Shown: in pieces, positions 1 through 64,000 of the stretch
How the letters are laid out: each line of letters begins with the position of its first letter
Position numbering within the stretch: position 1 is the first letter of the stretch
Sequence record: NC_135731.1
Source of the DNA: a phage
Reading direction: 5' to 3' (one strand)
Length of the DNA: 64,000 bases
Notes under the pieces: model-generated
What the model saw: the letters and a program-made list of their open reading frames with translations, nothing else
What the model was told of the DNA's origin: nothing
Databases searched by the model: none
Made by a program: the position numbers and the translations under genes

Positions 1-357
1 TGGTCACGTTATCACAACGCTCTTCCAGCCATGCAATACAAGACTCTGCGTCAGCTTGCGCCCATTCCCAATCAGGATGCTCTTTAGCCCAAGCCTCCTC
101 TTCAATCTCAAAACCAAGCATGTGTGCAAGTGCTTTAGCATCATCATACCACATATCGAAGAAACGACGCAGGTATTCTTCAAAACTAAGCTCCACAGTA
201 ACTTGGCGAAGTGCCTTAACAATATCGTCTGTTAACTGCTCAGGCTTAAGATCACTCTTCATCAAAAGAGATACAGGTCTGTTGTTAGCGCTATAGCCTT
301 GCGCCTTGTGGCACAGGGCAATCCCCTTCTCTTTAATAGTAATCGTTTTTTCAGACA
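1..357 (-). CDS. hypothetical protein, N-terminal part only (gene runs off the window start); sits after the protease-like gene in the head block
   Basis: ATG at 355-357 on minus strand, open to position 1 (MSEKTITIKEKGIALCHKAQGY...); not in ORF track because no stop inside window. Confidence 0.45.
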
Positions 358-789
358 TTATTCATTGCCCTCTTCTACAACACTGATCCCGAAGTTTACG
401 TTGGTAATTTCACCAGTTTCTTCATCAACATTACCTGTTGCCTGAATGCTTAGGCCACCAACAATGCCAGCCTTCTTAGCTTCCCATAATTCAGGATTAT
501 TGTATTTAACTTTAGCAACCCAAGAGCCAGCCTTGATGACCTGCTCAGTGCCAATCACTACAACATCAAACTCTTCTTGAATCCACGTCTTTTCAATGGT
601 GAAAGCATCTGTAGAGGTCAAGTGGAAAAGGTTCTCAGAAACTAGGCCTGCGGCGTATGCTGCGTCCCAGTTATCTTTGGCCTTTTTGATGGTGTCTTTA
701 CTCATCCACTCACCGTGAGCATCTTTAGTGTCAGGTTCGTAGATGATTTCGTAGGAAATCATTTCTTCCTGTGGCATCTTATTCCCCAT
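358..789 (-). CDS. putative prohead protease-like protein (XkdF-like)
   Basis: Track ORF 358..933; start re-set to internal ATG after portal stop (MGNKMPQEEM...); motif YEPDTKDAHGEWMSKDTIKKA resembles XkdF-type phage protease; position after portal. Confidence 0.35.
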   Translation of the reverse strand: MGNKMPQEEMISYEIIYEPDTKDAHGEWMSKDTIKKAKDNWDAAYAAGLVSENLFHLTSTDAFTIEKTWIQEEFDVVVIGTEQVIKAGSWVAKVKYNNPELWEAKKAGIVGGLSIQATGNVDEETGEITNVNFGISVVEEGNE

Positions 790-844
790 GTGGATTATTT
801 TATCACGCCAAAGGAGGTTTTGCAACCCCCTGTGTTGATAATTT

Positions 845-2401
845 TTAATTTTCCATGTTGGATATGGAATTATCTCTGGTTGATGACATCTTAGAAGTGC
901 CGTTGCCAGTGGATCCTGCAGCCATTCCATCACCAGCCCTACTGATGTCCTGGCCCAAAAGCTTCATCAGCTCTTCCTGATCCATGTCCTCGTCAAATCT
1001 TTCATCAAACCCGCCTACTTCAAGAATCTTATTAATTACTGCAGGAGTTTTTGGCAAGTAACCTACAGCACCGATCCTCTGGACAAACTTGGAGAAGCTC
1101 TCCATATCCACTTCTTCAATCAGACCAGGTTTCAGTTTAGGCATATCATCATCTTCGAGGATGATACCATTCAATGCCAGAAGCTGTGGAATAAGATCTT
1201 TATTGAAGGCCTCAGTGATAATATCTATATCACGCTGAACAAAATGACCATGGATAGACTGTTTTGACTCAGACAGAGAGAAAGATCCGACGTTATCGTT
1301 ACCGAGGTTAATAAAGCCAGCACCGAAACGGTCAAGAATCGCCTTCTTACGGGCATCAATCAAATCTTTAGTGGAATACTGCTTACCCATACCGTCAACC
1401 CCTTTCAGGGTCATGGAGTAAAGCTCTTTACCAGACTTATCTCTATCAGACGGGAGTATAAAGAAACTTTGCTCACCACTATGGGCGTTTGCTGCGTCAA
1501 GCATAAGGTCTGCAACCATTCTCCCTTCCATTGAATTCGGGTCAATGCTGGCCTTGTTCAAAATATTGGAAGGAATTTTCAGCTCAAGCACACCACCAAG
1601 GTCTTTGGAACAGCCAACAACCTCAAGGTTTTCAATCAGAACTTTCTCACGGAAAGATCTGTAGCAACCTATCATCGGTGACACACCCGCAGGGTTAGAT
1701 TCTGTTCCTGACAGGGTCATGAGCATAAGCTTTTTAGCAGGGATGAAAATTTCAGGCTCATTAAAGCCTTTTGAAGGCATTGCAGCAAGAGGTCCAGCCC
1801 AGCGTGCATTCTGAGTGTTTAGAAATGCATTAGGTGACTGATAAATACCTGTCAGTGTTCTACTATTCTTGTCAAAGACAAACGGCTCTGATCTGGACAG
1901 ACTGGCCTGAGGTCGGAATGCAATTTTATCAATAAGAAGCATCCCGGCATATTTACCTTCTTTCTCTCTGCGGTATACTTTCTCAAACAGTGAAAAACCA
2001 TACTCGTTAAAGGTAGCTGCGCTTCTTGCAATATCCCGAAGGGTTTGTTGGTTTGCCAAATTACGCAAAGAATACTCTATAAGCTCGGCAGCTTTCTTAG
2101 AGTCTTCACTTTTAACATTATAAAGGATCTTAAAATCATTGAACGCTTTCGTGATGAAAACATATTTTGTATCTAAGGCAGTAGCAACTGTGGAATCACA
2201 TTTCATAGTCTCCACTGTGGCAATCAGCTGAGGCCAACGCAATTCCTCAACCATCATAGATTGCGATTCTGCCATAATTTGGGAAAGTGCGCCAGAACCG
2301 ATCTCACTCATACGAACATTATGAGTTGGTGCGCCTGCGTTCCCAGATTTATTCACAGTTTTGGCTGTGGCGTTGTGTTTCCTGCGGTTCTTTTTGGACA
2401 C
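845..2401 (-). CDS. portal protein (putative)
   Basis: 518 aa ORF directly downstream of large terminase, followed by protease-like gene; size and synteny typical of portal; no motif-level proof. Confidence 0.55.
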   Translation of the reverse strand: MSKKNRRKHNATAKTVNKSGNAGAPTHNVRMSEIGSGALSQIMAESQSMMVEELRWPQLIATVETMKCDSTVATALDTKYVFITKAFNDFKILYNVKSEDSKKAAELIEYSLRNLANQQTLRDIARSAATFNEYGFSLFEKVYRREKEGKYAGMLLIDKIAFRPQASLSRSEPFVFDKNSRTLTGIYQSPNAFLNTQNARWAGPLAAMPSKGFNEPEIFIPAKKLMLMTLSGTESNPAGVSPMIGCYRSFREKVLIENLEVVGCSKDLGGVLELKIPSNILNKASIDPNSMEGRMVADLMLDAANAHSGEQSFFILPSDRDKSGKELYSMTLKGVDGMGKQYSTKDLIDARKKAILDRFGAGFINLGNDNVGSFSLSESKQSIHGHFVQRDIDIITEAFNKDLIPQLLALNGIILEDDDMPKLKPGLIEEVDMESFSKFVQRIGAVGYLPKTPAVINKILEVGGFDERFDEDMDQEELMKLLGQDISRAGDGMAAGSTGNGTSKMSSTRDNSISNMEN

Positions 2402-2503
2402 AAGCTTTACCCCTCAAAACAGTATAACAAAATAGCCCTCGTGTTAGAGGGCTAGTATCTCCGATTACTCTATTCTACCACATCTAATTAAGATTGGCAA
2501 CAC

Positions 2504-3289
2504 TTAGATAAAACGCTTGAACATAGAAGGTGATGAGATTGATGGAATCACACAAGGAAGTGCTACCTCCTCTTTCTCCAGGAAATTAATCGCAGAAGCT
2601 ACACAGTCGGCCCAGTCGTCTTTTCTGTTAAATGTTGATCTTTCCCCGTTGAATTTTTCAAGTTCAGTCAGAAATGCTTCCAGAGTATCAGGATGGAAAC
2701 TGGATTTTACAATCCTCACCATTCCTTGTTGGGCAAGATTGGCAAAAGGTGAGAACCTTGTCAGTTTAGATTTGTTGGAAGGCATCGGGTCTTCTTCAAC
2801 CCTGAACCCTTCGGCGAGCAAGGATCTGGAGGAGGTTAAGAACTCACTCTTACCTGCCTGACCGGGGTCCACAGAGAATACGATTATACAATCATCACCA
2901 TCAAACTGCGCCTGTTTCCTGATGATCACATCTCGTTCACCAGCCTTTTTACAAAACTTACCTTCCAGACCTGTGGAATACCTCCCGTCATCCACGTTCT
3001 CAGGACAATAATCACCGGACAGGTAATAAAAGCCGTCACTATCTTTACTTACCTTAACACTGGCGGTAAAGTCAGGAAATTTATTACCGGAAGTTCTCTC
3101 GGTTCCTGCCTTATCCCATGCCCTGCAAGATACTGATCCAAGAGGTACTCTATCGGCATCACGAAGGAAAGATCTTTGAAAATAGTTTGCACCCTCAGGC
3201 TTTGCAAACCAGTTACCATGGAGAAGCTGAGCTTTTTCCAGCTCTGGTAGACCTTCGAGGAAAGCAAGGTATTCTGGGTTGTCTCTCAA
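2504..3289 (-). CDS. terL: terminase large subunit, C-terminal exon (nuclease domain)
   Basis: 261 aa fragment with no N-terminal ATPase motifs; frame open upstream to about 3310; separated from middle exon by HNH-containing insertion. Confidence 0.6.
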   Translation of the reverse strand: MRDNPEYLAFLEGLPELEKAQLLHGNWFAKPEGANYFQRSFLRDADRVPLGSVSCRAWDKAGTERTSGNKFPDFTASVKVSKDSDGFYYLSGDYCPENVDDGRYSTGLEGKFCKKAGERDVIIRKQAQFDGDDCIIVFSVDPGQAGKSEFLTSSRSLLAEGFRVEEDPMPSNKSKLTRFSPFANLAQQGMVRIVKSSFHPDTLEAFLTELEKFNGERSTFNRKDDWADCVASAINFLEKEEVALPCVIPSISSPSMFKRFI

Positions 3290-4280
3290 ACAGACAGGAT
3301 TATCGAATCCTTATATTCAAAGGTGGTCGCAACACCACCCTCCGCACCATTACGTGCTGCTGCATGTTACCATGCAGAGTAGACTATATCACCACCCATC
3401 TCAGGGTGCTTCGCTTTTCGAGCGCCATAAGCTTGCGCCCTACTCCCTCTCGGGATAGTCGTTGAACTACATTACCAATCGTAATTGTTTGAAATATAGG
3501 TGTAAGTCTTACGGTCTTTTATTCCTTTAACAACACTAAAACTTACTCCCCACTTCTTAGCTATTTTATTTACACACAAAACCCTATCACTAAGATCCTC
3601 GCAGATACCTATTATCTTGTGCTCACTTATCCTATTAGAGGTTGGCACTTTTCTAAAGTTAAACTCTTTAGAAATATCTGGGTATACTGAGCCATTCTTT
3701 ATACCACTTACAAGTGGTTGATTGACACCAAACATTTCACAAATGTCTTTTACCCTTGCACCTTGCTCTAACAGCCTACATATTTCAAGAGCAGTGGCAT
3801 CATCTAGGGACCTGTATTTATTGACATAGTCCTTTTTAAGTCCCATTTCATGAGCGTGATGTGTGTTTTCCTCAGGCGTTGTCCACTCAAGGTTCCATGC
3901 GGCGTTATTCAACTTATTACCATCCAGGTGGTTTACTTGAGTTTTCACGCTGGGATTATCATTATCAACAAAAGCCATAGCGATAACTCTATGGACTAGC
4001 ACTTGGAACTTTTTCCCGCCCTCGCACAAAGTGACCATAGCATAGCCAGTCTTTTTCTGCACATTAGGATGGAGGAATTTATTAGAATACAGACTGTAAA
4101 TTCTGCCATCGTATGTAGCACAATAATGATTGTAGCCTAAAAAGCCTAAATTTCTCATTTCAAACATCTCCCTACTACAGGTTCGGAAGGGTAATTATAG
4201 CTGCTGATTGTCCGTTTAGCAATCGGATTTTCCAGCAATTAACGAAGTTATTCGACGTGCATTTCTGCACGAAGCCACTA
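3290..4280 (-). mobile_element. putative group I intron 2 in terL, carrying HNH homing endonuclease
   Basis: Non-coding GC-rich flanks around HNH ORF; 3' core motif ccatgcaga..agactatatc (plus strand 3372-3395) shared with the other terL intron and, as GATAGTCTGG, with the nrdD intron; boundaries approximate. Confidence 0.5.
3472..4167 (-). CDS. HNH homing endonuclease (intron-encoded)
   Basis: HNH_3-type motif VHRVIAMAFVDN...VNHLDGNKLNNAAWNLEWTTPEENTHHA; located between terL exons. Confidence 0.8.
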   Translation of the reverse strand: MFEMRNLGFLGYNHYCATYDGRIYSLYSNKFLHPNVQKKTGYAMVTLCEGGKKFQVLVHRVIAMAFVDNDNPSVKTQVNHLDGNKLNNAAWNLEWTTPEENTHHAHEMGLKKDYVNKYRSLDDATALEICRLLEQGARVKDICEMFGVNQPLVSGIKNGSVYPDISKEFNFRKVPTSNRISEHKIIGICEDLSDRVLCVNKIAKKWGVSFSVVKGIKDRKTYTYISNNYDW

Positions 4281-4571
4281 TCATTTAATGGTTGCGCCTA
4301 TGAACGAGAATGACAACGGTCTTGGCTTGATCTCTACACCCAGTCCGTTAACCGTGGTGTATTTCTCTATCAACTCTTCCTTAGAGTCTCCCCAAATAAA
4401 TTCACCGTCGCGTCGGATAAAATATCTTTTCTTACCGCATTTTTCCGGATCTGGATACCCTTCATCGTCCAACCACCATCTAACCAGTTTGGCAAGCATG
4501 TGTTCTGAATCGGGGTTACAGCTGATAACCATTCTTGATGGATACTTTGACTGAGATCGCAGACGAGACAT
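4281..4571 (-). CDS. terL: terminase large subunit, middle exon
   Basis: SRMVISCNPD...LVRWWLDDEGYPD typical of terminase middle region; frame open upstream to about 4607; true splice junctions not determined. Confidence 0.55.
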   Translation of the reverse strand: MSRLRSQSKYPSRMVISCNPDSEHMLAKLVRWWLDDEGYPDPEKCGKKRYFIRRDGEFIWGDSKEELIEKYTTVNGLGVEIKPRPLSFSFIGATIK

Positions 4572-5484
4572 CAGGTAGTCTATCTGCTCCCATTCGAATT
4601 GTGTCGTTTATGTTCAGGCAAGGTCGCTAGTCTTGCCCCGCCATTTTCAGGCAGCTGCATGTCTCCATGCAGACCAGACTATATCTTATGAATGTGTAAA
4701 TACTCTGCCGCTCTAAGAATAGTTTCCTCATCTTCTTGGAAGAAACCTAAAGCTCTGTTGCATTTATCACAAAGCAACCCTCTTACAGCACCAGTTTTAT
4801 GGTCATGATCAACACAAAAGAAATCTCTGTACCCTTGCGTCCTATACTCATCGAGAGATATTCTACAAATGGCACACTTATGATCTTGATCTGAGAGTAG
4901 ACGATAGTATTCATCTTTTGTTATGTGAAATTTCTTCTCAATCTGATAAAACTTTTCACACATCTTACACCTGTTCGTAACCAGATATACTTTACCATAG
5001 TCACGTTTTGTGTAAAAACTATCAGCGAGCATACTTTCATGACAAGATTTGCATTCAAAAAGTTCACCTTTCTTCAGCAAGTCTTGAATAAATAATGCTG
5101 CGTCATCTCTCTTAACCATATTTTTGTTTTTACGAGATCCACCCTTCCTGTAGTACATATAGCATTCCTTGCATGTACCTGAGTATCCATCCTTGCTCTT
5201 AGATGATAAAAAGAAATCATCAATAGGTAGAACTCTTTGGCAATCCATACATTTTTTAGTATTACACATTCATCCTCCCGTTTCGAATCGCTTGATTCTA
5301 CGTCTTTCGACTAGTCGTTGAACGTTCATCCTCTCGGATGCTTCGCTGCGGATTATCTAAATTAACACACTGTTACCATACCTTCGATCTCTCTTCGAAG
5401 CCTCTATTATGTTACCATAGCAGGTTGGTGGTGTCAATAATAAAGATTTCCCCGCAATTAGGGAGGTTTTACGAGAGCTACAAA
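4572..5484 (-). mobile_element. putative group I intron 1 in terL, carrying EndoVII-like homing endonuclease
   Basis: Non-coding flanks around nuclease ORF; shared motifs gatatagtctgg and agactag (minus sense) just downstream of the ORF stop; boundaries approximate. Confidence 0.5.
4679..5269 (-). CDS. endonuclease VII-like (zinc-binding) homing endonuclease, intron-encoded
   Basis: Signature CVDHDHKTGAVRGLLCDKCNRALG matches the DHDH-TG-RG-LC-CN core of T4 endonuclease VII family; additional CxxC pairs. Confidence 0.75.
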   Translation of the reverse strand: MCNTKKCMDCQRVLPIDDFFLSSKSKDGYSGTCKECYMYYRKGGSRKNKNMVKRDDAALFIQDLLKKGELFECKSCHESMLADSFYTKRDYGKVYLVTNRCKMCEKFYQIEKKFHITKDEYYRLLSDQDHKCAICRISLDEYRTQGYRDFFCVDHDHKTGAVRGLLCDKCNRALGFFQEDEETILRAAEYLHIHKI

Positions 5485-5913
5485 TTAACCCTCATCGAAG
5501 CAAACCATGGTATACTCAAGCCCCTGGTGGTTAAGCTTATCTTGTACATACTCCATATGGCAGTATTTTACAACAGCTCCCTTTTTGCTTCTATCCCACT
5601 TACCAGTGTTCGGATCAAACCGTGGAAAAATGAACTTATGATCCTTCTCTCTGAACTTTGGCTTAATGTTTTCAGGCAGATCACTATAAATAGCTACTGC
5701 TTTAGGCCATAGTCCACCCTCACCTTCCAACTGTGGGGTTGTTCTTCGGAACATAACCACAGAACTATGGGGGTCATCAATAATTTTAAGTGGCATCAAC
5801 TGCAAGAGGAACGACTTGCCAGACCCTGCGGCACCGCCGATTACCAAAATATCTGCATCGTTTTCTAGGATCATCTTCTGCTTTTCAGAACACGGTCCGT
5901 AAATCTTAGACAT
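5485..5913 (-). CDS. terL: terminase large subunit, N-terminal exon (ATPase)
   Basis: Walker A VIGGAAGSGKSF; ends ...MVCFDEG (Walker B-like) immediately before in-frame stop, as expected at a group I 5' splice site. Confidence 0.65.
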   Translation of the reverse strand: MSKIYGPCSEKQKMILENDADILVIGGAAGSGKSFLLQLMPLKIIDDPHSSVVMFRRTTPQLEGEGGLWPKAVAIYSDLPENIKPKFREKDHKFIFPRFDPNTGKWDRSKKGAVVKYCHMEYVQDKLNHQGLEYTMVCFDEG

Positions 5914-6200
5914 TAACCTCTCTCCTTTGGAAACAGTGTTCTAATATAGTCTTGCAAAATGATCAATTTAGCTCTATCATTGCTACAAGACAGATTATTA
6001 TCCCTCATAATGCCAGAATTCACTGCATCTGGAGCACCTTTCTTCAAAGGCATAGCTTTAGCAGGTGGTTTCATGGCACCTTCCGGGGGTTTAACAATCA
6101 ACCTTCCTACATCCGGAGGGTCAATCTTGTATTCTCTCTCAACGCTGGTTGCACACCCACATAATAACAAGCACACAATAAACAGTGTAGCAACTCTCAT
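5913..6200 (-). CDS. putative o-spanin (outer-membrane lipoprotein, Rz1-like)
   Basis: Signal peptide with lipobox-like LLLCGCATS, proline-rich, 95 aa, overlaps upstream i-spanin-like gene by 4 nt. Confidence 0.4.
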   Translation of the reverse strand: MRVATLFIVCLLLCGCATSVEREYKIDPPDVGRLIVKPPEGAMKPPAKAMPLKKGAPDAVNSGIMRDNNLSCSNDRAKLIILQDYIRTLFPKERG

Positions 6201-6595
6201 CTATCCCCCTGATTGATACTCTCATTATAAATATCTATAAGCTGATCAGGAAGTGTTGACTTCTTACCTTCAGGTGATTGGAGGTAGATAATCTGCTTTT
6301 CTCTACCTGCCCTCTCAGCTATATTTAATTTATCCTGCAGATCAGAAAGAGATTTTTCAAGGTTTTTAACCTCCTCTGCGTGGCCCATTTTAATTTTGTC
6401 GGCCTGCTTTTGTTGCTGATCAAGGATCCGTTCCCACTTTAACTCTGTTGCTGACACACCATCTTGGTAGGCATCATTAAGCTTAGAGTTAAACCAATAC
6501 ACGGCCCCAAGATAAGCTGCACCTATAGCCGCTGCAAAAACTAAACCTTTTATGATCCCTCTATACCTACTCAGCCATGTTAAACCTGAAATCAT
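6197..6595 (-). CDS. putative i-spanin (Rz-like)
   Basis: N-terminal TM segment (LVFAAAIGAAYLGAVYWF) followed by charged coiled-coil-like region; paired with lipoprotein gene. Confidence 0.4.
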   Translation of the reverse strand: MISGLTWLSRYRGIIKGLVFAAAIGAAYLGAVYWFNSKLNDAYQDGVSATELKWERILDQQQKQADKIKMGHAEEVKNLEKSLSDLQDKLNIAERAGREKQIIYLQSPEGKKSTLPDQLIDIYNESINQGDR

Positions 6596-6604
6596 TTTAA
6601 GGCT

Positions 6605-6640
6605 CCAGAAACGAAAAAACCCCGCAGCTATACAGCTAAC
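6605..6640 (-). terminator. rho-independent terminator (minus strand)
   Basis: Minus-sense hairpin CCCCGTTAGCTGTATAGCTGCGGGG followed by TTTTTTCG, downstream of gene 6701..6970. Confidence 0.55.
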
Positions 6641-6700
6641 GGGGCGGGTTAAAATTGAGTAACCTAAATAGATCGAAACTAACTAAAAGGAGACTAATAC

Positions 6701-6970
6701 TTATCGAGGCACTCGGTGGATGATTCTAACAGTAACTGCATTTTCATTCATCAAGTATGCATCTACATCTCTGTAAATATAAAACTTCTGCTCACTATCA
6801 ACAACACAAGCTACCGCCCCTTCAGAGTTGTCTTCAAAAAAGACCACCACTGCATCGCAGCTGAGTTCATGATATGACTCTCGAAGATTTACAGCCAGAG
6901 GATTGAAATCGTCACGAAAATCTACAGTATGGGTTGGATTTACACGCTCTACAATTTTAAGTGTATACAT
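6701..6970 (-). CDS. hypothetical protein
   Basis: 89 aa ORF, minus strand, between tRNA cluster and spanins. Confidence 0.35.
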   Translation of the reverse strand: MYTLKIVERVNPTHTVDFRDDFNPLAVNLRESYHELSCDAVVVFFEDNSEGAVACVVDSEQKFYIYRDVDAYLMNENAVTVRIIHRVPR

Positions 6971-7016
6971 TTTAAAGGTTCCTTTCGTTTGTATATGTTT
7001 AAAGTATAACTAAAGG

Positions 7017-7093
7017 TGGTCTCCACGGAGTGATTCGAACACTCGACCTCCTGATCCCAAATCAGGCGCTCTACCAAGCTGAGCTACGCGGAG
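7017..7093 (-). tRNA. tRNA-Pro (anticodon UGG)
   Basis: Minus sense CTCCGCGTAGCTCAGCTTGGTAGAGCGCCTGATTTGGGATCAGG...GTTCGAATCACTCCGTGGAGACCA; cloverleaf hand-folded, anticodon loop TTTGGGA, encoded CCA. Confidence 0.7.
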
Positions 7094-7104
7094 TATTTAT
7101 AATT

Positions 7105-7179
7105 TGGTGGCCCTGGGTGGAATTGAACCACCGTCTGGCGATTATGAGTCGCTTGCTTGAACCTTCCAGCTACAGGGCC
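7105..7179 (-). tRNA. tRNA with CAU anticodon (Met, fMet or Ile-lysidine)
   Basis: Minus sense GGCCCTG...anticodon loop CTCATAA...GGTTCAATTCCACCCAGGGCCACCA; acceptor and T-arm pair well, D-stem weak. Confidence 0.6.
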
Positions 7180-7180
7180 A

Positions 7181-7256
7181 TGGTGCTGATGGCAGGACTT
7201 GAACCTGCAACCTATTGATTACAAATCAATTGCACTACCAATTGTGCTACATCAGC
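7181..7256 (-). tRNA. tRNA-Thr (anticodon UGU)
   Basis: Minus sense GCTGATGTAGCACAATTGGTAGTGCAATTGATTTGTAATCAAT...GGTTCAAGTCCTGCCATCAGCACCA; all four arms fold. Confidence 0.75.
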
Positions 7257-7262
7257 AAAAAG

Positions 7263-7360
7263 GTGCTAGGTGATGGAATCGAACCATCTATGTATTCAAC
7301 GACTACCTCGTCTATTTTCAGGATTAAAAATCCTCGCCCTTGCCAAAGGGCTTACCTAGC
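7263..7360 (-). tRNA. atypical tRNA-like element (about 98 nt; anticodon unresolved, possibly UUU)
   Basis: Perfect acceptor stem GCTAGGT/ACCTAGC, D-arm GCCC..GGGC and T-arm GATGGTTCGATTCCATC, but about 31 nt lie between anticodon stem and T-stem and CCA is not encoded. Confidence 0.35.
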
Positions 7361-7458
7361 TCAGTATGTTGACCATGTTGCTAGTCGGCGATGACGACTG
7401 TAACATTTGATAATCCGGTTCTGCTTCCGGCTTTCGCTTAATTACAAGGCCAACAATG

Positions 7459-7549
7459 TGGCGGAGAGTAATGGAATCGAACCATCATCGAGTCATCCTC
7501 AATGGGACGGTTTTCAAGACCGCTTGAGCACCATTGCTCCCTACCCTCC
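7459..7549 (-). tRNA. tRNA-Ser (anticodon UGA), type II
   Basis: Minus sense GGAGGGT...anticodon arm GCGGTCTTGAAAACCGT...long variable arm...GGTTCGATTCCATTACTCTCCGCCA; 91 nt; anticodon arm matches E. coli tRNA-Ser(UGA). Confidence 0.65.
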
Positions 7550-7663
7550 TTTATAAATTATACTGATAATGACACTGATTTTCGAGCAGTTAGTGACTAG
7601 TATAAACGACGATAAATATCAATGCCATTATCTGTATTATTTATGCATCTAAAAATATAAATT

Positions 7664-7750
7664 TGGTGGGGAGTGGTGGAGTCGAACCACCCGAGTCGCA
7701 ATGACAATAGATTTACAGTCTACACCGCTACCTCTACGGGATAACTCCCC
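7664..7750 (-). tRNA. tRNA-Tyr (anticodon GUA), type II
   Basis: Minus sense GGGGAGT...TAGACTGTAAATCTA...GGTTCGACTCCACCACTCCCCACCA; 87 nt; anticodon loop CTGTAAA. Confidence 0.65.
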
Positions 7751-7754
7751 AATT

Positions 7755-7829
7755 TGGCACCCCGTACTGGACTCGAACCAGTGTCAACGGCTTAGAAGGC
7801 CGCTGCTTTATCCACTAAGCTAACAGGGT
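7755..7829 (-). tRNA. tRNA-Arg (anticodon UCU)
   Basis: Minus sense ACCCTGTTAGCTTAGTGGATAAAGCAGCGGCCTTCTAAGCCGT...CTGGTTCGAGTCCAGTACGGGGTGCCA; A1:U72 acceptor pair. Confidence 0.6.
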
Positions 7830-7925
7830 ACTGGGTGGCTTTCTTTTACACCTTAGCCGCCAGAAAAGGTGGGAGACCATGTTTACAATATTACACTGTT
7901 AAGCAAAGTTTGTCAAGAAAATATT

Positions 7926-8264
7926 TTAGCTATTGCTAACAGGCTGTATTTCTGTAGTAAATGGCATAAAAGGTGCTGGTTTTTCAGCCTCTTCTACTAC
8001 CACCTCTTCCTCTTCACCAAACATCTCATCATATTCTTCCTGCATTCGGTCTGCCTTATCAAGAACATACTCTGCAATGCTTTGACGAATATTTTGTTTG
8101 GTTTTCGGGTCCAACATCAGCTCTCTTAAAACTTTGTGAGCTTCTGGAACCATCGCTATAAAAGATTCCTTCATATCAAGGATGTTCTTCTCTAGCTGAA
8201 TGGCGTTGGACTCCTCTTTCAGAGGTCTGCCTCTACGGCGACGCTTTTTAGTTGTATCCGCCAT
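7926..8264 (-). CDS. hypothetical protein (basic N-terminus, acidic C-terminus)
   Basis: Track ORF 7926..8384; start re-set to internal ATG (MADTTKKRRRRGRPLK...) after the GC-rich ORF-free segment. Confidence 0.4.
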   Translation of the reverse strand: MADTTKKRRRRGRPLKEESNAIQLEKNILDMKESFIAMVPEAHKVLRELMLDPKTKQNIRQSIAEYVLDKADRMQEEYDEMFGEEEEVVVEEAEKPAPFMPFTTEIQPVSNS

Positions 8265-8610
8265 GTTTCCTCCATTATCACGTGATAGGTGGATTTTATC
8301 ATAGCAAATACTGATTGTCAAGTTCGCCGCAGGGTGGTATTCCCTGCGACTTGTCCAGCGTCCTGGACCAGCAAGACCCAACAAGTGGGTTACCAGAGGC
8401 CTATTACCCGCGCTTCGGCTCGACCTTGTTACAGGTTGGCTGGGGTCACATCGTCATGTGCTGGCTGCCCCTACCATTTTAAGTGTGGTGCACTATCAAG
8501 CCCTCTAAGGGGAACTCAGTCTTCTCCGAACCCTGTTTCAAAGCATCCGGAGATAAAGCCATCAAATTCATCTTTAAATTGGATATTCATCATGATACAC
8601 GAAAACAACC

Positions 8611-8853
8611 TCATTGTAAAGCACAAATAAATAAAACATACTTAATTTGTTTGTTATCAGGCTCAGGGTAGAAGTAGAAGATCTTGCTATCACCGATCTG
8701 AACACCACCATCCCAACAACATAGCCCATAACCTGTATTCATACAAGCTAAGTCGTTGGCAAAATCTATTGCATCATCCAGTGCACGAAATTCACCTTCA
8801 TCTTCTAAATAATCCTCATTCATGGAACGAAAAACGAGCTTAACCTTAAACAT
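8611..8853 (-). CDS. hypothetical protein
   Basis: 80 aa minus-strand ORF. Confidence 0.3.
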   Translation of the reverse strand: MFKVKLVFRSMNEDYLEDEGEFRALDDAIDFANDLACMNTGYGLCCWDGGVQIGDSKIFYFYPEPDNKQIKYVLFICALQ

Positions 8854-8929
8854 AGCATTACCTGTAGACCTCGTAAGTTAAAATTGCATCACATCATATT
8901 GCAGATCTTATCAGGTAACACTATTTTTG

Positions 8930-9139
8930 TCAACAGATTCCGGCCTTATCCTTCCTGTCTGCGTATTCTTTAATCGCAACCTCATCTGCATTAGTGACCA
9001 GGTATTCAAAGTAACTCTCAAGCTCCTCGTCAATGTCAGGAGACCAGCTCTTTTTCCTGTCAGTGTGAATTGCAGACTTGTTGAACTTATTACAGTTCTT
9101 TGCTACCGGGTTGTTCATTAAGCGCTCCTCAGCGTTCAT
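8930..9139 (-). CDS. hypothetical protein
   Basis: 69 aa minus-strand ORF. Confidence 0.3.
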   Translation of the reverse strand: MNAEERLMNNPVAKNCNKFNKSAIHTDRKKSWSPDIDEELESYFEYLVTNADEVAIKEYADRKDKAGIC

Positions 9140-9707
9140 AGTAAATTTTATTTAACATTACCTCATCTTTTGCAGAAAGAATACCGAGATATGCATCACC
9201 GAATCTACCTGCAACAACCTCTGCATGATACATCACTTCGTTAATATCGTCAAGAGTGATAACTGGATGACCGTATCTCTCTGAGTATTGTCTCAGAGTG
9301 CGATGTAGAGAGTCATCATCATAGGCAGACTTTTTAATATCGCAAACACGACGAATAGCCTTGATGTCGAAAAACCCTGTACGATACCAACCAAGAAAAA
9401 GGTTTCGTGCAGTGTCAACATCTACATCAATACCATCAAGAACCTTATCTACAAGATAGCTGTCATCCTTTGGACCTGCTTCCTTAGTGCGAATGTAGTT
9501 GCCATCTTTTCCAGGTGACAGCTCCTTCTCATCACCAACCTGCATGCCATCATTTGGCGGTGTTAACCACTTATCCGGATGCTTACGATCACGAGCGTTA
9601 GAATGATTACGCTGGAAACCCGGCTTCCACTTGAAAGTTTTCTCCATCTGTTCTTCATTCTGATAACGTTTTGCAATCTTTTCACGGTCATCTTTGCGTG
9701 GACTCAT
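9129..9707 (-). CDS. hypothetical protein
   Basis: 192 aa minus-strand ORF, no recognised motif; AGGAGG-like RBS upstream. Confidence 0.45.
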   Translation of the reverse strand: MSPRKDDREKIAKRYQNEEQMEKTFKWKPGFQRNHSNARDRKHPDKWLTPPNDGMQVGDEKELSPGKDGNYIRTKEAGPKDDSYLVDKVLDGIDVDVDTARNLFLGWYRTGFFDIKAIRRVCDIKKSAYDDDSLHRTLRQYSERYGHPVITLDDINEVMYHAEVVAGRFGDAYLGILSAKDEVMLNKIYYER

Positions 9708-10209
9708 AGCTGCCTCCTCTTCAAGTTATAGAAAAACTCACTGTATCGCTTTGTAACGAGCTTTTCTATCAAACTGGTGCGATTGCCTTACTTGGTATAG
9801 TTTATATGGCTGTGGAGCGATTTAGGGGCCTCATTGTCCGTTTCCACACATAAACTTTATCCAAACTCGCTCGGGAGGCTCTCAACCGACTCCTTACGGC
9901 GCTGGCAAGCTTTCGTCGGTGGTCCACATTAGTGCTCGGCCTTTGGCCTGCGCTATCGCTTCGCTCCCACACATGTTAACAGACCTGCATGTATGCACTT
10001 CTGTTATTGTGTGCACTATGGAGGCCAGGCATCTCGCCCCTCGTAGGCGAGTGCCAATGAAGGGCCGACACTACCTATAGAATGTAATAAATTTAAAACA
10101 TGGTACTTAGGATCTAGTATATTCTACATAAGTTAAGTATATGTACTTAGTACCATAAGTACTAGATCTTTTATTTTTTATTATTTAGTTATTTTAGTTA
10201 TATTCTTTA

Positions 10210-10295
10210 TGTGTCCGTATCACGGACAGTTAGTGTCCGTATTACGGACAGATGTGTCCGCGTGACGGGCAGTAGTGTCCGTATCACGGACAGTT
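10210..10295. repeat. four tandem palindromic iterons TGTCCGTATCACGGACAG
   Basis: Copies at about 10212, 10234, 10255, 10276 (two identical, two with 1-4 substitutions); each has inverted half-sites TGTCCG/CGGACA; AT-rich palindromic tract 10085-10200 adjacent. Confidence 0.8.
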
Positions 10296-10367
10296 AATAG
10301 TTTCTGTTCCATGGTGAACATAAAACATACAAATCCTTATAGTACAGATATTTAAGTTTTTACTGGT

Positions 10368-10718
10368 CTAACCAGTTGTTGACATTCGAATAACTTCTTC
10401 TGGTGGCAAAACTTTGGAAAATGTGCATCTTTTACCTCTCCCTTGTGTGGATGTTTCAACAACTCCTGCACATTCTAAAGTTTTAACGCACGCTGCTGCT
10501 TTTGTTTTCTTTATCCCAACATCTGCTGCAATTTTCCTTGTGCTTGGTGTGAAGTGTGAATTTCCTCCAAGCTTATACCAGTTGTGCAGGTAGCAGTATA
10601 CAATCTTGTCATACAAGTCAAGAACAACAACCTCCCCAGTTGTGTCATTCAAAACTTTTGACATAGATAGTATTTCAAGGGGGACTTTAAGATATAGCAG
10701 CTTATCCCCATCTTTCAT
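10368..10718 (-). CDS. hypothetical protein, possible DNA-binding protein
   Basis: 116 aa ORF immediately upstream (minus sense) of the iteron array; HTH-like segment TRKIAADVGIKKTKAAACVKTL. Confidence 0.35.
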   Translation of the reverse strand: MKDGDKLLYLKVPLEILSMSKVLNDTTGEVVVLDLYDKIVYCYLHNWYKLGGNSHFTPSTRKIAADVGIKKTKAAACVKTLECAGVVETSTQGRGKRCTFSKVLPPEEVIRMSTTG

Positions 10719-10765
10719 ATCTCCTGATTCTCCTTGTGTGGCAATTTTCTTTAAAATAGCAGGGA

Positions 10766-11320
10766 TTACTCCCTGCTGTCAATATCAAAACTCATTGCAA
10801 TACGGTATGCCTCTTCTAATGGTAAGAGTCTCCCCCACACATCCCAACCGACATCAAGCTGCCTGCCAAACAACTGTTGTGTGGTTCCGTGAGCATGACC
10901 GAACAGTTGGACTGATCCGTGAGGCTTTCTGTTCCACTTTGCAAACTGGTAATGGCTCATACAGATCAAATTCTTGTTGTGGCGAAGCTCGTAATAATCT
11001 ACAACCTCATGACCGAACTCTTTCATAATTCTGACAGTCGTTCTTGTGTCATGGTTGCCACGAACAAGAATAATATGTCCGTTCAACATATTTAGAATAT
11101 CTGGAAGTAAGTTGTTGATATTCTTATCATTAGTGCACGCAATATCTCCCAGGTGGAACACAGTGTCTGCAGGTGACACAACAGAGTTCCACTCGGCGAT
11201 GATTCCAGCATTCATACTATCAAGATTGTGATCATACTGAGATCTGTGTTTTTGACATGACTCAAACTCCATGACCCGCTGGTGGAGAAAGTGTGTGTCG
11301 CTTGTTACAAAGTATTTCAT
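10766..11320 (-). CDS. calcineurin-like metallophosphoesterase (putative polynucleotide 3'-phosphatase)
   Basis: Track ORF 10766..11422; start re-set to MKYFVTSDTHF; motifs DxH (SDTHF), GDIACTND, GNHD. Confidence 0.6.
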   Translation of the reverse strand: MKYFVTSDTHFLHQRVMEFESCQKHRSQYDHNLDSMNAGIIAEWNSVVSPADTVFHLGDIACTNDKNINNLLPDILNMLNGHIILVRGNHDTRTTVRIMKEFGHEVVDYYELRHNKNLICMSHYQFAKWNRKPHGSVQLFGHAHGTTQQLFGRQLDVGWDVWGRLLPLEEAYRIAMSFDIDSRE

Positions 11321-11327
11321 ACATTCC

Positions 11328-11745
11328 TCATTTAAGTTTAATGCAGTTTTTAAGTTGGCGTTCCATACGATCCACAACCTCGTCTGAAGCATGAATGCTT
11401 TTATTACCGTGGCGGTTTTCAACCACGATCACGGTATAACTATACCCATAACTGATTGCCATGTCAACATATTCCTGCACATGTTTTTCTTTTGTAAAAG
11501 TATTACTTACCACGATACGGTCGTATCCCATACGCATCATATCTTCTACGTTATCTTTGCACCATTTTGCTGCGAGTGTTAATTTACTTGCATCCCAGTT
11601 GTAATTGCCGTCATCGTCATACCAGAACATGTCGTTCTCAAAATGTGGATACAGGCCTTCTAAAGATAGCGCATTTGCCAGTGTTGATTTGCCAGACCCC
11701 GGCAGACCACGCACGATATATAGCATTTTAGACATAGCAATCCTC
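11328..11745 (-). CDS. P-loop kinase (putative polynucleotide 5'-kinase)
   Basis: Track ORF 11328..11792; start re-set to MSKMLYIVRGLPGSGKST with RBS; Walker A GLPGSGKST; about 139 aa; adjacent to phosphoesterase and RNA ligase. Confidence 0.5.
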
Positions 11746-11835
11746 CGTTTTAATTTTAATGATAGTATACCTAACTGTTTTGTTAATTTCAAGTGTTGAC
11801 ACTAGGTTATTTGTGTGGCAGGATAGACTGACAAA

Positions 11836-12771
11836 ATGACAAATGAGGAACGTATGATGAAGTATTTTAATGCAGATGACCTAGTAGACAAAGGTCTTGT
11901 AACCAGTCGGTATTATCCAGATCTTGGATTAAAGATCTATAAATATGCCAGAAAAGTATTCTACAACAATCTGTGGCATTTGTCTCCGCGTTTACTGGAG
12001 TGCCGAGGTATTGTTGTTGGCAATGAGGGGAATGTTGTGGCATGGCCTTTCACAAAAGTATTCAACTTAGGAGAAAACTCCACCAACCTACCGGACAGTA
12101 AACTTGTTACTGCGGTAGAGAAAAAGAACGGATTCCTCGGTGTGGTATCATCTCATAAAGGTGAACTGTTGTTCTCAACAACCGGGTCTCTTGATTCCCC
12201 ATATTGTAACCTCGCAAAAGAAACCATCATGGAGCAATGTGGTAATTTAGATCTTATCAAGAAGGTTATGGGCAATGAAAACATGACATTCATGTTTGAA
12301 ATTTGCCACCCTTCAGATCCGCATATTGTTCAGGAAGATCATGGCGCATATTTGATAGGTTGCAGATATAATGATTCTGGAATAATGCTACCAGAAGCAG
12401 CTTTAGACGGGATTGCCAAATACCTTGGTGCAAAACGTCCTCACACTGTGCGTGAAATTCCGTTCAGCTATGCAAAAGAATTAGCTGCAGAAACAAGAGG
12501 TGAAGGGTATATGATTCGTAAGCCTTACTACCCTTATGATCTGCAGCTGAAGATCAAGTCTCCATACTATCTGGCACGGAAGGCTGTAATGAGGGGTAAA
12601 GCTTGGAAGATTTGGGATGATGATATCTTTAAACGTGTTGACGAAGAGTTTTACGGTATGGTAAAATTTATTCGTAGCAACTATACAGAAGATGTGTGGA
12701 ATTGCTTATTAGAGCAGGAGCGTCGTGAGATACTGGACTACTATTTCCACAACGAGGACTATATGCAATGA
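11836..12771 (+). CDS. RNA ligase (Rnl-type nucleotidyltransferase)
   Basis: Nucleotidyltransferase motif I KKNGFLG, motif IV EGYMIRK, motif V LKIKS; divergent from kinase/phosphatase pair. Confidence 0.55.
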   Translation: MTNEERMMKYFNADDLVDKGLVTSRYYPDLGLKIYKYARKVFYNNLWHLSPRLLECRGIVVGNEGNVVAWPFTKVFNLGENSTNLPDSKLVTAVEKKNGFLGVVSSHKGELLFSTTGSLDSPYCNLAKETIMEQCGNLDLIKKVMGNENMTFMFEICHPSDPHIVQEDHGAYLIGCRYNDSGIMLPEAALDGIAKYLGAKRPHTVREIPFSYAKELAAETRGEGYMIRKPYYPYDLQLKIKSPYYLARKAVMRGKAWKIWDDDIFKRVDEEFYGMVKFIRSNYTEDVWNCLLEQERREILDYYFHNEDYMQ

Positions 12772-13118
12772 AGAAGTGGATTGTGTGGCTTGATGATTTT
12801 AGAGATCCGTCAGATTATGGACTCCCAGACGCTCTGTGGCTAAAGAATTCTTCTGAGTTTATGGATTTTCTTAATGATAAGAGAAAGCTCTACAGACGCG
12901 TATCTGAGTGGTATTTTGACAATGATCTAGGTGAAGTTCTTGAAGGGTACGACTGCTTCTCTGCGCTAGAGGAGAAACTTGTATTCGGAAAGCCACCACT
13001 TATTGACAACGTGATTATTTTCGTGCATACTTCTAATCCATCGGCAGCTCGTAAATTTATGCTTGCTGCTGACTCATTCAAGAAGTTTGGAATAGAGATT
13101 AAACAAAACATCTACTGA
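12768..13118 (+). CDS. hypothetical protein
   Basis: 116 aa, ATGA overlap with RNA ligase stop; immediately precedes Sir2-like gene. Confidence 0.4.
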   Translation: MKKWIVWLDDFRDPSDYGLPDALWLKNSSEFMDFLNDKRKLYRRVSEWYFDNDLGEVLEGYDCFSALEEKLVFGKPPLIDNVIIFVHTSNPSAARKFMLAADSFKKFGIEIKQNIY

Positions 13119-13126
13119 GGACACTT

Positions 13127-13888
13127 ATGCGACGACTGATTATTATCTCCGGTGCTGGTTTGAGCGCTGAATCTGGTATCCCCACCTTCCGATCTGGTAG
13201 TACAGCAATGTGGGAGAATTTTAGCATCGATGAGGTATGCAACATCCACACCTTTGCCAAGAACTACGACAAGGTGCACGCATTCTATAATGCACGCCGT
13301 GCAGCTTTAGGGGGTGTTGAACCAAATATTGCCCATCTCCGCATCGCAGAATGGTATTCTCGTTGGTCTGGGCGTGTGATTAATCTTACAACCAACGTAG
13401 ATGATCTCTTGGAGCGTGCTGGTGTTAAACATGAAGATATCTTACATGTCCATGGGTATTTGCCTGAAATCACCTACGAAGATGCTGAAGGTAACGATGT
13501 AATTAAAAATATCGGATACACTGAGGTAGATACAGGCAAGTATATCTGGGTTAAGCCTAATGTGGTGTTCTTCGGAGAAGTAGCTCCGAAGTATACAGAC
13601 ATGTATGACCTGTTGACTTCTCTCACGAGCAATGATATGGTAATCCTGGTAGGTTGTTCTAACACAGTTATTAATTTTAACTGGGAATTGTTTCCTGCTA
13701 CTTGTAAAGGCACAAAACTGCTGATTGTAAACAAGTATGATTCGCAGAGTGCAGATGGAAGTGGCATTTCACGTAGCGACCTTTATCAATATGAGGATCG
13801 CGGGATCCCTGTATGGTTTAACGGTGCTGTTGACGCTTTCTCTGATAAAGCATTTATTGAAACTGTAGAAAACTTTATGGAACTGTAA
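13127..13888 (+). CDS. Sir2-like protein (sirtuin/NAD-binding fold)
   Basis: N-terminal motif GAGLSAESGIPTFRSG and HVHGYL His motif; no CxxC zinc-ribbon pairs seen. Confidence 0.65.
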   Translation: MRRLIIISGAGLSAESGIPTFRSGSTAMWENFSIDEVCNIHTFAKNYDKVHAFYNARRAALGGVEPNIAHLRIAEWYSRWSGRVINLTTNVDDLLERAGVKHEDILHVHGYLPEITYEDAEGNDVIKNIGYTEVDTGKYIWVKPNVVFFGEVAPKYTDMYDLLTSLTSNDMVILVGCSNTVINFNWELFPATCKGTKLLIVNKYDSQSADGSGISRSDLYQYEDRGIPVWFNGAVDAFSDKAFIETVENFMEL

Positions 13889-13902
13889 GAGGTGACCTTT
13901 TA

Positions 13903-14616
13903 ATGCTAAATACTAAACTGATCGACAACCTGGAAAAACTGTCTCAGCCTGAAAACTACCTTTGGTCTGCCAACTGGGTGGAAAACTGGAACCGTGTGGC
14001 AGCTAAAGTGAAAAAATCATACACACCATTCGAATTACAGCTTAGCTTCATTGAGGAAGAGTTCAATGAGGTTTTGGAAGAGCTGGAGAAAGGTGATGGT
14101 GGAGATCACCTGCTAAAAGAGGCCTGCGATCTTCACGTTGTCACAAGTTATGCAGCCTATCTCGTTAATGACAATCACGAAAAGTGGTCAAACCTGTTTG
14201 ATAATCCACGAGGTCTTAAGTTCAAGATCGGTGAGTTCTATGATACACTGATCGCTGCGAAAAACACATCCAAGCAAAGATCGTCAGCTTACCGCTTAGC
14301 GGAGTTGTCAACAGCTTTGCTGTTCCAGCTTCGCGGCGATGTGTGCGGGATGATGCGTAAGGTTCTCAAATCGAATGACAGCAAGTTTGCACGGGTAAAC
14401 CATCTACGGCATTCACACGGTGCCAGTGCAGATATGCCTGCTGAACAACTCATCGAGTTGGAGATTAAAGATCTTGAGCGTCGTTTTGGTGGTCGCTACG
14501 AAGGTTTCGTTGCTAAAGAGGAGTTCTACAACGGCAATAAAGTTATTATATTCCTTGACAGTAAAGGTAAGATTATGAAGCCTTCGAGCTTCAAGGATGT
14601 AACAGAGTATATTTAA
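13903..14616 (+). CDS. hypothetical protein, possible MazG-like NTP pyrophosphohydrolase
   Basis: Acidic helix pattern EEEFNEVLEELEKGD...LLKEACDLH reminiscent of MazG/HisE fold; weak. Confidence 0.3.
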   Translation: MLNTKLIDNLEKLSQPENYLWSANWVENWNRVAAKVKKSYTPFELQLSFIEEEFNEVLEELEKGDGGDHLLKEACDLHVVTSYAAYLVNDNHEKWSNLFDNPRGLKFKIGEFYDTLIAAKNTSKQRSSAYRLAELSTALLFQLRGDVCGMMRKVLKSNDSKFARVNHLRHSHGASADMPAEQLIELEIKDLERRFGGRYEGFVAKEEFYNGNKVIIFLDSKGKIMKPSSFKDVTEYI

Positions 14617-14619
14617 CAA

Positions 14620-14647
14620 CATAGCCGGGATTACCCGGCTTTACTTA
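14620..14647 (+). terminator. rho-independent terminator
   Basis: Hairpin AGCCGGGATTACCCGGCT followed by TTACTT after stop of 13903..14616. Confidence 0.5.
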
Positions 14648-14678
14648 TTATGGAAAGTATGCAGTGGGGTAGTTAGTT

Positions 14679-14987
14679 ATGTACAAGCATTCCAGAGATC
14701 TTGAAAAAGATGCTGTGTTTGGCGACCAGATGAAGGAGCTGATCAAACTTATTGGTAGAATGGAAGATAAGTTTGACACTAAAATCTACATCGATAGCAA
14801 GATCTTCAACCACAAAATATGGACAAATGTGTGTGTTGGGCTACATGGTGATAAAGATATTGTAAATTTGGTTGTAATAAAGTTCATAGTGTGGCAGAAT
14901 AAGACTATACGTTATTCCGATCCACACTTACTTGTTTATCCTATAAAAGACCTACTACAGAAGGAGGACTGCAATGCCGTTATTTAA
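14679..14987 (+). CDS. hypothetical protein
   Basis: 102 aa ORF. Confidence 0.35.
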   Translation: MYKHSRDLEKDAVFGDQMKELIKLIGRMEDKFDTKIYIDSKIFNHKIWTNVCVGLHGDKDIVNLVVIKFIVWQNKTIRYSDPHLLVYPIKDLLQKEDCNAVI

Positions 14988-15243
14988 TCTTGCTAAACCT
15001 GTAGAAGCCCACCAGTTTGACGGAAGCTCTTCATCAGTATCTGATCTGCAACGGTGGATTGATACAGGTGTGTTTACATCGTCACCTGTTCGGACCAGAG
15101 ATCTTCGTCGCATGTGTGAGCTTGTCGAGCCTTTTGGTAACCTTGTCTTGTACCAGGGAGATTGGCTAGTTGACTTTATGGGAGACTGGTTGGTAATGAG
15201 TAAAGAAGAGATGTTTAAAATTTTTAAGGAAGAGGACGAGTAA
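14974..15243 (+). CDS. hypothetical protein
   Basis: 89 aa ORF, ATGA overlap with ligase start. Confidence 0.35.
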   Translation: MPLFNLAKPVEAHQFDGSSSSVSDLQRWIDTGVFTSSPVRTRDLRRMCELVEPFGNLVLYQGDWLVDFMGDWLVMSKEEMFKIFKEEDE

Positions 15244-16526
15244 TGCATCAGATCAAAACAACACTGTACGCACTGAATAAAGATGGCAGCTACCAACAGT
15301 GGAAAGTATTCACGGATGGTGATAAGGTTATCGTAGAGTTTGGCAAGCTTGATGGTAAACTGCAATACAAAGAGACGATCTGCACACCTAAGAACGTGGG
15401 TCGTGCCAATGAAACTACAGCTGAGCAACAGGCCGAGCTGGAAGCGATCAGTAAGTGGGAAAAACAAGTCCGTCTGGGGTATGTTGAAAACATGGAAGAT
15501 TGCGAGCAGGGTGTTGATCTTTTACCCATGCTGGTGCATGACTACCTGAAGCGTGGCAAGGCACTTAAATTACCTTGCTGGATCTTGCGTAAGTTAGATG
15601 GCCTTCGTCTGCTTGTTGTTTTCCAAAATGGTGAGCCTAAATTTATTTCCCGTGGTAATAAGTCCTACCCTATTCAAGGAAAGCTTTTAGAGCAACTTCG
15701 TTCTTTCCATTCTACCACTGGGATTAAACAACTTGATGGGGAACTATACATTCATGGTCTTCCTTTGCAGAAAATAGTGTCTCTTGCTAAACGGTGGCGC
15801 ACACAGGAAGAGATTCAGGCCGAGATCGATAAAGACTATGAGGCAGATAAAAAACGCCGTCATGCCGCAATTAAGGCAGGCTTATCAACATACAAAAACT
15901 TCAACAAGGTAGATATTCCTGTCGATGTTGAGCCTGTTCGTGATGATTTGCGTTACGGTGGGTACTGTAGCTACGATCTGGAGTATCACATTTTTGATAT
16001 TCCTAGCGACAAGGTGTGGTGGGATCCAGAAACAGAGTCTGGACGCTGCAAGGATCTTATGGATGCAGGGGATACCGTTACCACTCTGATGCTTGACCAT
16101 ATCAAGGTTGTTGACGCAGAGCTTGCGTACACAGTTGATCATTGTGAAGAATCTGTTGGTATATTCATGTCCGAAGGATATGAAGGTACTATCATGCGTA
16201 ATTTCTGCGGTAAATACGAGTACGGTCAGCGAACATCTGAAGCATTGAAATGGAAAAAGTTCAACGACGCAGAGGTGAAAGTTATTGACGTTGAGAAAGA
16301 TAAGAATGACGAAGGTGTTCTTATCTGTGTTGACAAGGAAGGTGTTATTGTTAAAATGAAGATGAAAGGCACGCACGAGGAGCGTAGCTATGACAGGATG
16401 CAGGAAATGATCGGCAAGTTTGTCACCTTCAAATATCAATCAAGGACAGAAGACAACAACTACCAATTCCCTGTCGGTATCTGCGTCCGAAATGTTAACC
16501 CAGATACTTGGGAGGTGCTTGAATGA
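15243..16526 (+). CDS. ATP-dependent DNA ligase (T7-like) with N-terminal extension
   Basis: KxDG adenylation motif in ILRKLDGLRLLV; DGELYIHG and EGTIMRN blocks parallel T7 ligase; ends in OB-fold-like region. Confidence 0.65.
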   Translation: MHQIKTTLYALNKDGSYQQWKVFTDGDKVIVEFGKLDGKLQYKETICTPKNVGRANETTAEQQAELEAISKWEKQVRLGYVENMEDCEQGVDLLPMLVHDYLKRGKALKLPCWILRKLDGLRLLVVFQNGEPKFISRGNKSYPIQGKLLEQLRSFHSTTGIKQLDGELYIHGLPLQKIVSLAKRWRTQEEIQAEIDKDYEADKKRRHAAIKAGLSTYKNFNKVDIPVDVEPVRDDLRYGGYCSYDLEYHIFDIPSDKVWWDPETESGRCKDLMDAGDTVTTLMLDHIKVVDAELAYTVDHCEESVGIFMSEGYEGTIMRNFCGKYEYGQRTSEALKWKKFNDAEVKVIDVEKDKNDEGVLICVDKEGVIVKMKMKGTHEERSYDRMQEMIGKFVTFKYQSRTEDNNYQFPVGICVRNVNPDTWEVLE

Positions 16527-16650
16527 TGTAGGAAGGTTCAGTAGGTAACGGTAGCCAATCGAATGATGGTTTTTCAATTGGCACCTACATAACCACACTG
16601 TGTAGTGTTGTTGATCTGGTTAGTTATGAGTAAACTGGAGAGTATGAAAA

Positions 16651-17148
16651 ATGAAACTTGATAAAAATGTTCAACGAAAAGCTTTCTTGGATCTTATTGG
16701 CTGGGCAGAGGGAACAACAACCCACCCTGCCACCAAATGTGGAGGATACGATGTTGTAGCATACGGGATGGACGGAAAACCTGAAATCTTTACAGATTTT
16801 TCTACGCACCCTTTTGCAAACGGTCGCCCTGGTAAAGTGTTTAACTCAAAAGGGCAAAGAACTACAGCCTGCGGTAAATATCAATTTCTTGTCAAATACT
16901 GGGAACACTACAAAAAACAGCTTAAGTTGCCGGATTTTGGACCAGACAGTCAGGATAAGTGGGCGATCCAGTTGATCAGGGAACGTAAAGCACTTGAAGA
17001 TATAGATAACGGTCATATTAAATCTGCTATACGTAAGACCTCAAATATTTGGGCTTCGTTCCCCTACAACCAGTACGACCAAAATCCAAAAACCATTGAC
17101 AAGTTGCTTAAGAAATTTGTAGAGTTTGGAGGTGTTGTTCTGGATTAA
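16651..17148 (+). CDS. endolysin, lambda R-like lytic transglycosylase
   Basis: Near-collinear with lambda R: QRKAFLDLIGWAEGT...GYDV...CGKYQFL..YW..YKKQL.L.DF.P.SQD..A.Q.I.ER.AL..ID.G.I..AI...SNIWAS.P. Confidence 0.85.
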   Translation: MKLDKNVQRKAFLDLIGWAEGTTTHPATKCGGYDVVAYGMDGKPEIFTDFSTHPFANGRPGKVFNSKGQRTTACGKYQFLVKYWEHYKKQLKLPDFGPDSQDKWAIQLIRERKALEDIDNGHIKSAIRKTSNIWASFPYNQYDQNPKTIDKLLKKFVEFGGVVLD

Positions 17149-17202
17149 TGATTAAAAGGTAGGCCACTCGCCTACCTTGCTACACCAGAGGTGTGTTGAG
17201 AT

Positions 17203-17964
17203 ATGACGATACATTTCTTTTTTAATGATCACTACCCTTATTGGTACAAGGATGGTGATCTAATCTTTTGGAAACCTGGCTGCAGTAGGAATGGAAATAG
17301 GGCTGGACACTACAACAAAAAGACTGGATATTTCCAAGTGTACAATAAGCTGACAAATGTTAAACGTGGCAGACATAGGGAAATTTTTGACATGTTTTAC
17401 GGATGTGTCACAGATACTTGGCATATTGATCATATTATCTCTAAGAAAAATTCTACTAACGGAGTGCCTGTAGACAAGATAGAAAACCTTCAAATGTTGA
17501 AGCCTTGGGATAACTACTGTAAGAGAGCCTTGGAAAATGTGCAAAGCAATAACACCTCTACAGTGACTGGTGTGGTATGGCTGAAAAGAGAGGGTAAGTG
17601 GAGGGCAAGTAGAAGGATAAATAGGGTAAATGTTAGGTTGGGAGATTTTGACACTTTCGAAGAGGCTAAGTCTAGGGTTGAATGGTCAATAGCCAACCCG
17701 GAAGAGGCTTTAAAGATAGTTCCAAACCCGCACAAGAATAATATCCTGCCAGGTATTGATTGGTCTAAGAAAGATACCTGTTGGAGGGCACGAGATAACA
17801 AAGGAAGAAACTTAAGGTGCTTCAACGACAGGAAGTGGCTAAACCCCTGGTGGGAGGCAGTTTGTGCAAGAAAGTCTTGGGAAGTAAACTGTCTCTACGG
17901 AGGAATGTCACTAACTGAGTGGAAGTTATCCAGAGGCTATCCAAGACCTTGTGTTGAGGATTGA
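17203..17964 (+). CDS. HNH homing endonuclease with AP2-like domain (free-standing)
   Basis: HNH_3 motif WHIDHIISKKNSTNGVPVDKIENLQ; AP2-like GVVWLKREGKWRASRRINRVNVRLGDFDTFEEA. Confidence 0.7.
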   Translation: MTIHFFFNDHYPYWYKDGDLIFWKPGCSRNGNRAGHYNKKTGYFQVYNKLTNVKRGRHREIFDMFYGCVTDTWHIDHIISKKNSTNGVPVDKIENLQMLKPWDNYCKRALENVQSNNTSTVTGVVWLKREGKWRASRRINRVNVRLGDFDTFEEAKSRVEWSIANPEEALKIVPNPHKNNILPGIDWSKKDTCWRARDNKGRNLRCFNDRKWLNPWWEAVCARKSWEVNCLYGGMSLTEWKLSRGYPRPCVED

Positions 17965-18027
17965 TCATTGACATAACCACACGGACGTGGTATTGTTGCC
18001 TCATAGAATGTTCGAGAGGGTTTAACC

Positions 18028-18234
18028 ATGAAAGATTTTCTGTTGGCAATTTTGTTCATGGCAGCATGTCTGGCCTGTGGTGTCGTGTTTGCAGGTGAAA
18101 CAGCGTATCTTGTCGATGTATATCGGGACAATGGTAAACGTATTTGCCTTTATGAGACAAGCCAAGGTGAGCTCTACGAGCTTGTGAAACAAGGCGAGGC
18201 TGGATCTTGTCCTCGCACCCATTTCTTTGAATGA
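18028..18234 (+). CDS. small secreted protein or lipoprotein
   Basis: Signal peptide LLAILFMAACLACG (lipobox-like), 68 aa. Confidence 0.4.
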   Translation: MKDFLLAILFMAACLACGVVFAGETAYLVDVYRDNGKRICLYETSQGELYELVKQGEAGSCPRTHFFE

Positions 18235-18243
18235 GGAGAATAC

Positions 18244-18708
18244 GTGGAAGACGGACGTTTAATGAAGTCTGAACGCAGGCTTATTGTGCAACTGATCCCA
18301 GAAACAGCTTGGTATAATAACCTCCGAAACGCTGTGAAGAAGAGTGAGTGGGATAAGATCCGTAAGAAGTGCTACAGAGAAGCCAACTACACTTGTGAGG
18401 TGTGCGGAGGTAAAGGCAGCAAACATCCAGTGGAGTGTCATGAACTTTACACTTTCGAAGAGGGAGTGATCCGGCTTGTCGGACTGATAGCGTTGTGCCC
18501 AGATTGTCACACATCTGTGCATCCTGGGTTAGCAAATATCCGTGGAAAGTATGCTCAGGCAGTTAATCAGTTGGCTAAGGTGAATAAGATCACCAAGGGT
18601 ATGGCAGAGGCCTATTACCGAGACTGCTTTGCAGAGTGGCGTGAGCTTAGTAAAGTTCCAGAATGGAAGACTGACTTTTCGTGGATAGAGGGTTACCTTG
18701 ATGGCTAA
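18244..18708 (+). CDS. HNH-like zinc-binding nuclease (putative)
   Basis: CEVCGG...HPVECHE...CPDCHTSVH arrangement of Cys/His pairs typical of HNH fold. Confidence 0.4.
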   Translation: MEDGRLMKSERRLIVQLIPETAWYNNLRNAVKKSEWDKIRKKCYREANYTCEVCGGKGSKHPVECHELYTFEEGVIRLVGLIALCPDCHTSVHPGLANIRGKYAQAVNQLAKVNKITKGMAEAYYRDCFAEWRELSKVPEWKTDFSWIEGYLDG

Positions 18709-18997
18709 GAAACCTGCAAAAGAGAAATTTGATAAGACAGCTTTTGTATTCGATACACCTCTGGACGATATCATCAGAGGTATGCAAGCCTTGTATAGGA
18801 AGTCTGAATCTGAGCAGTTGTCGGAATCAGAGCTTTACTGGTTGGGTTGGTGGGAGCTTAATCTACCTAAAGCTGAAAGCTCTAATCTAAAAACCGTTAA
18901 AACTTGTGCCCAAGAAAATGCTGCACTTGGAATTTACCACAAAAGAAAAAGATCAACAAAAAGCTCTCCAAGAAAGACTAAAAGTCTTGACAAATGA
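18698..18997 (+). CDS. hypothetical protein
   Basis: 99 aa ORF with basic C-terminus. Confidence 0.35.
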   Translation: MMAKKPAKEKFDKTAFVFDTPLDDIIRGMQALYRKSESEQLSESELYWLGWWELNLPKAESSNLKTVKTCAQENAALGIYHKRKRSTKSSPRKTKSLDK

Positions 18998-19049
18998 GTC
19001 TATGATCTGATATTATCAGTTAACTATTTATTAACTAGGAGAACTAGGT

Positions 19050-19358
19050 ATGCTTAAAATTTTTATTGTTGAAGATAAAGATATCGTCCAGTTGTATGCA
19101 AATGAGAATCACAAAGGTATGATTCTGAAGAAGGCAAGCAACCTTCATGAAAACACAATTCAACCTGGCGATGTAATTAAGATCTGTGGCTATCTGATAC
19201 CAGACTCCTTGATGAAAATAACCCACCACTGGGGGTCTAATCTGTTCCTTTTTGAAAAGTATTGGGATGTTGAGTCACTTATTGCAGAAAGTGATGATGC
19301 ATTTCATTACAGCATCCAACCATCTTGCAGAATAACTAACAGGAGGGGCTTTGAGTAA
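19050..19358 (+). CDS. hypothetical protein
   Basis: 102 aa ORF preceded by GGAG RBS. Confidence 0.4.
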   Translation: MLKIFIVEDKDIVQLYANENHKGMILKKASNLHENTIQPGDVIKICGYLIPDSLMKITHHWGSNLFLFEKYWDVESLIAESDDAFHYSIQPSCRITNRRGFE

Positions 19359-20490
19359 AGAATATCCACTTATTGAATCTGTAGATTGTCTTGCTGATCT
19401 TCTCGAACCTGACGCTATAGTTTATTATGACTTCGACCAGGTTGCATATCAAGCTGCGGCAAGTTGTGAAAAAAGGACAATTGAGGTAACACACAAAGCC
19501 TCCGGACGCAAGAAGATGTTTAAAACACGAACAGAGTTCTGGGGGCGGCAGAAAAACACCGTTGGTGGTTGGTTAAAAGCTGAGAATACCAACCGTGAAG
19601 CCGCATGTAAAAAGGCTGGAAAGGAGTTTATTCCGTGGACACGCGAAGATTTCGATGTCTTGGATATCCAAACCCCTGATCCTGTAGAGAACTGCTTACA
19701 CACAATTAAGTGTAAAGCTAATGCAGTTCTTAACTATCTTGGTATTCCGGAAGAGCGATGTGTCGGGGTGTTGGGAGGCACAGGTAACTTCAGACTAGAT
19801 CTTCCAATGCCGGAAAGATACAAAGCCAACCGTAACAATACTCTTCGACCACTGCTGCTTGGAGATGCAAGACAGTATCTCCAAAAGCAGTATAATGCTC
19901 AAGTGATCAACGGTATCGAGGCTGACGACTGGTTAGCTATCCAGCAATTTGAAGGTTGGAACCACTACCAAAAAACAGGTAAGTTCAACAAGTTTATTAT
20001 CTCTATTGATAAGGACCAAAGAACACTACCTGGACTTGTGTTCGATCCCATGCGAAACGATAAGGGAGATTTTGTAAGGGAAACCCCTATGCTGATCGAT
20101 AACGGCATGGGAAACATCTTCATGAAGCCTAATGGAGAGGTTGGTGGTTACGGAATGCTGTTCTTCGGATACCAAATGCTGTGTGGTGACTCTGCTGACA
20201 ACATCAAGCCGTATCAAGGACTTATCGGTAAGGGTAAGTTCGGGGATGCCTCAGCATTCTACCTGCTGTCTCAGTGCAGCACTCCAAAGGAGATGTGGGT
20301 GGCTATTATTGATCAGTACAAGAAGTGGTTCCCGAAAGGTGTTGTTAAGTATACTGACTTCAATGGCATTGATCGTAGAATTTCCGTAGGTCAATGGATG
20401 AGTATAATTTTTGACTGTTTGTATATGAAGCGAACATTCAATGATCAAACAAAACTTGTTAACGTTCTTAGAAATGTTGGAGCAATTTGA
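19351..20490 (+). CDS. 5'-3' exonuclease / flap endonuclease (FEN-type)
   Basis: GIEADDWLA acidic motif and helix-hairpin-helix-like CGDSADNIKPYQGLIGKG. Confidence 0.6.
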   Translation: MSKEYPLIESVDCLADLLEPDAIVYYDFDQVAYQAAASCEKRTIEVTHKASGRKKMFKTRTEFWGRQKNTVGGWLKAENTNREAACKKAGKEFIPWTREDFDVLDIQTPDPVENCLHTIKCKANAVLNYLGIPEERCVGVLGGTGNFRLDLPMPERYKANRNNTLRPLLLGDARQYLQKQYNAQVINGIEADDWLAIQQFEGWNHYQKTGKFNKFIISIDKDQRTLPGLVFDPMRNDKGDFVRETPMLIDNGMGNIFMKPNGEVGGYGMLFFGYQMLCGDSADNIKPYQGLIGKGKFGDASAFYLLSQCSTPKEMWVAIIDQYKKWFPKGVVKYTDFNGIDRRISVGQWMSIIFDCLYMKRTFNDQTKLVNVLRNVGAI

Positions 20491-20822
20491 TGACTAAAAA
20501 TGCTGTAGATAATGCAATTATGGAAGCTGTTTTTGAGGATGATCATACAACAGGGACACTTAAAACAAAAAACACATTTATTGTTGCCACAGGTATGTGG
20601 CGGTTGTACGAAGATGACACTATTGCATACATCTTGTATACTGATGATTACGCAGATGACCGTGTATGGTCTGCTGTTTTAAAAGAGGATTGTGAGCTGA
20701 TTGAGGGCGAGCGGTTATGCATGTTCACCAGTGTGGAAACAGATGTTAAGCTTTGCTCTCTCGTCTTGTTCAAAGATAAGGCTTATGCTCCTGATGAAGG
20801 AGAGGAGGATGAGAGAGCATGA
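20487..20822 (+). CDS. hypothetical acidic protein
   Basis: 111 aa ORF, ATGA overlap with upstream gene. Confidence 0.35.
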   Translation: MMTKNAVDNAIMEAVFEDDHTTGTLKTKNTFIVATGMWRLYEDDTIAYILYTDDYADDRVWSAVLKEDCELIEGERLCMFTSVETDVKLCSLVLFKDKAYAPDEGEEDERA

Positions 20823-21448
20823 GAGAGCGTCTATTATCCATAGACCAGTCGTTGACACACACAGCTTGCGTTGTATGGGACGATGGAAAGCCTGTTCATA
20901 AGGTTGTGTTACGAACTCAAAGCTCATCTGCAAAAGAGAAGAAACCAGGGACGGTTTCTTTTGCAACAGCTGCTGAGCGCATTGACTGGATCTGCAAACA
21001 GGTCAGATATTATATCCACACGCACGGAGTTGACACCGTGGTTATGGAAGGGCTTTCCTTTGGATCACGCGGTGATGCCACACGTGAGCTGGCTGGGCTG
21101 TTTTACGGTCTTGAAATTATGCTTTGGGATGCCTTAGCTGATTGTGAAAATGACGGCCTGTTTAAGGTCCACACAGTGACACCAACAACTGCCAAAAAGT
21201 TTGCTCGTAGTCATCTTCCTGAAGAACTTGCTTTTGAGGAGAAGAAAAAGCTTGACAAAAAGACAGGTAAAGAGCATACTGTGAAGAAACCTGTTACAAT
21301 GGATAAAAAGTTGATGGTTAAGGCCTGCGAAGTATCTGAACCTGGGTTCCTAGATGGGATCAATTTGGTACAAGGTAAGGCCGATCTCGCAGATGCTTAT
21401 TGGATAGGCAGGGCTCATCTGGAGGGATTATCGCAAAGCGTAAAATAA
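20819..21448 (+). CDS. RuvC-like Holliday junction resolvase (putative)
   Basis: N-terminal LLSIDQSL..TACVV (RuvC-like first acidic residue), VVMEGLSF, C-terminal DLADAYWIGRAHL resembling RuvC DAADALAIA..H. Confidence 0.5.
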   Translation: MRERLLSIDQSLTHTACVVWDDGKPVHKVVLRTQSSSAKEKKPGTVSFATAAERIDWICKQVRYYIHTHGVDTVVMEGLSFGSRGDATRELAGLFYGLEIMLWDALADCENDGLFKVHTVTPTTAKKFARSHLPEELAFEEKKKLDKKTGKEHTVKKPVTMDKKLMVKACEVSEPGFLDGINLVQGKADLADAYWIGRAHLEGLSQSVK

Positions 21449-22005
21449 GAAAGAAAGCTGTCAAAGCCCCAGTTCATAACGGGTGGTTAAAAGATTCTAA
21501 GGACATAGCCAACTTTCGAAAAGAATTGTCAGAGGAGCAGGATGGTCTTGATCCGATCTTGTGCGAGCCACTTCGTAAGCCTTGTTTAGATCATGATCAT
21601 CTGACTGGTCGTTGCAGGGGTGTTTTGTCTCAATGCACTAATACCTTTGAGGGATATGTGCTTAAATACTGGATGAAATACTGTAACGAGTATACAGATT
21701 GCAGTTTATCAGAGGCGTTGCGCCGGATGGCTGACTATTTGGAGAAAGATTACAGCGACTTCCCGCTCCACAAAAACTACAGAGATGATATGACAAAGTT
21801 CTTGAGGAGATGCTCTAAAGCTACGATTATTGCACGAGCAGAATCAGATCTAAATCTTGTCATTAATCCGGAGTGCACCAAGCATGAGGCTATTGAGTTC
21901 TACATGCAGGAGTTTATAAAGAAAACTGAGGAGAGAGATTTCTATGGGGATGAAAAAGGTATTCAATCCTTGCGACTCAGTCCTGATCAGGATGAAATAC
22001 CGTAA
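21400..22005 (+). CDS. endonuclease VII-like nuclease
   Basis: Motif CLDHDHLTGRCRGVLSQCTN; track start overlaps upstream gene by 49 nt, true start uncertain. Confidence 0.55.
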   Translation: MDRQGSSGGIIAKRKIRKKAVKAPVHNGWLKDSKDIANFRKELSEEQDGLDPILCEPLRKPCLDHDHLTGRCRGVLSQCTNTFEGYVLKYWMKYCNEYTDCSLSEALRRMADYLEKDYSDFPLHKNYRDDMTKFLRRCSKATIIARAESDLNLVINPECTKHEAIEFYMQEFIKKTEERDFYGDEKGIQSLRLSPDQDEIP

Positions 22006-22177
22006 CTGGAAAGGTGTTGTTGCAGATCGCTGCGTTACTGAGCCTAATTTATGGTTTGGCTCTACAGAGTATCATAAAGAAGAGCAGTGGTTGATGCGTG
22101 CCTTCGATGTAGACAAGGGCGAATATCGTGACTTCGCTTTAAAAGACATTCTTCAGTTTTACTAAGGAATCTTAACG

Positions 22178-23161
22178 ATGATGACAAAGTTAACTCTTGA
22201 GCAAATTTTAACACTAAAGCAACAGGGATACACTAATAGACAAATTGCTCGTGAATTTTTAGGCCGTGAGTCACGTGAGAGCTGGATCCGACTACAGCTT
22301 AAACGTGCACAAGAGAATATGTCAGAGATTGTAGGAGAAGCAACGGAGCGCTTCCTTGAAGAACACAAAGGTGCTAAAGTTTGGGTGTATGATACAGAGA
22401 CATCCCCAACAAACGGCTGGTTCTTTGGGCACTATAAGACCAACATTCAAACCTGTGGTATTGAAGTTATGCCCTATATGCTAACTTTCGCAGGTAAGTG
22501 GTTAGACAGCCCTAGTGTAGTTGACTGCGCTCTTCCCGATTACAAAATGTGGGATGAGGATATTCACAATGATCTCGAATTGATTCAGGATTTGTGGTAT
22601 TATCTGGATAAATGCGATGTCGCAGTAGCCCACAATTCAGGTTTTGACTGCGGGTGGGCCAACCAACGATTTGCATTTCACGGGTTGCCTCCAACAAGCC
22701 CCTACAAAGAGGTTGATACCCTTAAAATGATCAAGAAGGCATTCCGTTTGAATGCAAACACTTTGGAGTATGCATGCAAATACTTCCAACTGGCCCGACA
22801 GAAACTGATTGATCACACATTTGAAATGTGGATCAAGTGTGTCCATGGCGATCTTGAGGCATTTAAACAGATGCGGGAGTATAATGTTGGTGATATCCTG
22901 TCTCTGGAAGGACTGTATTTGCTGGCTCGCCCGTTTGCTAAGCAGCACCCAAACATGTCATTGTACTACCAGGACGAGGAGCCAAAGGTTCGTTGCCCAC
23001 GCTGTGGTGGAGAACACTTTCACGAGGAAGAAGCTTTGGCATATACTCAGCTGAGTGCATTTAAAACATACCGCTGCGAAGGTTGTGGATCTGTTGTTCG
23101 TGACCGTAACAACATCCGTACCAGAGAAGAAATGAAAAACACCCTGATTCAGATAATCTAA
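22178..23161 (+). CDS. DnaQ-like (DEDD) 3'-5' exonuclease with C-terminal zinc ribbon
   Basis: Exo I VWVYDTETS, Exo II AHNSGFDCGW, Exo III YNVGD; C-terminal CPRCGG...CEGCG. Confidence 0.6.
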   Translation: MMTKLTLEQILTLKQQGYTNRQIAREFLGRESRESWIRLQLKRAQENMSEIVGEATERFLEEHKGAKVWVYDTETSPTNGWFFGHYKTNIQTCGIEVMPYMLTFAGKWLDSPSVVDCALPDYKMWDEDIHNDLELIQDLWYYLDKCDVAVAHNSGFDCGWANQRFAFHGLPPTSPYKEVDTLKMIKKAFRLNANTLEYACKYFQLARQKLIDHTFEMWIKCVHGDLEAFKQMREYNVGDILSLEGLYLLARPFAKQHPNMSLYYQDEEPKVRCPRCGGEHFHEEEALAYTQLSAFKTYRCEGCGSVVRDRNNIRTREEMKNTLIQII

Positions 23162-23167
23162 CAATTA

Positions 23168-23195
23168 TAGGGAGGCTTGCGCCTCCCTTTTCCTT
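23168..23195 (+). terminator. rho-independent terminator
   Basis: Hairpin GGGAGGCTTGCGCCTCCC followed by TTTTCCTTTT after exonuclease stop. Confidence 0.55.
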
Positions 23196-23206
23196 TTGGA
23201 GGCACT

Positions 23207-24025
23207 TTGAGCAAGAAAGAGTCCAACGACAAATATTACACAAACCCTGAGTATGCAGAATATCTTGTTGGTAAAGTAAAAGACAAGTATGGGAATTGTG
23301 CATACGTTGAGCCTTCTGCTGGAAGGGGTTCTTTTTCAAAACTATTTTCAGAAATACTGTCGTACGATTTAGTACCAGATCCTGAATTTGAAGGGCCAAC
23401 ACCGTGCATTCAGGCAAACTTCTTGGAGGTGCACCCCAAGGCAGATGTCTTCATAGGTAACCCACCATTTGGAAAGAATTCATCTTTGGCTTGCAAATTC
23501 TTCAACCATTGTGCATCATTGCTAGAGCTTGGAGGGGCCATAGCCTTCATCTTGCCACGGACATTTGAAAAAATATTTTTTGCAAACAAATTGGACATGT
23601 CGATGCACCTTGTCTACAGCGAAAGGTGCCCTAAGAATTCGTTTTTACTTAATGGCAAACCTTATGACGTGCCGTGTGTTTTCCAAATTTGGGAGAAAAA
23701 GGCGTGTAATAGGGATCCTGTAGAGATTGGAGAGAATAAGTTATTTTCTTTTAGCACTCCAGATGACTACGACTTCTGTGTAAGACGTGTTGGGTATAAT
23801 GCTGGAAAAGTATTGGTGGATGATGACCCAAAATCTGAAGAATCTACATATTTCATAAAATCTTTAGTTGACGGTGTTGACAGAGTGTTTGCTGAATGCT
23901 ATTCTTCTTTTCAAGAAGAAGCAGGTAAGACTGCTGGAATGAAGAGTATAGGCAAGAAAGAACTACAATACATTTTGGAGACCCGGTATGATCAAAAGCA
24001 TAGACTTGACCAAAGAACTTACTGA
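23207..24025 (+). CDS. N6-adenine DNA methyltransferase
   Basis: Motif I-like EPSAGRGSF and motif IV NPPF; track start 23177 lies inside the terminator hairpin, so start re-set to TTG at about 23207 with GGAGG RBS (uncertain). Confidence 0.6.
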   Translation: MSKKESNDKYYTNPEYAEYLVGKVKDKYGNCAYVEPSAGRGSFSKLFSEILSYDLVPDPEFEGPTPCIQANFLEVHPKADVFIGNPPFGKNSSLACKFFNHCASLLELGGAIAFILPRTFEKIFFANKLDMSMHLVYSERCPKNSFLLNGKPYDVPCVFQIWEKKACNRDPVEIGENKLFSFSTPDDYDFCVRRVGYNAGKVLVDDDPKSEESTYFIKSLVDGVDRVFAECYSSFQEEAGKTAGMKSIGKKELQYILETRYDQKHRLDQRTY

Positions 24026-24446
24026 TGCAAAAGCTTTTGGTGAGACAGCGGTACAAAGAGGCCAGGCGATGGGACTGGCACTACCTTTCGTCTTAAAAGA
24101 GCACTTTACAGATTTTCAACTTATCAAAGGTGATAAGGGAATGCTTATCCTGGAGCATAGGTTGAGTAAGAAACGCTACAAAGTTGTTTTTAATTCTAAA
24201 GCCCCAACAAAACTTGGATTCAGAACTTACAATCTCAACCCATCCTATACTAAGGGTGTTGGAAGGGTAGAACAACAGCATTTCAGTGCTAGAGCTTCTT
24301 TAGCCCCTTTGATGCTAAATTTCTCAGGTGTGGCTTTAGGATACCTTGATAAGAAAAGAGTTCTTCATGTCCGTTTCACAGACTTTGTAACGCTTTTAGC
24401 TAACAACGAAGTTGATGAAAAGGGACGTGTAAAAACAAACTTCTAA
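23988..24446 (+). CDS. hypothetical protein
   Basis: 152 aa ORF overlapping methyltransferase 3' end. Confidence 0.35.
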   Translation: MIKSIDLTKELTDAKAFGETAVQRGQAMGLALPFVLKEHFTDFQLIKGDKGMLILEHRLSKKRYKVVFNSKAPTKLGFRTYNLNPSYTKGVGRVEQQHFSARASLAPLMLNFSGVALGYLDKKRVLHVRFTDFVTLLANNEVDEKGRVKTNF

Positions 24447-24461
24447 TAACGCATAGTATGA

Positions 24462-24665
24462 TTGGAGACCGCAATGGCACTAAAGTTAACAATTCCAGAC
24501 AGCTTTTCAGAAAACTTTATCCCAGAAATGATGGGTAAGATGCGATCATTGCTTGATCAGATTGAGGAAGCTGTTTGGGAAGACGATGCTGTAGTGGCTA
24601 ACGAACTGGTAGATAAGTGTAAAAGTATTATTGATGCAGTTGAAGAATACCACGGAGGTTTTTGA
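24462..24665 (+). CDS. hypothetical protein
   Basis: 67 aa acidic ORF, ATGA overlap with downstream gene. Confidence 0.35.
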   Translation: METAMALKLTIPDSFSENFIPEMMGKMRSLLDQIEEAVWEDDAVVANELVDKCKSIIDAVEEYHGGF

Positions 24666-25279
24666 TGGATATTATTGTTCTTAACGCCCCACCCAGCAGT
24701 GGTAAGGATCACATTGCAGATCTCTTGTTGGAAGCTATTCCTAACTCACACCACCGTGAGGTTAAGGAGATGCTCTTCAGCGTGGCAATTAAGGCAGCTG
24801 GTGTAACTCCTCAACTCTGGAATGCACTTTATGACCGCCACTACAAAGAAGAGCCTTGCCCTTTCTTAATGATAGACGGCAAGCATGTTTCTCCGCGAGA
24901 ATGGATGATCCATTGTAGTGAAAATCTGATTAAACCTATCTTTGGTGAAGATGCTTTCGGTAAAGCCGCAGTCGCATCTTTGAAGAAAGATTTCCCTAAA
25001 GGTAAAGGGGTTGTTGTTTACTCTGATGGTGGATTCAAAGAGGAGCTGGCATGCCTTAGCGAGTACGCATACAGCACAGGTGGAGATCTGTTGTTGTTCC
25101 GTATTCACCGTGTCGGATATGACTGGGGAAATGATTCCAGAACCTATCTAAGTCTGGAAAAGAACGGAATAAAAGGGATTGAGTTCGATGTTGTAAATCC
25201 TGAAGGTGCACCTTGGGAATGTGCATCGGAGATTGTGTGCAAGTATATTGATGCTAAAGAGGCCCAAGAAGAATGTTAA
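24662..25279 (+). CDS. P-loop NTPase, possible deoxynucleoside monophosphate kinase
   Basis: N-terminal VLNAPPSSGKD resembles GxxxxGKD/T P-loop of phage dNMP kinases; nucleotide-metabolism neighbourhood. Confidence 0.4.
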   Translation: MMDIIVLNAPPSSGKDHIADLLLEAIPNSHHREVKEMLFSVAIKAAGVTPQLWNALYDRHYKEEPCPFLMIDGKHVSPREWMIHCSENLIKPIFGEDAFGKAAVASLKKDFPKGKGVVVYSDGGFKEELACLSEYAYSTGGDLLLFRIHRVGYDWGNDSRTYLSLEKNGIKGIEFDVVNPEGAPWECASEIVCKYIDAKEAQEEC

Positions 25280-25866
25280 TTGGAATTGATGTAGATTTGA
25301 CACTGGTAGATTCAGGAACAGCATGGTGGGAGTGGCTGGAGCGTTTGTATGGTCCAGCCAGTAAGACAGTCGTTAAACCTTCTAATGGGCTGATGTATTA
25401 CGATCTGTCAAAGTATTGGCCTGATCGCCCCAAAGAAAACATCATAGGACCTTTTGATTTCTGGAGTGATCCGTTCCTCTACGACTTTCTTAAGCCTGAA
25501 GAGGGGGCTATTGAGGTTATGAAAGATTTGGTGGCTCGCGGTCACAAGCTCGCATTTATCTCGGTATGCAAGAAAGGTCACCTTGCATCTAAATCAAGGT
25601 TCTTAAAGCGTTGGACCAGTGATTTTATGGATCTGGATGATCACACCCAGGGCCACGGCTTCTACGCCACACATTTCAAAGGAAATGTGGCTGTAGATGT
25701 TATAATTGACGACAGGCATGAATACCTAAACCAATTCGCTTCACGACCTGAAGTTATTAAAATCCTAAAAGATACGCCTTATGAGCAATTCGAGGAGTTA
25801 AAGGTCAGTGTTGACTATACCGCTAATAGCTGGTATAAAATAGGAAAGTTTTTAGAAGGTATTTGA
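25273..25866 (+). CDS. HAD-family hydrolase, putative 5'-deoxynucleotidase
   Basis: HAD motif I IGIDVDLTLVD at N-terminus; downstream DD motif (VIIDDRHE). Confidence 0.5.
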   Translation: MLIGIDVDLTLVDSGTAWWEWLERLYGPASKTVVKPSNGLMYYDLSKYWPDRPKENIIGPFDFWSDPFLYDFLKPEEGAIEVMKDLVARGHKLAFISVCKKGHLASKSRFLKRWTSDFMDLDDHTQGHGFYATHFKGNVAVDVIIDDRHEYLNQFASRPEVIKILKDTPYEQFEELKVSVDYTANSWYKIGKFLEGI

Positions 25867-25867
25867 A

Positions 25868-26068
25868 ATGGGTAGATGTTCTAAAGGTGGCGATCCTGTA
25901 GTCAGATACGGTGACTGGCTAGAGGTATATGATCTGGGAGGTAAGCTAGTGTATGCCTCCAGGATCACCCAAGACATGTGCTCTGATATGCTTAACAGAT
26001 ACCTTGCATTTAAGGCTAACATAAACCCAGACGAAATTTCCAAAATTAAAACAAGGAGAGCTAAATAA
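25868..26068 (+). CDS. hypothetical protein
   Basis: 66 aa ORF between nucleotidase and thyX. Confidence 0.35.
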   Translation: MGRCSKGGDPVVRYGDWLEVYDLGGKLVYASRITQDMCSDMLNRYLAFKANINPDEISKIKTRRAK

Positions 26069-27051
26069 TGCTAAAACTGTGCACTGCAAAGATCATTGCT
26101 GACAGTATTTCCGAGAAAGGTAAGCGTATCACCACTTTTGAGCTAGAGTATCCTCGAATTATTCACTCAGAGCTTATGACACATCGAGTGTTCAGCCGAA
26201 ACGCCATGTCTTCCCGTGCAGTGCCTGTCGGCAAGATGCTACAACAGATTGTGGAGAATCCGGCAATGCCAGTTCGCTTCGGTGTAAATAAGCGTGGGAT
26301 GGAAGATGGTGGGGAACACGATCAAAAGATCCGTGTAGAGTACACTGACATGGAGTTAACTCCTGAAGAGTTTTGGAAAGAAGCTGCAAAAAACGCCGCT
26401 TGGCATGCAGAGAAGTTCGCCCTTGCTGGTTACCATAAGCAAGTATGTAACCGCTTGGTGGAGCCGTTTCAGCGCATGAAAACAGTTGTAACAAGCACAG
26501 AGTGGAATAATTTCTTCCATCTCCGTTGCTGGCACGATGCTGACCCTACTATTCAGATGTTGGCTAATTGCATGTGGGAGGCTCTTATGAATAGCACTCC
26601 TGAAATCCTTAAACCTGGTCAATGGCACACACCATATGTAGAGCACGTTTATTTGGACGGCGAGTTTAACTATGCTGTACGTGACACAGAAGGAAAGCTT
26701 TGCATTCTCGATACTGGAGAAGCTCTGTCTATTAGTGCTAGTTGCTGTGCACAAGTATCTTATCGAAATATTGACAGCACGTTTGAAAAGGCAGACAGTG
26801 TGGCTAAAAAATTGATTGGTGGGGATCGTATTCATGCAAGCCCTTACGAGCACCAGGCAACACCTATGGATCACGATAACGCAATGGAACGTTTAAACTA
26901 CTATCTATCTTCATGTGAAATCACACAAGACAGCTGTGTTTGGCAGGAAGGTGTAACCCATCAAGACCGTGATGGTAAATTCTGGTCTGCCAACTTTTGT
27001 GGGTGGGTTCAGCACAGACAACTGCTTAATAACCACTTCGTGAAAGGTTAA
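26068..27051 (+). CDS. thyX: flavin-dependent thymidylate synthase
   Basis: ThyX signature RHRxxSxxxxSxR in HSELMTHRVFSRNAMSSRAVP; 327 aa. Confidence 0.8.
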   Translation: MLKLCTAKIIADSISEKGKRITTFELEYPRIIHSELMTHRVFSRNAMSSRAVPVGKMLQQIVENPAMPVRFGVNKRGMEDGGEHDQKIRVEYTDMELTPEEFWKEAAKNAAWHAEKFALAGYHKQVCNRLVEPFQRMKTVVTSTEWNNFFHLRCWHDADPTIQMLANCMWEALMNSTPEILKPGQWHTPYVEHVYLDGEFNYAVRDTEGKLCILDTGEALSISASCCAQVSYRNIDSTFEKADSVAKKLIGGDRIHASPYEHQATPMDHDNAMERLNYYLSSCEITQDSCVWQEGVTHQDRDGKFWSANFCGWVQHRQLLNNHFVKG

Positions 27052-27080
27052 TCCTATCACAGCGATAGGTAACTTCTGTG

Positions 27081-27109
27081 TTGACTAATAGTATTAGATA
27101 GTCTATAAT
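27081..27109 (+). promoter_or_regulatory. sigma70-like promoter
   Basis: TTGACT - 17 nt - TATAAT upstream of 27142 gene. Confidence 0.55.
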
Positions 27110-27141
27110 AATGGCTCACTTTCTTTGTTGGTGAGCCAGAA

Positions 27142-27615
27142 ATGGAGACAGATATGAGTAATGTTATGATTCCTAAAAAGACATTTATTTCAGTTACTTT
27201 AGATTTCCTAGCTACCGTCCCTGGGTTTAACGTTCGCACACGAAACGGTCTCCGAGCTGCACTTTTCGCCGTAGGGTTTGATTTAAAAAATATTGACGTT
27301 CTTCGTGGAAAAAACGTTAGATGCAAAAATAAGCCAACCCATTATCGAAAGGCAGATGTATTTGCTGGTGTCATGCGTGCAGACTTTAGATACCCACAAA
27401 TGTATAACGGTGTGGATATTTTAGATGTAGATAAAGCACCCGGTGAGGCAATGCTTGTTCAAGATCTTCCGTATGATATCCCTGTAGAGGATCGTGTTAA
27501 TGTAAGAAAGTATACAAAACAATCTGAAAAGGCTGAAGATATTCATATTGTTGATGAACCTTTCAATTTTGAAGATCTGCATCGCCTGGAAAAATTATTC
27601 GGTATTGAAAGCTAA
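27142..27615 (+). CDS. hypothetical protein
   Basis: 157 aa ORF downstream of consensus promoter. Confidence 0.45.
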   Translation: METDMSNVMIPKKTFISVTLDFLATVPGFNVRTRNGLRAALFAVGFDLKNIDVLRGKNVRCKNKPTHYRKADVFAGVMRADFRYPQMYNGVDILDVDKAPGEAMLVQDLPYDIPVEDRVNVRKYTKQSEKAEDIHIVDEPFNFEDLHRLEKLFGIES

Positions 27616-27625
27616 GGTGGTGAAG

Positions 27626-27856
27626 ATGAGTCATAACTCCAAGTGGAAGGATCTTGGTTTTGCAAGTCGGGCAGAGTATGTTGGTTGGCTTTGGTTCAAC
27701 GGCCTGACAAACGATATTAAAATGTATGATGATGTTTATTATGACGAGTATACAGGTAAAATTATAAATATCTCTGTAGAAGAGGATACCTTTATCCAGC
27801 AAGATACTGATACCTGCCTTGATAAATACGTTAATGAAGTGGAGGAAGCAAATTGA
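27626..27856 (+). CDS. hypothetical protein
   Basis: Track ORF 27548..27856; start re-set to ATG with AAGGTGG RBS (MSHNSKWKD...). Confidence 0.4.
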   Translation: MSHNSKWKDLGFASRAEYVGWLWFNGLTNDIKMYDDVYYDEYTGKIINISVEEDTFIQQDTDTCLDKYVNEVEEAN

Positions 27857-30168
27857 TCACTAAGGTAATTAAAAGCAACGGATGTGAAGTGGCATTCGAT
27901 CCAGAACGTTTAAATAAGGCAGCTATTTTCGGTGACGACGGTAACGGCAATTGGTCACACATTGCACTGGATGCATACAAACGACTGTATGATGGATGTA
28001 CGACCAAAGAAGTTAACCAAGCTATCATAGACTCCTGTGTTAGCCGTAAAGACGAAGCACATTCCCGTATGGCTGGTCGTGTTCTTATTGGTCAGATTTA
28101 TAAAGAGGCTTTTGGAGGGTTTACAAAGATCCCTTCCTTACCATCATTTTACAATACCATGGTTGAGAAAGGGTATTGGGAGGATATGGGTTATAGCTTT
28201 ACCGAGCTAAATACTTTAGGCGCTGTTATTGACCACAGTAAAGATCTCGGTTACGGCTATGCAGTCCTTAAACAGTTTCGCGACAAATACGGGATCAAGG
28301 ATACTCTTAAAGACACCCTGTTTGAATCTCCCCAGATGATGTTTATGGGGATAGCAATGGCTGTCATGAAGAATATGCCGAAAGAACGTCGTATCGACGA
28401 TGTTGTAAAACTATACAATTATCTGTCCGACTTAAAGATCAATGCTCCGACACCGTACTTAAACGGGCTGCGCACAGGTAAGACAGGGTATGCATCTTGT
28501 TGTGTAATAAAAGCTGACGATACAGCAAAATCTATTGGTGTGGCACGTGAAGTTGCGTACACGATGACGGTTAACCAAGCAGGCATCGGCTACTACTTAT
28601 CCTCAAGATCTGCAGGCGATGGTGTTCGTGGTAACACTATTAAACATATGGGTAAGATTCCGTATTATCGAGGTATTGATGCTGGTGTTAAGGAGAACAG
28701 ACAACAATCACGTGGCGGTTCTGCAACAGTATCATTCCTTGCACTGGACCCGCAGATTGATGAGCTAATCCGTTTGAGAAACCCTATGACTGTTGCTTCA
28801 AAAAGAATCAACACCATGGACTATTCCATCGGTATTAATAGGTCGTTTATCAACCGTGTGGCTAAGAATTTAGATTGGATGCTTGTTTCTTATAAGCACG
28901 CTCCTCAACTGCATGAGGGTATCTTCACCATGTCTATGGAGGAGTTTGATGCAGAGGTTGATCGTATTGCTAAAGATGACAGTATTCCTAAAACATGGAT
29001 CCGAGCCAGAGATCTTGCTGTTGAACTGATCACGCAGCGTACTGAGGTGGGTAGGCTGTATGTATACTGGACAGATGAGATGAATAGACATACACCTTTT
29101 AAAGATGTGATCTATTCAAGTAACCTGTGTGCAGAAATAGCCCTCCCGACAAAAGGCTATTCAGATATGCGTAATATCTTCAAGTACGATGCTGATGATG
29201 GAGAGGTTGCATTGTGCTTCCTGTCATCCCTTGTAGCTGGAAGGGTTACTCCAGAGGAGTATGAGGATGTTGCATACTACACGGTGCTTATGATTGACAA
29301 TGTTATGGAAATCATGACATATCCGTATGAAAATATGGAAAGCACAGTTAAAAAACGCAGATCCATCGGGGTTGGCCTTACCAATGTTGCACATTTTATT
29401 GCCAGCCACAAGATTACTTACGGATCTCCTGAAAGTAAACAGCTCGTTCACGATCTTGCAGAACTTCACAGCTACAGCTTGCATAAGGCAAGTTTACGGT
29501 TGGCAAAAGAGCGTGGTGTCTGCGAGTGGATGCATAAAACAAAATATCCAGAAGGTTGGTTACCAATAGACACCTATAACAAAGAGGTCGATAGCGTGGT
29601 GAAAGATCCTTCTCTTAAACAGGATTGGGAAGGGTTACGTAAAGAAATCATTGAAAATGGTGGGATACGTAATAGCGTTCTTGAAGCATATATGCCTAAT
29701 GAAAGCTCTTCGCTGGCAACAAACACCACTAACGGGGTTTATCCTGTCCGTGAGCACATTATCTTTAAAAAGTCGCCACAAGGGCAGGTGCTGTTTATCG
29801 TTCCTGACTATGATGAGTTGAAAGAGTATTACACTTCGGCTTGGGACGTTGATACTAACGACATGATCGATATGTATGCTGTGATTCAAAAATTCACAGG
29901 TCAGGCAATCAGCGCGGATTTATACATCGACTACACCAAGTTGAAAGATGGTAAAATTTCAATGAAGGAGCAGCTAGGGTACCTTATCCGTGCCACTAAA
30001 TTCGGGATGAAGACATGGTATTATTTAAACTCCAGGGTTGGTGCTGGTGACTCCTTGGCAGAGGAACTTCATGCCAAGAAACAAGCTGAAGATGAAACCA
30101 GAAAGAAATATCCTTTGATTGCAGATAGTTCAGTTGAAGATCCATATTGCGAAAGTTGTGCACTATAA
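27853..30168 (+). CDS. nrdA: ribonucleoside-diphosphate reductase alpha subunit (class Ia)
   Basis: N-terminal ATP-cone (VIKSNGCEVAFDPERLNKA), 771 aa, C-terminal CESCAL redox pair; TTG start with GGAGG RBS. Confidence 0.8.
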   Translation: MITKVIKSNGCEVAFDPERLNKAAIFGDDGNGNWSHIALDAYKRLYDGCTTKEVNQAIIDSCVSRKDEAHSRMAGRVLIGQIYKEAFGGFTKIPSLPSFYNTMVEKGYWEDMGYSFTELNTLGAVIDHSKDLGYGYAVLKQFRDKYGIKDTLKDTLFESPQMMFMGIAMAVMKNMPKERRIDDVVKLYNYLSDLKINAPTPYLNGLRTGKTGYASCCVIKADDTAKSIGVAREVAYTMTVNQAGIGYYLSSRSAGDGVRGNTIKHMGKIPYYRGIDAGVKENRQQSRGGSATVSFLALDPQIDELIRLRNPMTVASKRINTMDYSIGINRSFINRVAKNLDWMLVSYKHAPQLHEGIFTMSMEEFDAEVDRIAKDDSIPKTWIRARDLAVELITQRTEVGRLYVYWTDEMNRHTPFKDVIYSSNLCAEIALPTKGYSDMRNIFKYDADDGEVALCFLSSLVAGRVTPEEYEDVAYYTVLMIDNVMEIMTYPYENMESTVKKRRSIGVGLTNVAHFIASHKITYGSPESKQLVHDLAELHSYSLHKASLRLAKERGVCEWMHKTKYPEGWLPIDTYNKEVDSVVKDPSLKQDWEGLRKEIIENGGIRNSVLEAYMPNESSSLATNTTNGVYPVREHIIFKKSPQGQVLFIVPDYDELKEYYTSAWDVDTNDMIDMYAVIQKFTGQAISADLYIDYTKLKDGKISMKEQLGYLIRATKFGMKTWYYLNSRVGAGDSLAEELHAKKQAEDETRKKYPLIADSSVEDPYCESCAL

Positions 30169-30171
30169 TTT

Positions 30172-30195
30172 TAAAGGGGCTTCGGCCCCTGTCTT
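30172..30195 (+). terminator. possible terminator/attenuator hairpin
   Basis: GGGGCTTCGGCCCC hairpin after nrdA stop, weak T tract. Confidence 0.35.
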
Positions 30196-30207
30196 AGAGG
30201 TAGAATA

Positions 30208-31296
30208 ATGGCTGTATTTAATGCTGAGAACACCGCTCATAAAACTGGTGACTATCCGCTGTTTCTAGGACAGCAAATGGGTATGTACGACTCTATTAAC
30301 AAAAAATATCCACAACTGTTCGAACTGTACAAAAAACAAAAAGAACAAGACTGGGCAGAGGATGAAGTGGATTTGTCGCAATCTATTTCAGATTTTGTAA
30401 CATGCTCCAAGTCAACTTATGACGTGATGGTGCAAACCTTGATGTGGCAATGGGAGGCTGATAGCGTTGCGGCAAGATCGATCATCTGCCTCTTTTCACC
30501 ATTCATCACTAATAGTGAGCTTTTCACTCTATTGATGAAACAGTCGGAGATTGAAGTTCTTCACGCACTAACTTACTCAGAGATTGTTAGACAATGCCTC
30601 CCCAATGCCCGTGAGATTATAGAAGAGATTCAGGAAAACCAAAACGTTCTGAGCAGATCCGGCGTTATTGTCAAATACATGCAAGAGCTTGAGGTTATTG
30701 GTGCAAAATATCGATTGGATCCTTCTAGTGTTGAAGAAGATACTGTGCGGAAATGCATTCTTAGAGCGCTTTTTGCACTTTTAGCTCTAGAAAGTATTGA
30801 GTTTATTGCAAGTTTTGCATGCACTTTCGCAGTAGCTGAGCAAGGTATTTTTGTTCAAGTGGCACAACTTGTTCAAAAAATTATGCTTGATGAAATGCTG
30901 CATTCGAAAGGTGATTTTGCTATCATCGATATCCTGCTTGATGATCCTGCATGGGAGCAAAGCTTCCTTGAGATTAAGGGTGAGTTAAAAGAAATTCTTG
31001 ACGAAGTGCGGACCAAGGAGTACGGTTGGAGTGACTATATTTTCAGCGAAGGAAGAGCGATTATAGGTCTTAATTCACCGTTGCTTAAAGAATGGGTTGA
31101 CTATAACTGCTCACCGATTTATGATTATTACGACATCGACAAAGACTTTGTGCCGCCAACAAAAGACCCGCTACCGTTTATGCAGGTGTGGATGAAACCC
31201 TCACTGCAACAGACGGCTAACCAGGAAATGTCTAACACAGACTACCGCGTCAACACAACCGTTAACGACGCTGAAGAAGAAATTTGGGAGTTTTAA
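30208..31296 (+). CDS. nrdB: ribonucleoside-diphosphate reductase beta subunit
   Basis: 362 aa ORF immediately after nrdA; ferritin-like helices with conserved E/H positions; synteny. Confidence 0.7.
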   Translation: MAVFNAENTAHKTGDYPLFLGQQMGMYDSINKKYPQLFELYKKQKEQDWAEDEVDLSQSISDFVTCSKSTYDVMVQTLMWQWEADSVAARSIICLFSPFITNSELFTLLMKQSEIEVLHALTYSEIVRQCLPNAREIIEEIQENQNVLSRSGVIVKYMQELEVIGAKYRLDPSSVEEDTVRKCILRALFALLALESIEFIASFACTFAVAEQGIFVQVAQLVQKIMLDEMLHSKGDFAIIDILLDDPAWEQSFLEIKGELKEILDEVRTKEYGWSDYIFSEGRAIIGLNSPLLKEWVDYNCSPIYDYYDIDKDFVPPTKDPLPFMQVWMKPSLQQTANQEMSNTDYRVNTTVNDAEEEIWEF

Positions 31297-31299
31297 TAT

Positions 31300-31578
31300 A
31301 TGAGCTGCGAAAAATCTTTTTTCATCATCATTTACGGTAAGGATAACTGCCCACATTGTGTAAGAGCAAAAGAATTTGCAGTCAGCAAAGGCATACCTTT
31401 CGTATACAAGACGCTAGGTGAAGGATATACAAAAGAAGAGCTTATCGAGAAGTGTAGCCCATTTGTTCCCAGAACGTTGCCTCAGATTTTCTTAGAAAGC
31501 GACCTTGACAGTGTCCATATCGGAGGTGCTGACGATTTCATCTCTTTTGTTAAGAATGGTTTTGGAGAGAAAAAGTGA
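31300..31578 (+). CDS. glutaredoxin/thioredoxin-like protein (NrdH/NrdC-like)
   Basis: CPHC active site in YGKDNCPHCVRAKEF; 92 aa; between nrdB and nrdD. Confidence 0.65.
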   Translation: MSCEKSFFIIIYGKDNCPHCVRAKEFAVSKGIPFVYKTLGEGYTKEELIEKCSPFVPRTLPQIFLESDLDSVHIGGADDFISFVKNGFGEKK

Positions 31579-32438
31579 AAGTTGTAAAACGGGACGGTAG
31601 AGAAGAGTTTTATAACGGAATTAAGGTGATCAAGGCGGCAGAGTCCGCCTTACTTGAGTCTGGACATACTGAAGAAGAAGCTTACCGGATTGCCTGCGCG
31701 GTTAATGAAGTTGTTGCCAATAATCTGCCAACCGACCAGTGCACGATTTCTGTAAAAAATATCCATATCCTTGTTGAAGATGCTCTTATGGATATGGGTT
31801 TAAAATGTGCAGCCCGAGAATACATCCAGTATAGACAGACAAGAGATAATAACAGAGAGGCAGGTGGAAAGCTGCTTGCAGATATTAGTGGCTTCTTGGA
31901 TCGTACTTGTGATGAATTTACAAAAGAAAACGCAAATAAGCCTACTAATCATGTACACACTCATCGTGACCTGCTTGCAGGCATCCTTAGCAAACACCTT
32001 GCGTCAACACAGATCCTGCCAGATCGTGTCTCAGAAGAGCACAACAAGGGCTTCATCCATGTGCATGATCTTGACTACTTGATCAGTCCGTTAACAAACT
32101 GTTGTTTGGTAAATTATCCGGATATGCTGGAAAACGGATTCAACATTGGCAACGCCCATGTCAGTAAGCCGAAGTCAATAGGGGTTGCAACAACAATCCT
32201 TAGCCAAATCTCTAGTGCAGTAGCTAGTGCTCAATATGGCGGTCAGACCATGAGCCATATTGATCATTATCTGGCACAGTATGCTGAAGCAACCTATGAG
32301 AAGAACCTTAAATTTTGTCAGGAACATTGGTTGCCAGATGCTGAGACTGTTGCAATGCAAATGACAGATAAAGACGTGTTTGATAGTATGCAAACTTTGC
32401 TCTACCAAATCAATACGTTAACTTCTGTCAACGGTTAA
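31575..32438 (+). CDS. nrdD: anaerobic ribonucleoside-triphosphate reductase, 5' exon
   Basis: ATP-cone VVKRDGREEFYNGIKV; FIHVHDLDY block; GTG start; ORF ends at stop where intron-like insertion begins. Confidence 0.7.
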   Translation: MKVVKRDGREEFYNGIKVIKAAESALLESGHTEEEAYRIACAVNEVVANNLPTDQCTISVKNIHILVEDALMDMGLKCAAREYIQYRQTRDNNREAGGKLLADISGFLDRTCDEFTKENANKPTNHVHTHRDLLAGILSKHLASTQILPDRVSEEHNKGFIHVHDLDYLISPLTNCCLVNYPDMLENGFNIGNAHVSKPKSIGVATTILSQISSAVASAQYGGQTMSHIDHYLAQYAEATYEKNLKFCQEHWLPDAETVAMQMTDKDVFDSMQTLLYQINTLTSVNG

Positions 32439-33286
32439 CAAACTGGCCGTTGTAAAACTCTCCTAACCTCATAAGAGGGGTCGGTAAATCCGGCTAACGG
32501 GGAACGCTAAGGCGAAAGCTATGCCAATCCCGTGACTAGTTCTTACAGGAGTTGGAACGGTTGTAACGACTAACGAAAGGCAGAGATGCTTGACAAACAT
32601 TTCTGAACCAAGTAGTGTAGGGGTTAGTTGAAATACTAACTTCGAAATGGAGAGGCTCTATGAAAAAGATCATTCTTAATGGTGAAGAATCAAACTATGT
32701 GATTGATGAGGTTGGAAACGTATACGGAAAACGTGGAATGCTACACCCAATATTGTGGGGAGGTTATGGAAAAGGTAACAAGCATGTTAAACGCCGTTAT
32801 ATGTACTCTTTCAACCACAAAGGTAAAAAGATTCGAATCCAAACCTCAAGGATTGTTGCCTTGTATTGTTTGCCAGATGTCCCAGAAGACCCTGAAAACT
32901 GGGAAGTGAATCATAAAGACGGCAATACATTGAATGATCATCCGTCTAACCTAGAGTGGGTTTTGCCGGAAGATAATAAGAGACATGCTTTCCGAACAGG
33001 GCTTTGCCCAGGTAAGTGCTATAGGAAAGTGCAGGCATACAAAGGGAAAACCTTGGTTGGTGAATATCCTTCACTCTATGCCTGTGCAAAAGCCTTAAAT
33101 TTGAACGTAGGTAACGTTCATAGGGCTATCGAAGGAAATGCCGAAGGTAAGCATCTCACAATAAAGGGTTATTATCTTATTGAAGTAGAGTAAGAGATAG
33201 TCTGGCCCTGTGGAAACACAGGGAGGAGACAGCAGACTCCATTCATCACATTAAGTTTAGGTCTGGACACCTCAGTATTTGGTAGA
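32439..33286 (+). mobile_element. putative group I intron in nrdD, carrying HNH homing endonuclease
   Basis: About 220 nt structured non-coding 5' segment, HNH ORF, then 3' segment with GATAGTCTGG...CAGACTC shared with terL introns; boundaries approximate. Confidence 0.55.
32660..33193 (+). CDS. HNH homing endonuclease (intron-encoded)
   Basis: HNH_3 motif VNHKDGNTLNDHPSNLEWVLPEDNKRHA; 177 aa. Confidence 0.8.
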   Translation: MKKIILNGEESNYVIDEVGNVYGKRGMLHPILWGGYGKGNKHVKRRYMYSFNHKGKKIRIQTSRIVALYCLPDVPEDPENWEVNHKDGNTLNDHPSNLEWVLPEDNKRHAFRTGLCPGKCYRKVQAYKGKTLVGEYPSLYACAKALNLNVGNVHRAIEGNAEGKHLTIKGYYLIEVE

Positions 33287-34495
33287 ATGATTACCAAAAA
33301 CTACTTGAAAGTCCACAAAATGGGTCTTGGTGAAGAACGTATCACACCTGTGTTCCCTAAAGTGCTGTTCTTCCTAGAAGAGGGTGTCAACATGAACCCT
33401 GGAGATCCTAACTATGATTTGAAACGATTAGCTCTGGAATGCTCTGCAGAGCGGATTTATCCTGACTTTGTTTCTGTTCCACTAAATCGTAAAGTGACAG
33501 GCTCGACAGATGGCAAAGTAACGAGCATGGGTTGCCGGAGTTTTCTTAGCAAATACAATGACTTGGAAACAGGTGAGGAGAAATACCTCGGCAGATTCAA
33601 CTTGGGTGTTGTTAGTCTTAACCTACCAATGATTGCGGCAAAAGCTAAGACGGAAGGTGTTGATTTCTTTGCCGTTCTTGACGAATACCTGGATCTTGCA
33701 TACGAGGCTCACCTTGTAAGGGTTAACCGTCTAAAAGGAACAAAGGCAGGGCAGAACCCTATCATGTGGTGTGAAGGCGCTCTTGCTCGCCTGGATCCTG
33801 AAGAGAGTATTGATAAACTCTTCTATGACGGGTACGCTTCCATCAGTATTGGGTATATTGGTGTGTATGAAACCTGTCAGATTTTGGGCAGGGAGGGTGA
33901 CAAGGCTTTAGCTCTTGGAATACTCCAGCACATGAGAGATGCTTGTGAGCGATACAAGAAGGAAAGTGGACTAGCATTTAGCTTGTACGGAACCCCTTCT
34001 GAGAGTCTATGCTATAAAGCTGCAACCTGTCTGGATCGTGAATATCCTGAAGTGTTGAAGCACGAGCATGAATATCTCACCAACAGTTTCCATCAGCCAG
34101 TATGGATCAATAGCTCTCCTTTTGATAAGTGGAAGTATGAGGAAGGTTTTGCTATGATCTCCTCTGGTGGCAACATCGGATATGTAGAGACACCAAATCT
34201 GAAAAACAACTTAGATGCTTTAGAGGCTCTTGTTGACTTCGGGTATAAACACATTATGTATTTTGGTATTAACCAACCTGTGGATAAATGTCTCAAGTGT
34301 GGTTTCTCTGGTGAGTTTAGTGCAACAGCTAAAGGCTTTGTATGCCCAGAGTGTGGAAACCATGAAGAGGGAACGATCAGTGTAATTCGACGTGTGTCTG
34401 GATACCTTTCCAGTCCTAACTCCCGTCCTTATAATAAAGGTAAGCAAGCGGAAGTTATCGAGAGAGTTAAGCACTATGGAAGTTGTAGTTGCTGA
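33287..34495 (+). CDS. nrdD: anaerobic ribonucleoside-triphosphate reductase, 3' exon
   Basis: Glycyl-radical motif RRVSGYL and C-terminal zinc ribbon CLKCG...CPECG; frame open upstream to 33194, exact exon start undetermined. Confidence 0.75.
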   Translation: MITKNYLKVHKMGLGEERITPVFPKVLFFLEEGVNMNPGDPNYDLKRLALECSAERIYPDFVSVPLNRKVTGSTDGKVTSMGCRSFLSKYNDLETGEEKYLGRFNLGVVSLNLPMIAAKAKTEGVDFFAVLDEYLDLAYEAHLVRVNRLKGTKAGQNPIMWCEGALARLDPEESIDKLFYDGYASISIGYIGVYETCQILGREGDKALALGILQHMRDACERYKKESGLAFSLYGTPSESLCYKAATCLDREYPEVLKHEHEYLTNSFHQPVWINSSPFDKWKYEEGFAMISSGGNIGYVETPNLKNNLDALEALVDFGYKHIMYFGINQPVDKCLKCGFSGEFSATAKGFVCPECGNHEEGTISVIRRVSGYLSSPNSRPYNKGKQAEVIERVKHYGSCSC

Positions 34496-34826
34496 TACTT
34501 GACAAAAGCCACAAGGATGTGGCATATTATTGACACACAGCGAGCTAGGAGGTACAGTATGTCTAAAGGTATTTATAAAATTTGCAAGTGTGGTTGTCGT
34601 TGCAATCTTCGTTGGTGCAAGGCACTGGACGATTTTATTTGGCATTGTCCTGAATGCGACGCGGAGTACTTATAAGCATAAGGGGTCGAAATGCGGAAAT
34701 CTATCAAGAAAATCAAGATAAAATTGTTAGCACTGAAGCGTAAGTATAAAAAGTTATACGGCTTCATCAAATGGACTTTTATAGGTCTATCTTGAATAGA
34801 AGCGCACCACAGAAGAGAGGTTCCTT

Positions 34827-35072
34827 ATGATAGGTGTCTGTGTAAAAGCTAACAGATGGTTTACACTCGGTAAGGATTACGAAATTATCTTTCATTCGGA
34901 CAGAGCCACAACAGTAGAAAGCGATGATGGGTGCTACTGGTTCGTTAGTTACCATGGTGATGGGTATTATAGATCTACCGATTCCAGAGGGGAAGAAGCT
35001 GTTTTCTTAGATCGAGCTTATTGTGGCCTGAATATCCCTACCTCAAAGAGGATAAGGAATGAATGTTGTTAA
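34827..35072 (+). CDS. hypothetical protein
   Basis: 81 aa ORF between nrdD and nrdG. Confidence 0.35.
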   Translation: MIGVCVKANRWFTLGKDYEIIFHSDRATTVESDDGCYWFVSYHGDGYYRSTDSRGEEAVFLDRAYCGLNIPTSKRIRNECC

Positions 35073-35532
35073 TATTATAGAGTGTAGTATGGTTGACGGC
35101 CCAGGCATTAGGACAACGGTGTTCTGTTCTGGTTGCCCACATCACTGCGTCGGTTGCCAAAACAAAAGTGTTTGGTCACCAGCTAAAGGGGAACCGTTAA
35201 CAAATGACACTATTGAGAGTATACTTCACTCTGTAGAGCCGAAACATATTACTGGCGTTACATTATGCGGTGGCGAACCTTTAGCGCCTTATAATATTGA
35301 TGGTATGTACTCGATTATTCGCGCTATCCGTGAACGCTTCGGCAACACAAAAACTATCTGGGTGTACACAGGGTATTTGTTTGAAGAGGTTCCCGATCAC
35401 ATTAAAGATAGTGTCGATTACATTATGGATGGTAAGTACGAGAAAGATAACCCAACCAAAAAACCCTTCAGAGGTAGTGATAACCAAAGAATGTTTAAAA
35501 AGACAGCAGGCGGTTGGGTTCAGGTTGACTAA
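35059..35532 (+). CDS. nrdG: anaerobic ribonucleotide reductase activating protein (radical SAM)
   Basis: DGPGIRTTVFCSGCPHHCVGCQN cysteine cluster; 157 aa. Confidence 0.8.
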   Translation: MNVVNIIECSMVDGPGIRTTVFCSGCPHHCVGCQNKSVWSPAKGEPLTNDTIESILHSVEPKHITGVTLCGGEPLAPYNIDGMYSIIRAIRERFGNTKTIWVYTGYLFEEVPDHIKDSVDYIMDGKYEKDNPTKKPFRGSDNQRMFKKTAGGWVQVD

Positions 35533-35535
35533 TTG

Positions 35536-35565
35536 TTGACAAAGCTTTGTTAAGTTGGTTATAAT
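35536..35565 (+). promoter_or_regulatory. sigma70-like promoter
   Basis: TTGACA - about 18 nt - TATAAT. Confidence 0.5.
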
Positions 35566-35704
35566 TAGCGTAATGAAAGCAGAGGAGGTGCCAAATGGCT
35601 AAAAAAGCCTTGAAGAAGGCGTACAAAAAAGAGATTGCGCTTGAGCTTAAGAAAAAACACAAGCGTGAAAAGAAACATTATGAGGATGAAGAGGGGGTGC
35701 AACA

Positions 35705-36055
35705 GTGACACAAGAACGTATCGATTTAGCTAATAAGTTTGTAGATCTCATTTTGCCACGGTTAGTTACTCAACATGCAGACGCTATTTCCACTAATCTT
35801 GATGGTTTACGCCTAATGCTGAATCGCACAGATGACCCTCGTATTCGGGCTGATTTAGAAGCCTCTGCCAACAAACTGGAAAAGTTCTTGCAAGTAGACA
35901 CGCAAGAAGCCTTGCACAAGATTATGGTGGAGGGTTTCTCTAAAGAATTTACCATTAAAGAGCTTAAGGAGCTGATCCACCAAGAAGAGATGAATATCCG
36001 AGTTCAGGCTGTTGCAAGCAGCATGGAAGCGGCTATTGAAAAACTGTTGCAGTAA
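35705..36055 (+). CDS. hypothetical protein
   Basis: 116 aa helical ORF; a 37-aa basic ORF (about 35595-35708) precedes it. Confidence 0.4.
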   Translation: MTQERIDLANKFVDLILPRLVTQHADAISTNLDGLRLMLNRTDDPRIRADLEASANKLEKFLQVDTQEALHKIMVEGFSKEFTIKELKELIHQEEMNIRVQAVASSMEAAIEKLLQ

Positions 36056-36093
36056 AAGTTCCAGACACATCTCAATCTGAAAGGAGTCCCAAC

Positions 36094-36882
36094 ATGGGTC
36101 GAGCTAAAGAAACAAAACGCATGCGTGATGAAGCTAAAGAGGCTCGCAAATCTGATCGCCTGCGTAAAGCTGCTGAGAAATTTGCTGACGAACGAGAGCA
36201 CACCGCTCCAGCTCTCCGACCGATGAATAAAAAGCAGCAAAAGTATCTTGATTATCTAGGGTCACGTAAGATTATTATTGTAAACGGTGTGTTTGGATCC
36301 GGTAAGACATTCATGGCATCTGCATATGCAGGTGATCTTCTGCGTAAGAATGAGATTGATAAGATCATTGTTGCACGTCCTTATGTACAGACCGGAAAAT
36401 CAAGCGGATACAAACCGGGAACGTCAATGCAGAAGCTTTGGCCTTACCTTCGTAGCATGATGGACACGATTTGTCGTCGTGTTGGCAAAGGTGCTTTTGC
36501 CGCAATGCTGGGAGACGGTCAGAACAGCCGTATCGAGATTTGTGAAGTTGAAAGCATTCGTGGTCGTAGTTTCGATGAGCGGTGCTTTGTCCTGATTGAC
36601 GAGGCACAGCAAACTAACCCTGAAGAAATGTTGTCAATTATCACAAGGATCTCTGATCAGGCCACCCTTGTAATTATGGGCGATAATAGCCAACGTGACA
36701 TCCCTGGTAAATCTGGCCTTGCATGGGTGACGGATTTCTTTACTCGTCATCCAGATCCTGAGGTTGGAATGATCAGCTTTGATAGTCCAGACGATGTCGT
36801 TCGTTCCGGGTTGGGCCGTCAGATCGCACTCAATCTTATTGAGGATCGTGCAAATCATATTTGGACCCCTGTTTCCGAGTAA
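36094..36882 (+). CDS. phoH: PhoH-like ATPase
   Basis: Walker A GVFGSGKTF and overall PhoH-like layout, 262 aa. Confidence 0.75.
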   Translation: MGRAKETKRMRDEAKEARKSDRLRKAAEKFADEREHTAPALRPMNKKQQKYLDYLGSRKIIIVNGVFGSGKTFMASAYAGDLLRKNEIDKIIVARPYVQTGKSSGYKPGTSMQKLWPYLRSMMDTICRRVGKGAFAAMLGDGQNSRIEICEVESIRGRSFDERCFVLIDEAQQTNPEEMLSIITRISDQATLVIMGDNSQRDIPGKSGLAWVTDFFTRHPDPEVGMISFDSPDDVVRSGLGRQIALNLIEDRANHIWTPVSE

Positions 36883-36980
36883 TGCAGAAGGGTGGTTATT
36901 CCACCCTTAAATATCGAAAACAGTTGTTGACAAACAGGTAAAGCTTTAGATATTATTATCGGACAAGAGAAGGAGATAGT

Positions 36981-37292
36981 ATGGCTACAATACAAGAGAG
37001 ACTGAATAAAATATACTGCCTGTTTGTCTATAACGGCGAGACAATTTTGGCATATAAAGGATCCAAGAATGTATGGATCAAGGACAGTGGTGGTAATATA
37101 ATCAACTTAGCGTTGCTACGTGAGCGCCGACACAGATTCTTTATCGAGTCTCGGATTATTGAAAGCAGCACCTGCTACAGAACAGGCGATAAAGTAATTG
37201 TTGACAATGATACGTGGTATGTGGTAGACTGGCAATCATTGAGCTGTGATGCTTCTGACAATCGTAAGTACTCTATAGTGATTGCTAAATAA
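36981..37292 (+). CDS. hypothetical protein
   Basis: 103 aa ORF, GGAG RBS. Confidence 0.4.
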   Translation: MATIQERLNKIYCLFVYNGETILAYKGSKNVWIKDSGGNIINLALLRERRHRFFIESRIIESSTCYRTGDKVIVDNDTWYVVDWQSLSCDASDNRKYSIVIAK

Positions 37293-37352
37293 AGGTAAAT
37301 GTGAATCAGGTTTAAATAAATAGCTTTCAACTTCCAATATTAAGGATTTCTC

Positions 37353-38402
37353 ATGAATTTAACACCTCGCAGCACCATGGTACACGGCATGAAAGAAAAA
37401 CAGAATGGTTTCGAACCTATGAGTAATAAAATGTTTGGTATGCCGGGTGGTATTATGGAAACATACAGCTACCCAACACCTGTTGTTGACCACGTTCTTT
37501 ATATCGACGATTTGGAGGACCTGCAGGATCATATGTCTCGTCTGCAGACGATCCGTATGGCTCAGCCGGAAGAAAGCATTCGGGTGATCATCAATAGCCC
37601 TGGGGGTTGCGTGCACATTGCAATGGCTTATCTGCAGGCATTCCGAGAGTCTCAGGCAAGCGTTGTTGCACATGCTGAAGGGATGTGCTGCTCTGCTGGA
37701 ACAATCTTATGGCTTGGTTGTAAAGAACGTACTGTGGCTCCGGACACGGAGTTTATGTTCCACTACTATCAAGGTGGCACTTATGGTAACGGTGTGAACA
37801 TGAATACTCAGGTCAGCTACTGGAAAAAACGTTTTGAACGCCTGATCGAAAAATACTACGGTGGGGTGCTGACAGAAGATGAGATCGCATCCATCACAGC
37901 TGGTGGCGAAGTGTGGTTGGACGGAGAAGAGCTGGCAGCACGCACTGGAGCTATTATTCTGGATGAAGGCAACATACAACGCATCCAGAACGGACAAAAA
38001 CCGAAAAAGCTTCTGGCAAAAGGTGATGAAGAAGGCGTGTTAGGTGAAGCAGGTCTTCCGGAGATTCATCAGTGCACATCTTTAGATGAGTTAGTTCATG
38101 CTGTTGAATCTGCAAAAGCGGGTGGTTCGAAAGGTGATGTTCACACTGTGTTCCTGAATCTGCAGATGGAAAGTGGCGAGACCGTCCGAATTGCCCTTGG
38201 TGAGATTACTTCAGAAGATCTGCAGAGATTCTCTGTCGTCGAACTTCAGGATATTCTGTCTCAATTGAAGACTACTCTGAACGGCGGTGAAGAGGTTAAG
38301 GTGAAAGACAAGACCCGCAAGCGTCTGATGGACAATATCATTAAAACAGCAAAAGAGCTCAATGAAAAAATCCTGGGTGCAGGAATTGTCGAAGAAGCTT
38401 AA
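37353..38402 (+). CDS. ClpP-like serine peptidase with C-terminal extension
   Basis: ClpP-like blocks INSPGG, AMAYLQAF, HAEGMCCSAGTILWL (Ser motif), FMFHYY (His); 349 aa versus about 200 for ClpP. Confidence 0.5.
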   Translation: MNLTPRSTMVHGMKEKQNGFEPMSNKMFGMPGGIMETYSYPTPVVDHVLYIDDLEDLQDHMSRLQTIRMAQPEESIRVIINSPGGCVHIAMAYLQAFRESQASVVAHAEGMCCSAGTILWLGCKERTVAPDTEFMFHYYQGGTYGNGVNMNTQVSYWKKRFERLIEKYYGGVLTEDEIASITAGGEVWLDGEELAARTGAIILDEGNIQRIQNGQKPKKLLAKGDEEGVLGEAGLPEIHQCTSLDELVHAVESAKAGGSKGDVHTVFLNLQMESGETVRIALGEITSEDLQRFSVVELQDILSQLKTTLNGGEEVKVKDKTRKRLMDNIIKTAKELNEKILGAGIVEEA

Positions 38403-38409
38403 ACATTAA

Positions 38410-38438
38410 TTCTAAAGCCCTCTTCGGAGGGCTTTTAT
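38410..38438 (+). terminator. rho-independent terminator
   Basis: Hairpin AAGCCCTCTTCGGAGGGCTT followed by TTATGA, after ClpP-like stop. Confidence 0.55.
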
Positions 38439-38453
38439 GATCTGGAGATTTGC

Positions 38454-38987
38454 ATGACTTGTGCTAGAAAACCTGATGAACAACGTAACGCCTACGATGA
38501 GTATGTGACACCGGAGTGGTGTGCAGAAGGGCTGTATGACCTTATTCCGTTCCCAGAAGACTGGACCTACTTAGAGCCTTGCAGGAATAGTGCCTCAGGT
38601 GTGTTCTACTCCCGTATGCCGTTAGGATCTGCATGGGGAGAAATACAAGAAGGTGTTGACTATCTGAATACAGAATACAACCATGTTGACTGTATTATCA
38701 CCAACCCACCATACAGCCTGGCTCGTGAGTTTGTAGACAAGGCGTTGAAAGATGCTGACGTAGTTATTATGCTTTTGCGTCTTAATTTTCTGGAAAGCAA
38801 AGCCAGATTTGAATGGTGGCTTGATAATGCACCTACTACTGTGATCACAATATCTAAGCGTCCATCATTTCAATCAAACGGCAGAACTGACGGGCAAGCA
38901 TATGCATATTTTGTGTGGGATAAGAAAAACCGTTTAGACTTGCCGCCGTTTATGTGGTTGGCACCCCCAGAGGTAGACCTGAAATGA
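38454..38987 (+). CDS. N6-adenine DNA methyltransferase (small)
   Basis: Catalytic motif IV NPPY (CIITNPPYSLA), 177 aa. Confidence 0.55.
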   Translation: MTCARKPDEQRNAYDEYVTPEWCAEGLYDLIPFPEDWTYLEPCRNSASGVFYSRMPLGSAWGEIQEGVDYLNTEYNHVDCIITNPPYSLAREFVDKALKDADVVIMLLRLNFLESKARFEWWLDNAPTTVITISKRPSFQSNGRTDGQAYAYFVWDKKNRLDLPPFMWLAPPEVDLK

Positions 38988-39268
38988 AAATGAGTGCTAA
39001 GGACAAATTACACCAGCTAGCGCTAAAACGCCCTGTAACGCTCCCTGACGAGCTTAACTCCATTTATGATGCGATTGTAGGGGAGATACAAAATAAAGCG
39101 TTAGCAGGCTTTCTGGGGTGCGGATTTTCGATAAATCTACCCTCGCATCTCTCAGATTACTTCCCGCACATTGTTGGAGATTTAAGGGCAGGAGGTCTGC
39201 AGGTAGATGTTGTTGGCATCTCCCCAGAGAAAAATAATACGGTTGCCTACTTGACAGTAACCTGGTAG
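38984..39268 (+). CDS. hypothetical protein
   Basis: Track ORF 38954..39268; start re-set to ATGA-overlap ATG (MKMSAKDK...). Confidence 0.35.
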   Translation: MKMSAKDKLHQLALKRPVTLPDELNSIYDAIVGEIQNKALAGFLGCGFSINLPSHLSDYFPHIVGDLRAGGLQVDVVGISPEKNNTVAYLTVTW

Positions 39269-39306
39269 TTGTGTATTGTTGTTTTCAACAAGAGGGGGGG
39301 TCATTT

Positions 39307-39546
39307 ATGTACAAGTCATTTTCAATCTACTCAAGACAGGCGAAACACTACACAGAGATCCTGATCACTCAGAAAAAATCTGTGGAAGGTGAGTGGGAAT
39401 ATCACCATAAAATGTTGCGTCCAGACTGGGTTTTTGATAGACTTATTGCTATGATCCCTCTCGGAGAAGTATACCCTCTGACAGCCCATCGCGATGCTTG
39501 GGATTTAATTGATTACATAGATTCATTTAAGGAGCCTAGATTATGA
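39307..39546 (+). CDS. hypothetical protein
   Basis: Track ORF 39271..39546; start re-set to ATG after G-rich RBS (MYKSFSIY...). Confidence 0.35.
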   Translation: MYKSFSIYSRQAKHYTEILITQKKSVEGEWEYHHKMLRPDWVFDRLIAMIPLGEVYPLTAHRDAWDLIDYIDSFKEPRL

Positions 39547-39941
39547 AGATTGAGATTACTAAAGAAGGTAAGAAAGTGTCCGGCAACTATGCAACAGTAA
39601 TTCGGGATTTAATGTTTGAAGCCACCAAGATCGGTACATCTAAAGTTGGTCAAACTGTTAGTGTGAAAAGTAATATCTCCACAGGAGAGAAGGTATTCAT
39701 TGTGGTCAAAGGGCAGGATCCCGTGGAAGGAACAGTGGGCCGAGGTGGCTACCTGTGCATTTCTGAAGAGCCGCGTATGTTAGTGGCTGACGCTACTATG
39801 GGTGGGAAACGTGTGTGCGAGGCGGATGAGGTAATGATTATCCAACCTGTTGATCCAGATGACCCAGCAACTTGGGTGGTAGGAAATGAAATCTTCTCTT
39901 TAGAAGAGTTATCCTTCCCAGCACCGCGCTCTGTTCAGTAA
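39543..39941 (+). CDS. hypothetical protein, MK[IV]xI-start small-protein family
   Basis: 132 aa; begins MKIEITKEG; ATGA overlap with upstream gene. Confidence 0.4.
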   Translation: MKIEITKEGKKVSGNYATVIRDLMFEATKIGTSKVGQTVSVKSNISTGEKVFIVVKGQDPVEGTVGRGGYLCISEEPRMLVADATMGGKRVCEADEVMIIQPVDPDDPATWVVGNEIFSLEELSFPAPRSVQ

Positions 39942-39978
39942 TAATTTATCTTACCAGGGACGGTAGGTAGGAGGTAGC

Positions 39979-40212
39979 ATGAAAGTTAAATTTCTTACAG
40001 ATTTAGGGTACCCTTCCTTAGTTGACTGCGTTGGTAAAATTGTGGAAGCAAAACGACTATCTGCAAACGATAATGTTGTCATGGTTAAGGGAAAAGATTT
40101 ACTATCTGCAGGTGCAGAGTCTGGCAGGATCTCTCCTGATTATATGTATTACCTATCTTTAAGTAATCTGCCAGAGCGAGGCGGTAAAGGCCTTGAAGTT
40201 GTGGAGGAGTGA
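39979..40212 (+). CDS. small acidic protein, paralog family member A
   Basis: MKVKFLTD...VVMVKGKDLLSAGAESG...LEVVEE; shares the [VI]xx[VI]KGxDLxxxGA core with four other ORFs. Confidence 0.5.
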   Translation: MKVKFLTDLGYPSLVDCVGKIVEAKRLSANDNVVMVKGKDLLSAGAESGRISPDYMYYLSLSNLPERGGKGLEVVEE

Positions 40213-40742
40213 CAGGTATGCTTCTGATTAACTGGGAAGACCTCTATGGGGACAAAGACCCTGTTGTGTTTGTTGATCGTAGGTGGAGATACACTGAAGA
40301 ACAACTGGCGGCAAAAAATTTAACTGCAAAACGCAGAAAGATCATCCAGTGCAAATACAAATACGCACAGTTTGCTGCAAAAGTGTCTCCACAAATCGAG
40401 AGCTTTGTGCTTAAATTGTATGACGAATACCTCGAATTCAAATTGGATTTTGTACAGGTATACCGTGCACAGATACGCCCAGATACCAACATATGTAGAT
40501 GGAAGGTTGTTTGTGACGGTAAAGATTTGCCGCTCAGCTTGACAATTGAGCGGCGTTATGGATATCATGAGTGTGGTCTGTATGATATTTGGGATGTCAT
40601 TGTAGATCCTGCTAAGTACCTGAACACAGAGGAGCTGGAATATATCAATAAGGTTATTCTAGATATGTTTTTCAACTACACCCGTGAAAACTCCGAGAAA
40701 GAACGAGATAATTTTCTTGACACCATCAGCAACCGTCTGTAG
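40209..40742 (+). CDS. hypothetical protein
   Basis: 177 aa ORF, overlaps upstream stop. Confidence 0.4.
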   Translation: MTGMLLINWEDLYGDKDPVVFVDRRWRYTEEQLAAKNLTAKRRKIIQCKYKYAQFAAKVSPQIESFVLKLYDEYLEFKLDFVQVYRAQIRPDTNICRWKVVCDGKDLPLSLTIERRYGYHECGLYDIWDVIVDPAKYLNTEELEYINKVILDMFFNYTRENSEKERDNFLDTISNRL

Positions 40743-40772
40743 TATATAATCTAACCTACAAAGGGAGGACTA

Positions 40773-41009
40773 ATGAGTATAAATGTTGTGCTAATAGGTT
40801 ACCTGGTAATAGCCGTTATAACGGCGGTATTCTTGACAGGTGTATGCATCGTGTTCACACGAAGGGTGAAGTTTGATGATTTTATCATTATCATCACTGC
40901 TGCACCTTTTTGGCCTGTTGTTATCCCCATCGTGATAATGTGCCTGGTGGATTACTACAAGAATATCCGTAAGGAGAAAAAGGAGAGTAGGGATGGAGAC
41001 CGCACCTAA
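40773..41009 (+). CDS. small membrane protein (two predicted TM helices)
   Basis: Hydrophobic stretches VVLIGYLVIAVITAVFLTGVCIVF and IIIITAAPFWPVVIPIVIMCLV. Confidence 0.45.
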   Translation: MSINVVLIGYLVIAVITAVFLTGVCIVFTRRVKFDDFIIIITAAPFWPVVIPIVIMCLVDYYKNIRKEKKESRDGDRT

Positions 41010-41210
41010 AACTGTTTATACTGTTCTTAAAGAGATTGCGTTCTACGCAGATCTTAGCCAGGCACCTTTATGGGAAAAGAGCATGTATTTAAAATGGTGC
41101 GTTAATTTAGGGAGACCTTCCAGTGTTTCAAGCCATGTTTATTGAGATGCTATCTGGGGTATTGTTACTGGTAGCCATCTTAGGTGGTGCAGTTCTGATG
41201 TATAACTATC

Positions 41211-41414
41211 TTGAAAAAGGAGACAGCAATGGCAAAAAATAAATCTTTAGAGCAGGCTGAAAACCTTCTCCACGAGCTGGTAAAGGAGTGGAAAGTTGAA
41301 TACTCAGATTTTAATGCACGGGAGGGTGAAGATTATTGGCCTACGGAGCGATCAGAGGGCGAATGGTATCAAGATTTTATAGAGTGGCTATATCAGACGT
41401 GTGATGAGGGGTGA
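41211..41414 (+). CDS. hypothetical protein
   Basis: 67 aa ORF. Confidence 0.35.
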   Translation: MKKETAMAKNKSLEQAENLLHELVKEWKVEYSDFNAREGEDYWPTERSEGEWYQDFIEWLYQTCDEG

Positions 41415-41872
41415 CGATGTTTGTTAAATATGTAAAAACGTGCCTCAACAATCTTGGTAGAGAGCATTGGTACACCTTGCTTGAAAAAGGAGAAATTCTA
41501 ACAAAATCCGGAAAGATAACTTTGATACCTTTGGACGATAAAGACCCGTCACTCCTTGTCATAGATGATTACGTTACAGGTGTGTCGTACGAGGTCTCTG
41601 TGGAGAGGTTAATACGCAGATCTGGAGGTCCTTATGACCGAAGAGAGTATGTTTTCGATTCTGTTACAGAGAAGGAAGATCCGTCTCTAATGTTCAGGAT
41701 GGTAATCAGAGATATGAGGTCATCTATAGACAGGATCGTAAAGGACATTAAGGAGCCTTTTAGGGTAAAAGTTAAGAAGTTTTTTGATTCTAAGATTAAC
41801 ATACTTGCCGTTGTGCTAGGCGTAATTCAACTTCTGTTAATTTTGCACTATCTTGAACTGTTGTTTAAGTAG
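41411..41872 (+). CDS. hypothetical protein (C-terminal TM segment)
   Basis: 153 aa, ATGA overlap; C-terminal hydrophobic LAVVLGVIQLLLILHYL. Confidence 0.4.
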   Translation: MTMFVKYVKTCLNNLGREHWYTLLEKGEILTKSGKITLIPLDDKDPSLLVIDDYVTGVSYEVSVERLIRRSGGPYDRREYVFDSVTEKEDPSLMFRMVIRDMRSSIDRIVKDIKEPFRVKVKKFFDSKINILAVVLGVIQLLLILHYLELLFK

Positions 41873-41932
41873 TGTGCAATAAGGCACAAAGGATGTGCCA
41901 TAACTAAATAAACTAAGAAAGAGGTAGAGAGA

Positions 41933-42280
41933 ATGCCAAAGATTAAATCGATATTAATGTGGGTAGCTGTTGTAGCTTTTGTAGGATACTGGACTTGGGA
42001 AACTGAATTAAAAGATATTGGATATACCAGTCTTGAGAACAAGGCGTGCATTGGCATAACCGATGCATTCAGGCAAAATGCTATGGATCACGAATGTGTC
42101 GATGCAGACATAGATGAGAAACTGTCTAAGGACAAAGACTTCTACCACGGGTATGCTTTGCTTGATAGTGGGGACACTGTAGAGTTCTGGTCGTGGTTCC
42201 GTAAAGATGGAACAATAAAAACAGCAGTAAAGATCTCTAACAAAGAGTTAATGCTGTTGCAGCAGAAGGAGGCTCAATGA
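41933..42280 (+). CDS. hypothetical protein with N-terminal TM/signal segment
   Basis: 115 aa; N-terminal ILMWVAVVAFVGYW. Confidence 0.4.
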   Translation: MPKIKSILMWVAVVAFVGYWTWETELKDIGYTSLENKACIGITDAFRQNAMDHECVDADIDEKLSKDKDFYHGYALLDSGDTVEFWSWFRKDGTIKTAVKISNKELMLLQQKEAQ

Positions 42281-42564
42281 TCTGGATATCCTATGCTGAT
42301 GGCACCATGCTGTATACTGCAGGTACCAGATATGAAGTTCAGGAGAACGATAAAAAATTTATCGTAAGAACATTTGACAAGGACGACAACCTTTTGCTAG
42401 AATTAACTTACAAGGTTGGGGATGTATCTAGCATCCAATTGGATTGTGGTCATAAAGATAACCCCCTCAAAAAACCTGGAATAGGCAAGGCTTCAGAAGA
42501 ACGTTTGTCTCGTATTGCAGAAAGCGTTTCTAACCAAAAACCCAAAAAGAGGACCAGAAAATGA
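42277..42564 (+). CDS. hypothetical protein
   Basis: 95 aa, overlapping stop/start. Confidence 0.35.
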   Translation: MIWISYADGTMLYTAGTRYEVQENDKKFIVRTFDKDDNLLLELTYKVGDVSSIQLDCGHKDNPLKKPGIGKASEERLSRIAESVSNQKPKKRTRK

Positions 42565-42761
42565 GTGACAAAATTCTTAAATTTAATACCTACTACGAGA
42601 ATGATTTGAACGATCTGTATTATATAGTGCGTAGCGAAAACCCGAATGTAGTGCTGTTTTGCAGAGAACCTTTCAAAAGAGAGGAGATTGAATCTACCAT
42701 GGATGTGGATCAGATTTCACACCTGCTGCTCCTTGGATCATTAAAAGAGGCAGTATTCTAA
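42561..42761 (+). CDS. hypothetical protein
   Basis: 66 aa. Confidence 0.3.
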   Translation: MSDKILKFNTYYENDLNDLYYIVRSENPNVVLFCREPFKREEIESTMDVDQISHLLLLGSLKEAVF

Positions 42762-42780
42762 ACCAGGGTGGAGGGTTTTT

Positions 42781-42966
42781 ATGAAGCACTATTGTCTATC
42801 TGGTAGAATGGGTGCAGATTGTGATTGGGTTTTCTTAAAACTTGTCAGCATTCGAGAGTTCATCCCGGAGGAAGAGCAAGAAAGCGAGCTGATGTCATGG
42901 ATCAACCATTACGGTAACACTTTTCGGCATGTTAAGGTGGAAGAGTTGCCAAGCGAGGCTGATTGA
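42781..42966 (+). CDS. hypothetical protein
   Basis: 61 aa. Confidence 0.3.
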   Translation: MKHYCLSGRMGADCDWVFLKLVSIREFIPEEEQESELMSWINHYGNTFRHVKVEELPSEAD

Positions 42967-43061
42967 CTATGATTGCATCAATATTAACGTTTATGGGCGG
43001 CGTGGCATTCGGATTCATTGTTTGCCTGTTTATAGTGATTATGTCTATGCGAGGCTGAATT

Positions 43062-43358
43062 ATGAAACTTTTTGAGTGGTTTAAAAAGTTTAAATATAAA
43101 GCTGTAGCCATCGTGCCATGGTCCATTCAATGGGTGGACGATGAGGGATTACCAATTCCAGGTGATAAAGACACGGGATACTGGATCATGCTTGAAAACG
43201 GGTTTGGAAAGCGAAAATATACGTGCACAAACTCTACTCGATCTGCACTTAATAGAGTGCCTGGTTACAAACTTATGGTTGTGTGGAAAATGTCAGGCGT
43301 GCCTCCAGCTAACGCTCAATTTCTTACTGACAATCCAACCACGGTGGAGGGAGATTGA
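43062..43358 (+). CDS. hypothetical protein
   Basis: 98 aa. Confidence 0.35.
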   Translation: MKLFEWFKKFKYKAVAIVPWSIQWVDDEGLPIPGDKDTGYWIMLENGFGKRKYTCTNSTRSALNRVPGYKLMVVWKMSGVPPANAQFLTDNPTTVEGD

Positions 43359-43642
43359 CAATGAAAAAGATTAACAGTGGTGAAGTTGAGTTTAAACTTG
43401 TCGGGAAAGGCACTTACTGGGAAGTTCGTCAAAAGGTATATTTGTTCGGTCTTATTCCCTATTGGTCTAAATTCTACTGGGGAGCTAACGAGTGGGGAAG
43501 ATACGCCACCAAATCAATGGCACTTATTGGTATAGCAGAGTACATTGCAGCCAGAGATAGGGTTGGAGACACTTATTACTATACTGCGGACGATATTCGT
43601 AACAGTGTTTACGTCCCACAACCACCTGATGGAGACCGTTGA
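43355..43642 (+). CDS. hypothetical protein
   Basis: 95 aa, overlapping stop/start. Confidence 0.35.
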   Translation: MTMKKINSGEVEFKLVGKGTYWEVRQKVYLFGLIPYWSKFYWGANEWGRYATKSMALIGIAEYIAARDRVGDTYYYTADDIRNSVYVPQPPDGDR

Positions 43643-43866
43643 TGAAAGTTAAAGTTTTAGATTCAAGCTTCTATATTGGTCAGGAGCCTTTAGTAGGAAA
43701 AGTGTTTACTGCTATCCCTAACGAAGATTACCCTGACCTTTTAAAAATAAAAGGAGCAGATCTTATTGCCGCTGGTGCATCTCAGGACTGCTTTGACAGT
43801 CAGTGGACCTACAACTTTGCCCTAGGCGAGGATGTAGAGGTAGTGGAGGACGATCATGAAGGTTAA
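43639..43866 (+). CDS. small acidic protein, paralog family member B
   Basis: MMKVKVLDS...LLKIKGADLIAAGASQD...VEVVEDD; first gene of cassette copy 1. Confidence 0.5.
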   Translation: MMKVKVLDSSFYIGQEPLVGKVFTAIPNEDYPDLLKIKGADLIAAGASQDCFDSQWTYNFALGEDVEVVEDDHEG

Positions 43867-44110
43867 AATTCTTGATTCTAACGTCTACTTGGGACAATCC
43901 TTCCTGAAGGGAAAGGTCGTTCCTGCGGTATACTTTGAAGGGTTGCCGTGGGATGATCCTGTGCGGCAACATCACAGTTATGTAGGCCACAACGTGGTGT
44001 TTATCTTGGGATCAGACCTGATCACCGTTGGTGCACCTGAATATTATTTCGGGGAAGAGTCCTATTATGCCTTTGGGGTAGGGTCAGATGCGGATATTGT
44101 AGAGCTGTGA
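43856..44110 (+). CDS. small acidic protein, paralog family member C
   Basis: MKVKILDSNVYLGQ...VVFILGSDLITVGAPEY...DIVEL; second gene of cassette copy 1. Confidence 0.5.
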   Translation: MKVKILDSNVYLGQSFLKGKVVPAVYFEGLPWDDPVRQHHSYVGHNVVFILGSDLITVGAPEYYFGEESYYAFGVGSDADIVEL

Positions 44111-44122
44111 TGGGTAACTGTT

Positions 44123-44521
44123 GTGAAAAATAAACTGTTTAAAGTTACAATGAAAATTCGCGGAGCTTGGAGCGTAAAGCAAGGGCGTATTCCGGAATTT
44201 GAGAAAGACTTCTACGTAGTCTCCACCTCGGAGGAGGCTGCATGCTGGCAGGCTGGCTATGCCTATGCAAGAACCTGGTACGAAGGATACCAGACTGGGG
44301 GCTATGACGGAGAAATTATCAGCAAGGGTGTAGAAGAAATTAATGTGTTGACAAGTGAAAAAGTTTTTGTTATAGTGCATCCAGATTCCAGAGTGAAGCA
44401 TTACTGGAATGCCAGAACAAAAACTTGGACACCGTTTGCAGATTCTGCTACACCACTTTTAAACCAAAAAGCTCTTGACTCTGCCCCAAGCTATGGGGTT
44501 GTTGAAGAAAAGCTAAACTGA
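44123..44521 (+). CDS. hypothetical protein, X-type (paralog of 46330..46725)
   Basis: Shares VxxHPxSxxxxYWxxxxxxWTP...AT.L block with 46330..46725; third gene of cassette copy 1. Confidence 0.45.
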   Translation: MKNKLFKVTMKIRGAWSVKQGRIPEFEKDFYVVSTSEEAACWQAGYAYARTWYEGYQTGGYDGEIISKGVEEINVLTSEKVFVIVHPDSRVKHYWNARTKTWTPFADSATPLLNQKALDSAPSYGVVEEKLN

Positions 44522-44538
44522 AACAGTGAGGTGTCACT

Positions 44539-44829
44539 ATGATGGATTTAGTTCTGAATATTGATAACGCAGGAGAGGTTAAAGACGATGGTGTAACAAG
44601 CATGGACCAACCATGCCCTGCCAAGATTGACTCAAAATGGACATATAAGTTTGACGGAGAGATCTTTGCAAATGATGAAAAGGTTGTAGATGCTGCAGCC
44701 ATTTTGAACGCTCTAGGGTACGACCCTGTGAATTCTTTGATCAAGGATCCTGTTGAGTTTGCAGAGTATGTTCGAAAAATGGCAGATCTTGCTGTAGATA
44801 TTTTAAGAACTATCGACAACAAGCTGTAA
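44539..44829 (+). CDS. hypothetical acidic protein
   Basis: 96 aa. Confidence 0.35.
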   Translation: MMDLVLNIDNAGEVKDDGVTSMDQPCPAKIDSKWTYKFDGEIFANDEKVVDAAAILNALGYDPVNSLIKDPVEFAEYVRKMADLAVDILRTIDNKL

Positions 44830-44834
44830 AACTG

Positions 44835-44863
44835 TTGACACAACGCTTCAGATTTAGTATCAT
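44835..44863 (+). promoter_or_regulatory. sigma70-like promoter upstream of HPF-like gene
   Basis: TTGACA - 17 nt - TATCAT. Confidence 0.5.
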
Positions 44864-44910
44864 TGTTTTCAAAGAGGGTTTGGTTCCCTCTTCTTTAAAA
44901 GGAACACGTT

Positions 44911-45228
44911 ATGCAAATTGAAATCACTGGCAACGTAGAAATCACTGAAGGTATGGTGTCTTTCATTTCCCACAAAATGTCTAAGCTGGAGCGTTTGCAC
45001 CCATCTGCCAACTATGCACGTGTGAGTGTAAAAGTTGAAAATGATCACCAGGAAGTTATGGCGTTCATTTTTGACAATTCTGGAAAAGAAGTTATTGCCA
45101 AGGCTAAAGGCAGTGATGCTTACGAGGCAACTGACCGTATGGTAGATGTTGCAGCACGTCAGCTGGCTAAATGCGGTGGAAAGAAAGGTAAGGGGAAAGG
45201 CAAAGTAAAGATTGACTTTGGAGAATGA
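44911..45228 (+). CDS. ribosome hibernation promoting factor / YfiA (RaiA) homolog
   Basis: N-terminus MQIEITGNVEITEGM...KLERL aligns with E. coli HPF MQLNITGNNVEITEAL...KLEQ; internal SVKVEN and C-terminal GSDAYEATDRMVDVAARQLAK versus GQDMYAAIDGLIDKLARQLTK; lysine/glycine-rich tail. Confidence 0.7.
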   Translation: MQIEITGNVEITEGMVSFISHKMSKLERLHPSANYARVSVKVENDHQEVMAFIFDNSGKEVIAKAKGSDAYEATDRMVDVAARQLAKCGGKKGKGKGKVKIDFGE

Positions 45229-45365
45229 GGTGCTACAATGGGTGTGATTAAGAAATTAGTCCCAAATGTAGAGATTGCATGCTTTGAAATTATGTTTGCA
45301 ATCGCAGTTGTAGTTAATGTGTTAGGTTACGGCTATTAATATCAAATAATTGAGGAGACCTCTAA

Positions 45366-45635
45366 ATGAAAATTAAATTATTCAAAACCGAGCTGGCAGA
45401 CAAAAACTGTGGACTGGTTGAAGGCATGATCGTTGAAGCACAACCAGTAGACTACATGAAGGTAGTTCGTGATGCCTTGGGTGAAGGTTTTGATCTGATG
45501 GAACCAGCTCTGCGAGAAGATGTTATCGAGATGGCTAAAAAGCACACACCTGAAGGCATGGTGGTGTTTGTTGCACCGGGTAACGGAGAAGAGTTGATTG
45601 TAACCCCTGATGTGTATAAGATTGTAGAAGAGTAA
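45366..45635 (+). CDS. small acidic protein, MKIK-start family
   Basis: MKIKLFKTE...ends YKIVEE; similar architecture to the paralog family. Confidence 0.4.
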   Translation: MKIKLFKTELADKNCGLVEGMIVEAQPVDYMKVVRDALGEGFDLMEPALREDVIEMAKKHTPEGMVVFVAPGNGEELIVTPDVYKIVEE

Positions 45636-45729
45636 TCCTGCTTGGATTAGCATGCTTCCTCAATAAAAAGAGAAGTTTGTAATTATTTGTGGGAAAGGAA
45701 TCCCAATCTCTTACCAGAGGTGATACTAT

Positions 45730-45993
45730 ATGATTGTTTATTTTAAAACTTCAGGTGGATACCCTGATTCTCAAAGCTTGATTGGAAAAACGTGCACAGC
45801 ATACTCGCCTCTAGATGATGAGGTAAGTGATACCCTACGAAATATGTACCGGATTGATCCACAAGAAGCTTTTGATCAAAACCTTGTATTTGTTAAAGGC
45901 TCAGACATGAAGGCTTTGGGGGCATTTCCTGAAGCAGATGATGATGCTGTTTATTCGTTTATGACTCCTTTTGAAGCTATGGTTGTTGGGTGA
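45730..45993 (+). CDS. small acidic protein, paralog family member D
   Basis: ...LVFVKGSDMKALGAFPE...; first gene of cassette copy 2. Confidence 0.45.
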   Translation: MIVYFKTSGGYPDSQSLIGKTCTAYSPLDDEVSDTLRNMYRIDPQEAFDQNLVFVKGSDMKALGAFPEADDDAVYSFMTPFEAMVVG

Positions 45994-46007
45994 TAATATG
46001 AAAGTAC

Positions 46008-46330
46008 GCTTTATTGGTGAAACAATTCCTGTGCATCTTCGGTCGCCTGAGGATTCTGCAGATCTTGCATCTCAAAAGGCCAGAGGGTATGATAAGAAAG
46101 TAACCTCAACCGATGTAGTGCTTGAGGCTACTAGTCTGCCCGACCCTGCTGCATTCTTTAATCATTATGGATACTATTTCAGCAATCTGATGAATATCGG
46201 TGAGCTTGTGTTTATTAGCGGTGGAGAAATTGTTAGCAAGCTTGGCGGCGATCCGGATGTCTTTCATGAAACCTGTCCTTTTGCATTTGTGGTTGGTTCA
46301 GATGTGGAAGTTATTGAGGAGGTGCGGTAA
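46008..46330 (+). CDS. small acidic protein, paralog family member E
   Basis: Track ORF 45971..46330; start re-set to ATG (MKVRFIGET...); LVFISGGEIVSKLGGDPD...VEVIEEVR; second gene of cassette copy 2. Confidence 0.45.
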
Positions 46331-46725
46331 TGGTAAGCCTATACCGTGTTGAGTATAGCTCAGATACTGTGTACAACGTAAGAAGCAAAGATCGCAGCGA
46401 CAGAGTGCAAGAAATGTATGTTCTTGCCGACAGTCCGTTATCTGCAGCGTTCAAGGCAGGGGCTCTTGCATCTCGTTGGAAATTTGAAGGCGGATCTTTC
46501 TATGAAGAAACCCTTGAAGATTCTGTTGTTATTTCTTCTGTAGAGGTTTCAGATGACTACGAAGGGAAAAAGTTCGTAATGCGGCACCCGCACAGCAACA
46601 TTGCGTACTACTGGGATGTTCTTAACAACGAGTGGACCCCAGATCTTCAGAAGGCTACTGTGCTAACACCGTTTTTGGCAGATAAGTTCCCACCAGAAGG
46701 TAATTTATCCGCACTGTTTCAGTAA
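46330..46725 (+). CDS. hypothetical protein, X-type (paralog of 44123..44521)
   Basis: FVMRHPHSNIAYYWDVLNNEWTPDLQKATVLTPFLADK; third gene of cassette copy 2. Confidence 0.45.
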   Translation: MVSLYRVEYSSDTVYNVRSKDRSDRVQEMYVLADSPLSAAFKAGALASRWKFEGGSFYEETLEDSVVISSVEVSDDYEGKKFVMRHPHSNIAYYWDVLNNEWTPDLQKATVLTPFLADKFPPEGNLSALFQ

Positions 46726-46801
46726 TTTTCTTGCACACAGGTGTTGACAACGCCAACCCTGTGTGAAATAATACCTTCATCTTAACAAGACAGGAGACCG
46801 A

Positions 46802-47062
46802 TTGATGAAGATTAAATTGAAAAACCTTGAAACGGCAGAGATTCAGGACGGTGTTGATTTCCGTTCTAAAGATGGTGACATCTTAGAGGTAAATATTCCA
46901 ACCTACGAGCTGATCAAAGGTTTTGGCAACGTCCCAGAGGAAGGTATCGCAGACGTTCTTCTAATGTTAATCGTTAGTGGGACAGTGTTCTTGGGTGAAG
47001 GTGAGAACGCTATTGCAATCCCAAGCCATTTTTATGAAGTAGTTGACGAAGAGGTGCTGTAA
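46802..47062 (+). CDS. small acidic protein, MKIK-start family
   Basis: MMKIKLKNLE...ends YEVVDEEVL; consensus-like promoter at about 46744-46773. Confidence 0.4.
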   Translation: MMKIKLKNLETAEIQDGVDFRSKDGDILEVNIPTYELIKGFGNVPEEGIADVLLMLIVSGTVFLGEGENAIAIPSHFYEVVDEEVL

Positions 47063-47413
47063 ATGAAAGTAGAAATTACTGGTTTTGATGTTAGTGTGGT
47101 TCCGGAAGATATTTTAGCTAACTTGCCGGAAGGTTTTGGTAATGGTGTTGTGGTGGATGCTGTTCCTCCTACCAAAGACATTCTGCTGCAGTATGGTGTA
47201 GCAGAGGAGGATGTCGATAAAGTTCTTACAATGATGGCAATCGATCGTGTTGTCGTTGTTAAAGGTCTCGATAATTTTGAGAGTGATCCTCTGATTATTC
47301 GCGGGGATGACTACCGAATCATTGATAATGAAGGCCAGGAGTTCTATGAGCCTTGTGCAGAAGATATTCTTAACTTGTTACTGGAAGCAGGCACCGCAGA
47401 GGAGAACGAATAA
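47063..47413 (+). CDS. small acidic protein, MKVEI-start family
   Basis: 116 aa, MKVEITGFD..., very acidic. Confidence 0.4.
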   Translation: MKVEITGFDVSVVPEDILANLPEGFGNGVVVDAVPPTKDILLQYGVAEEDVDKVLTMMAIDRVVVVKGLDNFESDPLIIRGDDYRIIDNEGQEFYEPCAEDILNLLLEAGTAEENE

Positions 47414-47742
47414 TGAAGATTGACCAGTTACTGAAGGCTCGTGCAGAAAAAGCGTACACCATTAAGCTGACCAACCTGGTTCCTACTTGTCATCCAGATG
47501 TAGGTTGGCCCGAAGGTTTGGTGGAGGGAACTGTAACAGCTGCATATCTTCCTAACATCAAATACCTTATGGAAATCTTGGAGCTGGATGAGGAAACGGC
47601 AGAAGAGTTCCAGTTGGACATGAAACAAAGTGGGACTCTGGTTATTCATGGGTGGTACAATACTAAAGATGCAGAAGATCCTCTGGTAACTTCTAATCTG
47701 GCATATGAAATCTTAGGGCCTTTGAACCTGGAGGAAGACTAA
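47413..47742 (+). CDS. small acidic protein
   Basis: 109 aa, overlapping stop/start. Confidence 0.4.
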   Translation: MKIDQLLKARAEKAYTIKLTNLVPTCHPDVGWPEGLVEGTVTAAYLPNIKYLMEILELDEETAEEFQLDMKQSGTLVIHGWYNTKDAEDPLVTSNLAYEILGPLNLEED

Positions 47743-48029
47743 TGAAAGATCTGGTTAAGATTAAGATTAAAGATACCAATGGAGAACTCAGCCATTTTGG
47801 AATTAATGATGGTGACGAGCTGATCGCACACCTGCCTACCAAGGAGGTTGTAAGCAAAGCAGTTGCCGGAGAAGAAGCTGCAATGCAGGCTGCAGGTGTG
47901 GATGAAAACTATGTAGCTATGTGCATGTGCCGAGATCAGGTTGTTCTGTACAAAGCGTATCGACCAAACGGAGCCACGGAGTGGCTTGTATTCCGACCCG
48001 AAGGATATGAAATCTTAGAGGCACTATGA
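47742..48029 (+). CDS. small acidic protein
   Basis: 95 aa, overlapping stop/start. Confidence 0.4.
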   Translation: MKDLVKIKIKDTNGELSHFGINDGDELIAHLPTKEVVSKAVAGEEAAMQAAGVDENYVAMCMCRDQVVLYKAYRPNGATEWLVFRPEGYEILEAL

Positions 48030-48118
48030 TAAATCTTGCCAAGGTTGCAACGGCACTGTTAATTATTTGCTGGTCAGTAACCTTAACACTGTGTCTTGTA
48101 TTTCAGTAAGGTGCTTGT

Positions 48119-48382
48119 ATGAACATCCTGATGTGGGTTATAGCAGTGGCGTTTGTTGCATGTTTTTGCTGCTGGGTTGCGGTGAGGATTTCTGTAGCTA
48201 CCCTTCGGAAGTTGGGGTTCTCAGAATGGGATATTAATATCCTTTCTTTTCGCAATGAAACAATCTCAGCCGCCCTGCTTTGTAAGAAATTCAAGTGGGA
48301 ACCTTGTGAGGTCATGAACTATCTAAGAACAGGTGATATTCCTGAAAGATTTAAAAAAGTTCTTGACGGCAAGGATAAATGA
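48119..48382 (+). CDS. small membrane protein
   Basis: N-terminal TM ILMWVIAVAFVACFCCWVAV, 87 aa. Confidence 0.4.
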   Translation: MNILMWVIAVAFVACFCCWVAVRISVATLRKLGFSEWDINILSFRNETISAALLCKKFKWEPCEVMNYLRTGDIPERFKKVLDGKDK

Positions 48383-48537
48383 CAGTATAGTGACTAACAA
48401 GAGGTGAGGAGTGACTGATTTTACTGAAGCTTTAATGATGGCCTTGTCTGTTTTAGCGCTATCGGTGTGTTTTGGGGCGTTATTCACATCTCTGGTTAAA
48501 GTTTTACATACAGTATTATTACCCAAGGAGCGCAGTA

Positions 48538-48789
48538 ATGACGAAGATTGACTTGAATGCTGGCGACCATGTTGTTGTCAAATGCATCGGAGATTATCTT
48601 GGATTCACAATCGGCAATACTTACGAGGCGGTAGTGGCGAAGGTTTATCATGATAAAGTCCTCAGTCTTGTATTTGACTGCGATGATGATGGGGATGACC
48701 GATACGTCTGTGAGGTGCTGGCACGAGACGATAGTGAAGACCAGAAATTCCTGGTTATTGAACTGAACGGTATTTTTGTAGAACGTTAA
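48538..48789 (+). CDS. hypothetical protein
   Basis: Track ORF 48472..48789; start re-set to ATG (MTKIDLNAGDH...) with GGAG RBS. Confidence 0.4.
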   Translation: MTKIDLNAGDHVVVKCIGDYLGFTIGNTYEAVVAKVYHDKVLSLVFDCDDDGDDRYVCEVLARDDSEDQKFLVIELNGIFVER

Positions 48790-48817
48790 TTTAAAACAAC
48801 ATAAGGAGACTCTTACT

Positions 48818-49123
48818 ATGGCTAAATCTAAAGTTGAACTGTTCACCTCTCTTCCTTCTGACACTGCAGAACGTGATCGCCTTCGCAAAACAATCGAAGA
48901 ACTGGTGGAACTCCAGCTTCAGATTAAAGATCTGAAAGATGCCATCAAGGATATCATTCTTGTTGAGAAGCAGGATCATCTGTATTCTCCTAAATTCATC
49001 AAATCTTTGGTGGCTACAGAGTTTGATATCCGCTACGAAGCTGAAAAACGTCGCGCTAAGATTGAAGAAGAGGTTGAGCACATGTCTGAGGCAGACATTC
49101 TGTTCAAACGCTCTGTAGAATAA
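48818..49123 (+). CDS. hypothetical coiled-coil protein
   Basis: 101 aa, AAGGAG RBS, charged helical sequence. Confidence 0.45.
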   Translation: MAKSKVELFTSLPSDTAERDRLRKTIEELVELQLQIKDLKDAIKDIILVEKQDHLYSPKFIKSLVATEFDIRYEAEKRRAKIEEEVEHMSEADILFKRSVE

Positions 49124-49129
49124 TATGGC

Positions 49130-49153
49130 AGAGGGGCTACGGCCCCTCTTTCA
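49130..49153 (+). terminator. rho-independent terminator
   Basis: Hairpin GAGGGGCTACGGCCCCTC followed by TTTC after stop at 49123. Confidence 0.5.
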
Positions 49154-49175
49154 CTATTTGCAAAAGGAACCAGCT

Positions 49176-49502
49176 ATGAGAATGCCAATCACTGTGAAAG
49201 AGCTAAATGAACGTGATGCAGGTGGTCTATGGCCTGCACGAAAAATCCGCTGCGTCTATATGAAAGAGAATCTTGAACATCTTGATCAACAGATCAAGGT
49301 CGGTGATATTTTCGAGGTCTTCTATTCCAATCGTCGCAACTGGGAAACCATTCAGCCTTCTGGTTTTGTTCTTGCCAAACTTGACACTGGAGAAGTGATT
49401 ATCCCTGGGTTGGATATTGTCTTCGAAATTATCCAGGAGTGGGATCCGGATAAGATTAGATACGAAGAATTATTCGGTAAAGGTATTATCAAACCTGTGT
49501 GA
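49176..49502 (+). CDS. hypothetical protein
   Basis: Track ORF 49125..49502; track start lies in terminator hairpin, so start re-set to internal ATG (MRMPITVKE...). Confidence 0.4.
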   Translation: MRMPITVKELNERDAGGLWPARKIRCVYMKENLEHLDQQIKVGDIFEVFYSNRRNWETIQPSGFVLAKLDTGEVIIPGLDIVFEIIQEWDPDKIRYEELFGKGIIKPV

Positions 49503-49510
49503 GGTGGATT

Positions 49511-49810
49511 ATGTCTACAAAGGCGGCTAAATACTCATATATGCCATCAACCTCTGCAGAGGTAGACTTTAGTTTCGATGTATTTCCACTGTTTGAGGTG
49601 GTTCTGGCATACCCTGCAATACTATCTACTCCTGAATCACTTGTGCCTGTTAAGTTGCAGAACGCTATGCATTCCATGCACTACAACAATAAATGTAGGC
49701 ACAGATGGTGTCAGGACGAGGGAAAAGATTTGGATAGTTTGAGGGATTTTGACAGTCACCTTTTGACACCTTTCAGCTACTCCAACCTTGATAAGCCCTC
49801 ATGGGTATAG
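49511..49810 (+). CDS. hypothetical protein
   Basis: Track ORF 49499..49810; start re-set to MSTKAAKY. Confidence 0.35.
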   Translation: MSTKAAKYSYMPSTSAEVDFSFDVFPLFEVVLAYPAILSTPESLVPVKLQNAMHSMHYNNKCRHRWCQDEGKDLDSLRDFDSHLLTPFSYSNLDKPSWV

Positions 49811-50032
49811 AAAATATCAAATTTAAGACACCTAGGACGCTCTGTGGCGTCCTTTTCTTTATCTGGTGCACGATTGCATACCTTGGACAGATAATCTCAT
49901 TACAGAGCGTTTAAGAGCTTCCTACAAACAACTCCATATTTCGAGCGTAGCGAGAACGCACGTCCGTTTTGACCCAAATCACCATACGCTCGGATTTTAA
50001 CCAAACCCTCGCGGCGTTTCTGTTGACACATT

Positions 50033-50061
50033 GCCACTCTCGTGATAGTATCCACACATAG
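50033..50061 (+). promoter_or_regulatory. sigma70-like promoter
   Basis: TTGACA - 17 nt - TAGTAT, upstream of a 29-aa hydrophobic ORF (about 50085-50174) and 50170..50382. Confidence 0.45.
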
Positions 50062-50169
50062 TTTGGAGAATATGAGGTACACAATGAGAACATTGTCCGA
50101 AGTTTTGGTGGTGATCCTGATGATCATTATGTCCATAGCGGCTGTTGCCGGAATACTCACGGGTGGAAC

Positions 50170-50382
50170 ATGATAAACACACATGCATCTGAAGATACAT
50201 CCAAAGGAGTGACTATATGTCCCTTGGCTGAGCCAGTGAAAGAGGAAAACTTCGATTCTGAAGATTCTCCATCTTCGCTCCAGGTAGATCCTGAGGCTGA
50301 CGACCTAACGTGGGAAGACATCGTAGATATCTGGTTCTCTATTATGCCTGAGCACGAAGAGTTCAGGGGTGGTAGACTATGA
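50170..50382 (+). CDS. hypothetical acidic protein
   Basis: 70 aa. Confidence 0.3.
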   Translation: MINTHASEDTSKGVTICPLAEPVKEENFDSEDSPSSLQVDPEADDLTWEDIVDIWFSIMPEHEEFRGGRL

Positions 50383-50503
50383 AGCACCGAGCCCACACAG
50401 GTTCCTCATGCTAAAGCATGGCCTGAAGAGGCAAACGTGTATAATTCTAGCGTATTGGAACGTATAAAACCCTGTTCACACTCTCATTCCCAGAGGAGAT
50501 TTC

Positions 50504-50719
50504 ATGAAGATAGAAATATTTGGTGGAGCTGACAACACTCGTGGCCTGATTTACCTTGAATTCGATGAATCATACCTGCCAGAGGTGTTAAATATAGACT
50601 CTGTTGCTGAGGCTTTGGGAGTAAACCCTAAAGAACTTCACTCTTGTGCTGAGATTGATGGTTGGGAGGAGACCATGAACATCGATTTTAGTGAAGTAGG
50701 GGATGAACCACTGGACTGA
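50504..50719 (+). CDS. small acidic protein, MKIEI-start family
   Basis: MKIEIFGGADN..., 71 aa, last plus-strand gene before the non-coding region. Confidence 0.4.
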   Translation: MKIEIFGGADNTRGLIYLEFDESYLPEVLNIDSVAEALGVNPKELHSCAEIDGWEETMNIDFSEVGDEPLD

Positions 50720-51480
50720 CACACAATTAGCTGCCTGGCTAAAGTGCTGGAGCACCTATAGCACATCTTTCAACTAAATTTCCTACCACCACAATCACTT
50801 ACCTCCCACACATGACTGTTTGCTTGTTTAGTGAGCAGTCATGCCTTGACATTCTTGTCTATCCTGATAAAATTAAGTTCTTCTCTTTTCTTTTACCGAG
50901 TAATTCGGGTTTTCTGTTCTCTTCGGTTTGAAGGGGTATGGAGATACACCTGAGTGAACAGGGTGAACAACCGAACCATTGGCTATGGCATTAGCATGGC
51001 GAAGCGGACGGGTGACGAAAGAGGGGCCGGAGGACACTAGTCACTGCCATATGATATATGGGTGATAACCTGAAGAGTCTGAATAAGTGTTTAAGTACCA
51101 GTCAGAGGAAAAGGTGAATGGTAGCCGAAGGGGGAGGGGGGTTTCTTGTATCTTTAATTTGTATATTATGCATACACTTGTAAACCAATCTCATCTGAAT
51201 CTGTTTACCACACAAAGTGGATTGAGACAAATATTACCTATTAAACCTGAATTATTTATAGAAAATACCACAACACCACTTAAGTCTTTGATTTTACACA
51301 TAAATCCTACAGATATTCACCCTCCATATTTAACATACTTGTAACATATCCCATACTCTACCTGTCTGATCAATTTCCCCAACCACATCCCCATATTTTC
51401 CCTTCCTGTACTACCCCTGCCCCGCCGGGAGTCCCGTCATATCTGGCTTTCCAGCAAATATCACACCCACAAATATCATT

Positions 51481-51631
51481 GCCTGAAGAGGGTTTCATCC
51501 CATAATACATGCCTTACCTGAAGAGCGCTTCATATACCCCGTAAATTTTTTAATTGACCCCCCTCCCCGCCGCCGGAGAGGTTGGCTTTTCCCACACAGA
51601 CCTGAAGAGTCAGCCAGAAATATCTGAAGAG
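51481..51631. repeat. cluster of CCTGAAGAG direct repeats
   Basis: Four copies ((C/T)CTGAAGAG) at about 51481, 51517, 51601, 51623; two more at about 50422 and 51069. Confidence 0.6.
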
Positions 51632-52189
51632 GGTCCAGTTCTACCCTGTCAGGAGCCGGTAGCGACTGGAGTGCTGCCAGGCGGACGAAATGGGAATACT
51701 TCTCATTCTTATAACAATTCTCAAATATCGAGGCAGTGAGGCAAATTAATAGGTTAGGCCGTTCACACAGTGGCACAACATTTGCAACCTATCTTGTGGG
51801 AGTGAATGAGAATACCTATCATTGTGAGAATAGTTATCATTACGGGCAATTTAACATAATACCCATTATGCGCACCACTGGCGATACATACAGGGATTGA
51901 TAACATGAGTTACTGTTTACACACATAACAATTATATTTCTTACTATTTGTGTGGGATATAGTTAGCAGCCGATAGATTAGATATTGACCTGCGGACTTC
52001 TGACCATCTAGACGTCTAAACGCCCACACAACAAGGCTTATACATACATCGCTGAATGTAAACAGGGCCGCAAAAATGCTACCATACAAGCTTGTAAATT
52101 TTTCATGCAGCACTTGACAAAGAGGAGAAAAACTTGTCTGACACAATATGACTTAATTGCCACAACATGACACTTTTGCACACCTGATT

Positions 52190-52575
52190 GTTTGCATATC
52201 TAATAGTTTACATGGATAACTGTTCACATACTTATCATTTACATGATTGACTGTTTACACAGAGATGATAAGCCATGCCATTCGTTTGCATGATAACAAT
52301 TAACCAGTTTACAATTAACAAGTTAATAATCTTTCGCTGGCTATGCCAGGTGACTAGGTCACCCCTTCAGGTGTTTCTATGACATAATATAAAAGCAGGG
52401 CAACTATTAGCAGATCTATAGTTGCCTTGCTTGTCATGTCATGATTAACTAAATACAAGGCAACTATGATCTGATTAATAGTTTGCAGACAAACTATCAC
52501 GGGGGTGATGGTTACTGCTTTTATATTATGTCGCGACTCCGTCGCGCCATGCCATTCGTTTGCATAGTTGCCTTA
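52190..52575. repeat. complex repeat region (GTTTACA-like iterons, 19-bp inverted repeat, GCAACTAT palindromes)
   Basis: Repeated (A/T)GTTTACA(T/C) and CGTTTGCAT units 52205-52315; CCATGCCATTCGTTTGCAT at about 52273 and 52548; inverted repeat TGACATAATATAAAAGCAG (about 52379) / CTGCTTTTATATTATGTCG (about 52515); GGCAACTAT...ATAGTTGCC palindrome. Confidence 0.65.
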
Positions 52576-53179
52576 TTGTTACGAATAAAACAATTGCATT
52601 GTTAATGATTTCTTATCTTTCTCTTAGTCATCTAATGATTCCAGTCAGTATAGTAATGTACAGTAAACATTAGACGACTAAAGATTTCTCTGTTTATTAT
52701 AACTTACCGTTACAATTTCGGACTGTTTACCAAGAATGTTGACACATAAGCTGATTTATGTTATGCAGTTTACACGAATAATTATTTTATGCAGGTATTG
52801 ACTATTCCGTTATTCCATGGTTGGAATAAATACTTAGCAGACTATAGAATGGTGAGCGTACGTAAATTCTGAGATCTGGCGGCTATAGTTATACTCGATT
52901 TTTCACGTAGAACACGCTTTTGTGAGTGTGTAAGTGTATGACTTATAAAGATTTTTAGTTGTTGACAAGATATTGAAGATGTGCATCAGGTTAAATTTTG
53001 TGCAATAGCGGCATTACGTGCAATCTTGAGAGAGAAAACGGGTAAAAATGGCCCTGCTACCACACAATGAAAAATTATGCAATAGTTATTTTACATGTAT
53101 GTTTGTACAGTGTGTGGGATTGATGGCTAGTCAATTATTCCACTTGCCAGGCTGGGCCGTTTGTGGTAGGAGAAATACA

Positions 53180-53215
53180 GACAAAAAGAAAGGGGCCTTT
53201 TAAAGCCCCTGATAG
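53180..53215 (-). terminator. rho-independent terminator (minus strand)
   Basis: Minus-sense hairpin GGGGCTTTAAAAGGCCCC followed by TTTCTTTTT, immediately downstream of 53229..53648. Confidence 0.55.
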
Positions 53216-53228
53216 TTTAGTTAAGAAA

Positions 53229-53648
53229 TTATAATGATTCGTATATTTCATAGATTCGATTTGCCAGGTCGTTACGGTAGCGGAATTTTTCCTCACGTTT
53301 GATCATCAGATCTTTAAAGCCATATTCTTTAAGCACTTCATTAACTTTATGGCGGCATACCTTCATATTATCCTGTGCGTCACCAATAAACCTGTTGCTA
53401 TGGTGCATGGCTTTAATTTCTTCTTCCAGGACCAGGGCAACTATGCGGACCGGATCAAGCTGATAGGCGGTAACATCAATGCGGCATTGTAAACGGCTTT
53501 TTACGTCTGCCACCGGATATACTGCAACCTCTTCCCCGTCAACATTGACAATAATTAGTTTACCATCGATTTCGAATCCTTTCGCCGCCGGACCGTGACA
53601 AAAAGCGTTATCAAAGCTATATGCCGGATTATTAGATTTAATGTTCAT
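53229..53648 (-). CDS. hypothetical protein
   Basis: 139 aa; AGAGG-type RBS. Confidence 0.45.
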   Translation of the reverse strand: MNIKSNNPAYSFDNAFCHGPAAKGFEIDGKLIIVNVDGEEVAVYPVADVKSRLQCRIDVTAYQLDPVRIVALVLEEEIKAMHHSNRFIGDAQDNMKVCRHKVNEVLKEYGFKDLMIKREEKFRYRNDLANRIYEIYESL

Positions 53649-53793
53649 GGTGTTTTTACCTCTTAGTTAATTTTCTTACAACTTCCCTTCAAAAAAGAAT
53701 ATAGCAAAACTGCCGATCCTTGTCAACCAAGGATAGCATAATTTTTATGTGATCAAGGGGCTTTATTGCCCCCTGATCGTGCAACTTGTTGTA

Positions 53794-54057
53794 TTATTTG
53801 TTGCTCATCCAGTTTTCCCAGGCTGCCTGATAATCTGCCTCACTGCGGCGGATCTCTTCTTGCTCTTCAAGTCGGATCTCTTCTTCCAGGTACCCCAAGA
53901 TATCGGCTTTTTTGGTCTGGCGTAACATCCAATCATCTTTTTTACGGGTAAAGATCTTGTACGCTTTCTCGCAAACCTCTTTTTTGCTACCTTTTTGGAC
54001 TTCAAGAACTTTGTAGGCCATGTACTGAACTAGTTTAAGCTGATCAAGACGTTTCAT
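53794..54057 (-). CDS. hypothetical protein
   Basis: 87 aa, charged; RBS and GC hairpin in leader. Confidence 0.4.
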   Translation of the reverse strand: MKRLDQLKLVQYMAYKVLEVQKGSKKEVCEKAYKIFTRKKDDWMLRQTKKADILGYLEEEIRLEEQEEIRRSEADYQAAWENWMSNK

Positions 54058-54117
54058 GATGTTTACCTCTTTGTGTGGTTCTGATTAGTGGGCCTCCCGG
54101 CCCGTGTCATTATCTTA

Positions 54118-54390
54118 TTACTTACGGCGGCAGAATTCAAGCGTTTTTAATTGATAATCTTCCTCAGCCTGGAGTACAACCGCCTCGATCATTTCGTTGG
54201 CATTGTTGAAGCCATACCCTTTAGCGAACTCGTCCGCACCACCTTCGTGATCATGTTCTGCGTTCATCGCTTCCACAAAATGGAATTCCAAATTGTTGAG
54301 GTAGGGGCTTGATGTGCCGTCTTCTTTTTCGATGAGATCCCAAATAGCATTAAAACGTGATTCGACTTCTTGATTAATCCAGCTTGACAT
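54118..54390 (-). CDS. hypothetical acidic protein
   Basis: 90 aa; RBS and GC hairpin (GGGCACCTTTGCCC) in leader. Confidence 0.4.
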   Translation of the reverse strand: MSSWINQEVESRFNAIWDLIEKEDGTSSPYLNNLEFHFVEAMNAEHDHEGGADEFAKGYGFNNANEMIEAVVLQAEEDYQLKTLEFCRRK

Positions 54391-54608
54391 AGTGTTTTCC
54401 TCTCTTCTGGTTGTTGTGTGGGCACCTTTGCCCCTTCAAGATAAATGTTACCCCACCCCCCTGGCAGATGTCAACGGTTTTTATAGTTCTTATATGACAG
54501 GCAGGCCCGGTGATTGTCTCCCCCTGTTCCCAAGTGCCGCCCGTTTAATAAGAATAGCAAAAGGGGCCGAACAAGTCAACCCCAAAATCAGTACCAAAAC
54601 ACTTTTAT

Positions 54609-54920
54609 TTATACGGTCCGATCATTGGCCTTTGTCCAGGACCTGGCGATCCGTTTCCCGGTCACCTGGAACGGAGGCTGCATTGTGTGTAATGAGTCCA
54701 GAGTAAGGGAGGACCGTTTACGGCGTATCTTCAGGATCGCCAATGTATTGTCCATCTCACGGCCAGGTCCTGGGCGGTATGGTGTGCCTCCAGCGTTAAG
54801 GTTGATGATCTCATGTATTGAGATCCGGCGTTGTTTTGCTTCCGCATCTTTGAAGATAGCCAGCGGAGGCGCTATGCGTTGCCGATACCAATCTAAAACG
54901 GTTGGCGTAATAGCGATCAT
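54609..54920 (-). CDS. hypothetical protein
   Basis: 103 aa; G-rich RBS; overlaps plus-strand ORFs judged spurious. Confidence 0.3.
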   Translation of the reverse strand: MIAITPTVLDWYRQRIAPPLAIFKDAEAKQRRISIHEIINLNAGGTPYRPGPGREMDNTLAILKIRRKRSSLTLDSLHTMQPPFQVTGKRIARSWTKANDRTV

Positions 54921-55108
54921 ATTTTACCCCCTATGTAGTCCGGTCGGTTTTTCTCTGTCATACGCTTAAGCAATTCTTGCATGTTGCTTATGGCTTGTAG
55001 TGTATCCTCTTCAAGGGATGAATCAAGATAATCAGGATCATTCTTCACCTTGCAATGATTATGATAACGCAGTACCGCCAGTACTTTTTTAACTTCTTCC
55101 GCTGTCAT
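54917..55108 (-). CDS. hypothetical protein
   Basis: 63 aa; weak RBS. Confidence 0.3.
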   Translation of the reverse strand: MTAEEVKKVLAVLRYHNHCKVKNDPDYLDSSLEEDTLQAISNMQELLKRMTEKNRPDYIGGKI

Positions 55109-55253
55109 TATCGCGCCTAAAACAATGAGTTAATATATAACACCAGATCGCTGACTACCAGGACAACATTAATCAGCACATACCTAACCATAAAGGGAAA
55201 GATCGCCAGCATTGCCGCCACGATCCCCATGGTAATAATTATCTTTCTTATGG

Positions 55254-55538
55254 TTAACGGTTCACGTAAGTTTTCCCGTTCACGGTTATGGGCAGATCCT
55301 CCAGGTCTGGATCTTCCTTAAGGTCGCGAGCAAGCTCACCGCACCGGATACCCTCGAATCCGTAGTACTCTGTTGTGCCGTCCTTAAAAGTTTTAGCGGC
55401 AAGGCATAAGCGATAAGTAACCCCGATTTGATTGACGGCATGAATATCCGTTAGATTAACCTCTTTTGCCAGCTCTTTAGCCATTACAGGCGCATTAAGT
55501 CCAACAACCAGGGTAACCACTGCGATCATCTTTTTCAT
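55254..55538 (-). CDS. small secreted/periplasmic protein
   Basis: Signal peptide MKKMIAVVTLVVGLNAPVMA; 94 aa with two Cys. Confidence 0.45.
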   Translation of the reverse strand: MKKMIAVVTLVVGLNAPVMAKELAKEVNLTDIHAVNQIGVTYRLCLAAKTFKDGTTEYYGFEGIRCGELARDLKEDPDLEDLPITVNGKTYVNR

Positions 55539-55629
55539 TGTGTCTATCCTCTTTCTGCTACGTTTAAGGCGGCGGTAACCGCCTGTTTATGCTTTGTTGG
55601 TTAATTTTCAGGTATCTGTATAAATTAAA

Positions 55630-55869
55630 CTATGCTGTACGCTCAACTATAACAACGGTTTGGGGGATCTCCCCTTCCACCACTAGTAAGGCCTTTTTCT
55701 GCGTGATAGATATCTTTACCCGTTGCAGCGTGGCGGTGAAGTCTTTCATTTCGTCACGCGGTGTTTTAGTGCAGTACCAGATCTCAGGCTTGCCGATCTG
55801 TAAGTTGCGTAAAAATTCCGTTTTGCCTGTTTTGTTTTTGTAACCGTTATAACCTTTATTGCTTTTCAT
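55630..55869 (-). CDS. hypothetical protein
   Basis: Track ORF 55630..55950; start re-set to ATG with AGAGG RBS (MKSNKGYNGYKNK...). Confidence 0.4.
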   Translation of the reverse strand: MKSNKGYNGYKNKTGKTEFLRNLQIGKPEIWYCTKTPRDEMKDFTATLQRVKISITQKKALLVVEGEIPQTVVIVERTA

Positions 55870-56211
55870 GGTGTTTACCTCTTCTTTGTTCCAGGTGGCG
55901 GACCATTCCACCGCCTTATGTATTATGCTTTGTAAGATGGCTGTTGTCAAACTATTTTAACGATAATCATCGTACGCTTTATTAACCTGGCGGATATAAC
56001 ATTCAAAAGCCAGATCAATAGATTTATATTCACGGCTATACTCACCATAGGAAACCACATACATTTCTATAGCTTCCTCATATGCGAGGAGAATAGAATC
56101 TAAGCCTACGATCTCGGTCTTTGCAATAATAGCCATGATTTTTATCCTCTTTGTGGTTGGTGGGGCTTGTTGCTCCCTTTGATTTATATATTACAGTTTT
56201 ATATGGTCATG

Positions 56212-56445
56212 TCAACTATTTTCAAAAAATTTTTCTGCTGTGATATTCTTCCCGGTAGGGTTCGCTACTTTCAAAATTCTATCATGCACCGGACGCCCGA
56301 AAGAATAAGATCCGTATACAGTAAACCAATAATCACCGTCAGGCTGTACTATTACCGCCGCATATGGTACGCCTTTCTCGTTATTGCTAACAAAATAGAT
56401 CACATTGCCATTAATAGCCTCGGTGCGTTTAATTTGTTCCATCAT
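56212..56445 (-). CDS. hypothetical protein
   Basis: 77 aa; RBS. Confidence 0.4.
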   Translation of the reverse strand: MMEQIKRTEAINGNVIYFVSNNEKGVPYAAVIVQPDGDYWFTVYGSYSFGRPVHDRILKVANPTGKNITAEKFFENS

Positions 56446-56509
56446 GATGATTTACCTCTCTTTATTTTCATAATTTTATGCTGTAGGGGCCTTTTCGGCC
56501 CCGCCAGGT

Positions 56510-56794
56510 TTATTTATTGATAGCGTGCAGCGGGAAAGCTACGCCAGGTTGATAAATAACCTTTACAACCTCATCAGGACAAAAGAAGTTGCAGAACTCA
56601 CCGCAGTAGGCCTCATCCTCTTTCAACTCTTCATTAACATACTCAAAAAAGTAGTCGATGCTTGGATAATCCTGGCCGGGATTATAGTCAACCATCGTTA
56701 ATAATAACTCTTGATCATTCCGTAGGATATGCATACCCGCTTTTAAGTATTTTGCTTCCATTTCTACTACATCGCCAGCGGTAACAATAGCCAT
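56510..56794 (-). CDS. hypothetical acidic protein
   Basis: 94 aa; GGGGGCCTCCCCC hairpin in leader. Confidence 0.4.
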   Translation of the reverse strand: MAIVTAGDVVEMEAKYLKAGMHILRNDQELLLTMVDYNPGQDYPSIDYFFEYVNEELKEDEAYCGEFCNFFCPDEVVKVIYQPGVAFPLHAINK

Positions 56795-56926
56795 GATTTT
56801 AACTCCTATCTATCTGGTCAATGATTGGGGGCCTCCCCCTCGACAACTCTTATTATCCATATTGTCGGGAATGATGCAAGTACTTCTTTAAAAATTTTTT
56901 AAGCTCCTTAGGGCCGTTGTAACGTC

Positions 56927-56958
56927 AAAACAATAAAGGCTATGCGATTGCATAGCCT
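56927..56958 (-). terminator. rho-independent terminator (minus strand)
   Basis: Minus-sense hairpin AGGCTATGCAATCGCATAGCCT followed by TTATTGTTTT, downstream of 56996..57346. Confidence 0.5.
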
Positions 56959-56995
56959 GCTAGTGTTTAGGTCGCTGTAGGCCCTGCCTGGGGCC

Positions 56996-57346
56996 TTATT
57001 TTGCATTCTTGCCTGTATTGCCGCCACGGTACCAGCGTTTGCGGTGAAAATGGTAATAATCACCCTCGGCATTAAACATCAGATGATTTTCAATAACCAG
57101 CTTACGAAGGTGGGCCGGATCTTGTTCCATTCTTGCCAGATTCCGGCGGCTGTTACGTAAACGGATAAATTCCATATTCAGGCCGTTGATTGCAGCATGG
57201 ATGTTAAAGTAACCACCTTTGAGACGTTCACGCATGGTGTTAAGCTCAACACAATATACAGATTTCTCACAAATCAAGGTATTAGCTAGGGCGCGGACCT
57301 GGGCAAGGTGGTTAAGCTCATTAAGGTAATATAATTTAACTTTCAT
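56996..57346 (-). CDS. hypothetical basic protein
   Basis: 116 aa. Confidence 0.4.
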   Translation of the reverse strand: MKVKLYYLNELNHLAQVRALANTLICEKSVYCVELNTMRERLKGGYFNIHAAINGLNMEFIRLRNSRRNLARMEQDPAHLRKLVIENHLMFNAEGDYYHFHRKRWYRGGNTGKNAK

Positions 57347-57363
57347 AAAATCACCTGTTGAAA

Positions 57364-57672
57364 TTAGTTTGAGAAAACATCGTTCACAATAGCGATCACA
57401 ATGCCGCCCACCTTGTCACGGTCAACAATGCACAAATCACCATAGATCATGTGGTAGTCTGGATGATCTTTCACAGAATAGTCAATAAGTGTTTTCTTGT
57501 CATCCAGCTTCGTAACTTCCATTCTCATAACGATATGAGAATCATCAAAGGCATTATTCCGAAAAGTCATAGCCTGACCGCCAGGGCACCCAGTGATCTC
57601 CACTTCCACACCATCTACGATCTGACCATCAAAGAAATAAAGATTATTAGCCTGGATAAACATGTCTATCAC
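57364..57672 (-). CDS. hypothetical protein
   Basis: 102 aa; AAGGAG RBS; preceded by the 45-bp palindromic element. Confidence 0.4.
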   Translation of the reverse strand: MIDMFIQANNLYFFDGQIVDGVEVEITGCPGGQAMTFRNNAFDDSHIVMRMEVTKLDDKKTLIDYSVKDHPDYHMIYGDLCIVDRDKVGGIVIAIVNDVFSN

Positions 57673-57709
57673 TCCTTGTTAACTGCGTGGTATTTTAACA
57701 GGGTTTAAA

Positions 57710-57759
57710 TTTACTTTATTGATGGCCCTGGAGTCAAGGCCATCTAAAAATAAATTTTA
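57710..57759. repeat. conserved palindromic intergenic element, copy 1
   Basis: TTTACTTTATTGATGGCCCTGGAGTCAAGGCCATCTAAAAATAAATTTTA; stem GATGGCC/GGCCATC; minus sense contains TTGACT. Confidence 0.7.
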
Positions 57760-57764
57760 CAGGC

Positions 57765-57947
57765 CTACAATCTCTTTGATTCGTTTAACCGCTGCTGGGG
57801 GTAAAAATTATGGTAACCAATCACGCGAGTGATACTAATCGCCGTTTGATGATCTTCATAGTCGCCCTTGAAGATTTCTTGACCGTCAAGCAGCACGGCA
57901 ATTTTTTCTTCTTTTTTGAAGTTAATAACGCGGATATTGTTGCTCAT
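57765..57947 (-). CDS. hypothetical protein
   Basis: 60 aa. Confidence 0.3.
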   Translation of the reverse strand: MSNNIRVINFKKEEKIAVLLDGQEIFKGDYEDHQTAISITRVIGYHNFYPQQRLNESKRL

Positions 57948-58429
57948 TTTGTTTCTCCTTTCTGGTTTTTGTGGTGGTGGGGATTAGCTCCACCGTTGAT
58001 TGTTATTATCCACATTCCGGACCGGATTGCAACACCCCGGAAGAAAAAATTTTTTTTTAAAAGATAGGCCCCCATGATCGGGGGCCGTTATCAGTTACTT
58101 ACAGCGATAAAATACATCCCTACGCCTAACAATATTTCAAGGGCGATGATCTCAAGCCATACCATAGCACGGCGCGCCTTATCGGTGCGGGGCTTATCCT
58201 TGGTTGTCATCGTCTCCCTCTTCCCTCCTGTTAGCAGTTACGTGGTTTGCAATGGCCCCCAGGAGTATTATCACCACGCACATTGCAAGAAAAATTATCT
58301 CTGTCGTTGTTCGATCCATTGTTATAAAATTCCTCAAGATCAGGCCTGAAAATAAAGCGTTCGTTATTGAATCCGTCACGCCAGGCGGCTGGCTTCAAAT
58401 CTTCACTAAAGGGATTAATTAACGTGGCA

Positions 58430-58801
58430 TTATTTAAACGGTTGGCCCACATATTTTCTATTCCTCTCAAATAGGCGATCCGCCTCAGTTAAACATATCT
58501 CATGGGCTTGATCTCTGGTTTTAGCCTCATCAAAAACCTGTTGTGCCAGGCTGCAGCGTAGGGAGACTGGAAGATCACTATAATAGGCGTTGACAAACGT
58601 TTGAGCGTCGTACAGGTCTGAAAATACTTTACCCTTTCTATTATTCCCCTTGTCAACAATTGCAAGGATAACCAATACAGTAGTTGCGACTACCCCCAGG
58701 AAAATAGATATAATAAACCATAAAAAGGCGGATCTTCCCATCTTGCCAGCGATCCAGGCGTTAAACAAGGCAACCAATACAGCCAAAATAATAAATTCCA
58801 T
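58430..58801 (-). CDS. small membrane protein (two TM helices)
   Basis: Track ORF 58430..58834; start re-set to MEFIILAVLVALFNAWIAG with AGAGG RBS; second TM FLWFIISIFLGVVATTVLVILAIV. Confidence 0.45.
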   Translation of the reverse strand: MEFIILAVLVALFNAWIAGKMGRSAFLWFIISIFLGVVATTVLVILAIVDKGNNRKGKVFSDLYDAQTFVNAYYSDLPVSLRCSLAQQVFDEAKTRDQAHEICLTEADRLFERNRKYVGQPFK

Positions 58802-58865
58802 TCTATGTACCTCTTTTACAGTTCTGATTAACAATAAGGCGGCAAATATGCCGCCTGTTACCTGA

Positions 58866-59246
58866 TTAAAAATTATCGCCGTAAATCTTTCCGCTTTCTA
58901 CCCATACCACCACGCGAGGCATACTATCCCACACGTCTTGTTTTAGATTGAGCGCGTGCAATTCTTCGGTGGTGCTCATACCGGGCACGGGCTGATTGTA
59001 TACTGCAAAACGACCGCCTGCATAATCATAGGCCAGGGTTAAATCACACTGGATCATCTTTTTGATCATGGCATTAAGCATGGCGTTAGCCGCATATTGA
59101 TCACGTTTTAAAGGCAACTCTTTGATTAGTTTGCGATAGTTTTCGATATGGTCGCACACTGTTTCACGTGGAAGATCTTTCATATCCTCGCGAAAGGTAA
59201 CCAGGTTAAACATAACGGTGTCAATAGCTTTAGTAGTGTTTTTCAT
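58866..59246 (-). CDS. hypothetical protein
   Basis: 126 aa; promoter, 5' hairpin and AGAGG RBS upstream. Confidence 0.45.
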   Translation of the reverse strand: MKNTTKAIDTVMFNLVTFREDMKDLPRETVCDHIENYRKLIKELPLKRDQYAANAMLNAMIKKMIQCDLTLAYDYAGGRFAVYNQPVPGMSTTEELHALNLKQDVWDSMPRVVVWVESGKIYGDNF

Positions 59247-59299
59247 AATGTTTACCTCTTTGTTTTGTGTGGGGGCAAACGTCTTGCCCCTTGAGTTTT

Positions 59300-59327
59300 A
59301 ATATAGCAGGTTTTTAGATTATTGCAA
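59300..59327 (-). promoter_or_regulatory. sigma70-like promoter (minus strand)
   Basis: Minus sense TTGCAA - 16 nt - TATATT, then GGGGCAAGACGTTTGCCCC hairpin at predicted 5' end. Confidence 0.5.
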
Positions 59328-59335
59328 CACTTTAT

Positions 59336-59959
59336 TTATGAAAAACTCATCTCTCCATATTCATCCACATCAAACCGCCAATCATTGGCCTCAATAAGGC
59401 CGATCAGGTTTTCGGTAGAGAACTGTTCTAGATAGGCCTCCTCCAGGTCTACGTAAACCTTGCGGGATAGCTCCCGTACCGTCTCGGTGATCAGCTCTTC
59501 CAGATCTTCCACTTTATTTTCTTGTTTGGCGGTCAGGTATAGCCATGTAGTATCGATGTACCCGCTTACAGTGTTTTCGTGACTATAGCGGCTATATGGA
59601 TCACGCTCAACGCTTGCGGATAGTTCGCCATCGTGCATTGTGCCGAACAAGTGACGAATTGATCGGAACTTGGTCAGGGCCTTTACTTTACGCAAGAATT
59701 TTTCTAAATCCACGTTTTCCGCACTGATTGACGCGCCGTCACCCTGGCACCAAAAGCCTGACCAATGTACTTCGGTATCTTCAAGGCCATACTCTGGAAA
59801 AACATATTCTTTATAGTATTCAATTACACTTTCTGCAAAAAAGTTATCCCCGCTGTGTTCTTCTCTTTCGCGTACCATTTCAATGGCTTTTTCTTTTTGT
59901 TCGTCGGTCAGCACGTCGAAAGATAAATTGTAACCTGTGGTAATGTTAACGGTGGTCAT
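59336..59959 (-). CDS. hypothetical acidic protein
   Basis: 207 aa, largest gene of this block, very acidic; no motif recognised. Confidence 0.45.
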   Translation of the reverse strand: MTTVNITTGYNLSFDVLTDEQKEKAIEMVREREEHSGDNFFAESVIEYYKEYVFPEYGLEDTEVHWSGFWCQGDGASISAENVDLEKFLRKVKALTKFRSIRHLFGTMHDGELSASVERDPYSRYSHENTVSGYIDTTWLYLTAKQENKVEDLEELITETVRELSRKVYVDLEEAYLEQFSTENLIGLIEANDWRFDVDEYGEMSFS

Positions 59960-60016
59960 GATATTTTCTCCTGTTTTCTTTGTTAGTGGCGGGAAGTTTT
60001 CCCGCCTATGTTTTTA

Positions 60017-60044
60017 ATTATACTTATTGAGATTTACTTGTCAA
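60017..60044 (-). promoter_or_regulatory. sigma70 consensus promoter (minus strand)
   Basis: Minus sense TTGACA - 16 nt - TATAAT, then AGGCGGGAAAACTTCCCGCC hairpin and AGGAG RBS. Confidence 0.6.
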
Positions 60045-60046
60045 CA

Positions 60047-60295
60047 CTATTTTTTTAAATTATTGTGGCGCAAAATGTTTAAAATCTCCTCAACGTCATC
60101 AACACGGCGGCAATTTTTAAACGCTACCAATTGCCCCATGATTTTAATCACTGGGCGGCCTTGCCAGTGCCCCTGAAGAAAGCGCGCCTTGACTTTATCG
60201 GTGGAACTATCGCGCCACCAAATAGCCTTGTTGTTGCAGCAGTAAAAATTATTCAGGATAACATCAACTTTATCAAAATTTTTTAATTTACGCAT
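60047..60295 (-). CDS. hypothetical protein
   Basis: 82 aa. Confidence 0.4.
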   Translation of the reverse strand: MRKLKNFDKVDVILNNFYCCNNKAIWWRDSSTDKVKARFLQGHWQGRPVIKIMGQLVAFKNCRRVDDVEEILNILRHNNLKK

Positions 60296-60327
60296 GGCGT
60301 TTACTCCTTTCTCTCTTTGATGTGGTT

Positions 60328-60355
60328 AGTATAGCTAACCTGTTGACGATGTCAA
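60328..60355 (-). promoter_or_regulatory. sigma70-like promoter (minus strand) with palindrome over the -10
   Basis: Minus sense TTGACA - 16 nt - TATACT; palindrome GGTTAGCTATACTAACC spans the -10. Confidence 0.55.
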
Positions 60356-60479
60356 TGATATTTTTAACGCCATAAAACGGCCCTGGGCGATGTTTTCAGG
60401 TTAAAGGGGGGCGATTGCATAGGTGGGGGCCTTTTTGGCACTTATAGGGCCAACCAGGGGCGCTATTCGTAGGATAGAA

Positions 60480-60512
60480 ATAAAAAGCCCCGCCATTGTG
60501 CGGGGCGTTGGT
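60480..60512 (-). terminator. rho-independent terminator (minus strand)
   Basis: Minus-sense hairpin GCCCCGCACAATGGCGGGGC followed by TTTTTATTTC, downstream of 60515..60712. Confidence 0.55.
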
Positions 60513-60514
60513 TG

Positions 60515-60712
60515 TTATTTGTCTTTATGGCGGTATCGTTCCGCCTGTCGTTCACGTTCCAAAAGCAGGCCCGGTAATTTGCGATCATAGTGATTCCTCC
60601 AGATCTTCCCGAACCTTTTCGGCTTATTCAGTTTATTGTTACGCTGGCGGCGTTCCGGCAGCTCTTCGGAATCGTGGGGGCGCTTTACAATTTTTTCGAA
60701 ATTAATTTTCAT
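60515..60712 (-). CDS. small basic protein
   Basis: 65 aa, Arg/Lys-rich. Confidence 0.35.
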   Translation of the reverse strand: MKINFEKIVKRPHDSEELPERRQRNNKLNKPKRFGKIWRNHYDRKLPGLLLERERQAERYRHKDK

Positions 60713-61056
60713 AAATTTCCCCCTTTACTGATTTCAATATTTGCCTGAATCGCCCGGATACGCCGTTTTATAACCTCCTGATCCTTGCAATCATATCCCC
60801 AAAAGTCTACGATCTTTGCGCCTCCGGCCTTTAGGCGGTATAGTGTTTCTTGCATCTTGTAAGCTGGGATCGGTCGCGGTGTTACCTGGTCGCCTCTCTC
60901 ATCTTTGTACTTGATTATGCAGTCTTCGTTGTCGTTGAATACCCAAAATGGGTATTCTGTGAGCGCGTTGCTATCTTTTTCGTTTTTAGATTGGATCTTG
61001 TTTACAATTAAAGCCGTAGCAATAGCGCCAATAATAAAACTAGCCCCGCTGATCAT
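60709..61056 (-). CDS. hypothetical protein with N-terminal TM segment
   Basis: 115 aa; N-terminal FIIGAIATALIV. Confidence 0.4.
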   Translation of the reverse strand: MISGASFIIGAIATALIVNKIQSKNEKDSNALTEYPFWVFNDNEDCIIKYKDERGDQVTPRPIPAYKMQETLYRLKAGGAKIVDFWGYDCKDQEVIKRRIRAIQANIEISKGGNL

Positions 61057-61129
61057 GTACTTTCTCCTTTCATGGTGTTAATAAATTATCTTTATAGACG
61101 GCCCTGCAGCCAGGACCACCGAAAAATAA

Positions 61130-61375
61130 CTATTTCACAATGCCTACAAAACAGATCCCGCCTTCACCTATATAAGCAATGTCGGTAATTTTATAATTTG
61201 TTAAGATCCGCGTATTCAGCTCGTTAATAAAATCGGTCATCGCGTTGGTGTAGTTGTCTTCCATGTCCAGGGAATAATCCCAGGTGTAAACCTTTTTACG
61301 TCCGAAGCCTTTTACCATGATCCGGGCGCTTTTGGTGTTGGTGGGCGCATAATATTTTGTGATTAGTGCTGCCAT
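61130..61375 (-). CDS. hypothetical protein
   Basis: 81 aa. Confidence 0.4.
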   Translation of the reverse strand: MAALITKYYAPTNTKSARIMVKGFGRKKVYTWDYSLDMEDNYTNAMTDFINELNTRILTNYKITDIAYIGEGGICFVGIVK

Positions 61376-61415
61376 GGTTTTAACTCCTCATTAGTTCAGT
61401 GTTAACAGTGTAAAG

Positions 61416-61465
61416 TTTACTTTATTGATGGCCATGGAGTCAAGGCCATCTGAAAATAAATTTTA
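61416..61465. repeat. conserved palindromic intergenic element, copy 2
   Basis: TTTACTTTATTGATGGCCATGGAGTCAAGGCCATCTGAAAATAAATTTTA. Confidence 0.7.
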
Positions 61466-61804
61466 CTCGTTTTCTTCCAGCTCTGAAAGCTCTTCTTTCA
61501 CTTCTTCCAGCTCTGTCTGCAATTCCTGGTATTCTTCATCGTCCTCAATATCCAGGCTGTCGATGTAGTCGCTAAATCCGCAGCGGTAAGCGATAGGATC
61601 TAACTCCTTGAGGATACGCGACGGAAGAAAAGAAATGTTTCCGATCATAATTTCGCCGTAGATCTCGTCTAACCATTCATCATAGTTTTCGTCGTACTTG
61701 TCCTCGTCGATTTCAAAGTTATCGATCTTGTTCTCAAGGTCTGCGATCTGTTTTTTCAGCGCGGCGATCTGCATAGCTTTTTCTGCGGCGGTCATAGTAG
61801 TCAT
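61463..61804 (-). CDS. hypothetical acidic coiled-coil protein
   Basis: 113 aa, E/D-rich heptad-like sequence. Confidence 0.4.
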   Translation of the reverse strand: MTTMTAAEKAMQIAALKKQIADLENKIDNFEIDEDKYDENYDEWLDEIYGEIMIGNISFLPSRILKELDPIAYRCGFSDYIDSLDIEDDEEYQELQTELEEVKEELSELEENE

Positions 61805-61855
61805 GGTGTTTTCTCCTTTTGTGTGTTCTGGGAAGTTTTCCCGTTTACGTGTTTA

Positions 61856-61883
61856 AGTATACCGATTTGGGTTAGCTTGTCAA
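61856..61883 (-). promoter_or_regulatory. sigma70-like promoter (minus strand)
   Basis: Minus sense TTGACA - 16 nt - TATACT, followed by GGGAAAACTTCCC hairpin. Confidence 0.55.
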
Positions 61884-62037
61884 TTAAAAATTTAAGAAAA
61901 ATTTTGCAAAACTGTTGGCGCTACTCATTAACATTTGCGCCAGGATGTAACCGACAATGCAAACGATAATAGTTACCTTTGTGTATTGGCGTGCAGTGCT
62001 CATCTTAAAGCCCCCTTTTTCGCTTAGTTGAGACTAG

Positions 62038-62085
62038 TTTACTTTATTGATGGCCCTGGAGTCAAGGCCATCTGAAAATAAACTT
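62038..62085. repeat. conserved palindromic intergenic element, copy 3
   Basis: TTTACTTTATTGATGGCCCTGGAGTCAAGGCCATCTGAAAATAAACTTA. Confidence 0.7.
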
Positions 62086-62488
62086 AATAAGTTTTCAGTA
62101 CTTTCCCGTCCAACCTGTCAAGCTGGATCTCGATAGCTGTAGAAAACCTATTGTACACCACGTCGCCCATAGAATCCAACCAGTCTATGACATTATACAC
62201 TTGCTCTTTGTTCTTGCAGGTCCGGATCCGTTTCATGATGTAAGCCGGATCAATATTGGTACTCTCGTTGGTGTTCCCCTGTACCTGGTTTGCCGTATTA
62301 GTTACATCTTTAATGGCCTTTACCACCACCTGGAATGGCTTTAAGGTGCCTTTTGCGTTCATCTCACGCGCTTTTGCGGCGCGGTTGTTATATGTTACAC
62401 AACGGCGGCAAATGTTGATCAAATGCATGTCAATAATTTTTTCATCGTTTGCCAGTTCGTTCATGATGCGGCGTACGTTCTTATTCAT
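62084..62488 (-). CDS. hypothetical protein
   Basis: 134 aa; promoter, 5' hairpin, RBS upstream. Confidence 0.45.
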   Translation of the reverse strand: MNKNVRRIMNELANDEKIIDMHLINICRRCVTYNNRAAKAREMNAKGTLKPFQVVVKAIKDVTNTANQVQGNTNESTNIDPAYIMKRIRTCKNKEQVYNVIDWLDSMGDVVYNRFSTAIEIQLDRLDGKVLKTY

Positions 62489-62536
62489 GATCTTTTTCCT
62501 TCGTGTTGGCGGGAAACATTCCCGCCTTTTGTGTAT

Positions 62537-62564
62537 AGTTTACTTAAATTTTGCAGCGTGTCAA
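62537..62564 (-). promoter_or_regulatory. sigma70-like promoter (minus strand)
   Basis: Minus sense TTGACA - 16 nt - TAAACT, followed by GGCGGGAATGTTTCCCGCC hairpin. Confidence 0.5.
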
Positions 62565-62570
62565 CAATTT

Positions 62571-62969
62571 TTATTCGTGGGCGCATGTTACAATGTGCTT
62601 TTTATAGCCCAGGCGGTCAGCAAGTGCCGACAAAAACTCTTCTTCATAGATCCAGCCGTTGGCAGTGATCCCCATAGCATTTAATGCGCTCTCAAGTGCT
62701 GCGTTAGCTTTATCATAACCGTGACCGCTCGCCTTCCCGCCAGTATAGCCGTACTTATTGTTCTTGTTGTCGTGTATCCAAAAAACGCAGTAGTGAGTGT
62801 TCCCGCTGGCGGCGGCATAATACCGGATCTCAGCTACTTCGTGCAAATTATTGTCATCGTCCAGGCCCACCAGATTATAAGCCTTATAAAATCCACGATC
62901 ACGGCGGCAGTTCTTGACATCAGAAAAAGAAAAGTCCGCATTATCAAAATTAAAGGTGGTGGTTTTCAT
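62571..62969 (-). CDS. hypothetical protein
   Basis: 132 aa, Gly/Tyr-rich. Confidence 0.4.
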   Translation of the reverse strand: MKTTTFNFDNADFSFSDVKNCRRDRGFYKAYNLVGLDDDNNLHEVAEIRYYAAASGNTHYCVFWIHDNKNNKYGYTGGKASGHGYDKANAALESALNAMGITANGWIYEEEFLSALADRLGYKKHIVTCAHE

Positions 62970-63033
62970 GATTTTATCCTCTTGGTGTCTTTTGTGCTTT
63001 TAGTGTATTTGGTGTCGTACTATATGTCAATAC

Positions 63034-63231
63034 TTATTTTTTATTAAACCAGTGGTTGATCTGGCCTTTTGTCAGGGCGCAACGATTAAGCTGTTGCCGG
63101 GTATAGCTCTGACCACGACGGAATTTATAAAGGCCTTGCCCGTTGTTGATGGTTACATCCACCCGGCAAATCACTTGATCCGTGACCACCTGGCGAGTGT
63201 TGCGACGTACTTTGATTCCGTAGGCGTTCAT
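63034..63231 (-). CDS. hypothetical protein
   Basis: 65 aa, AGAGG RBS. Confidence 0.35.
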   Translation of the reverse strand: MNAYGIKVRRNTRQVVTDQVICRVDVTINNGQGLYKFRRGQSYTRQQLNRCALTKGQINHWFNKK

Positions 63232-63469
63232 GATTTTTTATCCTCTTTGTTAATTAGTGCGGTGTTGTTCACCTTGCGATAATAAGAATAACAAGAACTG
63301 CCCGAGCTGTCAACCATTATGTAAAATTATTTTTTGGGTAGAATTCTCCAGCCGCCACCCCCTGCCAGGTTTGCAAGCTTTCACTCTCCCACCTGGTCAG
63401 TTAGGTCCTGCTAGGGCTGGCCCCGCCAGGTTGCAGCGGTTGACGCACTATGTTAGAAAAATTTTTTGA

Positions 63470-63730
63470 AAAGTGTTGACAACGGCCCCACCAGGTGGCA
63501 CAATATACATATCGAAAGGACGGCAGGCACCGGTGACGGGGGAGACAACCACCGGGGATGGGCGCTGCATAAAATGAGAACGGTTATCATTATCATTTAA
63601 AAATTTATGCAAAAAGTCCTTGCTTTCTTTGTCCTGTGTGATACTATAATAACAAGCCGGGGCAGTAGGGGCCGGGAGACAATCACCGGGCCTGCCCGTT
63701 ATTCTGCAAACGAGAATGATTATCATTCAA
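63470..63730 (+). repeat. two tandem promoter-plus-structured-GC units (possible small RNA genes)
   Basis: Unit 1: TTGACA...CACAAT then GGCAGGCACCGGTGACGGGGGAGACAACCACCGGGG...GAGAACGGTTATCATTATCATT; unit 2: TTGCTT...TATAAT then GGGGCAGTAGGGGCCGGGAGACAATCACCGGGCC...GAGAATGATTATCATT. Confidence 0.4.
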
Positions 63731-63829
63731 AATTCTAAATGAGAACTCCTCGCATTTAATAAATTTAATTAGCATGCTAATTACCCTCCGTAACAATTTC
63801 CTATAAAACAGTATCCCATAAAATATTCC

Positions 63830-64000
63830 CATATAGAAATTTTAAAAATCCATTTCTGAAAACGAAAAATCGATTTCGTCCCCAAAAATTTTAGGTCGAG
63901 AGCCGGAACGATTTCCAGAAAATCCGATTCAGAAAACGAAAAACAAATCGAGTACTGAGAAATTTATCGAGAAAAATTTTCAGAAAATTCAATCTTTGAA
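63830..64000. repeat. AT-rich tandem direct repeats at window end
   Basis: Recurring TTTCTGAAAACGAAAAATCGATTT / TTCAGAAAACGAAAAACAAATCGAG / TTTTCAGAAAATTCAA units. Confidence 0.5.

Follow-up and report, generated by a model that had tools for sequence, protein, structure and literature searches.

A conserved structured non-coding element beside a probable replication origin of rV5-like phages, with homologs in ~13.5-kb Escherichia coli plasmids

Main

The IncQ origin oriV of RSF1010/R1162 contains iterons, an A+T-rich region and the hairpin priming sites ssiA and ssiB. Priming signals of the G4 and phiX174 types and of the sso class are strand-specific, poorly conserved in sequence and 55–300 nt long, and are defined by their function with DnaG, PriA or RNA polymerase. 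In ColE1 (RNA II) and at the R-loop primers of T4 oriF and oriG, a folded or origin-crossing transcript becomes the leading-strand primer. The PLE satellites of vibriophage ICP1 carry a RepA_N initiator and iterons in a long non-coding region and are replicated by the replisome of their helper; we know of no structured element shared between the PLE and ICP1 origins.

The origin of the rV5-like phages, which are widely used in E. coli O157 typing and therapy, has never been located; in the rV5 paper it could not be placed (PMC3606486). The window analysed here is a 64-kb stretch of an rV5-like Vequintavirus with 100% identity to phiWec196, the complete phage genome being 138.7 kb. Beside a probable replication start in this window is a protein-free, hairpin-forming stretch of about 350 bases that is real and conserved, and that constitutes a structured non-coding family absent from Rfam. 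A diverged homolog is found at the same position in ~13.5-kb circular E. coli plasmids. It is likely to be a cis-acting element, not yet catalogued, for replication (or helper recognition); together with the neighbouring iterons and a small HTH gene, it makes a concrete, testable candidate for the origin of these phages.

A structured segment with little coding capacity

Ending at the Shine–Dalgarno (SD) sequence of gene 9129–9707 is a segment that an earlier note, made from the sequence of the window, had placed at 9720–10080. These coordinates are nearly exact, as the 350-nt conserved block runs from 10072 down to the SD.

9722–10072, minus strand (labelled in gene sense): whole conserved structured element of ~350 nt; a block shared by phages and plasmids, folding similarly on either strand.

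The segment had been described as GC-rich, ORF-free and hairpin-rich, and all three descriptions hold. Its G+C content is 50% against 42% in the window (0.504 in 9722–10072, 0.424 in the whole window and 0.206 in the spacer at 10080–10205). Only three ORFs overlap it, all with GTG starts and of 40–56 codons, with none longer than 56 codons. Because the open frames shift between close relatives, and because the indels between phage and plasmid versions are of 1 and 4 nt, a small-protein reading was rejected. The minus strand of 9708–10100 has a folding energy of −128 kcal/mol (z = −3.8), with none of 100 shuffles as good, and comparative pairing in 15 sequences agrees. Two strings quoted from the segment were verified, CTCGGGAGGCTCTCAACCGACTCC at 9870–9893 and GGCCTTTGGCC at 9938–9948.

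The Infernal scan suggested as a check yielded no family match for the segment (cmscan against Rfam 15). At the gathering threshold, only tRNAs pass in the 64-kb window; in a permissive scan of 7800–10500 (E ≤ 5), the top match is rli43, with 23 bits against the 100 required and lying mostly over the A+T-rich spacer. An Rfam scan of plasmid L007 gave nothing relevant.

A motif relationship with a second segment, 8289–8610, had also been proposed. The strings on which it drew, GTGCACTAT and one like GCGAAGCG, exist; the similarity itself is at chance level, with a best local alignment score of 10 against a shuffle mean of 10.0 (equalled or exceeded by 172 of 300 shuffles). The covariance model of the core domain (R1) has no match in 8289–8610 at E ≤ 10, and kinship of the two segments was rejected on both grounds. 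The heptamer TGTGTGG is over-represented in the window (26 occurrences against 8.1 expected) and in plasmid L007 (17 against 1.3). It occurs in at least two contexts, as a UGUGUGG helix strand in the element and as CCACACA between a hairpin and the SD of several genes.

Distribution of the element

Each of the 118 Vequintavirus records searched has the element, at one locus and with 90–100% identity. An IMG/VR phage, L005, carries it at 84% identity, and plasmids L007, L033, L038 and L059–L061 carry it with rearranged modules. A ‘distant’-mode blastn search of phages turned up no relatives beyond Vequintavirus, and a protein-anchored locus search in IMG/VR returned one contig only. Scanning GTDB genomes and JGI metagenomes for exact 19-mers gave 51 stretches. 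Of these, six are real (three rV5-like, one L005 duplicate and two plasmid-like contigs); the remaining stretches were rejected as chance matches in G+C-rich genomes. A degenerate core pattern run against IMG/VR likewise gave chance matches only, within a coding ORF.

Model R1 matches once in the window (9864–9973), with one match per genome also in L005 and at six loci of the plasmid type; a search with it for further copies in the window, T4 loci and plasmids found none. The modules are organised as a mosaic, with an insertion in L062, a deletion of 18 nt in phage Murica, a replacement in L073 and multiplication in the 5′ parts of the plasmid elements. A separate triple hairpin of ~50 nt is found at non-syntenic sites, at 50189–50245 and 52330–52378 of the window and in the plasmids, even under annotated genes.

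Architecture of the element

Read in gene sense, the element comprises the following parts.

10027–10071, minus strand: 5′ domain, consisting of GUGUCGGCC, a 12-bp hairpin UGGCACUCGCCU...GGGGCGAGAUGCC(U/G) and then GGCC; invariant among phages.
9976–10019, minus strand: variable peripheral hairpin, AACAG...CUGUU around UGCA-UACA-UGCA; stem kept in L005.
9864–9973, minus strand: core domain, closed by a helix of UGUGUGGGAG (9973–9964) with CUCCCGA (9876–9870); covariance model R1, 131.7 bits.
9885–9920, minus strand: helix ACCGAC/GUCGGU within the core, around GAAAGCUUGCCAGCGCCG(U/G)AAGGA; interior invariant except for one U/G site.
9790–9863, minus strand: 3′ domain, with conserved GCCCCUAAAU(C/G)GC and two small covarying hairpins, from the phage/plasmid comparison.
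9728–9769, minus strand: terminal hairpin AUAGAAAAGCUC-N18-GAGUUUUUCUAU, inverted repeat I22; invariant in phages, including L005.

The 5′ domain was aligned between the phages and plasmid L007. The hairpin still pairs in L007 by virtue of two double changes that can be read directly from the alignment, from the GGCAC/GUGCC type to GUCAC/GAUGAC and from CUCGCC/GGCGAG to CUCUCC/GGAGAG. In L005 the stem of the peripheral hairpin is retained through a double change (ACAGC/GCUGU), and it is this hairpin that has lost the 18 nt in Murica. Different hairpin modules occupy its position in the plasmids, whose modules include a C(UUCG)G loop.

The core contains 24 pairs and is 97.7% paired, a value reached by none of 500 shuffles. 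Inside helix 9885–9920, a GCU-UGCC-AGC hairpin and a GNRA-type loop, CC-G(U/G)AA-GG, are predicted, the N position of the latter (GUAA or GGAA) being its sole variable base. Three of the six pairs of the helix differ on both sides between phages (CCGAC/GUCGG) and plasmids (CUGCC/GGCAG), with all cells paired, and the inner 24 nt are identical in 15 of 15 sequences, the U/G site excepted. Plasmid L073, found in two samples, lacks this sub-module, the helix with GAAAGCUUGCCAGCGCCGGAAGGAG, which is the most conserved part; the sub-module is therefore not essential to plasmid maintenance.

The two hairpins of the 3′ domain are GCU-CCAC-AGC and UAUA-AAC-UAUA, the second with an AAC loop. The stem of the first reads GCU/AGC in the rV5-like phages, GUC/GAC in L005 and GGCC/GGCU in the plasmids; two of its pairs are doubly changed. 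At the distal end, the terminal hairpin stops 7 nt short of the SD of gene 9129–9707 (GAGGAGG, 9713–9719); at its site the plasmids have a hairpin of other sequence whose loop begins in the same way (CGCGUUA or GCUCGUUA). Bases of the terminal loop may pair with GCGAG at 9866–9870 (helix 7, one doubly changed pair).

Evidence for a conserved fold

When the 15 sequences from phages and plasmids are aligned, standard pairs fill 96.7% of the 553 pair cells, compared with 29–48% when the partners are slid. Seven pairs are doubly changed across the 15 sequences and the covariation score is reached by none of 500 shuffles, the double changes mostly tracing to a single phage/plasmid split and the structure being derived from the same alignment. 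As the long unpaired stretches are invariant and the stems compensate, selection appears to act on both fold and loop sequence. The element thus has the conserved intrastrand secondary structure by which single-strand initiation signals, primosome assembly sites and sso are recognised.

The two strands fold about equally well. RNAalifold energies for sense and antisense are −26.1/−27.0, −89.0/−86.3 and −19.4/−21.8 kcal/mol, differing by less than 3 kcal/mol in each case, and single-sequence z-scores of the trimmed elements are alike on both strands. On the gene-sense strand, G·U cells exceed A·C cells (47 versus 9 and 117 versus 15), a count biased toward that strand because the structure was predicted on it; counted as pairs, those with a G·U cell and those with an A·C cell number 9 versus 8 and 23 versus 12.

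These data bear on the reading of the element as a structured RNA with a job outside replication (regulatory, decoy, anti-defence or a platform for a phage RNA-binding protein), produced by read-through or from a phage-specific promoter, and copied by the plasmids for co-regulation or for titrating a helper factor. Its conserved structure, long invariant unpaired stretches and RNA-typical loops (GNRA-type and C(UUCG)G) favour such an RNA, as does the G·U excess, with the bias just described. The near-equality of sense and antisense energies and the absence of Rfam matches at every threshold tried argue against it, and we regard it as a minority possibility, on the unlikely side.

The mosaic modules, the non-syntenic triple hairpin and the genome-wide excess of TGTGTGG would fit a different origin of the structure, as a pile-up of mobile or recombining palindromic hairpins (REP/MITE-like or terminator-like) in the gene pool of rV5 and the plasmids, with similarity resulting from recent exchange instead of selection on a single function. 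Such a pile-up is hard to reconcile with at least six conserved blocks that are collinear over ~350 nt between phage and plasmids, a single-copy core, invariant unpaired stretches accompanied by compensating stems, and a single locus in every Vequintavirus record searched; we consider it improbable.

Transcription and the downstream gene

The genes of the neighbourhood are RNA-centred, with seven tRNA genes and genes for a PNK-like ATPase, a phosphoesterase and RNA ligase 1.

The earlier note had offered a structured leader as one option. A cis-regulatory 5′ leader (riboswitch-like or protein-binding) of gene 9129–9707 would be in keeping with the end of the element 7 nt before the SD and with the invariance of its 3′ end among phages. 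However, no terminator-like site was found on the minus strand at 7700–10800 and no helix sequesters the SD, GAGGAGG being free. The element and the gene are also uncoupled: the plasmids carry the element but lack the gene, their operon starting at their sole strong promoter, a sigma70-like site downstream of the element (L059 5278–5306), and contig L077 has a 50%-identical homolog of the gene with only ~60 nt upstream and no element. Neither of the features expected of riboswitches and leaders, an expression platform and a constant gene association, was found, and Rfam gave no riboswitch match. The comparison weakly refutes the leader, which we find barely credible. For the 192-aa protein encoded downstream, a sequence search of the PDB returned no match.

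With no terminator between the upstream genes and the element, co-transcription is predicted, which, like the RNA-centred neighbourhood, would suit an RNA with a non-replication role. Conversely, a bounded transcript cannot be inferred, since neither a promoter-like site immediately before the element nor a terminator after it is present: no sigma70-like promoter was found directly ahead of it in the phage (10080–10200) or in plasmid L059, in a consensus scan that may miss phage-specific promoters. On a small RNA, a further option of the earlier note, these observations and the similar folding of the two strands are neutral. A version of the element acting as an RNA primer lacks a start site, again for the missing promoter. 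Neither a dedicated promoter a few hundred nucleotides upstream nor an antisense regulator, as in a ColE1-type primer RNA, was found, and the neighbouring proteins contain no RT domain of the kind that accompanies a retron msr-msd RNA.

Iterons, spacer and candidate initiator

Separated from the segment by ~140 nt are four direct repeats of 21–22 bp, in agreement with the reported adjacency to an iteron array. Between them lies an A+T-rich spacer, and beyond the repeats is a small HTH gene.

10080–10205, no strand assigned: A+T-rich spacer with palindromes, G+C 0.206, candidate DNA-unwinding region (from composition).
10211–10296, no strand assigned: iteron array, four copies of GTGTCCGTATCACGGACAG(TTA) at a spacing of 22, 21 and 21 bp; repeat family D1.
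10368–10718, minus strand: 116-aa winged-helix protein, candidate initiator (Pfam DUF6945, HTH_36; PHROG 12838).

The repeats thus have the form known from iteron origins (at least three direct repeats of ~17–23 bp in helical phase) and adjoin an A+T-rich candidate unwinding region. The 116-aa protein matches DUF6945 with 29.2 bits (cut-off 28), HTH_36 with 24.9 bits (cut-off 25) and PHROG 12838 with 3e-79; the name of this last family, ‘replication initiation protein’, is an annotation.

In L005 the iterons are different (GATACATATTTGCATCAGAT, three copies), another A-rich spacer lies at the same position and a 143-aa ORF has no Pfam match. Each plasmid has 5–6 plasmid-specific repeats, with a spacing of 23, 43, 86 bp or similar. 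In three of four plasmids (L059, L060 and L061) the iterons are A+T-rich and abut the element directly; in L007, ~540 nt lie between the two. The HTH proteins of the plasmids, of 288–306 aa, match HTH_36 in L059 (26.2 bits, cut-off 25) and below the cut-off in L060 (22.4 bits), with a weak MarR match in L007; matches of these initiator-like proteins to PHROG 428 and 391 are weak. The iteron sets of the rV5-like phages, L005 and the plasmids are unrelated to one another, and the element is common to all three. This repeated adjacency to unrelated iteron arrays is not explained by an RNA role alone.

The element is conserved, has a base-paired architecture and recurs beside iterons, in the phages with an A+T-rich spacer. 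We infer that the iterons mark an origin, and propose that the segment would be the structured, conserved half of a bipartite origin region. An initiator particular to each lineage (in rV5-like phages the 116-aa HTH protein, in plasmids the 288–306-aa HTH_36 proteins) would bind its own iterons, the adjoining A+T-rich stretch would open, and the ~350-nt module, single-stranded either as unwound DNA or as an origin-crossing transcript, would then start priming or helicase loading. The module would be the contact with conserved downstream machinery, be it the host or the phage replisome; this proposed contact would explain its constancy amid exchanges of initiator and iterons, as well as its retention in the putative rV5-derived satellites described below. 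That the element acts near the origin in single-stranded form, as RNA or as unwound DNA, in priming or helicase loading is a tentative assignment, to which we give a little less than an even chance.

Among the options raised earlier, ‘part of an origin’ is the one best supported by context, namely the three unrelated iteron sets, the spacer in the phages and, in rV5-like phages and plasmids, the nearby gene of HTH_36 or initiator type. The earlier interpretation as a whole is supported in part. Against the origin reading, the iterons could instead be operator sites, L007 has the ~540-nt gap and L073 is without the most conserved sub-module. At 350 nt, the element is also long compared with known priming signals.

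Plasmids resembling satellites

The plasmids carry rV5-like capsid, tail and neck genes and no annotated terminase or portal, and for this reason look like satellites. CP020521 and CP035869 are examples of such plasmids, and a single MCP cluster counts 441 members. Annotations and PHROG matches identify MCP and TMP, Dit-like baseplate and neck/tail-completion proteins and an HTH protein resembling Rep, no other protein being recognisable; the gene content is therefore that of a phage satellite, with some helper-related morphogenesis genes in an incomplete set. The plasmid proteins are 25–54% identical to those of phiWec196, and, among non-coding matches of the plasmids to the complete phage genome, that of the element is the strongest. 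Given the low identity of the shared proteins, the element is under constraint or was exchanged.

This gene content raises the alternative that the element is a pac/cos-like helper-recognition site through which an rV5-type terminase would package the plasmids, with the same purpose in the phage. Satellites such as P4 use the cos site of their helper, the element is the top non-coding match to the phage genome, and in the phage the terminase large-subunit gene lies 4–5 kb from it. On the other hand, the compensation seen in the stems suggests a fold of a single strand, unexpected for a double-stranded terminase site; the tight linkage is to iterons rather than to terminase genes; the most conserved block is missing from L073; and deposited rV5-like genomes start elsewhere, although record starts are arbitrary. 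A packaging site is, on balance, quite improbable.

Returning to an origin-proximal role, the lytic rV5-like phages and the free ~13.5-kb plasmids may form an undescribed helper–satellite pair. The element would then be a shared cis-acting ‘handle’, a folded RNA or single-stranded DNA beside otherwise unrelated origins, that plugs the plasmid into the replication (or packaging) machinery of the phage. We offer this pairing as speculation and think it rather unlikely as a whole. Among the papers searched, none ties the plasmids or rV5 to satellites, and nothing relevant was found on a satellite, a non-coding RNA or the origin of rV5 or Vequintavirus, or under the accessions of the plasmids.

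Outside the phage genus, relatives of the element are found only in these small plasmids, which resemble satellites of a virulent myovirus; very few satellites of that class are known. Should the link prove functional, the element would be a defined sequence that a satellite uses to exploit its helper and could serve as a marker in the search for others of the kind. It might also be a determinant of interference between phages and plasmids in populations of E. coli, among them plasmid copies with acquired resistance genes.

Comparison with known systems

Like the phi29 pRNA (RF00044) and the P4 CI/C4 antisense RNAs (Rfam C4), the element is proposed to be a structure encoded by phage and satellite that acts with phage machinery; unlike them, it has no Rfam match and differs in size, position and architecture.

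As with ColE1 RNA II and T4 oriF/oriG, predicted transcription of the upstream initiator-like gene crosses the iterons and the element with no intervening terminator. A promoter at the expected distance, an antisense regulator and an RNase H-type processing site, which belong to ColE1 RNA II, were not identified here, and ColE1-type replicons are without iterons.

The element shares with signals of the G4 and phiX174 types, primosome assembly sites and rolling-circle sso that it is non-coding, hairpin-rich, conserved in fold and adjacent to an origin. In the phage it contains GCGAAGC (9958–9964, minus strand), a sequence reported at such sites to form a very stable DNA mini-hairpin. The G4- and phiX174-type signals are functionally defined, whereas the element is a candidate recognised by sequence comparison.

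There is also a parallel in layout with oriV of RSF1010/R1162. Both have direct repeats with a replicon-specific initiator, an A+T-rich stretch and a G+C-rich hairpin region that acts, here by proposal, only once unwound, and both would be split into initiator-specific and priming-specific parts. The ssiA and ssiB sites of RSF1010 are two ~40-nt hairpins on opposite strands that are read by a plasmid primase; the present element shows no sequence similarity to them and extends over ~350 nt with multiple hairpins, the plasmids encode no dedicated primase, and a role of the element in priming is a proposal.

The plasmids, finally, invite comparison with the PLEs. Unlike PLEs, which are integrated islands, they are free circles of ~13.5 kb with capsid and tail genes of their own, and their helper dependence is putative. 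Like PLEs, they are small, carry their own initiator and iterons in a 2–3-kb non-coding region, have no replisome genes and are related to a strictly lytic myovirus.

Locus and conservation of the element

Between an iteron array and the gene for a 192-aa protein lies a structured, ORF-free segment, referred to here as the element. A 2.2-kb query around it matches Escherichia phage phiWec196 at 100% identity and more than 100 further Vequintavirus (rV5-like) genomes at 97–99%. The surrounding genes are all on the minus strand.

Features around the element, in transcription order
11328–11792, minus strand, PNK-like ATPase (first)
10766–11422, minus strand, phosphoesterase
10368–10718, minus strand, 116-aa winged-helix protein
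10211–10296, iteron array, four copies
10080–10205, A+T-rich spacer
9722–10072, the element
9129–9707, minus strand, 192-aa protein, function unassigned
beyond gene 9129–9707, small genes, a second ORF-free segment (~8290–8610) and seven tRNA genes

The earlier note had described the segment as GC-rich, free of ORFs and rich in hairpins, and the strings it quoted are in place. The G+C content is 0.504, compared with 0.424 in the whole window and 0.206 in the spacer; overlapping ORFs are only mechanical (40–56 codons, GTG starts), and open frames across the element vary between near-identical relatives. The minus strand of 9708–10100 folds at −128 kcal/mol (z = −3.8; plus strand, z = −2.05), and in a trimmed 368-nt version the strands are alike (z = −2.7 and −2.6). 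What the earlier note observed is real and stands well above chance, with one exception, the supposed kinship with the first segment: motifs said to be shared with 8289–8610 are present as letters, yet at chance level (local score 10, shuffle mean 10.0), and covariance model R1, built on the core (9864–9973), found no second copy of it, 8289–8610 included.

Conservation, the lack of which the earlier note would have counted against its reading, was found: every Vequintavirus record with the locus (118 of 118) has the element. Identity across these records is 90–100%, so that the element varies slightly more than the coding DNA on either side; phage JohannBauhin, for example, has 95.6% identity over the element, against 98.5% over the 2.2 kb around it. 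The element also occurs, at 84% identity, in L005, a 137-kb phage contig from IMG/VR. There the similarity extends from window position ~10072 as far as the downstream gene's start codon, all upstream sequence being unrelated, and the element is therefore bounded at 9722–10072.

The RNA-repair-like set at 10766–12771 (PNK-like ATPase, metallophosphoesterase and RNA ligase 1) adjoins this origin-like region near the seven tRNA genes (7017–7829), one of them a 99-nt tRNA-like gene (7262–7360) with a four-base anticodon call. Bracketed by minus-strand sigma70-like sites (8620–8592 and 8321–8293), segment 8290–8610 contains at 8400–8447 a 40–48-nt stretch (minus strand GCCAACCUGUAAYAAGGUCGAGCCSAAGCGCGG.UAAU) with an 85–90% match to 466 T-even-type phage records; its T4 counterpart occupies the unannotated denV / vs.8 gap, in the same orientation as the genes. 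The window crosses the ends of the phiWec196 record (LC739542) at ~39153–39300; the first and last 148 bp of that record are identical, which reflects a terminal repeat that was collapsed or else an overlap left by assembly. Eighteen 'Campylobacter phage' records (MG0656xx, stated host C. jejuni) are 97–98% identical to this coliphage locus, likely owing to a mis-assigned host or contamination.

Plasmid relatives

Searches with blastn of complete E. coli genomes and PLSDB located two short pieces of the element, at 82–83% identity, in circular plasmids of 13.2–13.7 kb; CP043822 (39.6 kb) consists of three such plasmid units joined head to tail, with small differences between them. The E. coli plasmid family as a whole spans ~13.3–13.9 kb and includes the complete plasmids CP020521, CP178698, CP035869 and CP148565. 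Scanning metagenome and genome collections for an invariant 19-mer added two plasmid-type contigs (13.9 and 15.5 kb) and three rV5-like contigs, all remaining matches there being chance. Against the complete phage genome, no non-coding match of the plasmids is stronger than the element. The plasmids have their own iterons, a 2.2–2.9-kb non-coding region and the following proteins.

Proteins encoded by the plasmids
major capsid protein, PHROG 29
Dit-like baseplate protein, 54% identity to phiWec196 gene 49806–50690
neck/tail-completion protein, 48% identity to phiWec196 gene 43031–43489
tape-measure protein, best phage matches Vequintavirus tape-measure proteins (25%)
HTH_36 protein of 288–306 aa, Rep-like
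small HTH protein and a few proteins without assignment

Terminase, portal and replisome genes are not recognisable in the plasmids. The capsid family forms 18 clusters at ≥82% identity, one with 441 members; its named members are all annotated Escherichia coli, and most contigs measure 13.4–14.3 kb. Given rV5-like structural genes without terminase, portal or replisome, and a capsid family whose named members are all from E. coli, the plasmids seem to derive from rV5-like phages by reduction, most plausibly as their satellites. A literature search found no paper describing them.

PLSDB record CP057073.1 (137,565 bp), entered as a plasmid of E. coli from cattle faeces, matches a 301-nt query from the element (9780–10080) at 95.7%; in length the record would agree with the genome of an rV5-like phage present in that culture. 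On a 30-kb contig (NTNY01000053), aph(3'')/aph(6)-type and tet-regulator genes and a DDE transposase adjoin the plasmid backbone.

Of the roles put forward in the earlier note, part of an origin is the best supported and a leader of gene 9129–9707 is disfavoured, with a small RNA as a further candidate. Such a leader is very unlikely: it has no expression platform, and the plasmids carry the element without the gene. Furthermore, a homolog of the 192-aa protein with 50% identity (cluster of 215 members), at 6001–6564 in a gene-dense contig of another phage beside DNA ligase-like and Phage_pRha genes, has no structured region upstream.

Structure and covariation

Phage and plasmid copies are collinear over ~350 nt, yet mosaic.

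Blocks common to phage and plasmids
UGUGUGGG
AAUGUGGACC
six-pair helix around GAAAGCUUGCCAGCGCCG(U/G)AAGGAG, invariant save the U/G site
(U/C)CUCCCGCGCG
GCCCCUAAAU(C/G)GC
two small hairpins, then GCAAUYGCA
terminal hairpin, loop starting (G)CUCGUUA or CGCGUUA

One stem changes at three pairs in compensatory fashion (CCGAC/GUCGG to CUGCC/GGCAG), the 12-bp 5' hairpin keeps its pairing in plasmid CP020521 through two double changes, a peripheral stem passes from AACAG/CUGUU to ACAGC/GCUGU in L005, and a 3-bp hairpin reads GCU/AGC, GUC/GAC or GGCC/GGCU in three lineages. In an RNAalifold consensus of 15 sequences (37 pairs, 553 cells), derived from the very alignment on which it was counted, standard pairs fill 96.7% of cells against 29–48% with slid partners, and 97.7% in the 110-nt core alone; other pairings can also form, such as a long-range GUGUCGGCC/GGCCGAGCAC helix when the phage copies are folded by themselves. 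Double changes, mostly tracing to one phage/plasmid split, affect 7 of the 37 pairs (20 of 500 shuffles reach that count) and 27 cells (none of 500), and the covariation score is 0.176 against a shuffled mean of 0.099 (none of 500). The Infernal scan proposed in the earlier note, run against Rfam, matched the element to no family.

The measures applied did not single out one strand. RNAalifold energies of the alignment and its reverse complement lie within 3 kcal/mol in three data sets. The gene-sense strand has more G.U than A.C cells, a count biased by prediction of the structure on that same strand; by columns, G.U against A.C is 9 to 8 and 23 to 12. GNRA and C(UUCG)G loops suit RNA, and GCGAAGC and C-GAA-G suit stable DNA mini-hairpins. 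Loops of the former types occur on the gene-sense strand, and GCGAAGC and the complement C-GAA-G are also present, so that the loop motifs point both ways. A packaging signal is possible but improbable, fitting poorly with the single-strand signature.

A separate ~50-nt three-hairpin unit (CUUUCRCUGGCUnnGCCAGGUGACnnnnnGUCACCCCUUCRGGUGU) is 80–85% identical between phage and plasmids and non-syntenic, at 50189–50245 (minus) and 52330–52378 (plus) in the window and at 10882–10938, 8549–8599 and 10646–10697 in plasmids CP020521, CP178698 and CP035869. It lies under annotated genes in some plasmids, and in CP178698 its first stem has the compensatory CUGCC/GGCAG version. Both window copies, with many TGTGTGG sites, fall in an ORF-poor stretch of ~3 kb (~50000–53200; ORFs <100 codons only) that is conserved among rV5-like phages and is probably the 'non-coding' box of the rV5 genome paper. 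The window has 26 copies of TGTGTGG (8.1 expected; 26 reached in 0 of 100 shuffles), clustering at 9844–12788 and 50052–54421, and CP020521 has 17 (1.3 expected); several intergenic sites place CCACACA on the mRNA strand, directly behind a G+C-rich hairpin, with the SD following within a few bases.

Such a unit at non-syntenic sites, and the mosaic organization of the element, speak for mobile hairpin modules. Collinearity, single copy and invariant loops argue against these being the whole story, and we regard them as an unlikely account.

Iterons and a possible origin-accessory role

Most informative is that the element is accompanied by iterons unrelated between lineages: GTGTCCGTATCACGGACAG four times in rV5-like phages, GATACATATTTGCATCAGAT three times in L005, with a different upstream ORF, and 5–6 repeats particular to each plasmid type, most of them in 23-bp phase. 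In CP178698, CP035869 and CP148565 the repeats lie directly against the element; in CP020521 the distance is ~540 nt. Initiator and iterons, the putative specificity modules, change between lineages and the folded module beside them stays, as expected if the latter works with shared downstream machinery. For this reason we tentatively favour an origin-accessory role, whether as a priming or helicase-loading signal or as an origin transcript. In the rV5 genome paper, skew analysis did not yield a position for the origin (PMC3606486).

A serious though less probable rival is that the element is a structured RNA acting outside replication. Genes for tRNAs and RNA repair are plentiful around it; the phage has no terminator between the element and the genes upstream, and the region is taken to be transcribed by read-through. 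In the plasmids, a strong sigma70-like promoter (5278–5306 in CP178698) follows the element and is predicted to drive the operon with the HTH_36 protein.

One observation counts against the origin-accessory role. In plasmid contig WTMG01000048 (2380–2590), the iterons, UGUGUGGG, AAUGUGGA, CCGCGCG and the 3' domain are kept, model R1 has no match, and the helix with the invariant 24-mer and the invariant GAAAGCUUGCCAGCGCCGGAAGGAG is replaced by an unrelated hairpin, so that this sub-module is dispensable for plasmid maintenance; it could be relevant during phage infection. More speculatively, the element could be a cis-acting handle common to a virulent phage and undescribed plasmid-borne satellites, linking the two.

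Comparison with known systems

In function, the closest known analogue is the IncQ plasmid arrangement of iterons, A+T-rich region and ssi. Other functional analogues are G4- or phiX-type single-strand initiation signals near plasmid origins, the sso of rolling-circle plasmids and the transcript-primed origins ColE1 RNA II and T4 oriF/oriG, with the PLE–ICP1 satellite origin as an analogue for the plasmid context. Because the element is not a member by sequence of the IncQ ssi, G4/phiX, sso, ColE1, T4 or PLE systems, we file it, by analogy, as a putative origin-associated structured non-coding element.

Follow-up and report, generated by a model that had tools for sequence, protein, structure and literature searches.

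A locus of three neighbouring genes in a coliphage genome probably encodes a split 'heal-and-seal' RNA repair pathway that is functionally equal to T4 Pnkp plus Rnl1. The genes, which encode a metallophosphoesterase, a small P-loop kinase and an Rnl1-type RNA ligase, lie in a 64,000-nucleotide stretch of phage DNA (sequence record NC_135731.1; hereafter the window). In the proposed pathway, a metal-independent RNase of the host, such as an anticodon nuclease or a toxin, would cut tRNA or other RNA to leave 2',3'-cyclic phosphate and 5'-OH ends. The binuclear metallophosphoesterase would then open the cyclic phosphate and strip the 3'-terminal phosphate, the kinase would add a phosphate to the 5'-OH, and the ligase, adenylylated at Lys96, would activate the 5'-phosphate and join it to the 3'-OH. 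The mended RNAs are probably tRNAs cut by host nucleases. Alongside the phage's own tRNA genes, such repair would likely help to sustain translation under tRNA cleavage by host defences. An end-healing and sealing trio had been proposed in the original prediction, and in computational tests the enzyme families, intact active sites, predicted folds and gene linkage all agree with it; RNA as the substrate and the chemistry of the phosphoesterase step we infer.

The source phage is an rV5-like coliphage: the window belongs to a Vequintavirus and, over the region, is 100% identical to phage phiWec196 and 97.6% identical to phage V5. Of 119 matching phage records, 118 keep the trio region at 90% identity or more. 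All three open reading frames and their quoted motifs are present as originally described. The two minus-strand genes are arranged in tandem, and 100 bp (11736..11835) separate them from the divergently oriented ligase gene. The metallophosphoesterase gene (10766..11320, minus strand) encodes 184 amino acids from the ATG of MKYFVTSDTHF, its mechanical ORF extending to a TTG start at 11422. The kinase gene (11328..11735, minus strand; 135 aa, with GLPGSGKST) ends 7 nt before the phosphoesterase start and has a GGAGGA Shine-Dalgarno sequence 4 nt upstream of its ATG; the two genes form one operon. The ligase gene (11836..12771, plus strand; 311 aa), which encodes the predicted sealing enzyme, heads the divergent operon, and its start more probably lies at 11854, giving 305 aa, as in the annotation of phage HeinrichReichert. 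Between the operons, the minus strand carries a promoter-like TTGAAA-17-TATACT at 11792..11764 and the plus strand, as read from the sequence, a TTGACA hexamer at 11796, both of them consensus matches only. The ligase operon ends at a terminator-like GC-rich hairpin found by consensus scan (14623..14640, plus strand), with a 7-bp stem containing 6 GC pairs, AGCCGGGATTACCCGGCT, followed by a T-rich tail. These sites are used descriptively only: the promoter scan found 19 sites against 12.6 +/- 4.0 in shuffled controls, overall no better than shuffled, and the terminator scan showed no excess (3 against 3.0). The nearby tRNA cluster was also as predicted, with seven genes at 7017..7829 (minus strand), about 3 kb from the trio. 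One of its tRNAs, a tRNA-Lys(UUU), is unusual in having a 27-nt extra arm.

The Pfam and PHROG matches and the conservation of the trio are far beyond chance. The ligase matches RNA_lig_T4_1 (PF09511) at 2e-14, above the gathering cut-off, and a PHROG family at 1e-65. Single-sequence PDB searches gave no useful match for the ligase or the kinase, and family profiles were needed for the PDB matches of both. The ligase profile found T4 Rnl1 at 5.6e-12 and zero Trl1 chains at E<=1; T4 Rnl1 is also the best structural match, and the ligase has the Rnl1 fold. Motifs KKNGFLG, EGYMIRK and LKIKS are all found in the ORF. Motif I, K96-K-N-G99, aligns with T4 K99-E-D-G102, and across 39 homologues K96, N98 and G99 are invariant, as are E155, E223-G224, K239/K241, R57, K74 and F76, which occupy T4 catalytic positions. 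The T4 equivalents are E159, E227-G228 and K240/K242 (motifs III, IV and V) and the upstream, Rnl1-specific R54, K75 and F77; the list of essential T4 Rnl1 residues is reportedly that of Wang, Ho, Pei and Shuman in 2003.

The ligase differs from T4 Rnl1 in length (311 aa versus 374), in having KxNG rather than KxDG at motif I, and in its much shorter C-terminal region, where about 65 residues, with helices at 270-305, lie beyond the nucleotidyltransferase domain. In T4 Rnl1 a C-domain of about 120 residues gives tRNA specificity; since the C-terminal region here is only about 65 residues, tRNA is a putative target. The ligase scores 39.4 bits against the T4 RnlA equivalog (NCBIfam TIGR02308), below the cut-off of 242.25, and this score together with the short C-terminal region makes it a clade member rather than an orthologue-level equivalent of T4 RnlA. 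Its database label reads 'RNA ligase and tail fiber protein attachment catalyst'.

From its sequence family and modelled fold, the kinase is predicted to be a stand-alone polynucleotide (RNA) 5'-hydroxyl kinase. It matches Pfam AAA_33 at 1.3e-10, above the gathering cut-off, phrog_2071 at 1.7e-53 and phrog_505, 'polynucleotide kinase', at 1.5e-9. The best PDB matches of its family profile are polynucleotide or tRNA kinases, namely Mucorales kinase 9d8a (8.6e-7), Pnkp1 4xrp (2.9e-5), T4 Pnk 1ly1 (3.8e-5) and CthPnk 4gp7 (6.6e-4). Foldseek searches with the AF2 model (pLDDT 89.3) returned, at modest E-values of about 1e-5 to 1e-6, CthPnk (4jt2/4gp6, TM 0.74-0.75) and T4 Pnk (1ly1/2ia5, TM 0.72-0.76) at the top, then PSTK (0.72), Pnkp1 (0.71) and mammalian PNKP (0.67), with metabolite kinases at 0.50-0.63. 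The P-loop G10-L-P-G-S-G-K16-S17 is invariant among 40 homologues, and the invariant residues comprise G10, G13, G15, K16, D35, N78, T79, E106, N107, R108 and H109. In the family profile D35 aligns with T4 Pnk Asp35, which is the general base (PMC2831316). The kinase thus has a T4 Pnk-like fold, P-loop and general-base Asp, but differs from T4 Pnkp in the absence of an Arg38 equivalent: it reads D35-M-F-W38 (family consensus DMFF), and T4 R38 lies within an insert relative to the kinase family profile. T4 Arg38 (Asp+3) contacts the 3'-phosphate of the acceptor nucleotide.

The phosphoesterase matches Pfam Metallophos_2 (1.4e-6) and Metallophos (2.8e-6), both above cut-off, phrog_547 (6e-52), and the Aquifex aq_1665 structure 1xm7, at 2.2e-10 with the single sequence and 1.1e-14 with the family profile. 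It contains SDTHF, HLGDIACTND, RGNHD and FGHAHG, and the superfamily motifs D8-T-H10, G58-D59, G88-N89-H90-D, H123 and G141-H142-A-H144 are all found. Metal ligands D8, H10, D59, N89, H90, H123, H142 and H144 occur in all aligned full-length orthologues; the ligand set is complete and the binuclear metal site intact. The predicted role of the enzyme is to heal the 3' ends of RNA, by 2',3'-cyclic phosphodiesterase activity, 2'/3'-phosphatase activity or both. A precedent is CthPnkp, in which a binuclear metallophosphoesterase acts as an RNA 2',3'-cyclic phosphodiesterase in end healing (PMC2190708). The searched literature on the aq_1665 / 1xm7 family yielded nothing relevant. The clade occurs in 1269 phage records, more broadly than the ligase or kinase, and Herelleviridae carry it without an adjacent kinase or Rnl1.

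The arrangement had been likened to bacterial Pnkp, a comparison that stands at the level of the superfamily and fails at the level of the clade. Bacterial systems (Clostridium thermocellum Pnkp-Hen1; Capnocytophaga Pnkp1-Rnl-Hen1) likewise combine a kinase, a metallophosphoesterase and an ATP-dependent ligase, and Foldseek ranks CthPnk first among the matches of the window kinase. However, the bacterial phosphatase is of lambda-phosphatase type, whereas the sequence of the window enzyme places it in the aq_1665 clade. A Pnkp-type (lambda-Pase-like) phosphatase was considered and rejected, as the enzyme has GDIACTND and lacks GDxxDRG, and its profile found no lambda-Pase or Pnkp1 in the PDB at E<=0.1, matching aq_1665 and, weakly, YfcE-like and GpdQ-like structures. 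The bacterial domains are also fused in one polypeptide, whereas the window has separate genes and no Hen1 methyltransferase. The same three activities are predicted in the window phage as in T4 Pnkp plus Rnl1, which counters the PrrC anticodon nuclease, and both sets are phage-encoded near phage tRNA genes. In T4, unlike in the window, the kinase and 3'-end enzyme are not separate proteins, and the T4 3'-end enzyme is a DxDxT (HAD) acylphosphatase rather than a binuclear metallophosphoesterase.

The gene neighbourhoods of other phages provide new support for the split repair pathway, since the three genes stay adjacent in shuffled order in many unrelated lineages. Of 22 ligase-anchored loci from outside the genus, 20 hold the phosphoesterase, ligase and kinase side by side, in four different gene orders (examples include Phapecoctavirus, Pakpunavirus, the siphovirus Thalassavirus, Acinetobacter and Aeromonas phages and IMG/VR contigs), and in one further locus of the 22 only the kinase was undetected. 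Streptomyces phage StarPlatinum has a related ligase near a T4-type kinase-HAD Pnkp that replaces the kinase and phosphoesterase, a non-orthologous displacement that points to the same role. Freshwater phage contigs carry the kinase-phosphoesterase pair about 2 kb from an Rnl2-family ligase, and another cluster consists of a PolyA_pol-family nucleotidyltransferase (possibly of CCA-adding type), Rnl1, phosphoesterase and kinase. Across 50,697 phage records the ligase and kinase counts are near-identical by host genus: 198 and 197 for Escherichia, 175 and 173 for Pseudomonas, 36 and 36 for Klebsiella, and 24 and 24 for Acinetobacter. The N-terminus of phrog_8238 (737 positions) matches the kinase and its C-terminus the ligase, an indirect hint that natural kinase-ligase fusions may exist. 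The kinase stood without partners in two of five sampled kinase-anchored contexts.

This linkage bears on two other readings of the genes. The kinase and phosphoesterase could clean DNA ends (5'-OH, 3'-phosphate) for a DNA ligase, in the manner of mammalian PNKP, the adjacency to the RNA ligase being secondary. An ATP-dependent DNA ligase is indeed encoded at 15243..16526, and one often lies 1-3 kb from the trio in related loci; T4 and mammalian polynucleotide kinases also act on DNA, and the phosphoesterase has a faint match to NCBIfam ligase-associated PdeM (1.9e-4, far below cut-off). We nevertheless regard this as highly improbable, because the trio is intact with no DNA ligase within 4 kb in Vibrio phage Gary and an Acinetobacter phage, the kinase-phosphoesterase pair occurs beside two different RNA ligase families, and the phyletic profile of the kinase tracks that of the RNA ligase. 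It is extremely improbable that the genes have unrelated roles, with the ligase as a tail-fibre attachment catalyst and the phosphoesterase or kinase degrading or modifying immune nucleotide second messengers: a three-gene linkage that survives rearrangements would be hard to account for, the ligase catalytic residues are all strictly conserved, and the trio is surrounded by early, nucleotide-metabolism-type genes, not tail genes. The tail-fibre role is cited in database names, copied between annotations from the second activity of T4 gp63, and Iyer et al. raise cyclic nucleotide signals as possible targets of some calcineurin-like phage enzymes.

The module had been given an extent of 10766-12771, which covers the trio but is incomplete: three further genes, which had been missed, are co-operonic with the ligase, and the module is therefore larger. 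The first (12768..13118, plus strand; 116 aa) encodes a cREC, or cyclic-phosphate-processing receiver-like, domain (PF20274 cREC_REC, 9.1e-14; phrog_1479, 6e-33), and its start overlaps the ligase stop (ATGA). The cREC family occurs in 342 phage records, adjoining an RNA ligase in most, and its function is a prediction only (PMC7824862, PMC9503650). The second (13127..13888, plus strand; 253 aa) encodes a Sir2-family protein (PF02146, 1.4e-27; phrog_2162, 3e-108) without the CxxC...CxxC zinc module. The last gene of the operon (13903..14616, plus strand; 237 aa) encodes a candidate MazG/PRA-PH-like all-alpha pyrophosphohydrolase (phrog_671 'nucleotide pyrophosphohydrolase', 1e-21; PF01503 PRA-PH weak, 0.077), and a PRA-PH gene also adjoins the independent NTase-Rnl1-phosphoesterase-kinase cluster. 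Together these enzymes, which the ligase operon carries in this phage genus, may add an auxiliary route for handling cyclic phosphate, 2'-phosphate or ADP-ribose.

On the basis of comparative genomics, the neighbourhood was described by Iyer, Burroughs, Anantharaman and Aravind in 2022 as a type-2 sirtuin-centred NAD+-dependent RNA repair neighbourhood, with Escherichia phage V5 and Proteus phage Mydo as prototypes (PMC9503650). Both the locus and the genus match that description, and all six of its components (sirtuin, T4-like ligase, cREC, nucleotide kinase, MazG-family protein and calcineurin-like phosphoesterase) are found in the window from 10766 to 14616. In that paper the sirtuin is central and the phosphoesterase 'occasional', whereas our sampling shows the opposite: most trio-bearing lineages lack Sir2 or cREC, so that phosphoesterase, ligase and kinase form a widespread core and the sirtuin, cREC and MazG are lineage-restricted add-ons. 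Sir2 is a tentative member of the repair pathway. We rejected it as an obligate part, as unproven: its family spans 984 phage records, one of them T5, in which the gene has no RNA ligase close to it.

These additional genes raise the alternative of an NAD+-dependent chemistry of the fungal and plant type, assembled from non-homologous parts. The cREC or phosphoesterase would open the cyclic phosphate to a 2'-phosphate, the KxNG ligase would need or tolerate that 2'-PO4, the zinc-less Sir2 would use NAD+ to remove the junction 2'-phosphate as Tpt1/KptA does, and the MazG-like enzyme would clear the ADP-ribose by-product. We consider this unlikely. The invariant KxNG of motif I, where T4 Rnl1 has KEDG, is shared with the 2'-PO4-dependent fungal Trl1-type ligases (PMC10946426), but KxNG is no proven determinant of 2'-PO4 dependence, and the ligase profile finds T4 Rnl1, not Trl1 (E<=1). 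The fungal and plant system, Trl1 (LIG-KIN-CPD) plus Tpt1, also differs from the window, which has separate proteins and neither a 2H cyclic phosphodiesterase nor a Tpt1 homologue. We know of no sirtuin acting as an RNA 2'-phosphotransferase, which likewise counts against this chemistry. The cREC, Sir2 and MazG-like genes do share the ligase operon, and in other lineages the trio has macro-domain and NAD-salvage genes (Prs, Nampt) close by; a Tpt1/KptA-like role for the sirtuin has already been put forward (Iyer et al., 2022; PMC9503650). Still, Sir2 and cREC are missing beside the trio in most lineages, and T5-like phages have the Sir2 family without a nearby RNA ligase. If true, this chemistry would represent a new sirtuin reaction, and cREC and the aq_1665-type metallophosphoesterase would be, respectively, a new cyclic phosphodiesterase and a new RNA end-healing family.

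For the split repair pathway, a role in counter-defence is purely inferential. The trio could instead serve phage housekeeping, in maturation or quality control of the tRNA-cluster transcript or in resealing after phage-encoded nucleases. Seven phage tRNA genes, the unusual tRNA-Lys(UUU) among them, lie about 3 kb away, and the ligase family occurs in tRNA-rich phages (Pakpunavirus, Streptomyces phages). However, none of the seven cluster tRNAs has an anticodon-loop intron or split gene needing protein ligation, cyclic-phosphate and 5'-OH ends in need of healing point to damage by metal-independent RNases, and T4 Pnkp plus Rnl1, the sole characterised phage precedent, is a counter-defence system (PMC11494293). 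We therefore judge housekeeping very unlikely. Retron Eco2 and the HEPN-nuclease retron Kva2, both of which cleave tRNA, still protect against Vequintavirinae, which weighs indirectly against counter-defence and in favour of housekeeping; the module is no general shield. The searched literature contained no published assays on members of the ligase, kinase or phosphoesterase subfamily and no experimental reports of module-dependent growth or tRNA resealing on tRNase hosts. In the OLD tRNA paper, T4 ligases appear as reagents only.

The system is genuine and plausible and is already known. Its genes are named in GenBank records and its neighbourhood is described in Iyer et al. (2022), so little is added as discovery; the same functional reading has been published independently (PMC9503650, PMC12846349). 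What it offers is a well-supported candidate for biochemical assays and knock-out experiments. Immunity by tRNA cleavage now features prominently in phage biology (PrrC, PARIS, retrons, Cas13 and HEPN toxins), and phage-encoded RNA repair beyond T4 has had barely any experimental study. A role for the trio would provide a function for the aq_1665 clade and for the 130-aa kinases, which form a very large family. Well over 600 phages with known sequences carry the trio, among them therapy-relevant phages of Pseudomonas (Pakpunavirus), Klebsiella and E. coli, and it could affect host range on defence-rich strains.

The original prediction of an RNA repair module at 10766-12771 held up at the level of gene content: all three ORFs and every motif it quoted are present in the window. 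The phosphoesterase gene (10766..11320, minus strand; 184 aa counted from MKYFVTSDTHF) and the kinase gene (11328..11735, minus strand; 135 aa, with a GGAGGA ribosome-binding site upstream) are divergent from the RNA ligase gene (11836..12771, plus strand, with the start more probably at 11854 according to the HeinrichReichert annotation), and the phage tRNA cluster expected nearby lies at 7017..7829. Since only 7 nt separate the kinase stop from the phosphoesterase start, we consider these two genes to form one operon, separated by 100 bp from the ligase unit. The prediction of a three-gene module overlooked the genes that follow the ligase: one encoding a cREC protein (PF20274, 9e-14), whose start overlaps the ligase stop, a Sir2 gene (13127..13888, plus strand; PF02146, 1e-27), and, after Sir2, a gene for a MazG/PRA-PH-like protein (phrog_671, 1e-21; PF01503, 0.077). 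The ligase unit probably ends at 14623..14640, where there is a terminator-like, GC-rich hairpin. The locus thus comprises six enzyme genes in two divergent operons, instead of the three genes first noted.

The strongest new evidence comes from the gene context of the phosphoesterase, kinase and ligase. We gathered 22 ligase-anchored loci from outside the genus (17 IMG/VR contigs and five GenBank phages), and in 20 of these both phosphoesterase and kinase homologues were found beside the ligase. The kinase was not detectable at one locus (L018), and in the remaining one, from Streptomyces phage StarPlatinum, neither homologue was near the ligase; instead, a classical T4-type Pnkp (AAA_33 and HAD_PNKP) is encoded about 750 bp downstream. 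The gene order is phosphoesterase-ligase-kinase in Phapecoctavirus, Pakpunavirus-like and Aeromonas phages, ligase-kinase-phosphoesterase in an Acinetobacter phage and in Vibrio phage Gary, a siphovirus, and divergent in the window, so the linkage has survived rearrangement. Sampling anchored on the kinase recovered overlapping or abutting kinase and phosphoesterase genes in three of five clusters, including one with the pair 2 kb from an Rnl2-family ligase and another ordered PolyA_pol-family NTase, Rnl1, phosphoesterase, kinase, adjoining a PRA-PH protein; the kinase was alone in the other two. Across a collection of 50,697 phage records, the spread of the ligase over host genera (668 records) is almost the same as that of the kinase (619). 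The phosphoesterase family covers more records (1269), and in Herelleviridae it also occurs with neither ligase nor kinase alongside.

The StarPlatinum ligase is a distant 358-aa relative that, like the Pnkp, is surrounded by tRNA genes and the gene for a phage tmRNA (L023 207..486, 3965..6686).

The ligase scores 54.5 bits against Pfam RNA_lig_T4_1 (cut-off 28.3) and has 1680 homologues at E<=1e-5. A profile built from 39 of them matches T4 Rnl1 (2c5u) at 5.6e-12, with invariant residues R57, K74, F76, K96-x-x-G99, E155, E223-G224 and K239/K241 aligned with T4 R54, K75, F77, K99..G102, E159, E227-G228 and K240/K242; the AF2 model has a pLDDT of 91.7, a confident prediction. Unlike T4 Rnl1, the window ligase is short, with about 65 residues past the catalytic domain, falls below the NCBIfam equivalog cut-off, and belongs to a family in which motif I is an invariant KxNG (residues 96-99, window 12121..12132) rather than KEDG. 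KxNG is also found in those fungal Trl1 ligases that require a 2'-PO4 end (PMC10946426). This motif hints at a variant pathway proposed by Iyer et al., in which ligation leaves a 2'-phosphate that Sir2 removes with NAD+, as do the Macro and NAD-salvage genes nearby in other lineages; we consider this variant possible but less likely than the T4-like pathway described below.

The PHROG family phrog_8238 ('RNA ligase', 737 positions) is matched by the window kinase at positions 2-109 and by the window ligase at 440-686, an indirect hint that other phages encode natural fusions of the form kinase-X-ligase.

The kinase belongs to a very large family (at least 7987 matches, most of them to free-standing proteins some 130 aa long) and matches AAA_33 (1.3e-10) and the PHROG 'polynucleotide kinase' (1.5e-9). 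The top PDB matches of the family profile are a Mucorales kinase, Pnkp1, T4 Pnk, PSTK and CthPnk (8.6e-7 to 6.6e-4), and the folds nearest to the model (pLDDT 89.3) are CthPnk and T4 Pnk (TM 0.72-0.76), with metabolite kinases below. The P-loop and D35 are invariant, the latter aligned with T4 Asp35, the general base of T4 Pnk (PMC2831316), but the T4 Arg38 has no equivalent.

The phosphoesterase conserves the complete set of canonical two-metal ligands, and the one relative with a solved structure is Aquifex aq_1665, an uncharacterised protein (1xm7; 1.1e-14 using a profile). Its description 'as in bacterial Pnkp' was correct for the binuclear metallophosphoesterase superfamily; however, the profile search of the PDB detected neither lambda-phosphatase nor Pnkp-type chains, and the protein has no GDxxDRG motif, so the likeness is a superfamily-level analogy only. 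CthPnkp is a precedent for a binuclear metallophosphoesterase healing RNA 2',3'-cyclic phosphate ends (PMC2190708). Listeria phage List-36 (L035 1..1216, 3944..4561) encodes an RtcB RNA ligase and a COG3236 (NADAR-like) protein some 3.5 kb away from a homologue of the phosphoesterase, which again ties the clade loosely to genes for RNA repair and ADP-ribose.

These families, intact sites and linkage support the reading as kinase, phosphoesterase and Rnl1-type ligase, and a split heal-and-seal RNA repair pathway is the best-supported function. The phosphoesterase would strip a 2',3'-cyclic, 2'- or 3'-phosphate, the kinase would add a phosphate to the 5'-OH, and the ligase would close the break via a Lys96-AMP intermediate, the same logic as T4 Pnkp/Rnl1 (PMC11494293, PMC10946426). 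RNA ends are the presumed substrate, and the suggested counter-defence against host anticodon nucleases is an inference; Vequintavirinae are still restricted by retron Eco2 and the HEPN retron Kva2, which counts against a broad protective role.

Over positions 10300-13200 the window matches Escherichia phage phiWec196 at 100% identity and many rV5-like phages at 97-98.5% (genus Vequintavirus; phage V5, 97.6%). The records of these phages already name 'RNA ligase (and tail attachment protein)', 'phosphoesterase' and 'ATPase / polynucleotide kinase'. The RNA repair locus is thus already known at the level of annotation and comparative genomics: Iyer et al. in 2022 took phage V5 as prototype of this neighbourhood and predicted RNA-end clean-up for ligation (PMC9503650), and a 2025 Pakpunavirus paper predicted tRNA repair by kinase and ligases, noting a missing 3'-phosphatase domain (PMC12846349), a gap that the adjoining phosphoesterase fills. 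The literature searched held no biochemical or genetic experiment on a member of these ligase, kinase or phosphoesterase subfamilies. What is new here is that the conserved core is the phosphoesterase, ligase and kinase rather than the sirtuin; the interest is modest and lies chiefly in a candidate system that is ready for experimental work.

The Sir2 family, present in 984 phage records, is more widespread. The window Sir2 keeps GAGxS, TTNVD and the catalytic HG, lacks the CxxC...CxxC zinc module in its sequence, and shares 57% identity with T5.102, a Sir2-like protein of phage T5 with no RNA ligase encoded nearby. The cREC, a concept from a 2021 jumbo-phage paper of Iyer et al. (PMC7824862), follows the ligase distribution in Vequintavirinae and Stephanstirmvirinae. 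In Escherichia phage ESCO5 (L019 2603..2947), the cREC gene carries the label 'putative RNA ligase and tail attachment protein'; Pfam gives only cREC_REC (3.9e-17), and the label is an annotation error spread from the neighbouring gene.

In unrelated phages, genes for NAD+ salvage (ribose-phosphate pyrophosphokinase, nicotinamide phosphoribosyltransferase) and for Macro-domain proteins are found repeatedly a few kb or less from the three genes, or from just the phosphoesterase (L020 5322..8148 in PAK_P2; L021 7067..8900 in Vibrio phage Gary; L004 3725..4186; L034 7949..8480). An ATP-dependent DNA ligase (15243..16526, plus strand; 427 aa, KLDGLR motif) is encoded 600 bp past the RNA-ligase operon, and many related loci have a DNA ligase within 1-3 kb of the phosphoesterase, ligase and kinase genes.

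Within the tRNA cluster, a tRNA with anticodon UUU (Lys; 7264..7360, minus strand) has about 27 nt inserted in its variable region, which make up a long extra arm unusual for tRNA-Lys. The classic target of PrrC and PARIS is tRNA-Lys(UUU), so this tRNA could be a nuclease-resistant replacement. ARAGORN miscalls it as 'tRNA-??? (atcc)'; it scores 37.5 bits with Rfam, and the HeinrichReichert annotation has a 97-nt tRNA-Lys.

About 23 'Campylobacter phage' records (host C. jejuni), among them matches H17-H19, H96, H101, H102, H144 and H171 (GenBank MG0656xx), share 86-100% identity with rV5-like or Phapecoctavirus-like coliphages across the locus, and are probably mislabelled or derived from contaminating coliphages.

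Follow-up and report, generated by a model that had tools for sequence, protein, structure and literature searches.

The neighborhood considered here has been described by Iyer, Burroughs, Anand, de Souza and Aravind (Viruses 2022, section 3.7.3; PMC9503650), who took Escherichia phage V5 and Proteus phage Mydo as the prototypes of the type 2 sirtuin neighborhood, named its pyrophosphatase gene after the MazG superfamily, and predicted that the phage sirtuin strips RNA 2'-phosphates with NAD+, as KptA/Tpt1 does. The same paper describes the family of cREC (cyclic-phosphate processing receiver-like domain) as experimentally uncharacterized and predicts that it processes both ADP-ribose cyclic phosphates and RNA ends (PMC9503650). 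Tpt1/KptA is proposed as a functional analogue of the sirtuin only. It consumes NAD+, releases nicotinamide, and is found in association with RNA ligases and cyclic phosphodiesterases. Its fold belongs to the ADP-ribosyltransferase superfamily and is unrelated to that of sirtuins (PMC9503650). Its chemistry has two steps: an intermediate with 1''-linked ADP-ribose is formed, and the 2''-OH of the ribose then resolves it (PMC11417386). No experimental test of the phage sirtuin's activity was found in the literature, and we know of no sirtuin shown to be active on a phosphate nucleophile.

The locus examined in this study lies in a 64-kb stretch of DNA (64,000 nucleotides, referred to below as the window) from Escherichia phage phiWec196, an rV5-like Vequintavirus, and the sirtuin is thus phage-borne, as the initial annotation of the sequence had supposed. 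The features of the locus are as follows.

10766..11320, minus strand: calcineurin-like metallophosphoesterase, 184 aa from the ATG at 11320 (Metallophos_2, E = 1.4e-6)
11328..11735, minus strand: P-loop kinase (AAA_33, polynucleotide-kinase-like), ~135 aa from the ATG at 11735 (AAA_33, E = 2.3e-10)
11836..12771, plus strand: Rnl1-type ATP-dependent RNA ligase, 311 aa, at the head of the apparent operon (RNA_lig_T4_1, E = 2e-14)
12768..13118, plus strand: cREC, 116 aa
13127..13888, plus strand: sirtuin (Sir2 family), 253 aa, of a zinc-less phage clade
13903..14616, plus strand: MazG-like nucleotide pyrophosphohydrolase, 237 aa, at the end of the apparent operon (PHROG 671, E = 1e-21)
14623..14640, plus strand: GC-rich hairpin resembling a terminator, with a T-rich tail behind it, 7 nt past the MazG-like stop
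15243..16526, plus strand: ATP-dependent DNA ligase, 427 aa (Pfam DNA_ligase_A_M and OB_2; PHROG 114, E = 8e-83)

The RNA ligase, cREC, Sir2 and MazG-like genes form an apparent operon on the plus strand, with the kinase and metallophosphoesterase genes diverging from it on the opposite strand. The operon structure is supported by the ATGA overlap of the ligase and cREC genes (12768-12771), by the spacers of 8 nt between cREC and Sir2 and 14 nt thereafter, and by the terminator-like hairpin past the MazG-like gene. Phage Murica has an annotated terminator at the corresponding position; the total of terminator-like sites in the region was not above that of shuffled sequences, so that the position of the hairpin is the argument and not the count. 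A Shine-Dalgarno sequence, GAGGA, spans the TGA stop of the cREC ORF ahead of Sir2. The initial annotation had the 116-aa ORF run into the sirtuin gene through the ATGA overlap, which in fact joins the ligase stop to the start of that ORF; its statement that the sirtuin is co-located with RNA repair genes was confirmed by the Rnl1-type ligase and by the minus-strand kinase and phosphoesterase. The cluster is 96-97% identical to that of the closest other rV5-like phages, and its gene set is identical to the V5/Mydo type 2 neighborhood, nothing of substance being different. The DNA ligase gene accompanies the cluster in related phages, and seven tRNA genes, which are possible substrates, lie 3 kb away.

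The assignments of the flanking genes were supported by phage protein families. The RNA ligase matched PHROG 562 (E = 1e-65), and its family profile matched T4 Rnl1 (2C5U, E = 3e-12), with the similarity covering the adenylyltransferase part alone; a PDB search with the single ligase sequence gave nothing useful. The kinase, whose start codon was picked by comparison with the Murica annotation, matched PHROG 2071 (E = 9e-54) and the polynucleotide kinase family PHROG 505 (E = 2e-9), and the metallophosphoesterase, encoded 7 nt downstream of the kinase gene, matched PHROG 547 (E = 6e-53) in agreement with the Murica annotation. For the 237-aa MazG-like protein there was neither a Pfam match nor a PDB sequence match; its counterpart in Murica is annotated as a nucleotide pyrophosphohydrolase. 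The set recalls the heal-and-seal tRNA repair by T4 Pnkp and Rnl1, where an Rnl1-family ligase, a 5'-kinase and a 3'-end phosphoesterase likewise occur in a virulent coliphage with tRNA genes. In phiWec196, however, separate proteins provide the kinase and the phosphatase, the latter being of the calcineurin type and not a HAD enzyme, the ligase has 311 aa against the 375-residue T4 Rnl1 chain, and the genes are joined by a sirtuin, a cREC and a MazG-like protein, which the T4 pathway lacks.

The 116-aa ORF, which had been considered unrecognized, matched Pfam PF20274 (cREC_REC) with 52.3 bits against a cut-off of 27 (E = 9.1e-14), and nearly all of its 55 homologues carry the same domain. Its receiver-type acidic residues include the invariant D51 and D53 and the D9 and D10 that are at least 90% conserved; T88 is also at least 90% conserved, and S89 and K96 are invariant. 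The AlphaFold2 model (pLDDT 92.3) found its best folds, weakly, among receiver domains (E ~1e-2, TM ~0.6), and a PDB search with the cREC profile found no related solved structure.

The sirtuin ORF matched Pfam SIR2 (PF02146) with 97.3 bits (cut-off 24, E = 1.4e-27), and the match, from residues 9 to 181 on positions 1-178 of the 180 in the model, comprised the whole catalytic core. The ORF also matched PHROG 2162 (E = 3e-108) and E. coli CobB (1S5P; E = 1e-22, ~27% identity), so that the assignment goes well beyond chance. The AlphaFold2 model (pLDDT 89.7, pTM 0.88) showed a Rossmann fold with an inserted small domain, and the top 50 Foldseek matches were all sirtuins, the best being CobB, SIRT5 and Sir2-Af1 (against CobB, E = 3.6e-18, TM 0.71-0.75). 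A Sir2 fold, which the initial annotation had set beforehand as one test of its assignment, was therefore borne out by profile and structure searches alike, and the two motifs named there were located, the Rossmann motif GAGLSAESGIPTFR at residues 9-22 and HVHGYL at 107-112. Homology to the Tpt1/KptA 2'-phosphotransferase was not found, as SIR2 was the sole Pfam family and the structural neighbors were all sirtuins. Within the core, the motifs are GAG (9-11), FR (21-22), FYNARR (53-58), TNVD (89-92), the catalytic His109 and the FGE loop (148-151). Among 54 sequences of the clade, G9, A10, G11, S16, F21, R22, N90, D92, H109 and G110 are invariant, as is Thr89 in place of the Gln of the QNxD motif. 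Judged from sequence and model, the protein looks like a folded and catalytically competent sirtuin in which the Rossmann NAD pocket, the Asn and Asp of QNxD, the His and the FGE loop are kept. Seven residues that seemed to be inserted behind the GCS motif, as compared with CobB, were dismissed as an artefact of alignment to a truncated CobB fragment; by comparison with Thermotoga Sir2, this loop is presumably of normal length.

The initial annotation had noted that Sir2 domains serve as NAD-consuming effectors of bacterial defense as well as deacylases. The protein shares the Sir2 superfamily and the use of NAD+ with ThsA, DSR1/2, SIR2-HerA and SIR2-APAZ/pAgo, but its gene lies in a lytic phage rather than a defense island, the canonical deacylase loops are retained, and neither a sensor nor a HerA, SLOG or Argonaute partner was detected. 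PADLOC gave no match at E <= 0.01, the neighbors are repair enzymes and the closest relatives are the class III deacylases CobB and SIRT5; a defense-type NADase was set aside.

These closest relatives argue for a classical NAD+-dependent lysine deacylase (deacetylase or desuccinylase, CobB/SIRT5-like) acting on host or phage proteins, a reading that we regard as a real possibility while leaning against it. The phage sirtuin shares with CobB (1S5P, 6RXJ) and SIRT5 the Rossmann fold, the GAGxSxxSGIxTFR motif, the His-Gly pair, the FGE loop and FYNARR, the last of which is the same in the pairwise alignment with CobB. In CobB and SIRT5, a Tyr-x-x-Arg pair binds acidic acyl groups, succinyl or malonyl, and the FGE loop lines the acyl-lysine tunnel of sirtuins. 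The corresponding Y54 and R57 do not vary within the clade, in which the catalytic residues, this class III pair and the FGE loop are all kept; in the jumbo-phage sirtuins, Leu replaces the first Arg of FYNARR. The family is acidic, with a median pI of 5.2, in which it resembles CobB. Proposed targets are the catalytic lysines of the adjacent RNA and DNA ligases, after the manner in which CobB reactivates acetyl-CoA synthetase, and the receiver-like cREC, since CobB deacetylates CheY (cited in PMC9503650); the Sir2 gene directly abuts the DNA ligase gene, which lies immediately 3' of it, in Mydovirus-like phages. On the other hand, the protein stayed below every NCBIfam CobB/deacylase threshold, the best score being 125.1 bits for NF001753 against a cut-off of 243, with 105 against 320 for the prot_deacyl_CobB model. 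It further differs from CobB and SIRT5 in the change of TQNID to TTNVD, in a distinct C-terminal stretch of 50 residues and in the complete loss of the zinc cysteines. The E. coli host also has a CobB of its own, which counts against a deacylase.

The loss of the zinc site was examined across the clade. The conserved sirtuin core includes a structural zinc site formed by four cysteines of the small domain (PMC8603916). The phage sirtuin has three cysteines, C38, C177 and C193, none of them in a CxxC pair and none between His109 and Glu151, the zinc-binding segment from HG to FGE, so that the absence of CxxC pairs in the initial annotation was upheld. No CxxC was present in any of 119 close homologues, and the zinc cysteines are likewise absent from the T5-like, phi92-like, KVP40 and jumbo-phage versions. 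The small module is nevertheless still a three-stranded sheet without cysteines, modeled with pLDDT >93. This clade-wide loss speaks against an ordinary deacylase. The clade is seen almost only in phages, another difference from CobB and SIRT5: relatives of the sirtuin occur in >1000 phage records, usually annotated as "Sir2-like", and two clade motifs run against 185,579 species genomes found cellular homologues on two MAG contigs only, a lower bound given the strict patterns.

Next, the genomic contexts of the clade were compared at 67 loci. In rV5-like and Mydovirus-like phages (13/67 loci, including Sir2 proteins down to ~45% identity and rearranged gene orders), the phosphoesterase, kinase, Rnl, MazG and DNA ligase genes lie near Sir2, in most cases with cREC. 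In T5-like phages (29/67), a HAD_SAK_2 "Swiss-army-knife RNA repair" phosphatase is encoded 0-440 nt downstream of Sir2. Jumbo phages carry a tandem of Sir2, Nudix and cREC genes, with RNA ligase absent from the loci and with Sir2 only 34-39% identical; this recurrence of the Sir2-cREC adjacency supports the earlier suggestion that the 116-aa ORF is a plausible partner. The three contexts reported in PMC9503650, the ligase cluster, the HAD phosphatase of T5-like phages and the jumbo-phage tandem, were thus reproduced, and the phiWec196 gene falls in the phage RNA-repair sirtuin clade, being flanked by all type 2 components and linked through its homologues to types 1 and 3. At 25 of the 67 loci (phi92-like, KVP40 and others) there was no recognizable RNA-repair neighbor, Sir2 being accompanied there only by DUF7275/DUF7277, DUF7415 and unknowns, which favors a deacylase.

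Our preferred reading, to which we give a probability of roughly 40%, follows Iyer et al. in taking the sirtuin as an NAD+-dependent step of RNA repair. According to this scheme, a host ribonuclease would cut tRNA or another RNA to leave 2',3'-cyclic phosphate and 5'-OH ends, which would be healed by the kinase and phosphoesterases and sealed by the ligase. The sirtuin would then act analogously to Tpt1/KptA, an RNA 2'-phosphate attacking C1'' of NAD+ with release of nicotinamide, while cREC, as an Asp-based phosphohydrolase, would open either the RNA cyclic phosphate to a 2'-phosphate or an ADP-ribose cyclic phosphate, and the ADP-ribose by-product would be degraded by the MazG-like enzyme or, in jumbo phages, by the Nudix enzyme. 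The sirtuin, cREC and MazG-like steps are our inference from the neighboring genes and from the likeness of sirtuin chemistry to that of Tpt1.

The conserved neighbors process RNA ends or ADP-ribose phosphates, which points to such a step, one that the initial annotation had not spelled out. The fold and active site and the operon structure also count in its favor. In three phage backgrounds unrelated to one another, the clade has enzymes of phosphate processing or of RNA ends beside it, a linkage that a deacylase leaves without obvious reason. Asp-phosphoryl chemistry is common to HAD enzymes and receiver domains, which suggests that the constant partner of the sirtuin is a phosphohydrolase rather than an O-acyl-ADP-ribose esterase of the Macro type. 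Consistent with this, no Macro domain or other such esterase was seen among the proteins of the window and the neighbor proteins scanned by general profile search, the recurrent partners being phosphohydrolases and pyrophosphatases, a further point against a deacylase. The swap of pyrophosphatases, MazG-like in rV5-like phages and Nudix in jumbo phages, fits disposal of an ADP-ribose derivative. NadV-type nicotinamide-salvage genes, which adjoin Sir2 in phage K64-1 and on a MAG contig (L089), fit an enzyme that truly turns over NAD+.

The characterized sirtuin ADP-ribosyltransferase systems pair with a Macro domain, and the lack of a recognized one among the scanned neighbors also speaks against a protein mono-ADP-ribosyltransferase (SirTM, SIRT4/6-like) that would modify a host or phage protein as T4 Alt and Mod do. 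Such activity is possible for sirtuins (PMC9503650), and the gene is an accessory gene of the phage early region; with deacylases and not SirTM as the nearest relatives, and with no protein target indicated by the context, we consider it very improbable.

Several observations weigh against a role in RNA repair. The active site of the sirtuin, to judge by the residues kept, fits a lysine deacylase, with all deacylase determinants retained, and an RNA-binding protein would not be expected to have so acidic a pI. The cluster can also do without Sir2, as three findings show. In phi92-like phages, a complete cluster of cREC, phosphoesterase, Rnl, kinase, DNA ligase and MazG genes stands without Sir2, which lies ~30 kb off; in Pseudomonas and Vibrio phages with ligase, kinase and phosphoesterase, no Sir2 or cREC was present within 4.5 kb on either side of the ligase; and in T5-like phages, no Rnl homologue was seen within 8 kb of Sir2, while among Salmonella records (T5-like hosts) 14 had Rnl and 289 had Sir2. 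In these T5-like phages, a 2'-phosphate junction to clean may be absent. The phage ligase resembles T4 Rnl1, an enzyme that does not require a 2'-phosphate, rather than fungal Trl1, whose ligases were not reached by the family profile even at E <= 10; by analogy with known systems, phosphoesterase, kinase and ligase would suffice alone; and the activity of cREC is itself predicted. That the phage sirtuin is a nucleic-acid enzyme is a tentative proposal, one that we would sooner doubt than rely on.

The jumbo-phage loci raise the alternative that the sirtuin belongs to a counter-defense module which handles NAD and ADP-ribose as small molecules and does not depend on RNA ligation. Sir2, cREC and the pyrophosphatase would here synthesize, transform or degrade a soluble derivative of ADP-ribose, for example an immune signal, a toxic ADP-ribose phosphate from host NAD-cleaving defenses, or an NAD-capped RNA end. 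The triad survives between rV5-like phages, with a MazG-like enzyme, and jumbo phages, with a Nudt16-like Nudix enzyme and without an RNA ligase, and in K64-1 it is placed after the NAD-salvage genes NatV and NadV. The homologous ligase-kinase clusters of Pseudomonas phage JG004 and Vibrio phage AG74 abut NARP1 NAD-reconstitution genes, although such adjacency may mean little, as accessory and anti-defense genes cluster in phage genomes anyway. Defenses that make ADP-ribose-1''-phosphate, and phage phosphatases that counter them, have been documented (bioRxiv 10.64898/2026.01.28.702374), and the predicted range of cREC includes ADP-ribose cyclic phosphates (PMC9503650). We nevertheless judge this module unlikely: the protein showed no homology to defense-type Sir2 NADases in PADLOC, unchecked NADase activity would damage the phage, and no NAD-salvage/NARP, Nudix or HAD_SAK homologues were found in the 64-kb window. 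A variant in which Sir2 rebuilds NAD+ from ADP-ribose-1''-phosphate and nicotinamide was set aside, being energetically uphill by our own estimate.

If the RNA repair step is as proposed, its demonstration would be the first for a sirtuin acting on a phosphate nucleophile rather than on acyl-lysine. The enzyme would be a non-homologous substitute for Tpt1/KptA, and phage tRNA repair would have a further, new arm that consumes NAD, present in >1000 sequenced phages. Large virulent enterobacterial phages (rV5-like, T5-like, phi92-like and jumbo) would then spend NAD+ on repair, linking tRNA-targeting immunity to the fight over NAD+. A deacylase would mean that the acylation of host or phage proteins is reset by phages, an equally unexplored field. 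As a finding, the locus adds little, the gene being widely annotated and its context interpreted in print; the RNA-phosphate idea has been in print since 2022, and novelty would lie in its demonstration. To the known gene and neighborhood, the present analysis adds the clade-wide loss of the zinc cysteines and the detachment of the sirtuin in phi92-like phages.

Apart from the sirtuin, the phage ligase family has an invariant His163, eight residues past the motif III Glu, and conserved basic residues K248, K249 and R253 just after motif V. Fungal Trl1-LIG has a His-Arg-Arg triad (PMC11404444), which these residues may loosely recall, as a lead only.

The segment 10700-16600 of the window is 100% identical to Escherichia phage phiWec196 (LC739542.1), an rV5-like Vequintavirus, and a further 111 phage records match it with at least 90% identity over 80% or more of its 5.9 kb. 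Some 18-25 GenBank records titled "Campylobacter phage" (MG0656xx) match E. coli rV5-like phages at ~97% identity across the same segment; they are probably mislabelled, or contaminants in Campylobacter phage preparations. The following features were located.

7017-7829, -, cluster of seven tRNA genes (Pro, Met, Thr, Ser, Tyr, Arg), the repair genes lying 3 kb away
10766-11320, -, calcineurin-like phosphoesterase, divergent from the ligase operon
11328-11735, -, polynucleotide-kinase-like P-loop protein, divergent from the ligase operon
11836-12771, +, Rnl1-type RNA ligase, upstream of cREC (family profile against T4 Rnl1, E=3e-12)
12768-13118, +, cREC, 116 aa, Pfam PF20274 cREC_REC, "cyclic-phosphate processing receiver domain" (52.3 bits, cut-off 27)
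13127-13888, +, sirtuin (Sir2), 253 aa; GAGLSAESGIPTFR at residues 9-22, HVHGYL at residues 107-112
13903-14616, +, MazG-like pyrophosphohydrolase, downstream of Sir2
14623-14640, terminator-like hairpin after the MazG-like gene
15243-16526, ATP-dependent DNA ligase, downstream of the operon

The 253-aa product is a genuine sirtuin of a phage-restricted, zinc-less clade, encoded in an RNA heal-and-seal operon beside cREC. It matched Pfam SIR2 over the whole core (97.3 bits, cut-off 24; E=1.4e-27) and PHROG 2162, "Sir2 (NAD-dependent deacetylase)" (E=3e-108), and its top solved structure was E. coli CobB (1S5P, E=1e-22), with SIRT5 and archaeal Sir2-Af1 next. A confident AlphaFold2 model built with 54 homologues (pLDDT 89.7, pTM 0.88) retrieved sirtuins throughout in a Foldseek search, CobB first (E=3.6e-18, TM 0.71-0.75). 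Profile and structure searches, which could have returned no Sir2 fold, thus bear out the Sir2-like protein proposed in the initial annotation. The protein scored under every threshold of the NCBIfam CobB models and gave zero matches to the defence-system protein models searched.

The cysteines of the sirtuin are at positions 38, 177 and 193, and the stretch from the catalytic His109 to the FGE loop has none, confirming the earlier remark that CxxC pairs are absent. None of 119 homologues at least 47% identical has a CxxC, and the zinc cysteines are also absent from the T5-like, phi92-like, KVP40 and jumbo-phage versions, whereas CobB carries them in the aligned segment; on these alignments, the zinc-site loss is real and clade-wide. 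The former zinc segment is of unchanged length, and the model gives it three beta strands (110-118, 124-128 and 142-146; pLDDT >93), so the small module seems to survive metal-free. The rest of what sirtuin chemistry requires is invariant, namely G9 A10 G11, S16, F21 R22, N90, D92, H109 G110, F148 F149 E151 and G176 S178, and the Gln of TQNID is an invariant Thr in the phage clade. The acyl-lysine apparatus is fully kept, the class III Tyr-x-x-Arg motif (FYNARR) being identical to that of CobB, and the enzyme is probably catalytically active. Taken alone, the active site best supports an ordinary protein deacylase, a reading that we consider possible, if somewhat doubtful.

The ligase, cREC, Sir2 and MazG-like genes are tightly packed, and the RNA ligase, kinase-like protein and phosphoesterase flank Sir2, upholding its reported co-location with RNA-repair genes. 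The ATGA overlap described for the 116-aa ORF is real and lies at the cREC start; its partner is the ligase stop and not Sir2, which is preceded by an 8-nt spacer with GAGGA and followed by one of 14 nt before the MazG-like gene. The annotation of phage Murica places a terminator at the spot matching the hairpin. Between the MazG-like and DNA ligase genes (14679-15243) lie two small ORFs (102 and 89 aa; PHROGs 7684 and 14585, no assigned function); in Mydovirus-like phages and others related to them, both accompany the cluster. One of the seven tRNA genes, a 99-nt tRNA-like gene at 7262-7360, was given a four-base anticodon by ARAGORN and is labelled 'tRNA-OTHER Asp|Gly' in Murica.

The 116-aa ORF, which the initial annotation had left unrecognised, belongs to the cREC family, in which receiver-type residues are kept (D9 and D10, at least 90%; D51 and D53, invariant; T88/S89; K96). 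Its model (pLDDT 92.3) resembles receiver domains weakly (E ~1e-2, TM ~0.6), and no cREC relative with a solved structure was found. The family was defined in 2021 by the group of Iyer et al. (PMC7824862) and is experimentally uncharacterised according to PMC9503650; at least one recent record labels the gene upstream of Sir2 as a cyclic-phosphate processing receiver protein.

The cluster in the window is the published phage sirtuin neighbourhood, which joins the sirtuin to a T4-like tRNA ligase, cREC, a nucleotide kinase and a MazG pyrophosphatase, with a calcineurin-like phosphoesterase in some cases (PMC9503650). In that study, KptA-like 2'-phosphate removal was proposed for the sirtuin, and cyclic-phosphate opening or processing of the by-product ADP-ribose>P for the associated enzymes (PMC9503650). 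Annotation of the feature thus already exists, with many records labelling relatives "Sir2-like" or "NAD-dependent deacetylase", and so does a published interpretation for the rV5-like group. Our literature search turned up no experimental work on any phage sirtuin; the remaining interest lies in its biochemistry.

Sirtuin relatives occurred in 1012 of 50,697 phage records, and 185,579 species genomes, searched with strict clade motifs, yielded only two MAG contigs. We surveyed the context of 67 loci, whose counts are descriptive only because sampling was redundant. In 13 of them (rV5-like or Mydovirus-like), phosphoesterase, kinase, ligase, MazG and DNA ligase genes, mostly also cREC, surround Sir2 in shuffled order, with Sir2 identity down to ~45%. 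In 29 T5-like loci, a gene 0-440 nt 3' of Sir2 matches Pfam HAD_SAK_2 (E=2e-20), "HAD domain in Swiss Army Knife RNA repair proteins"; the other 25 have neither context, with DUF7275/DUF7277, DUF7415 or unknowns as neighbours. Just beyond Sir2 and HAD_SAK, T5-like phages encode a single small protein of repeated DUF7415 domains or a pair of such proteins (E=1e-32), with no assigned function (IrisVonRoten, stretch L001, 7494-8323; ~536 nt downstream of Sir2 in L029 and L031). The jumbo phages SD-1_S14 (Salmonella; L087, 4965-6894) and K64-1 (Klebsiella; L088, 1767-6905) carry Sir2, a Nudt16-like Nudix gene and cREC in tandem, supporting the suggested partnership of Sir2 with the 116-aa ORF; a conserved 100-aa ORF comes next. 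The K64-1 set lies just downstream of NatV/NadV NAD-salvage genes, and a NadV-like gene precedes Sir2 in MAG contig L089. These contexts suggest a soluble NAD/ADP-ribose module independent of ligation, which we regard as unlikely; a protein ADP-ribosyltransferase is more improbable still. The NAD motifs of the K64-1 sirtuin are degenerate (GNG for GAG, YD for FR), and that protein may be inactive.

The partner that recurs across these contexts is cREC or HAD, in either case an Asp-based phosphohydrolase, and a MazG-like or Nudix pyrophosphatase often accompanies it. None of the Sir2 neighbours scanned was recognised as a Macro-type esterase. From general knowledge of the superfamilies, such partners would be a better match for a substrate or product that bears a phosphate than for O-acyl-ADP-ribose. 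In sirtuins, an oxygen nucleophile first attacks C1'' of NAD+ and the ribose 2''-OH attacks last. The same first and last steps appear for Tpt1 in a published account (PMC11417386), making a Tpt1-like model chemically reasonable. The sirtuin would then remove the RNA 2'-phosphate with NAD+; we infer this substrate as the best account of the phosphohydrolase and pyrophosphatase partners, and give it a probability of roughly 40%.

Several observations complicate the context argument. The phi92-like (Justusliebigvirus-type) phages have a complete cluster of cREC, phosphoesterase, ligase, kinase, DNA ligase and MazG genes that does not include Sir2 (L077 and L078, 6956-12513); Sir2 lies ~30 kb off on the same contigs amid genes of unassigned function (L037, L039). 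Two phi92-like variants keep cREC, phosphoesterase, DNA ligase and MazG together, with no ligase or kinase found at the locus and Sir2 elsewhere. In Pseudomonas phage JG004 (L084, 2972-9345) and Vibrio phage AG74 (L085, 4495-9918), the homologous ligase/kinase/phosphoesterase cluster adjoins a phosphatase and the NARP1 genes for a Prs-like Adps and Namat, NARP1 being NAD reconstitution genes (bioRxiv 10.1101/2024.02.11.579819), and Sir2 and cREC are absent within 4.5 kb either side. RNA-repair and NAD-restoring genes seem to share a neighbourhood in several phage groups. No Rnl homologue was seen within 8 kb of Sir2 in T5-like phages, whose hosts are scarce among Rnl-bearing records (Salmonella, 14 versus 289 for Sir2). 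Further complications are the acidic sirtuin family (median pI 5.2), the full acyl-lysine apparatus and the Rnl1-like ligase. T4 Rnl1, which the phage ligase family resembles in profile searches, requires no 2'-phosphate, and the family profile did not reach the fungal 2'-phosphate-dependent ligases.

In the ligase family, His163 is invariant and lies eight residues past the motif III Glu155; basic K248, K249 and R253 are conserved just past K239 and K241, the lysines of motif V. Fungal tRNA ligase reads the 2'-phosphate through a His-Arg-Arg triad (PMC11404444), which this placement loosely recalls. In the profile alignment, T4 Rnl1 has Arg at the position of His163.
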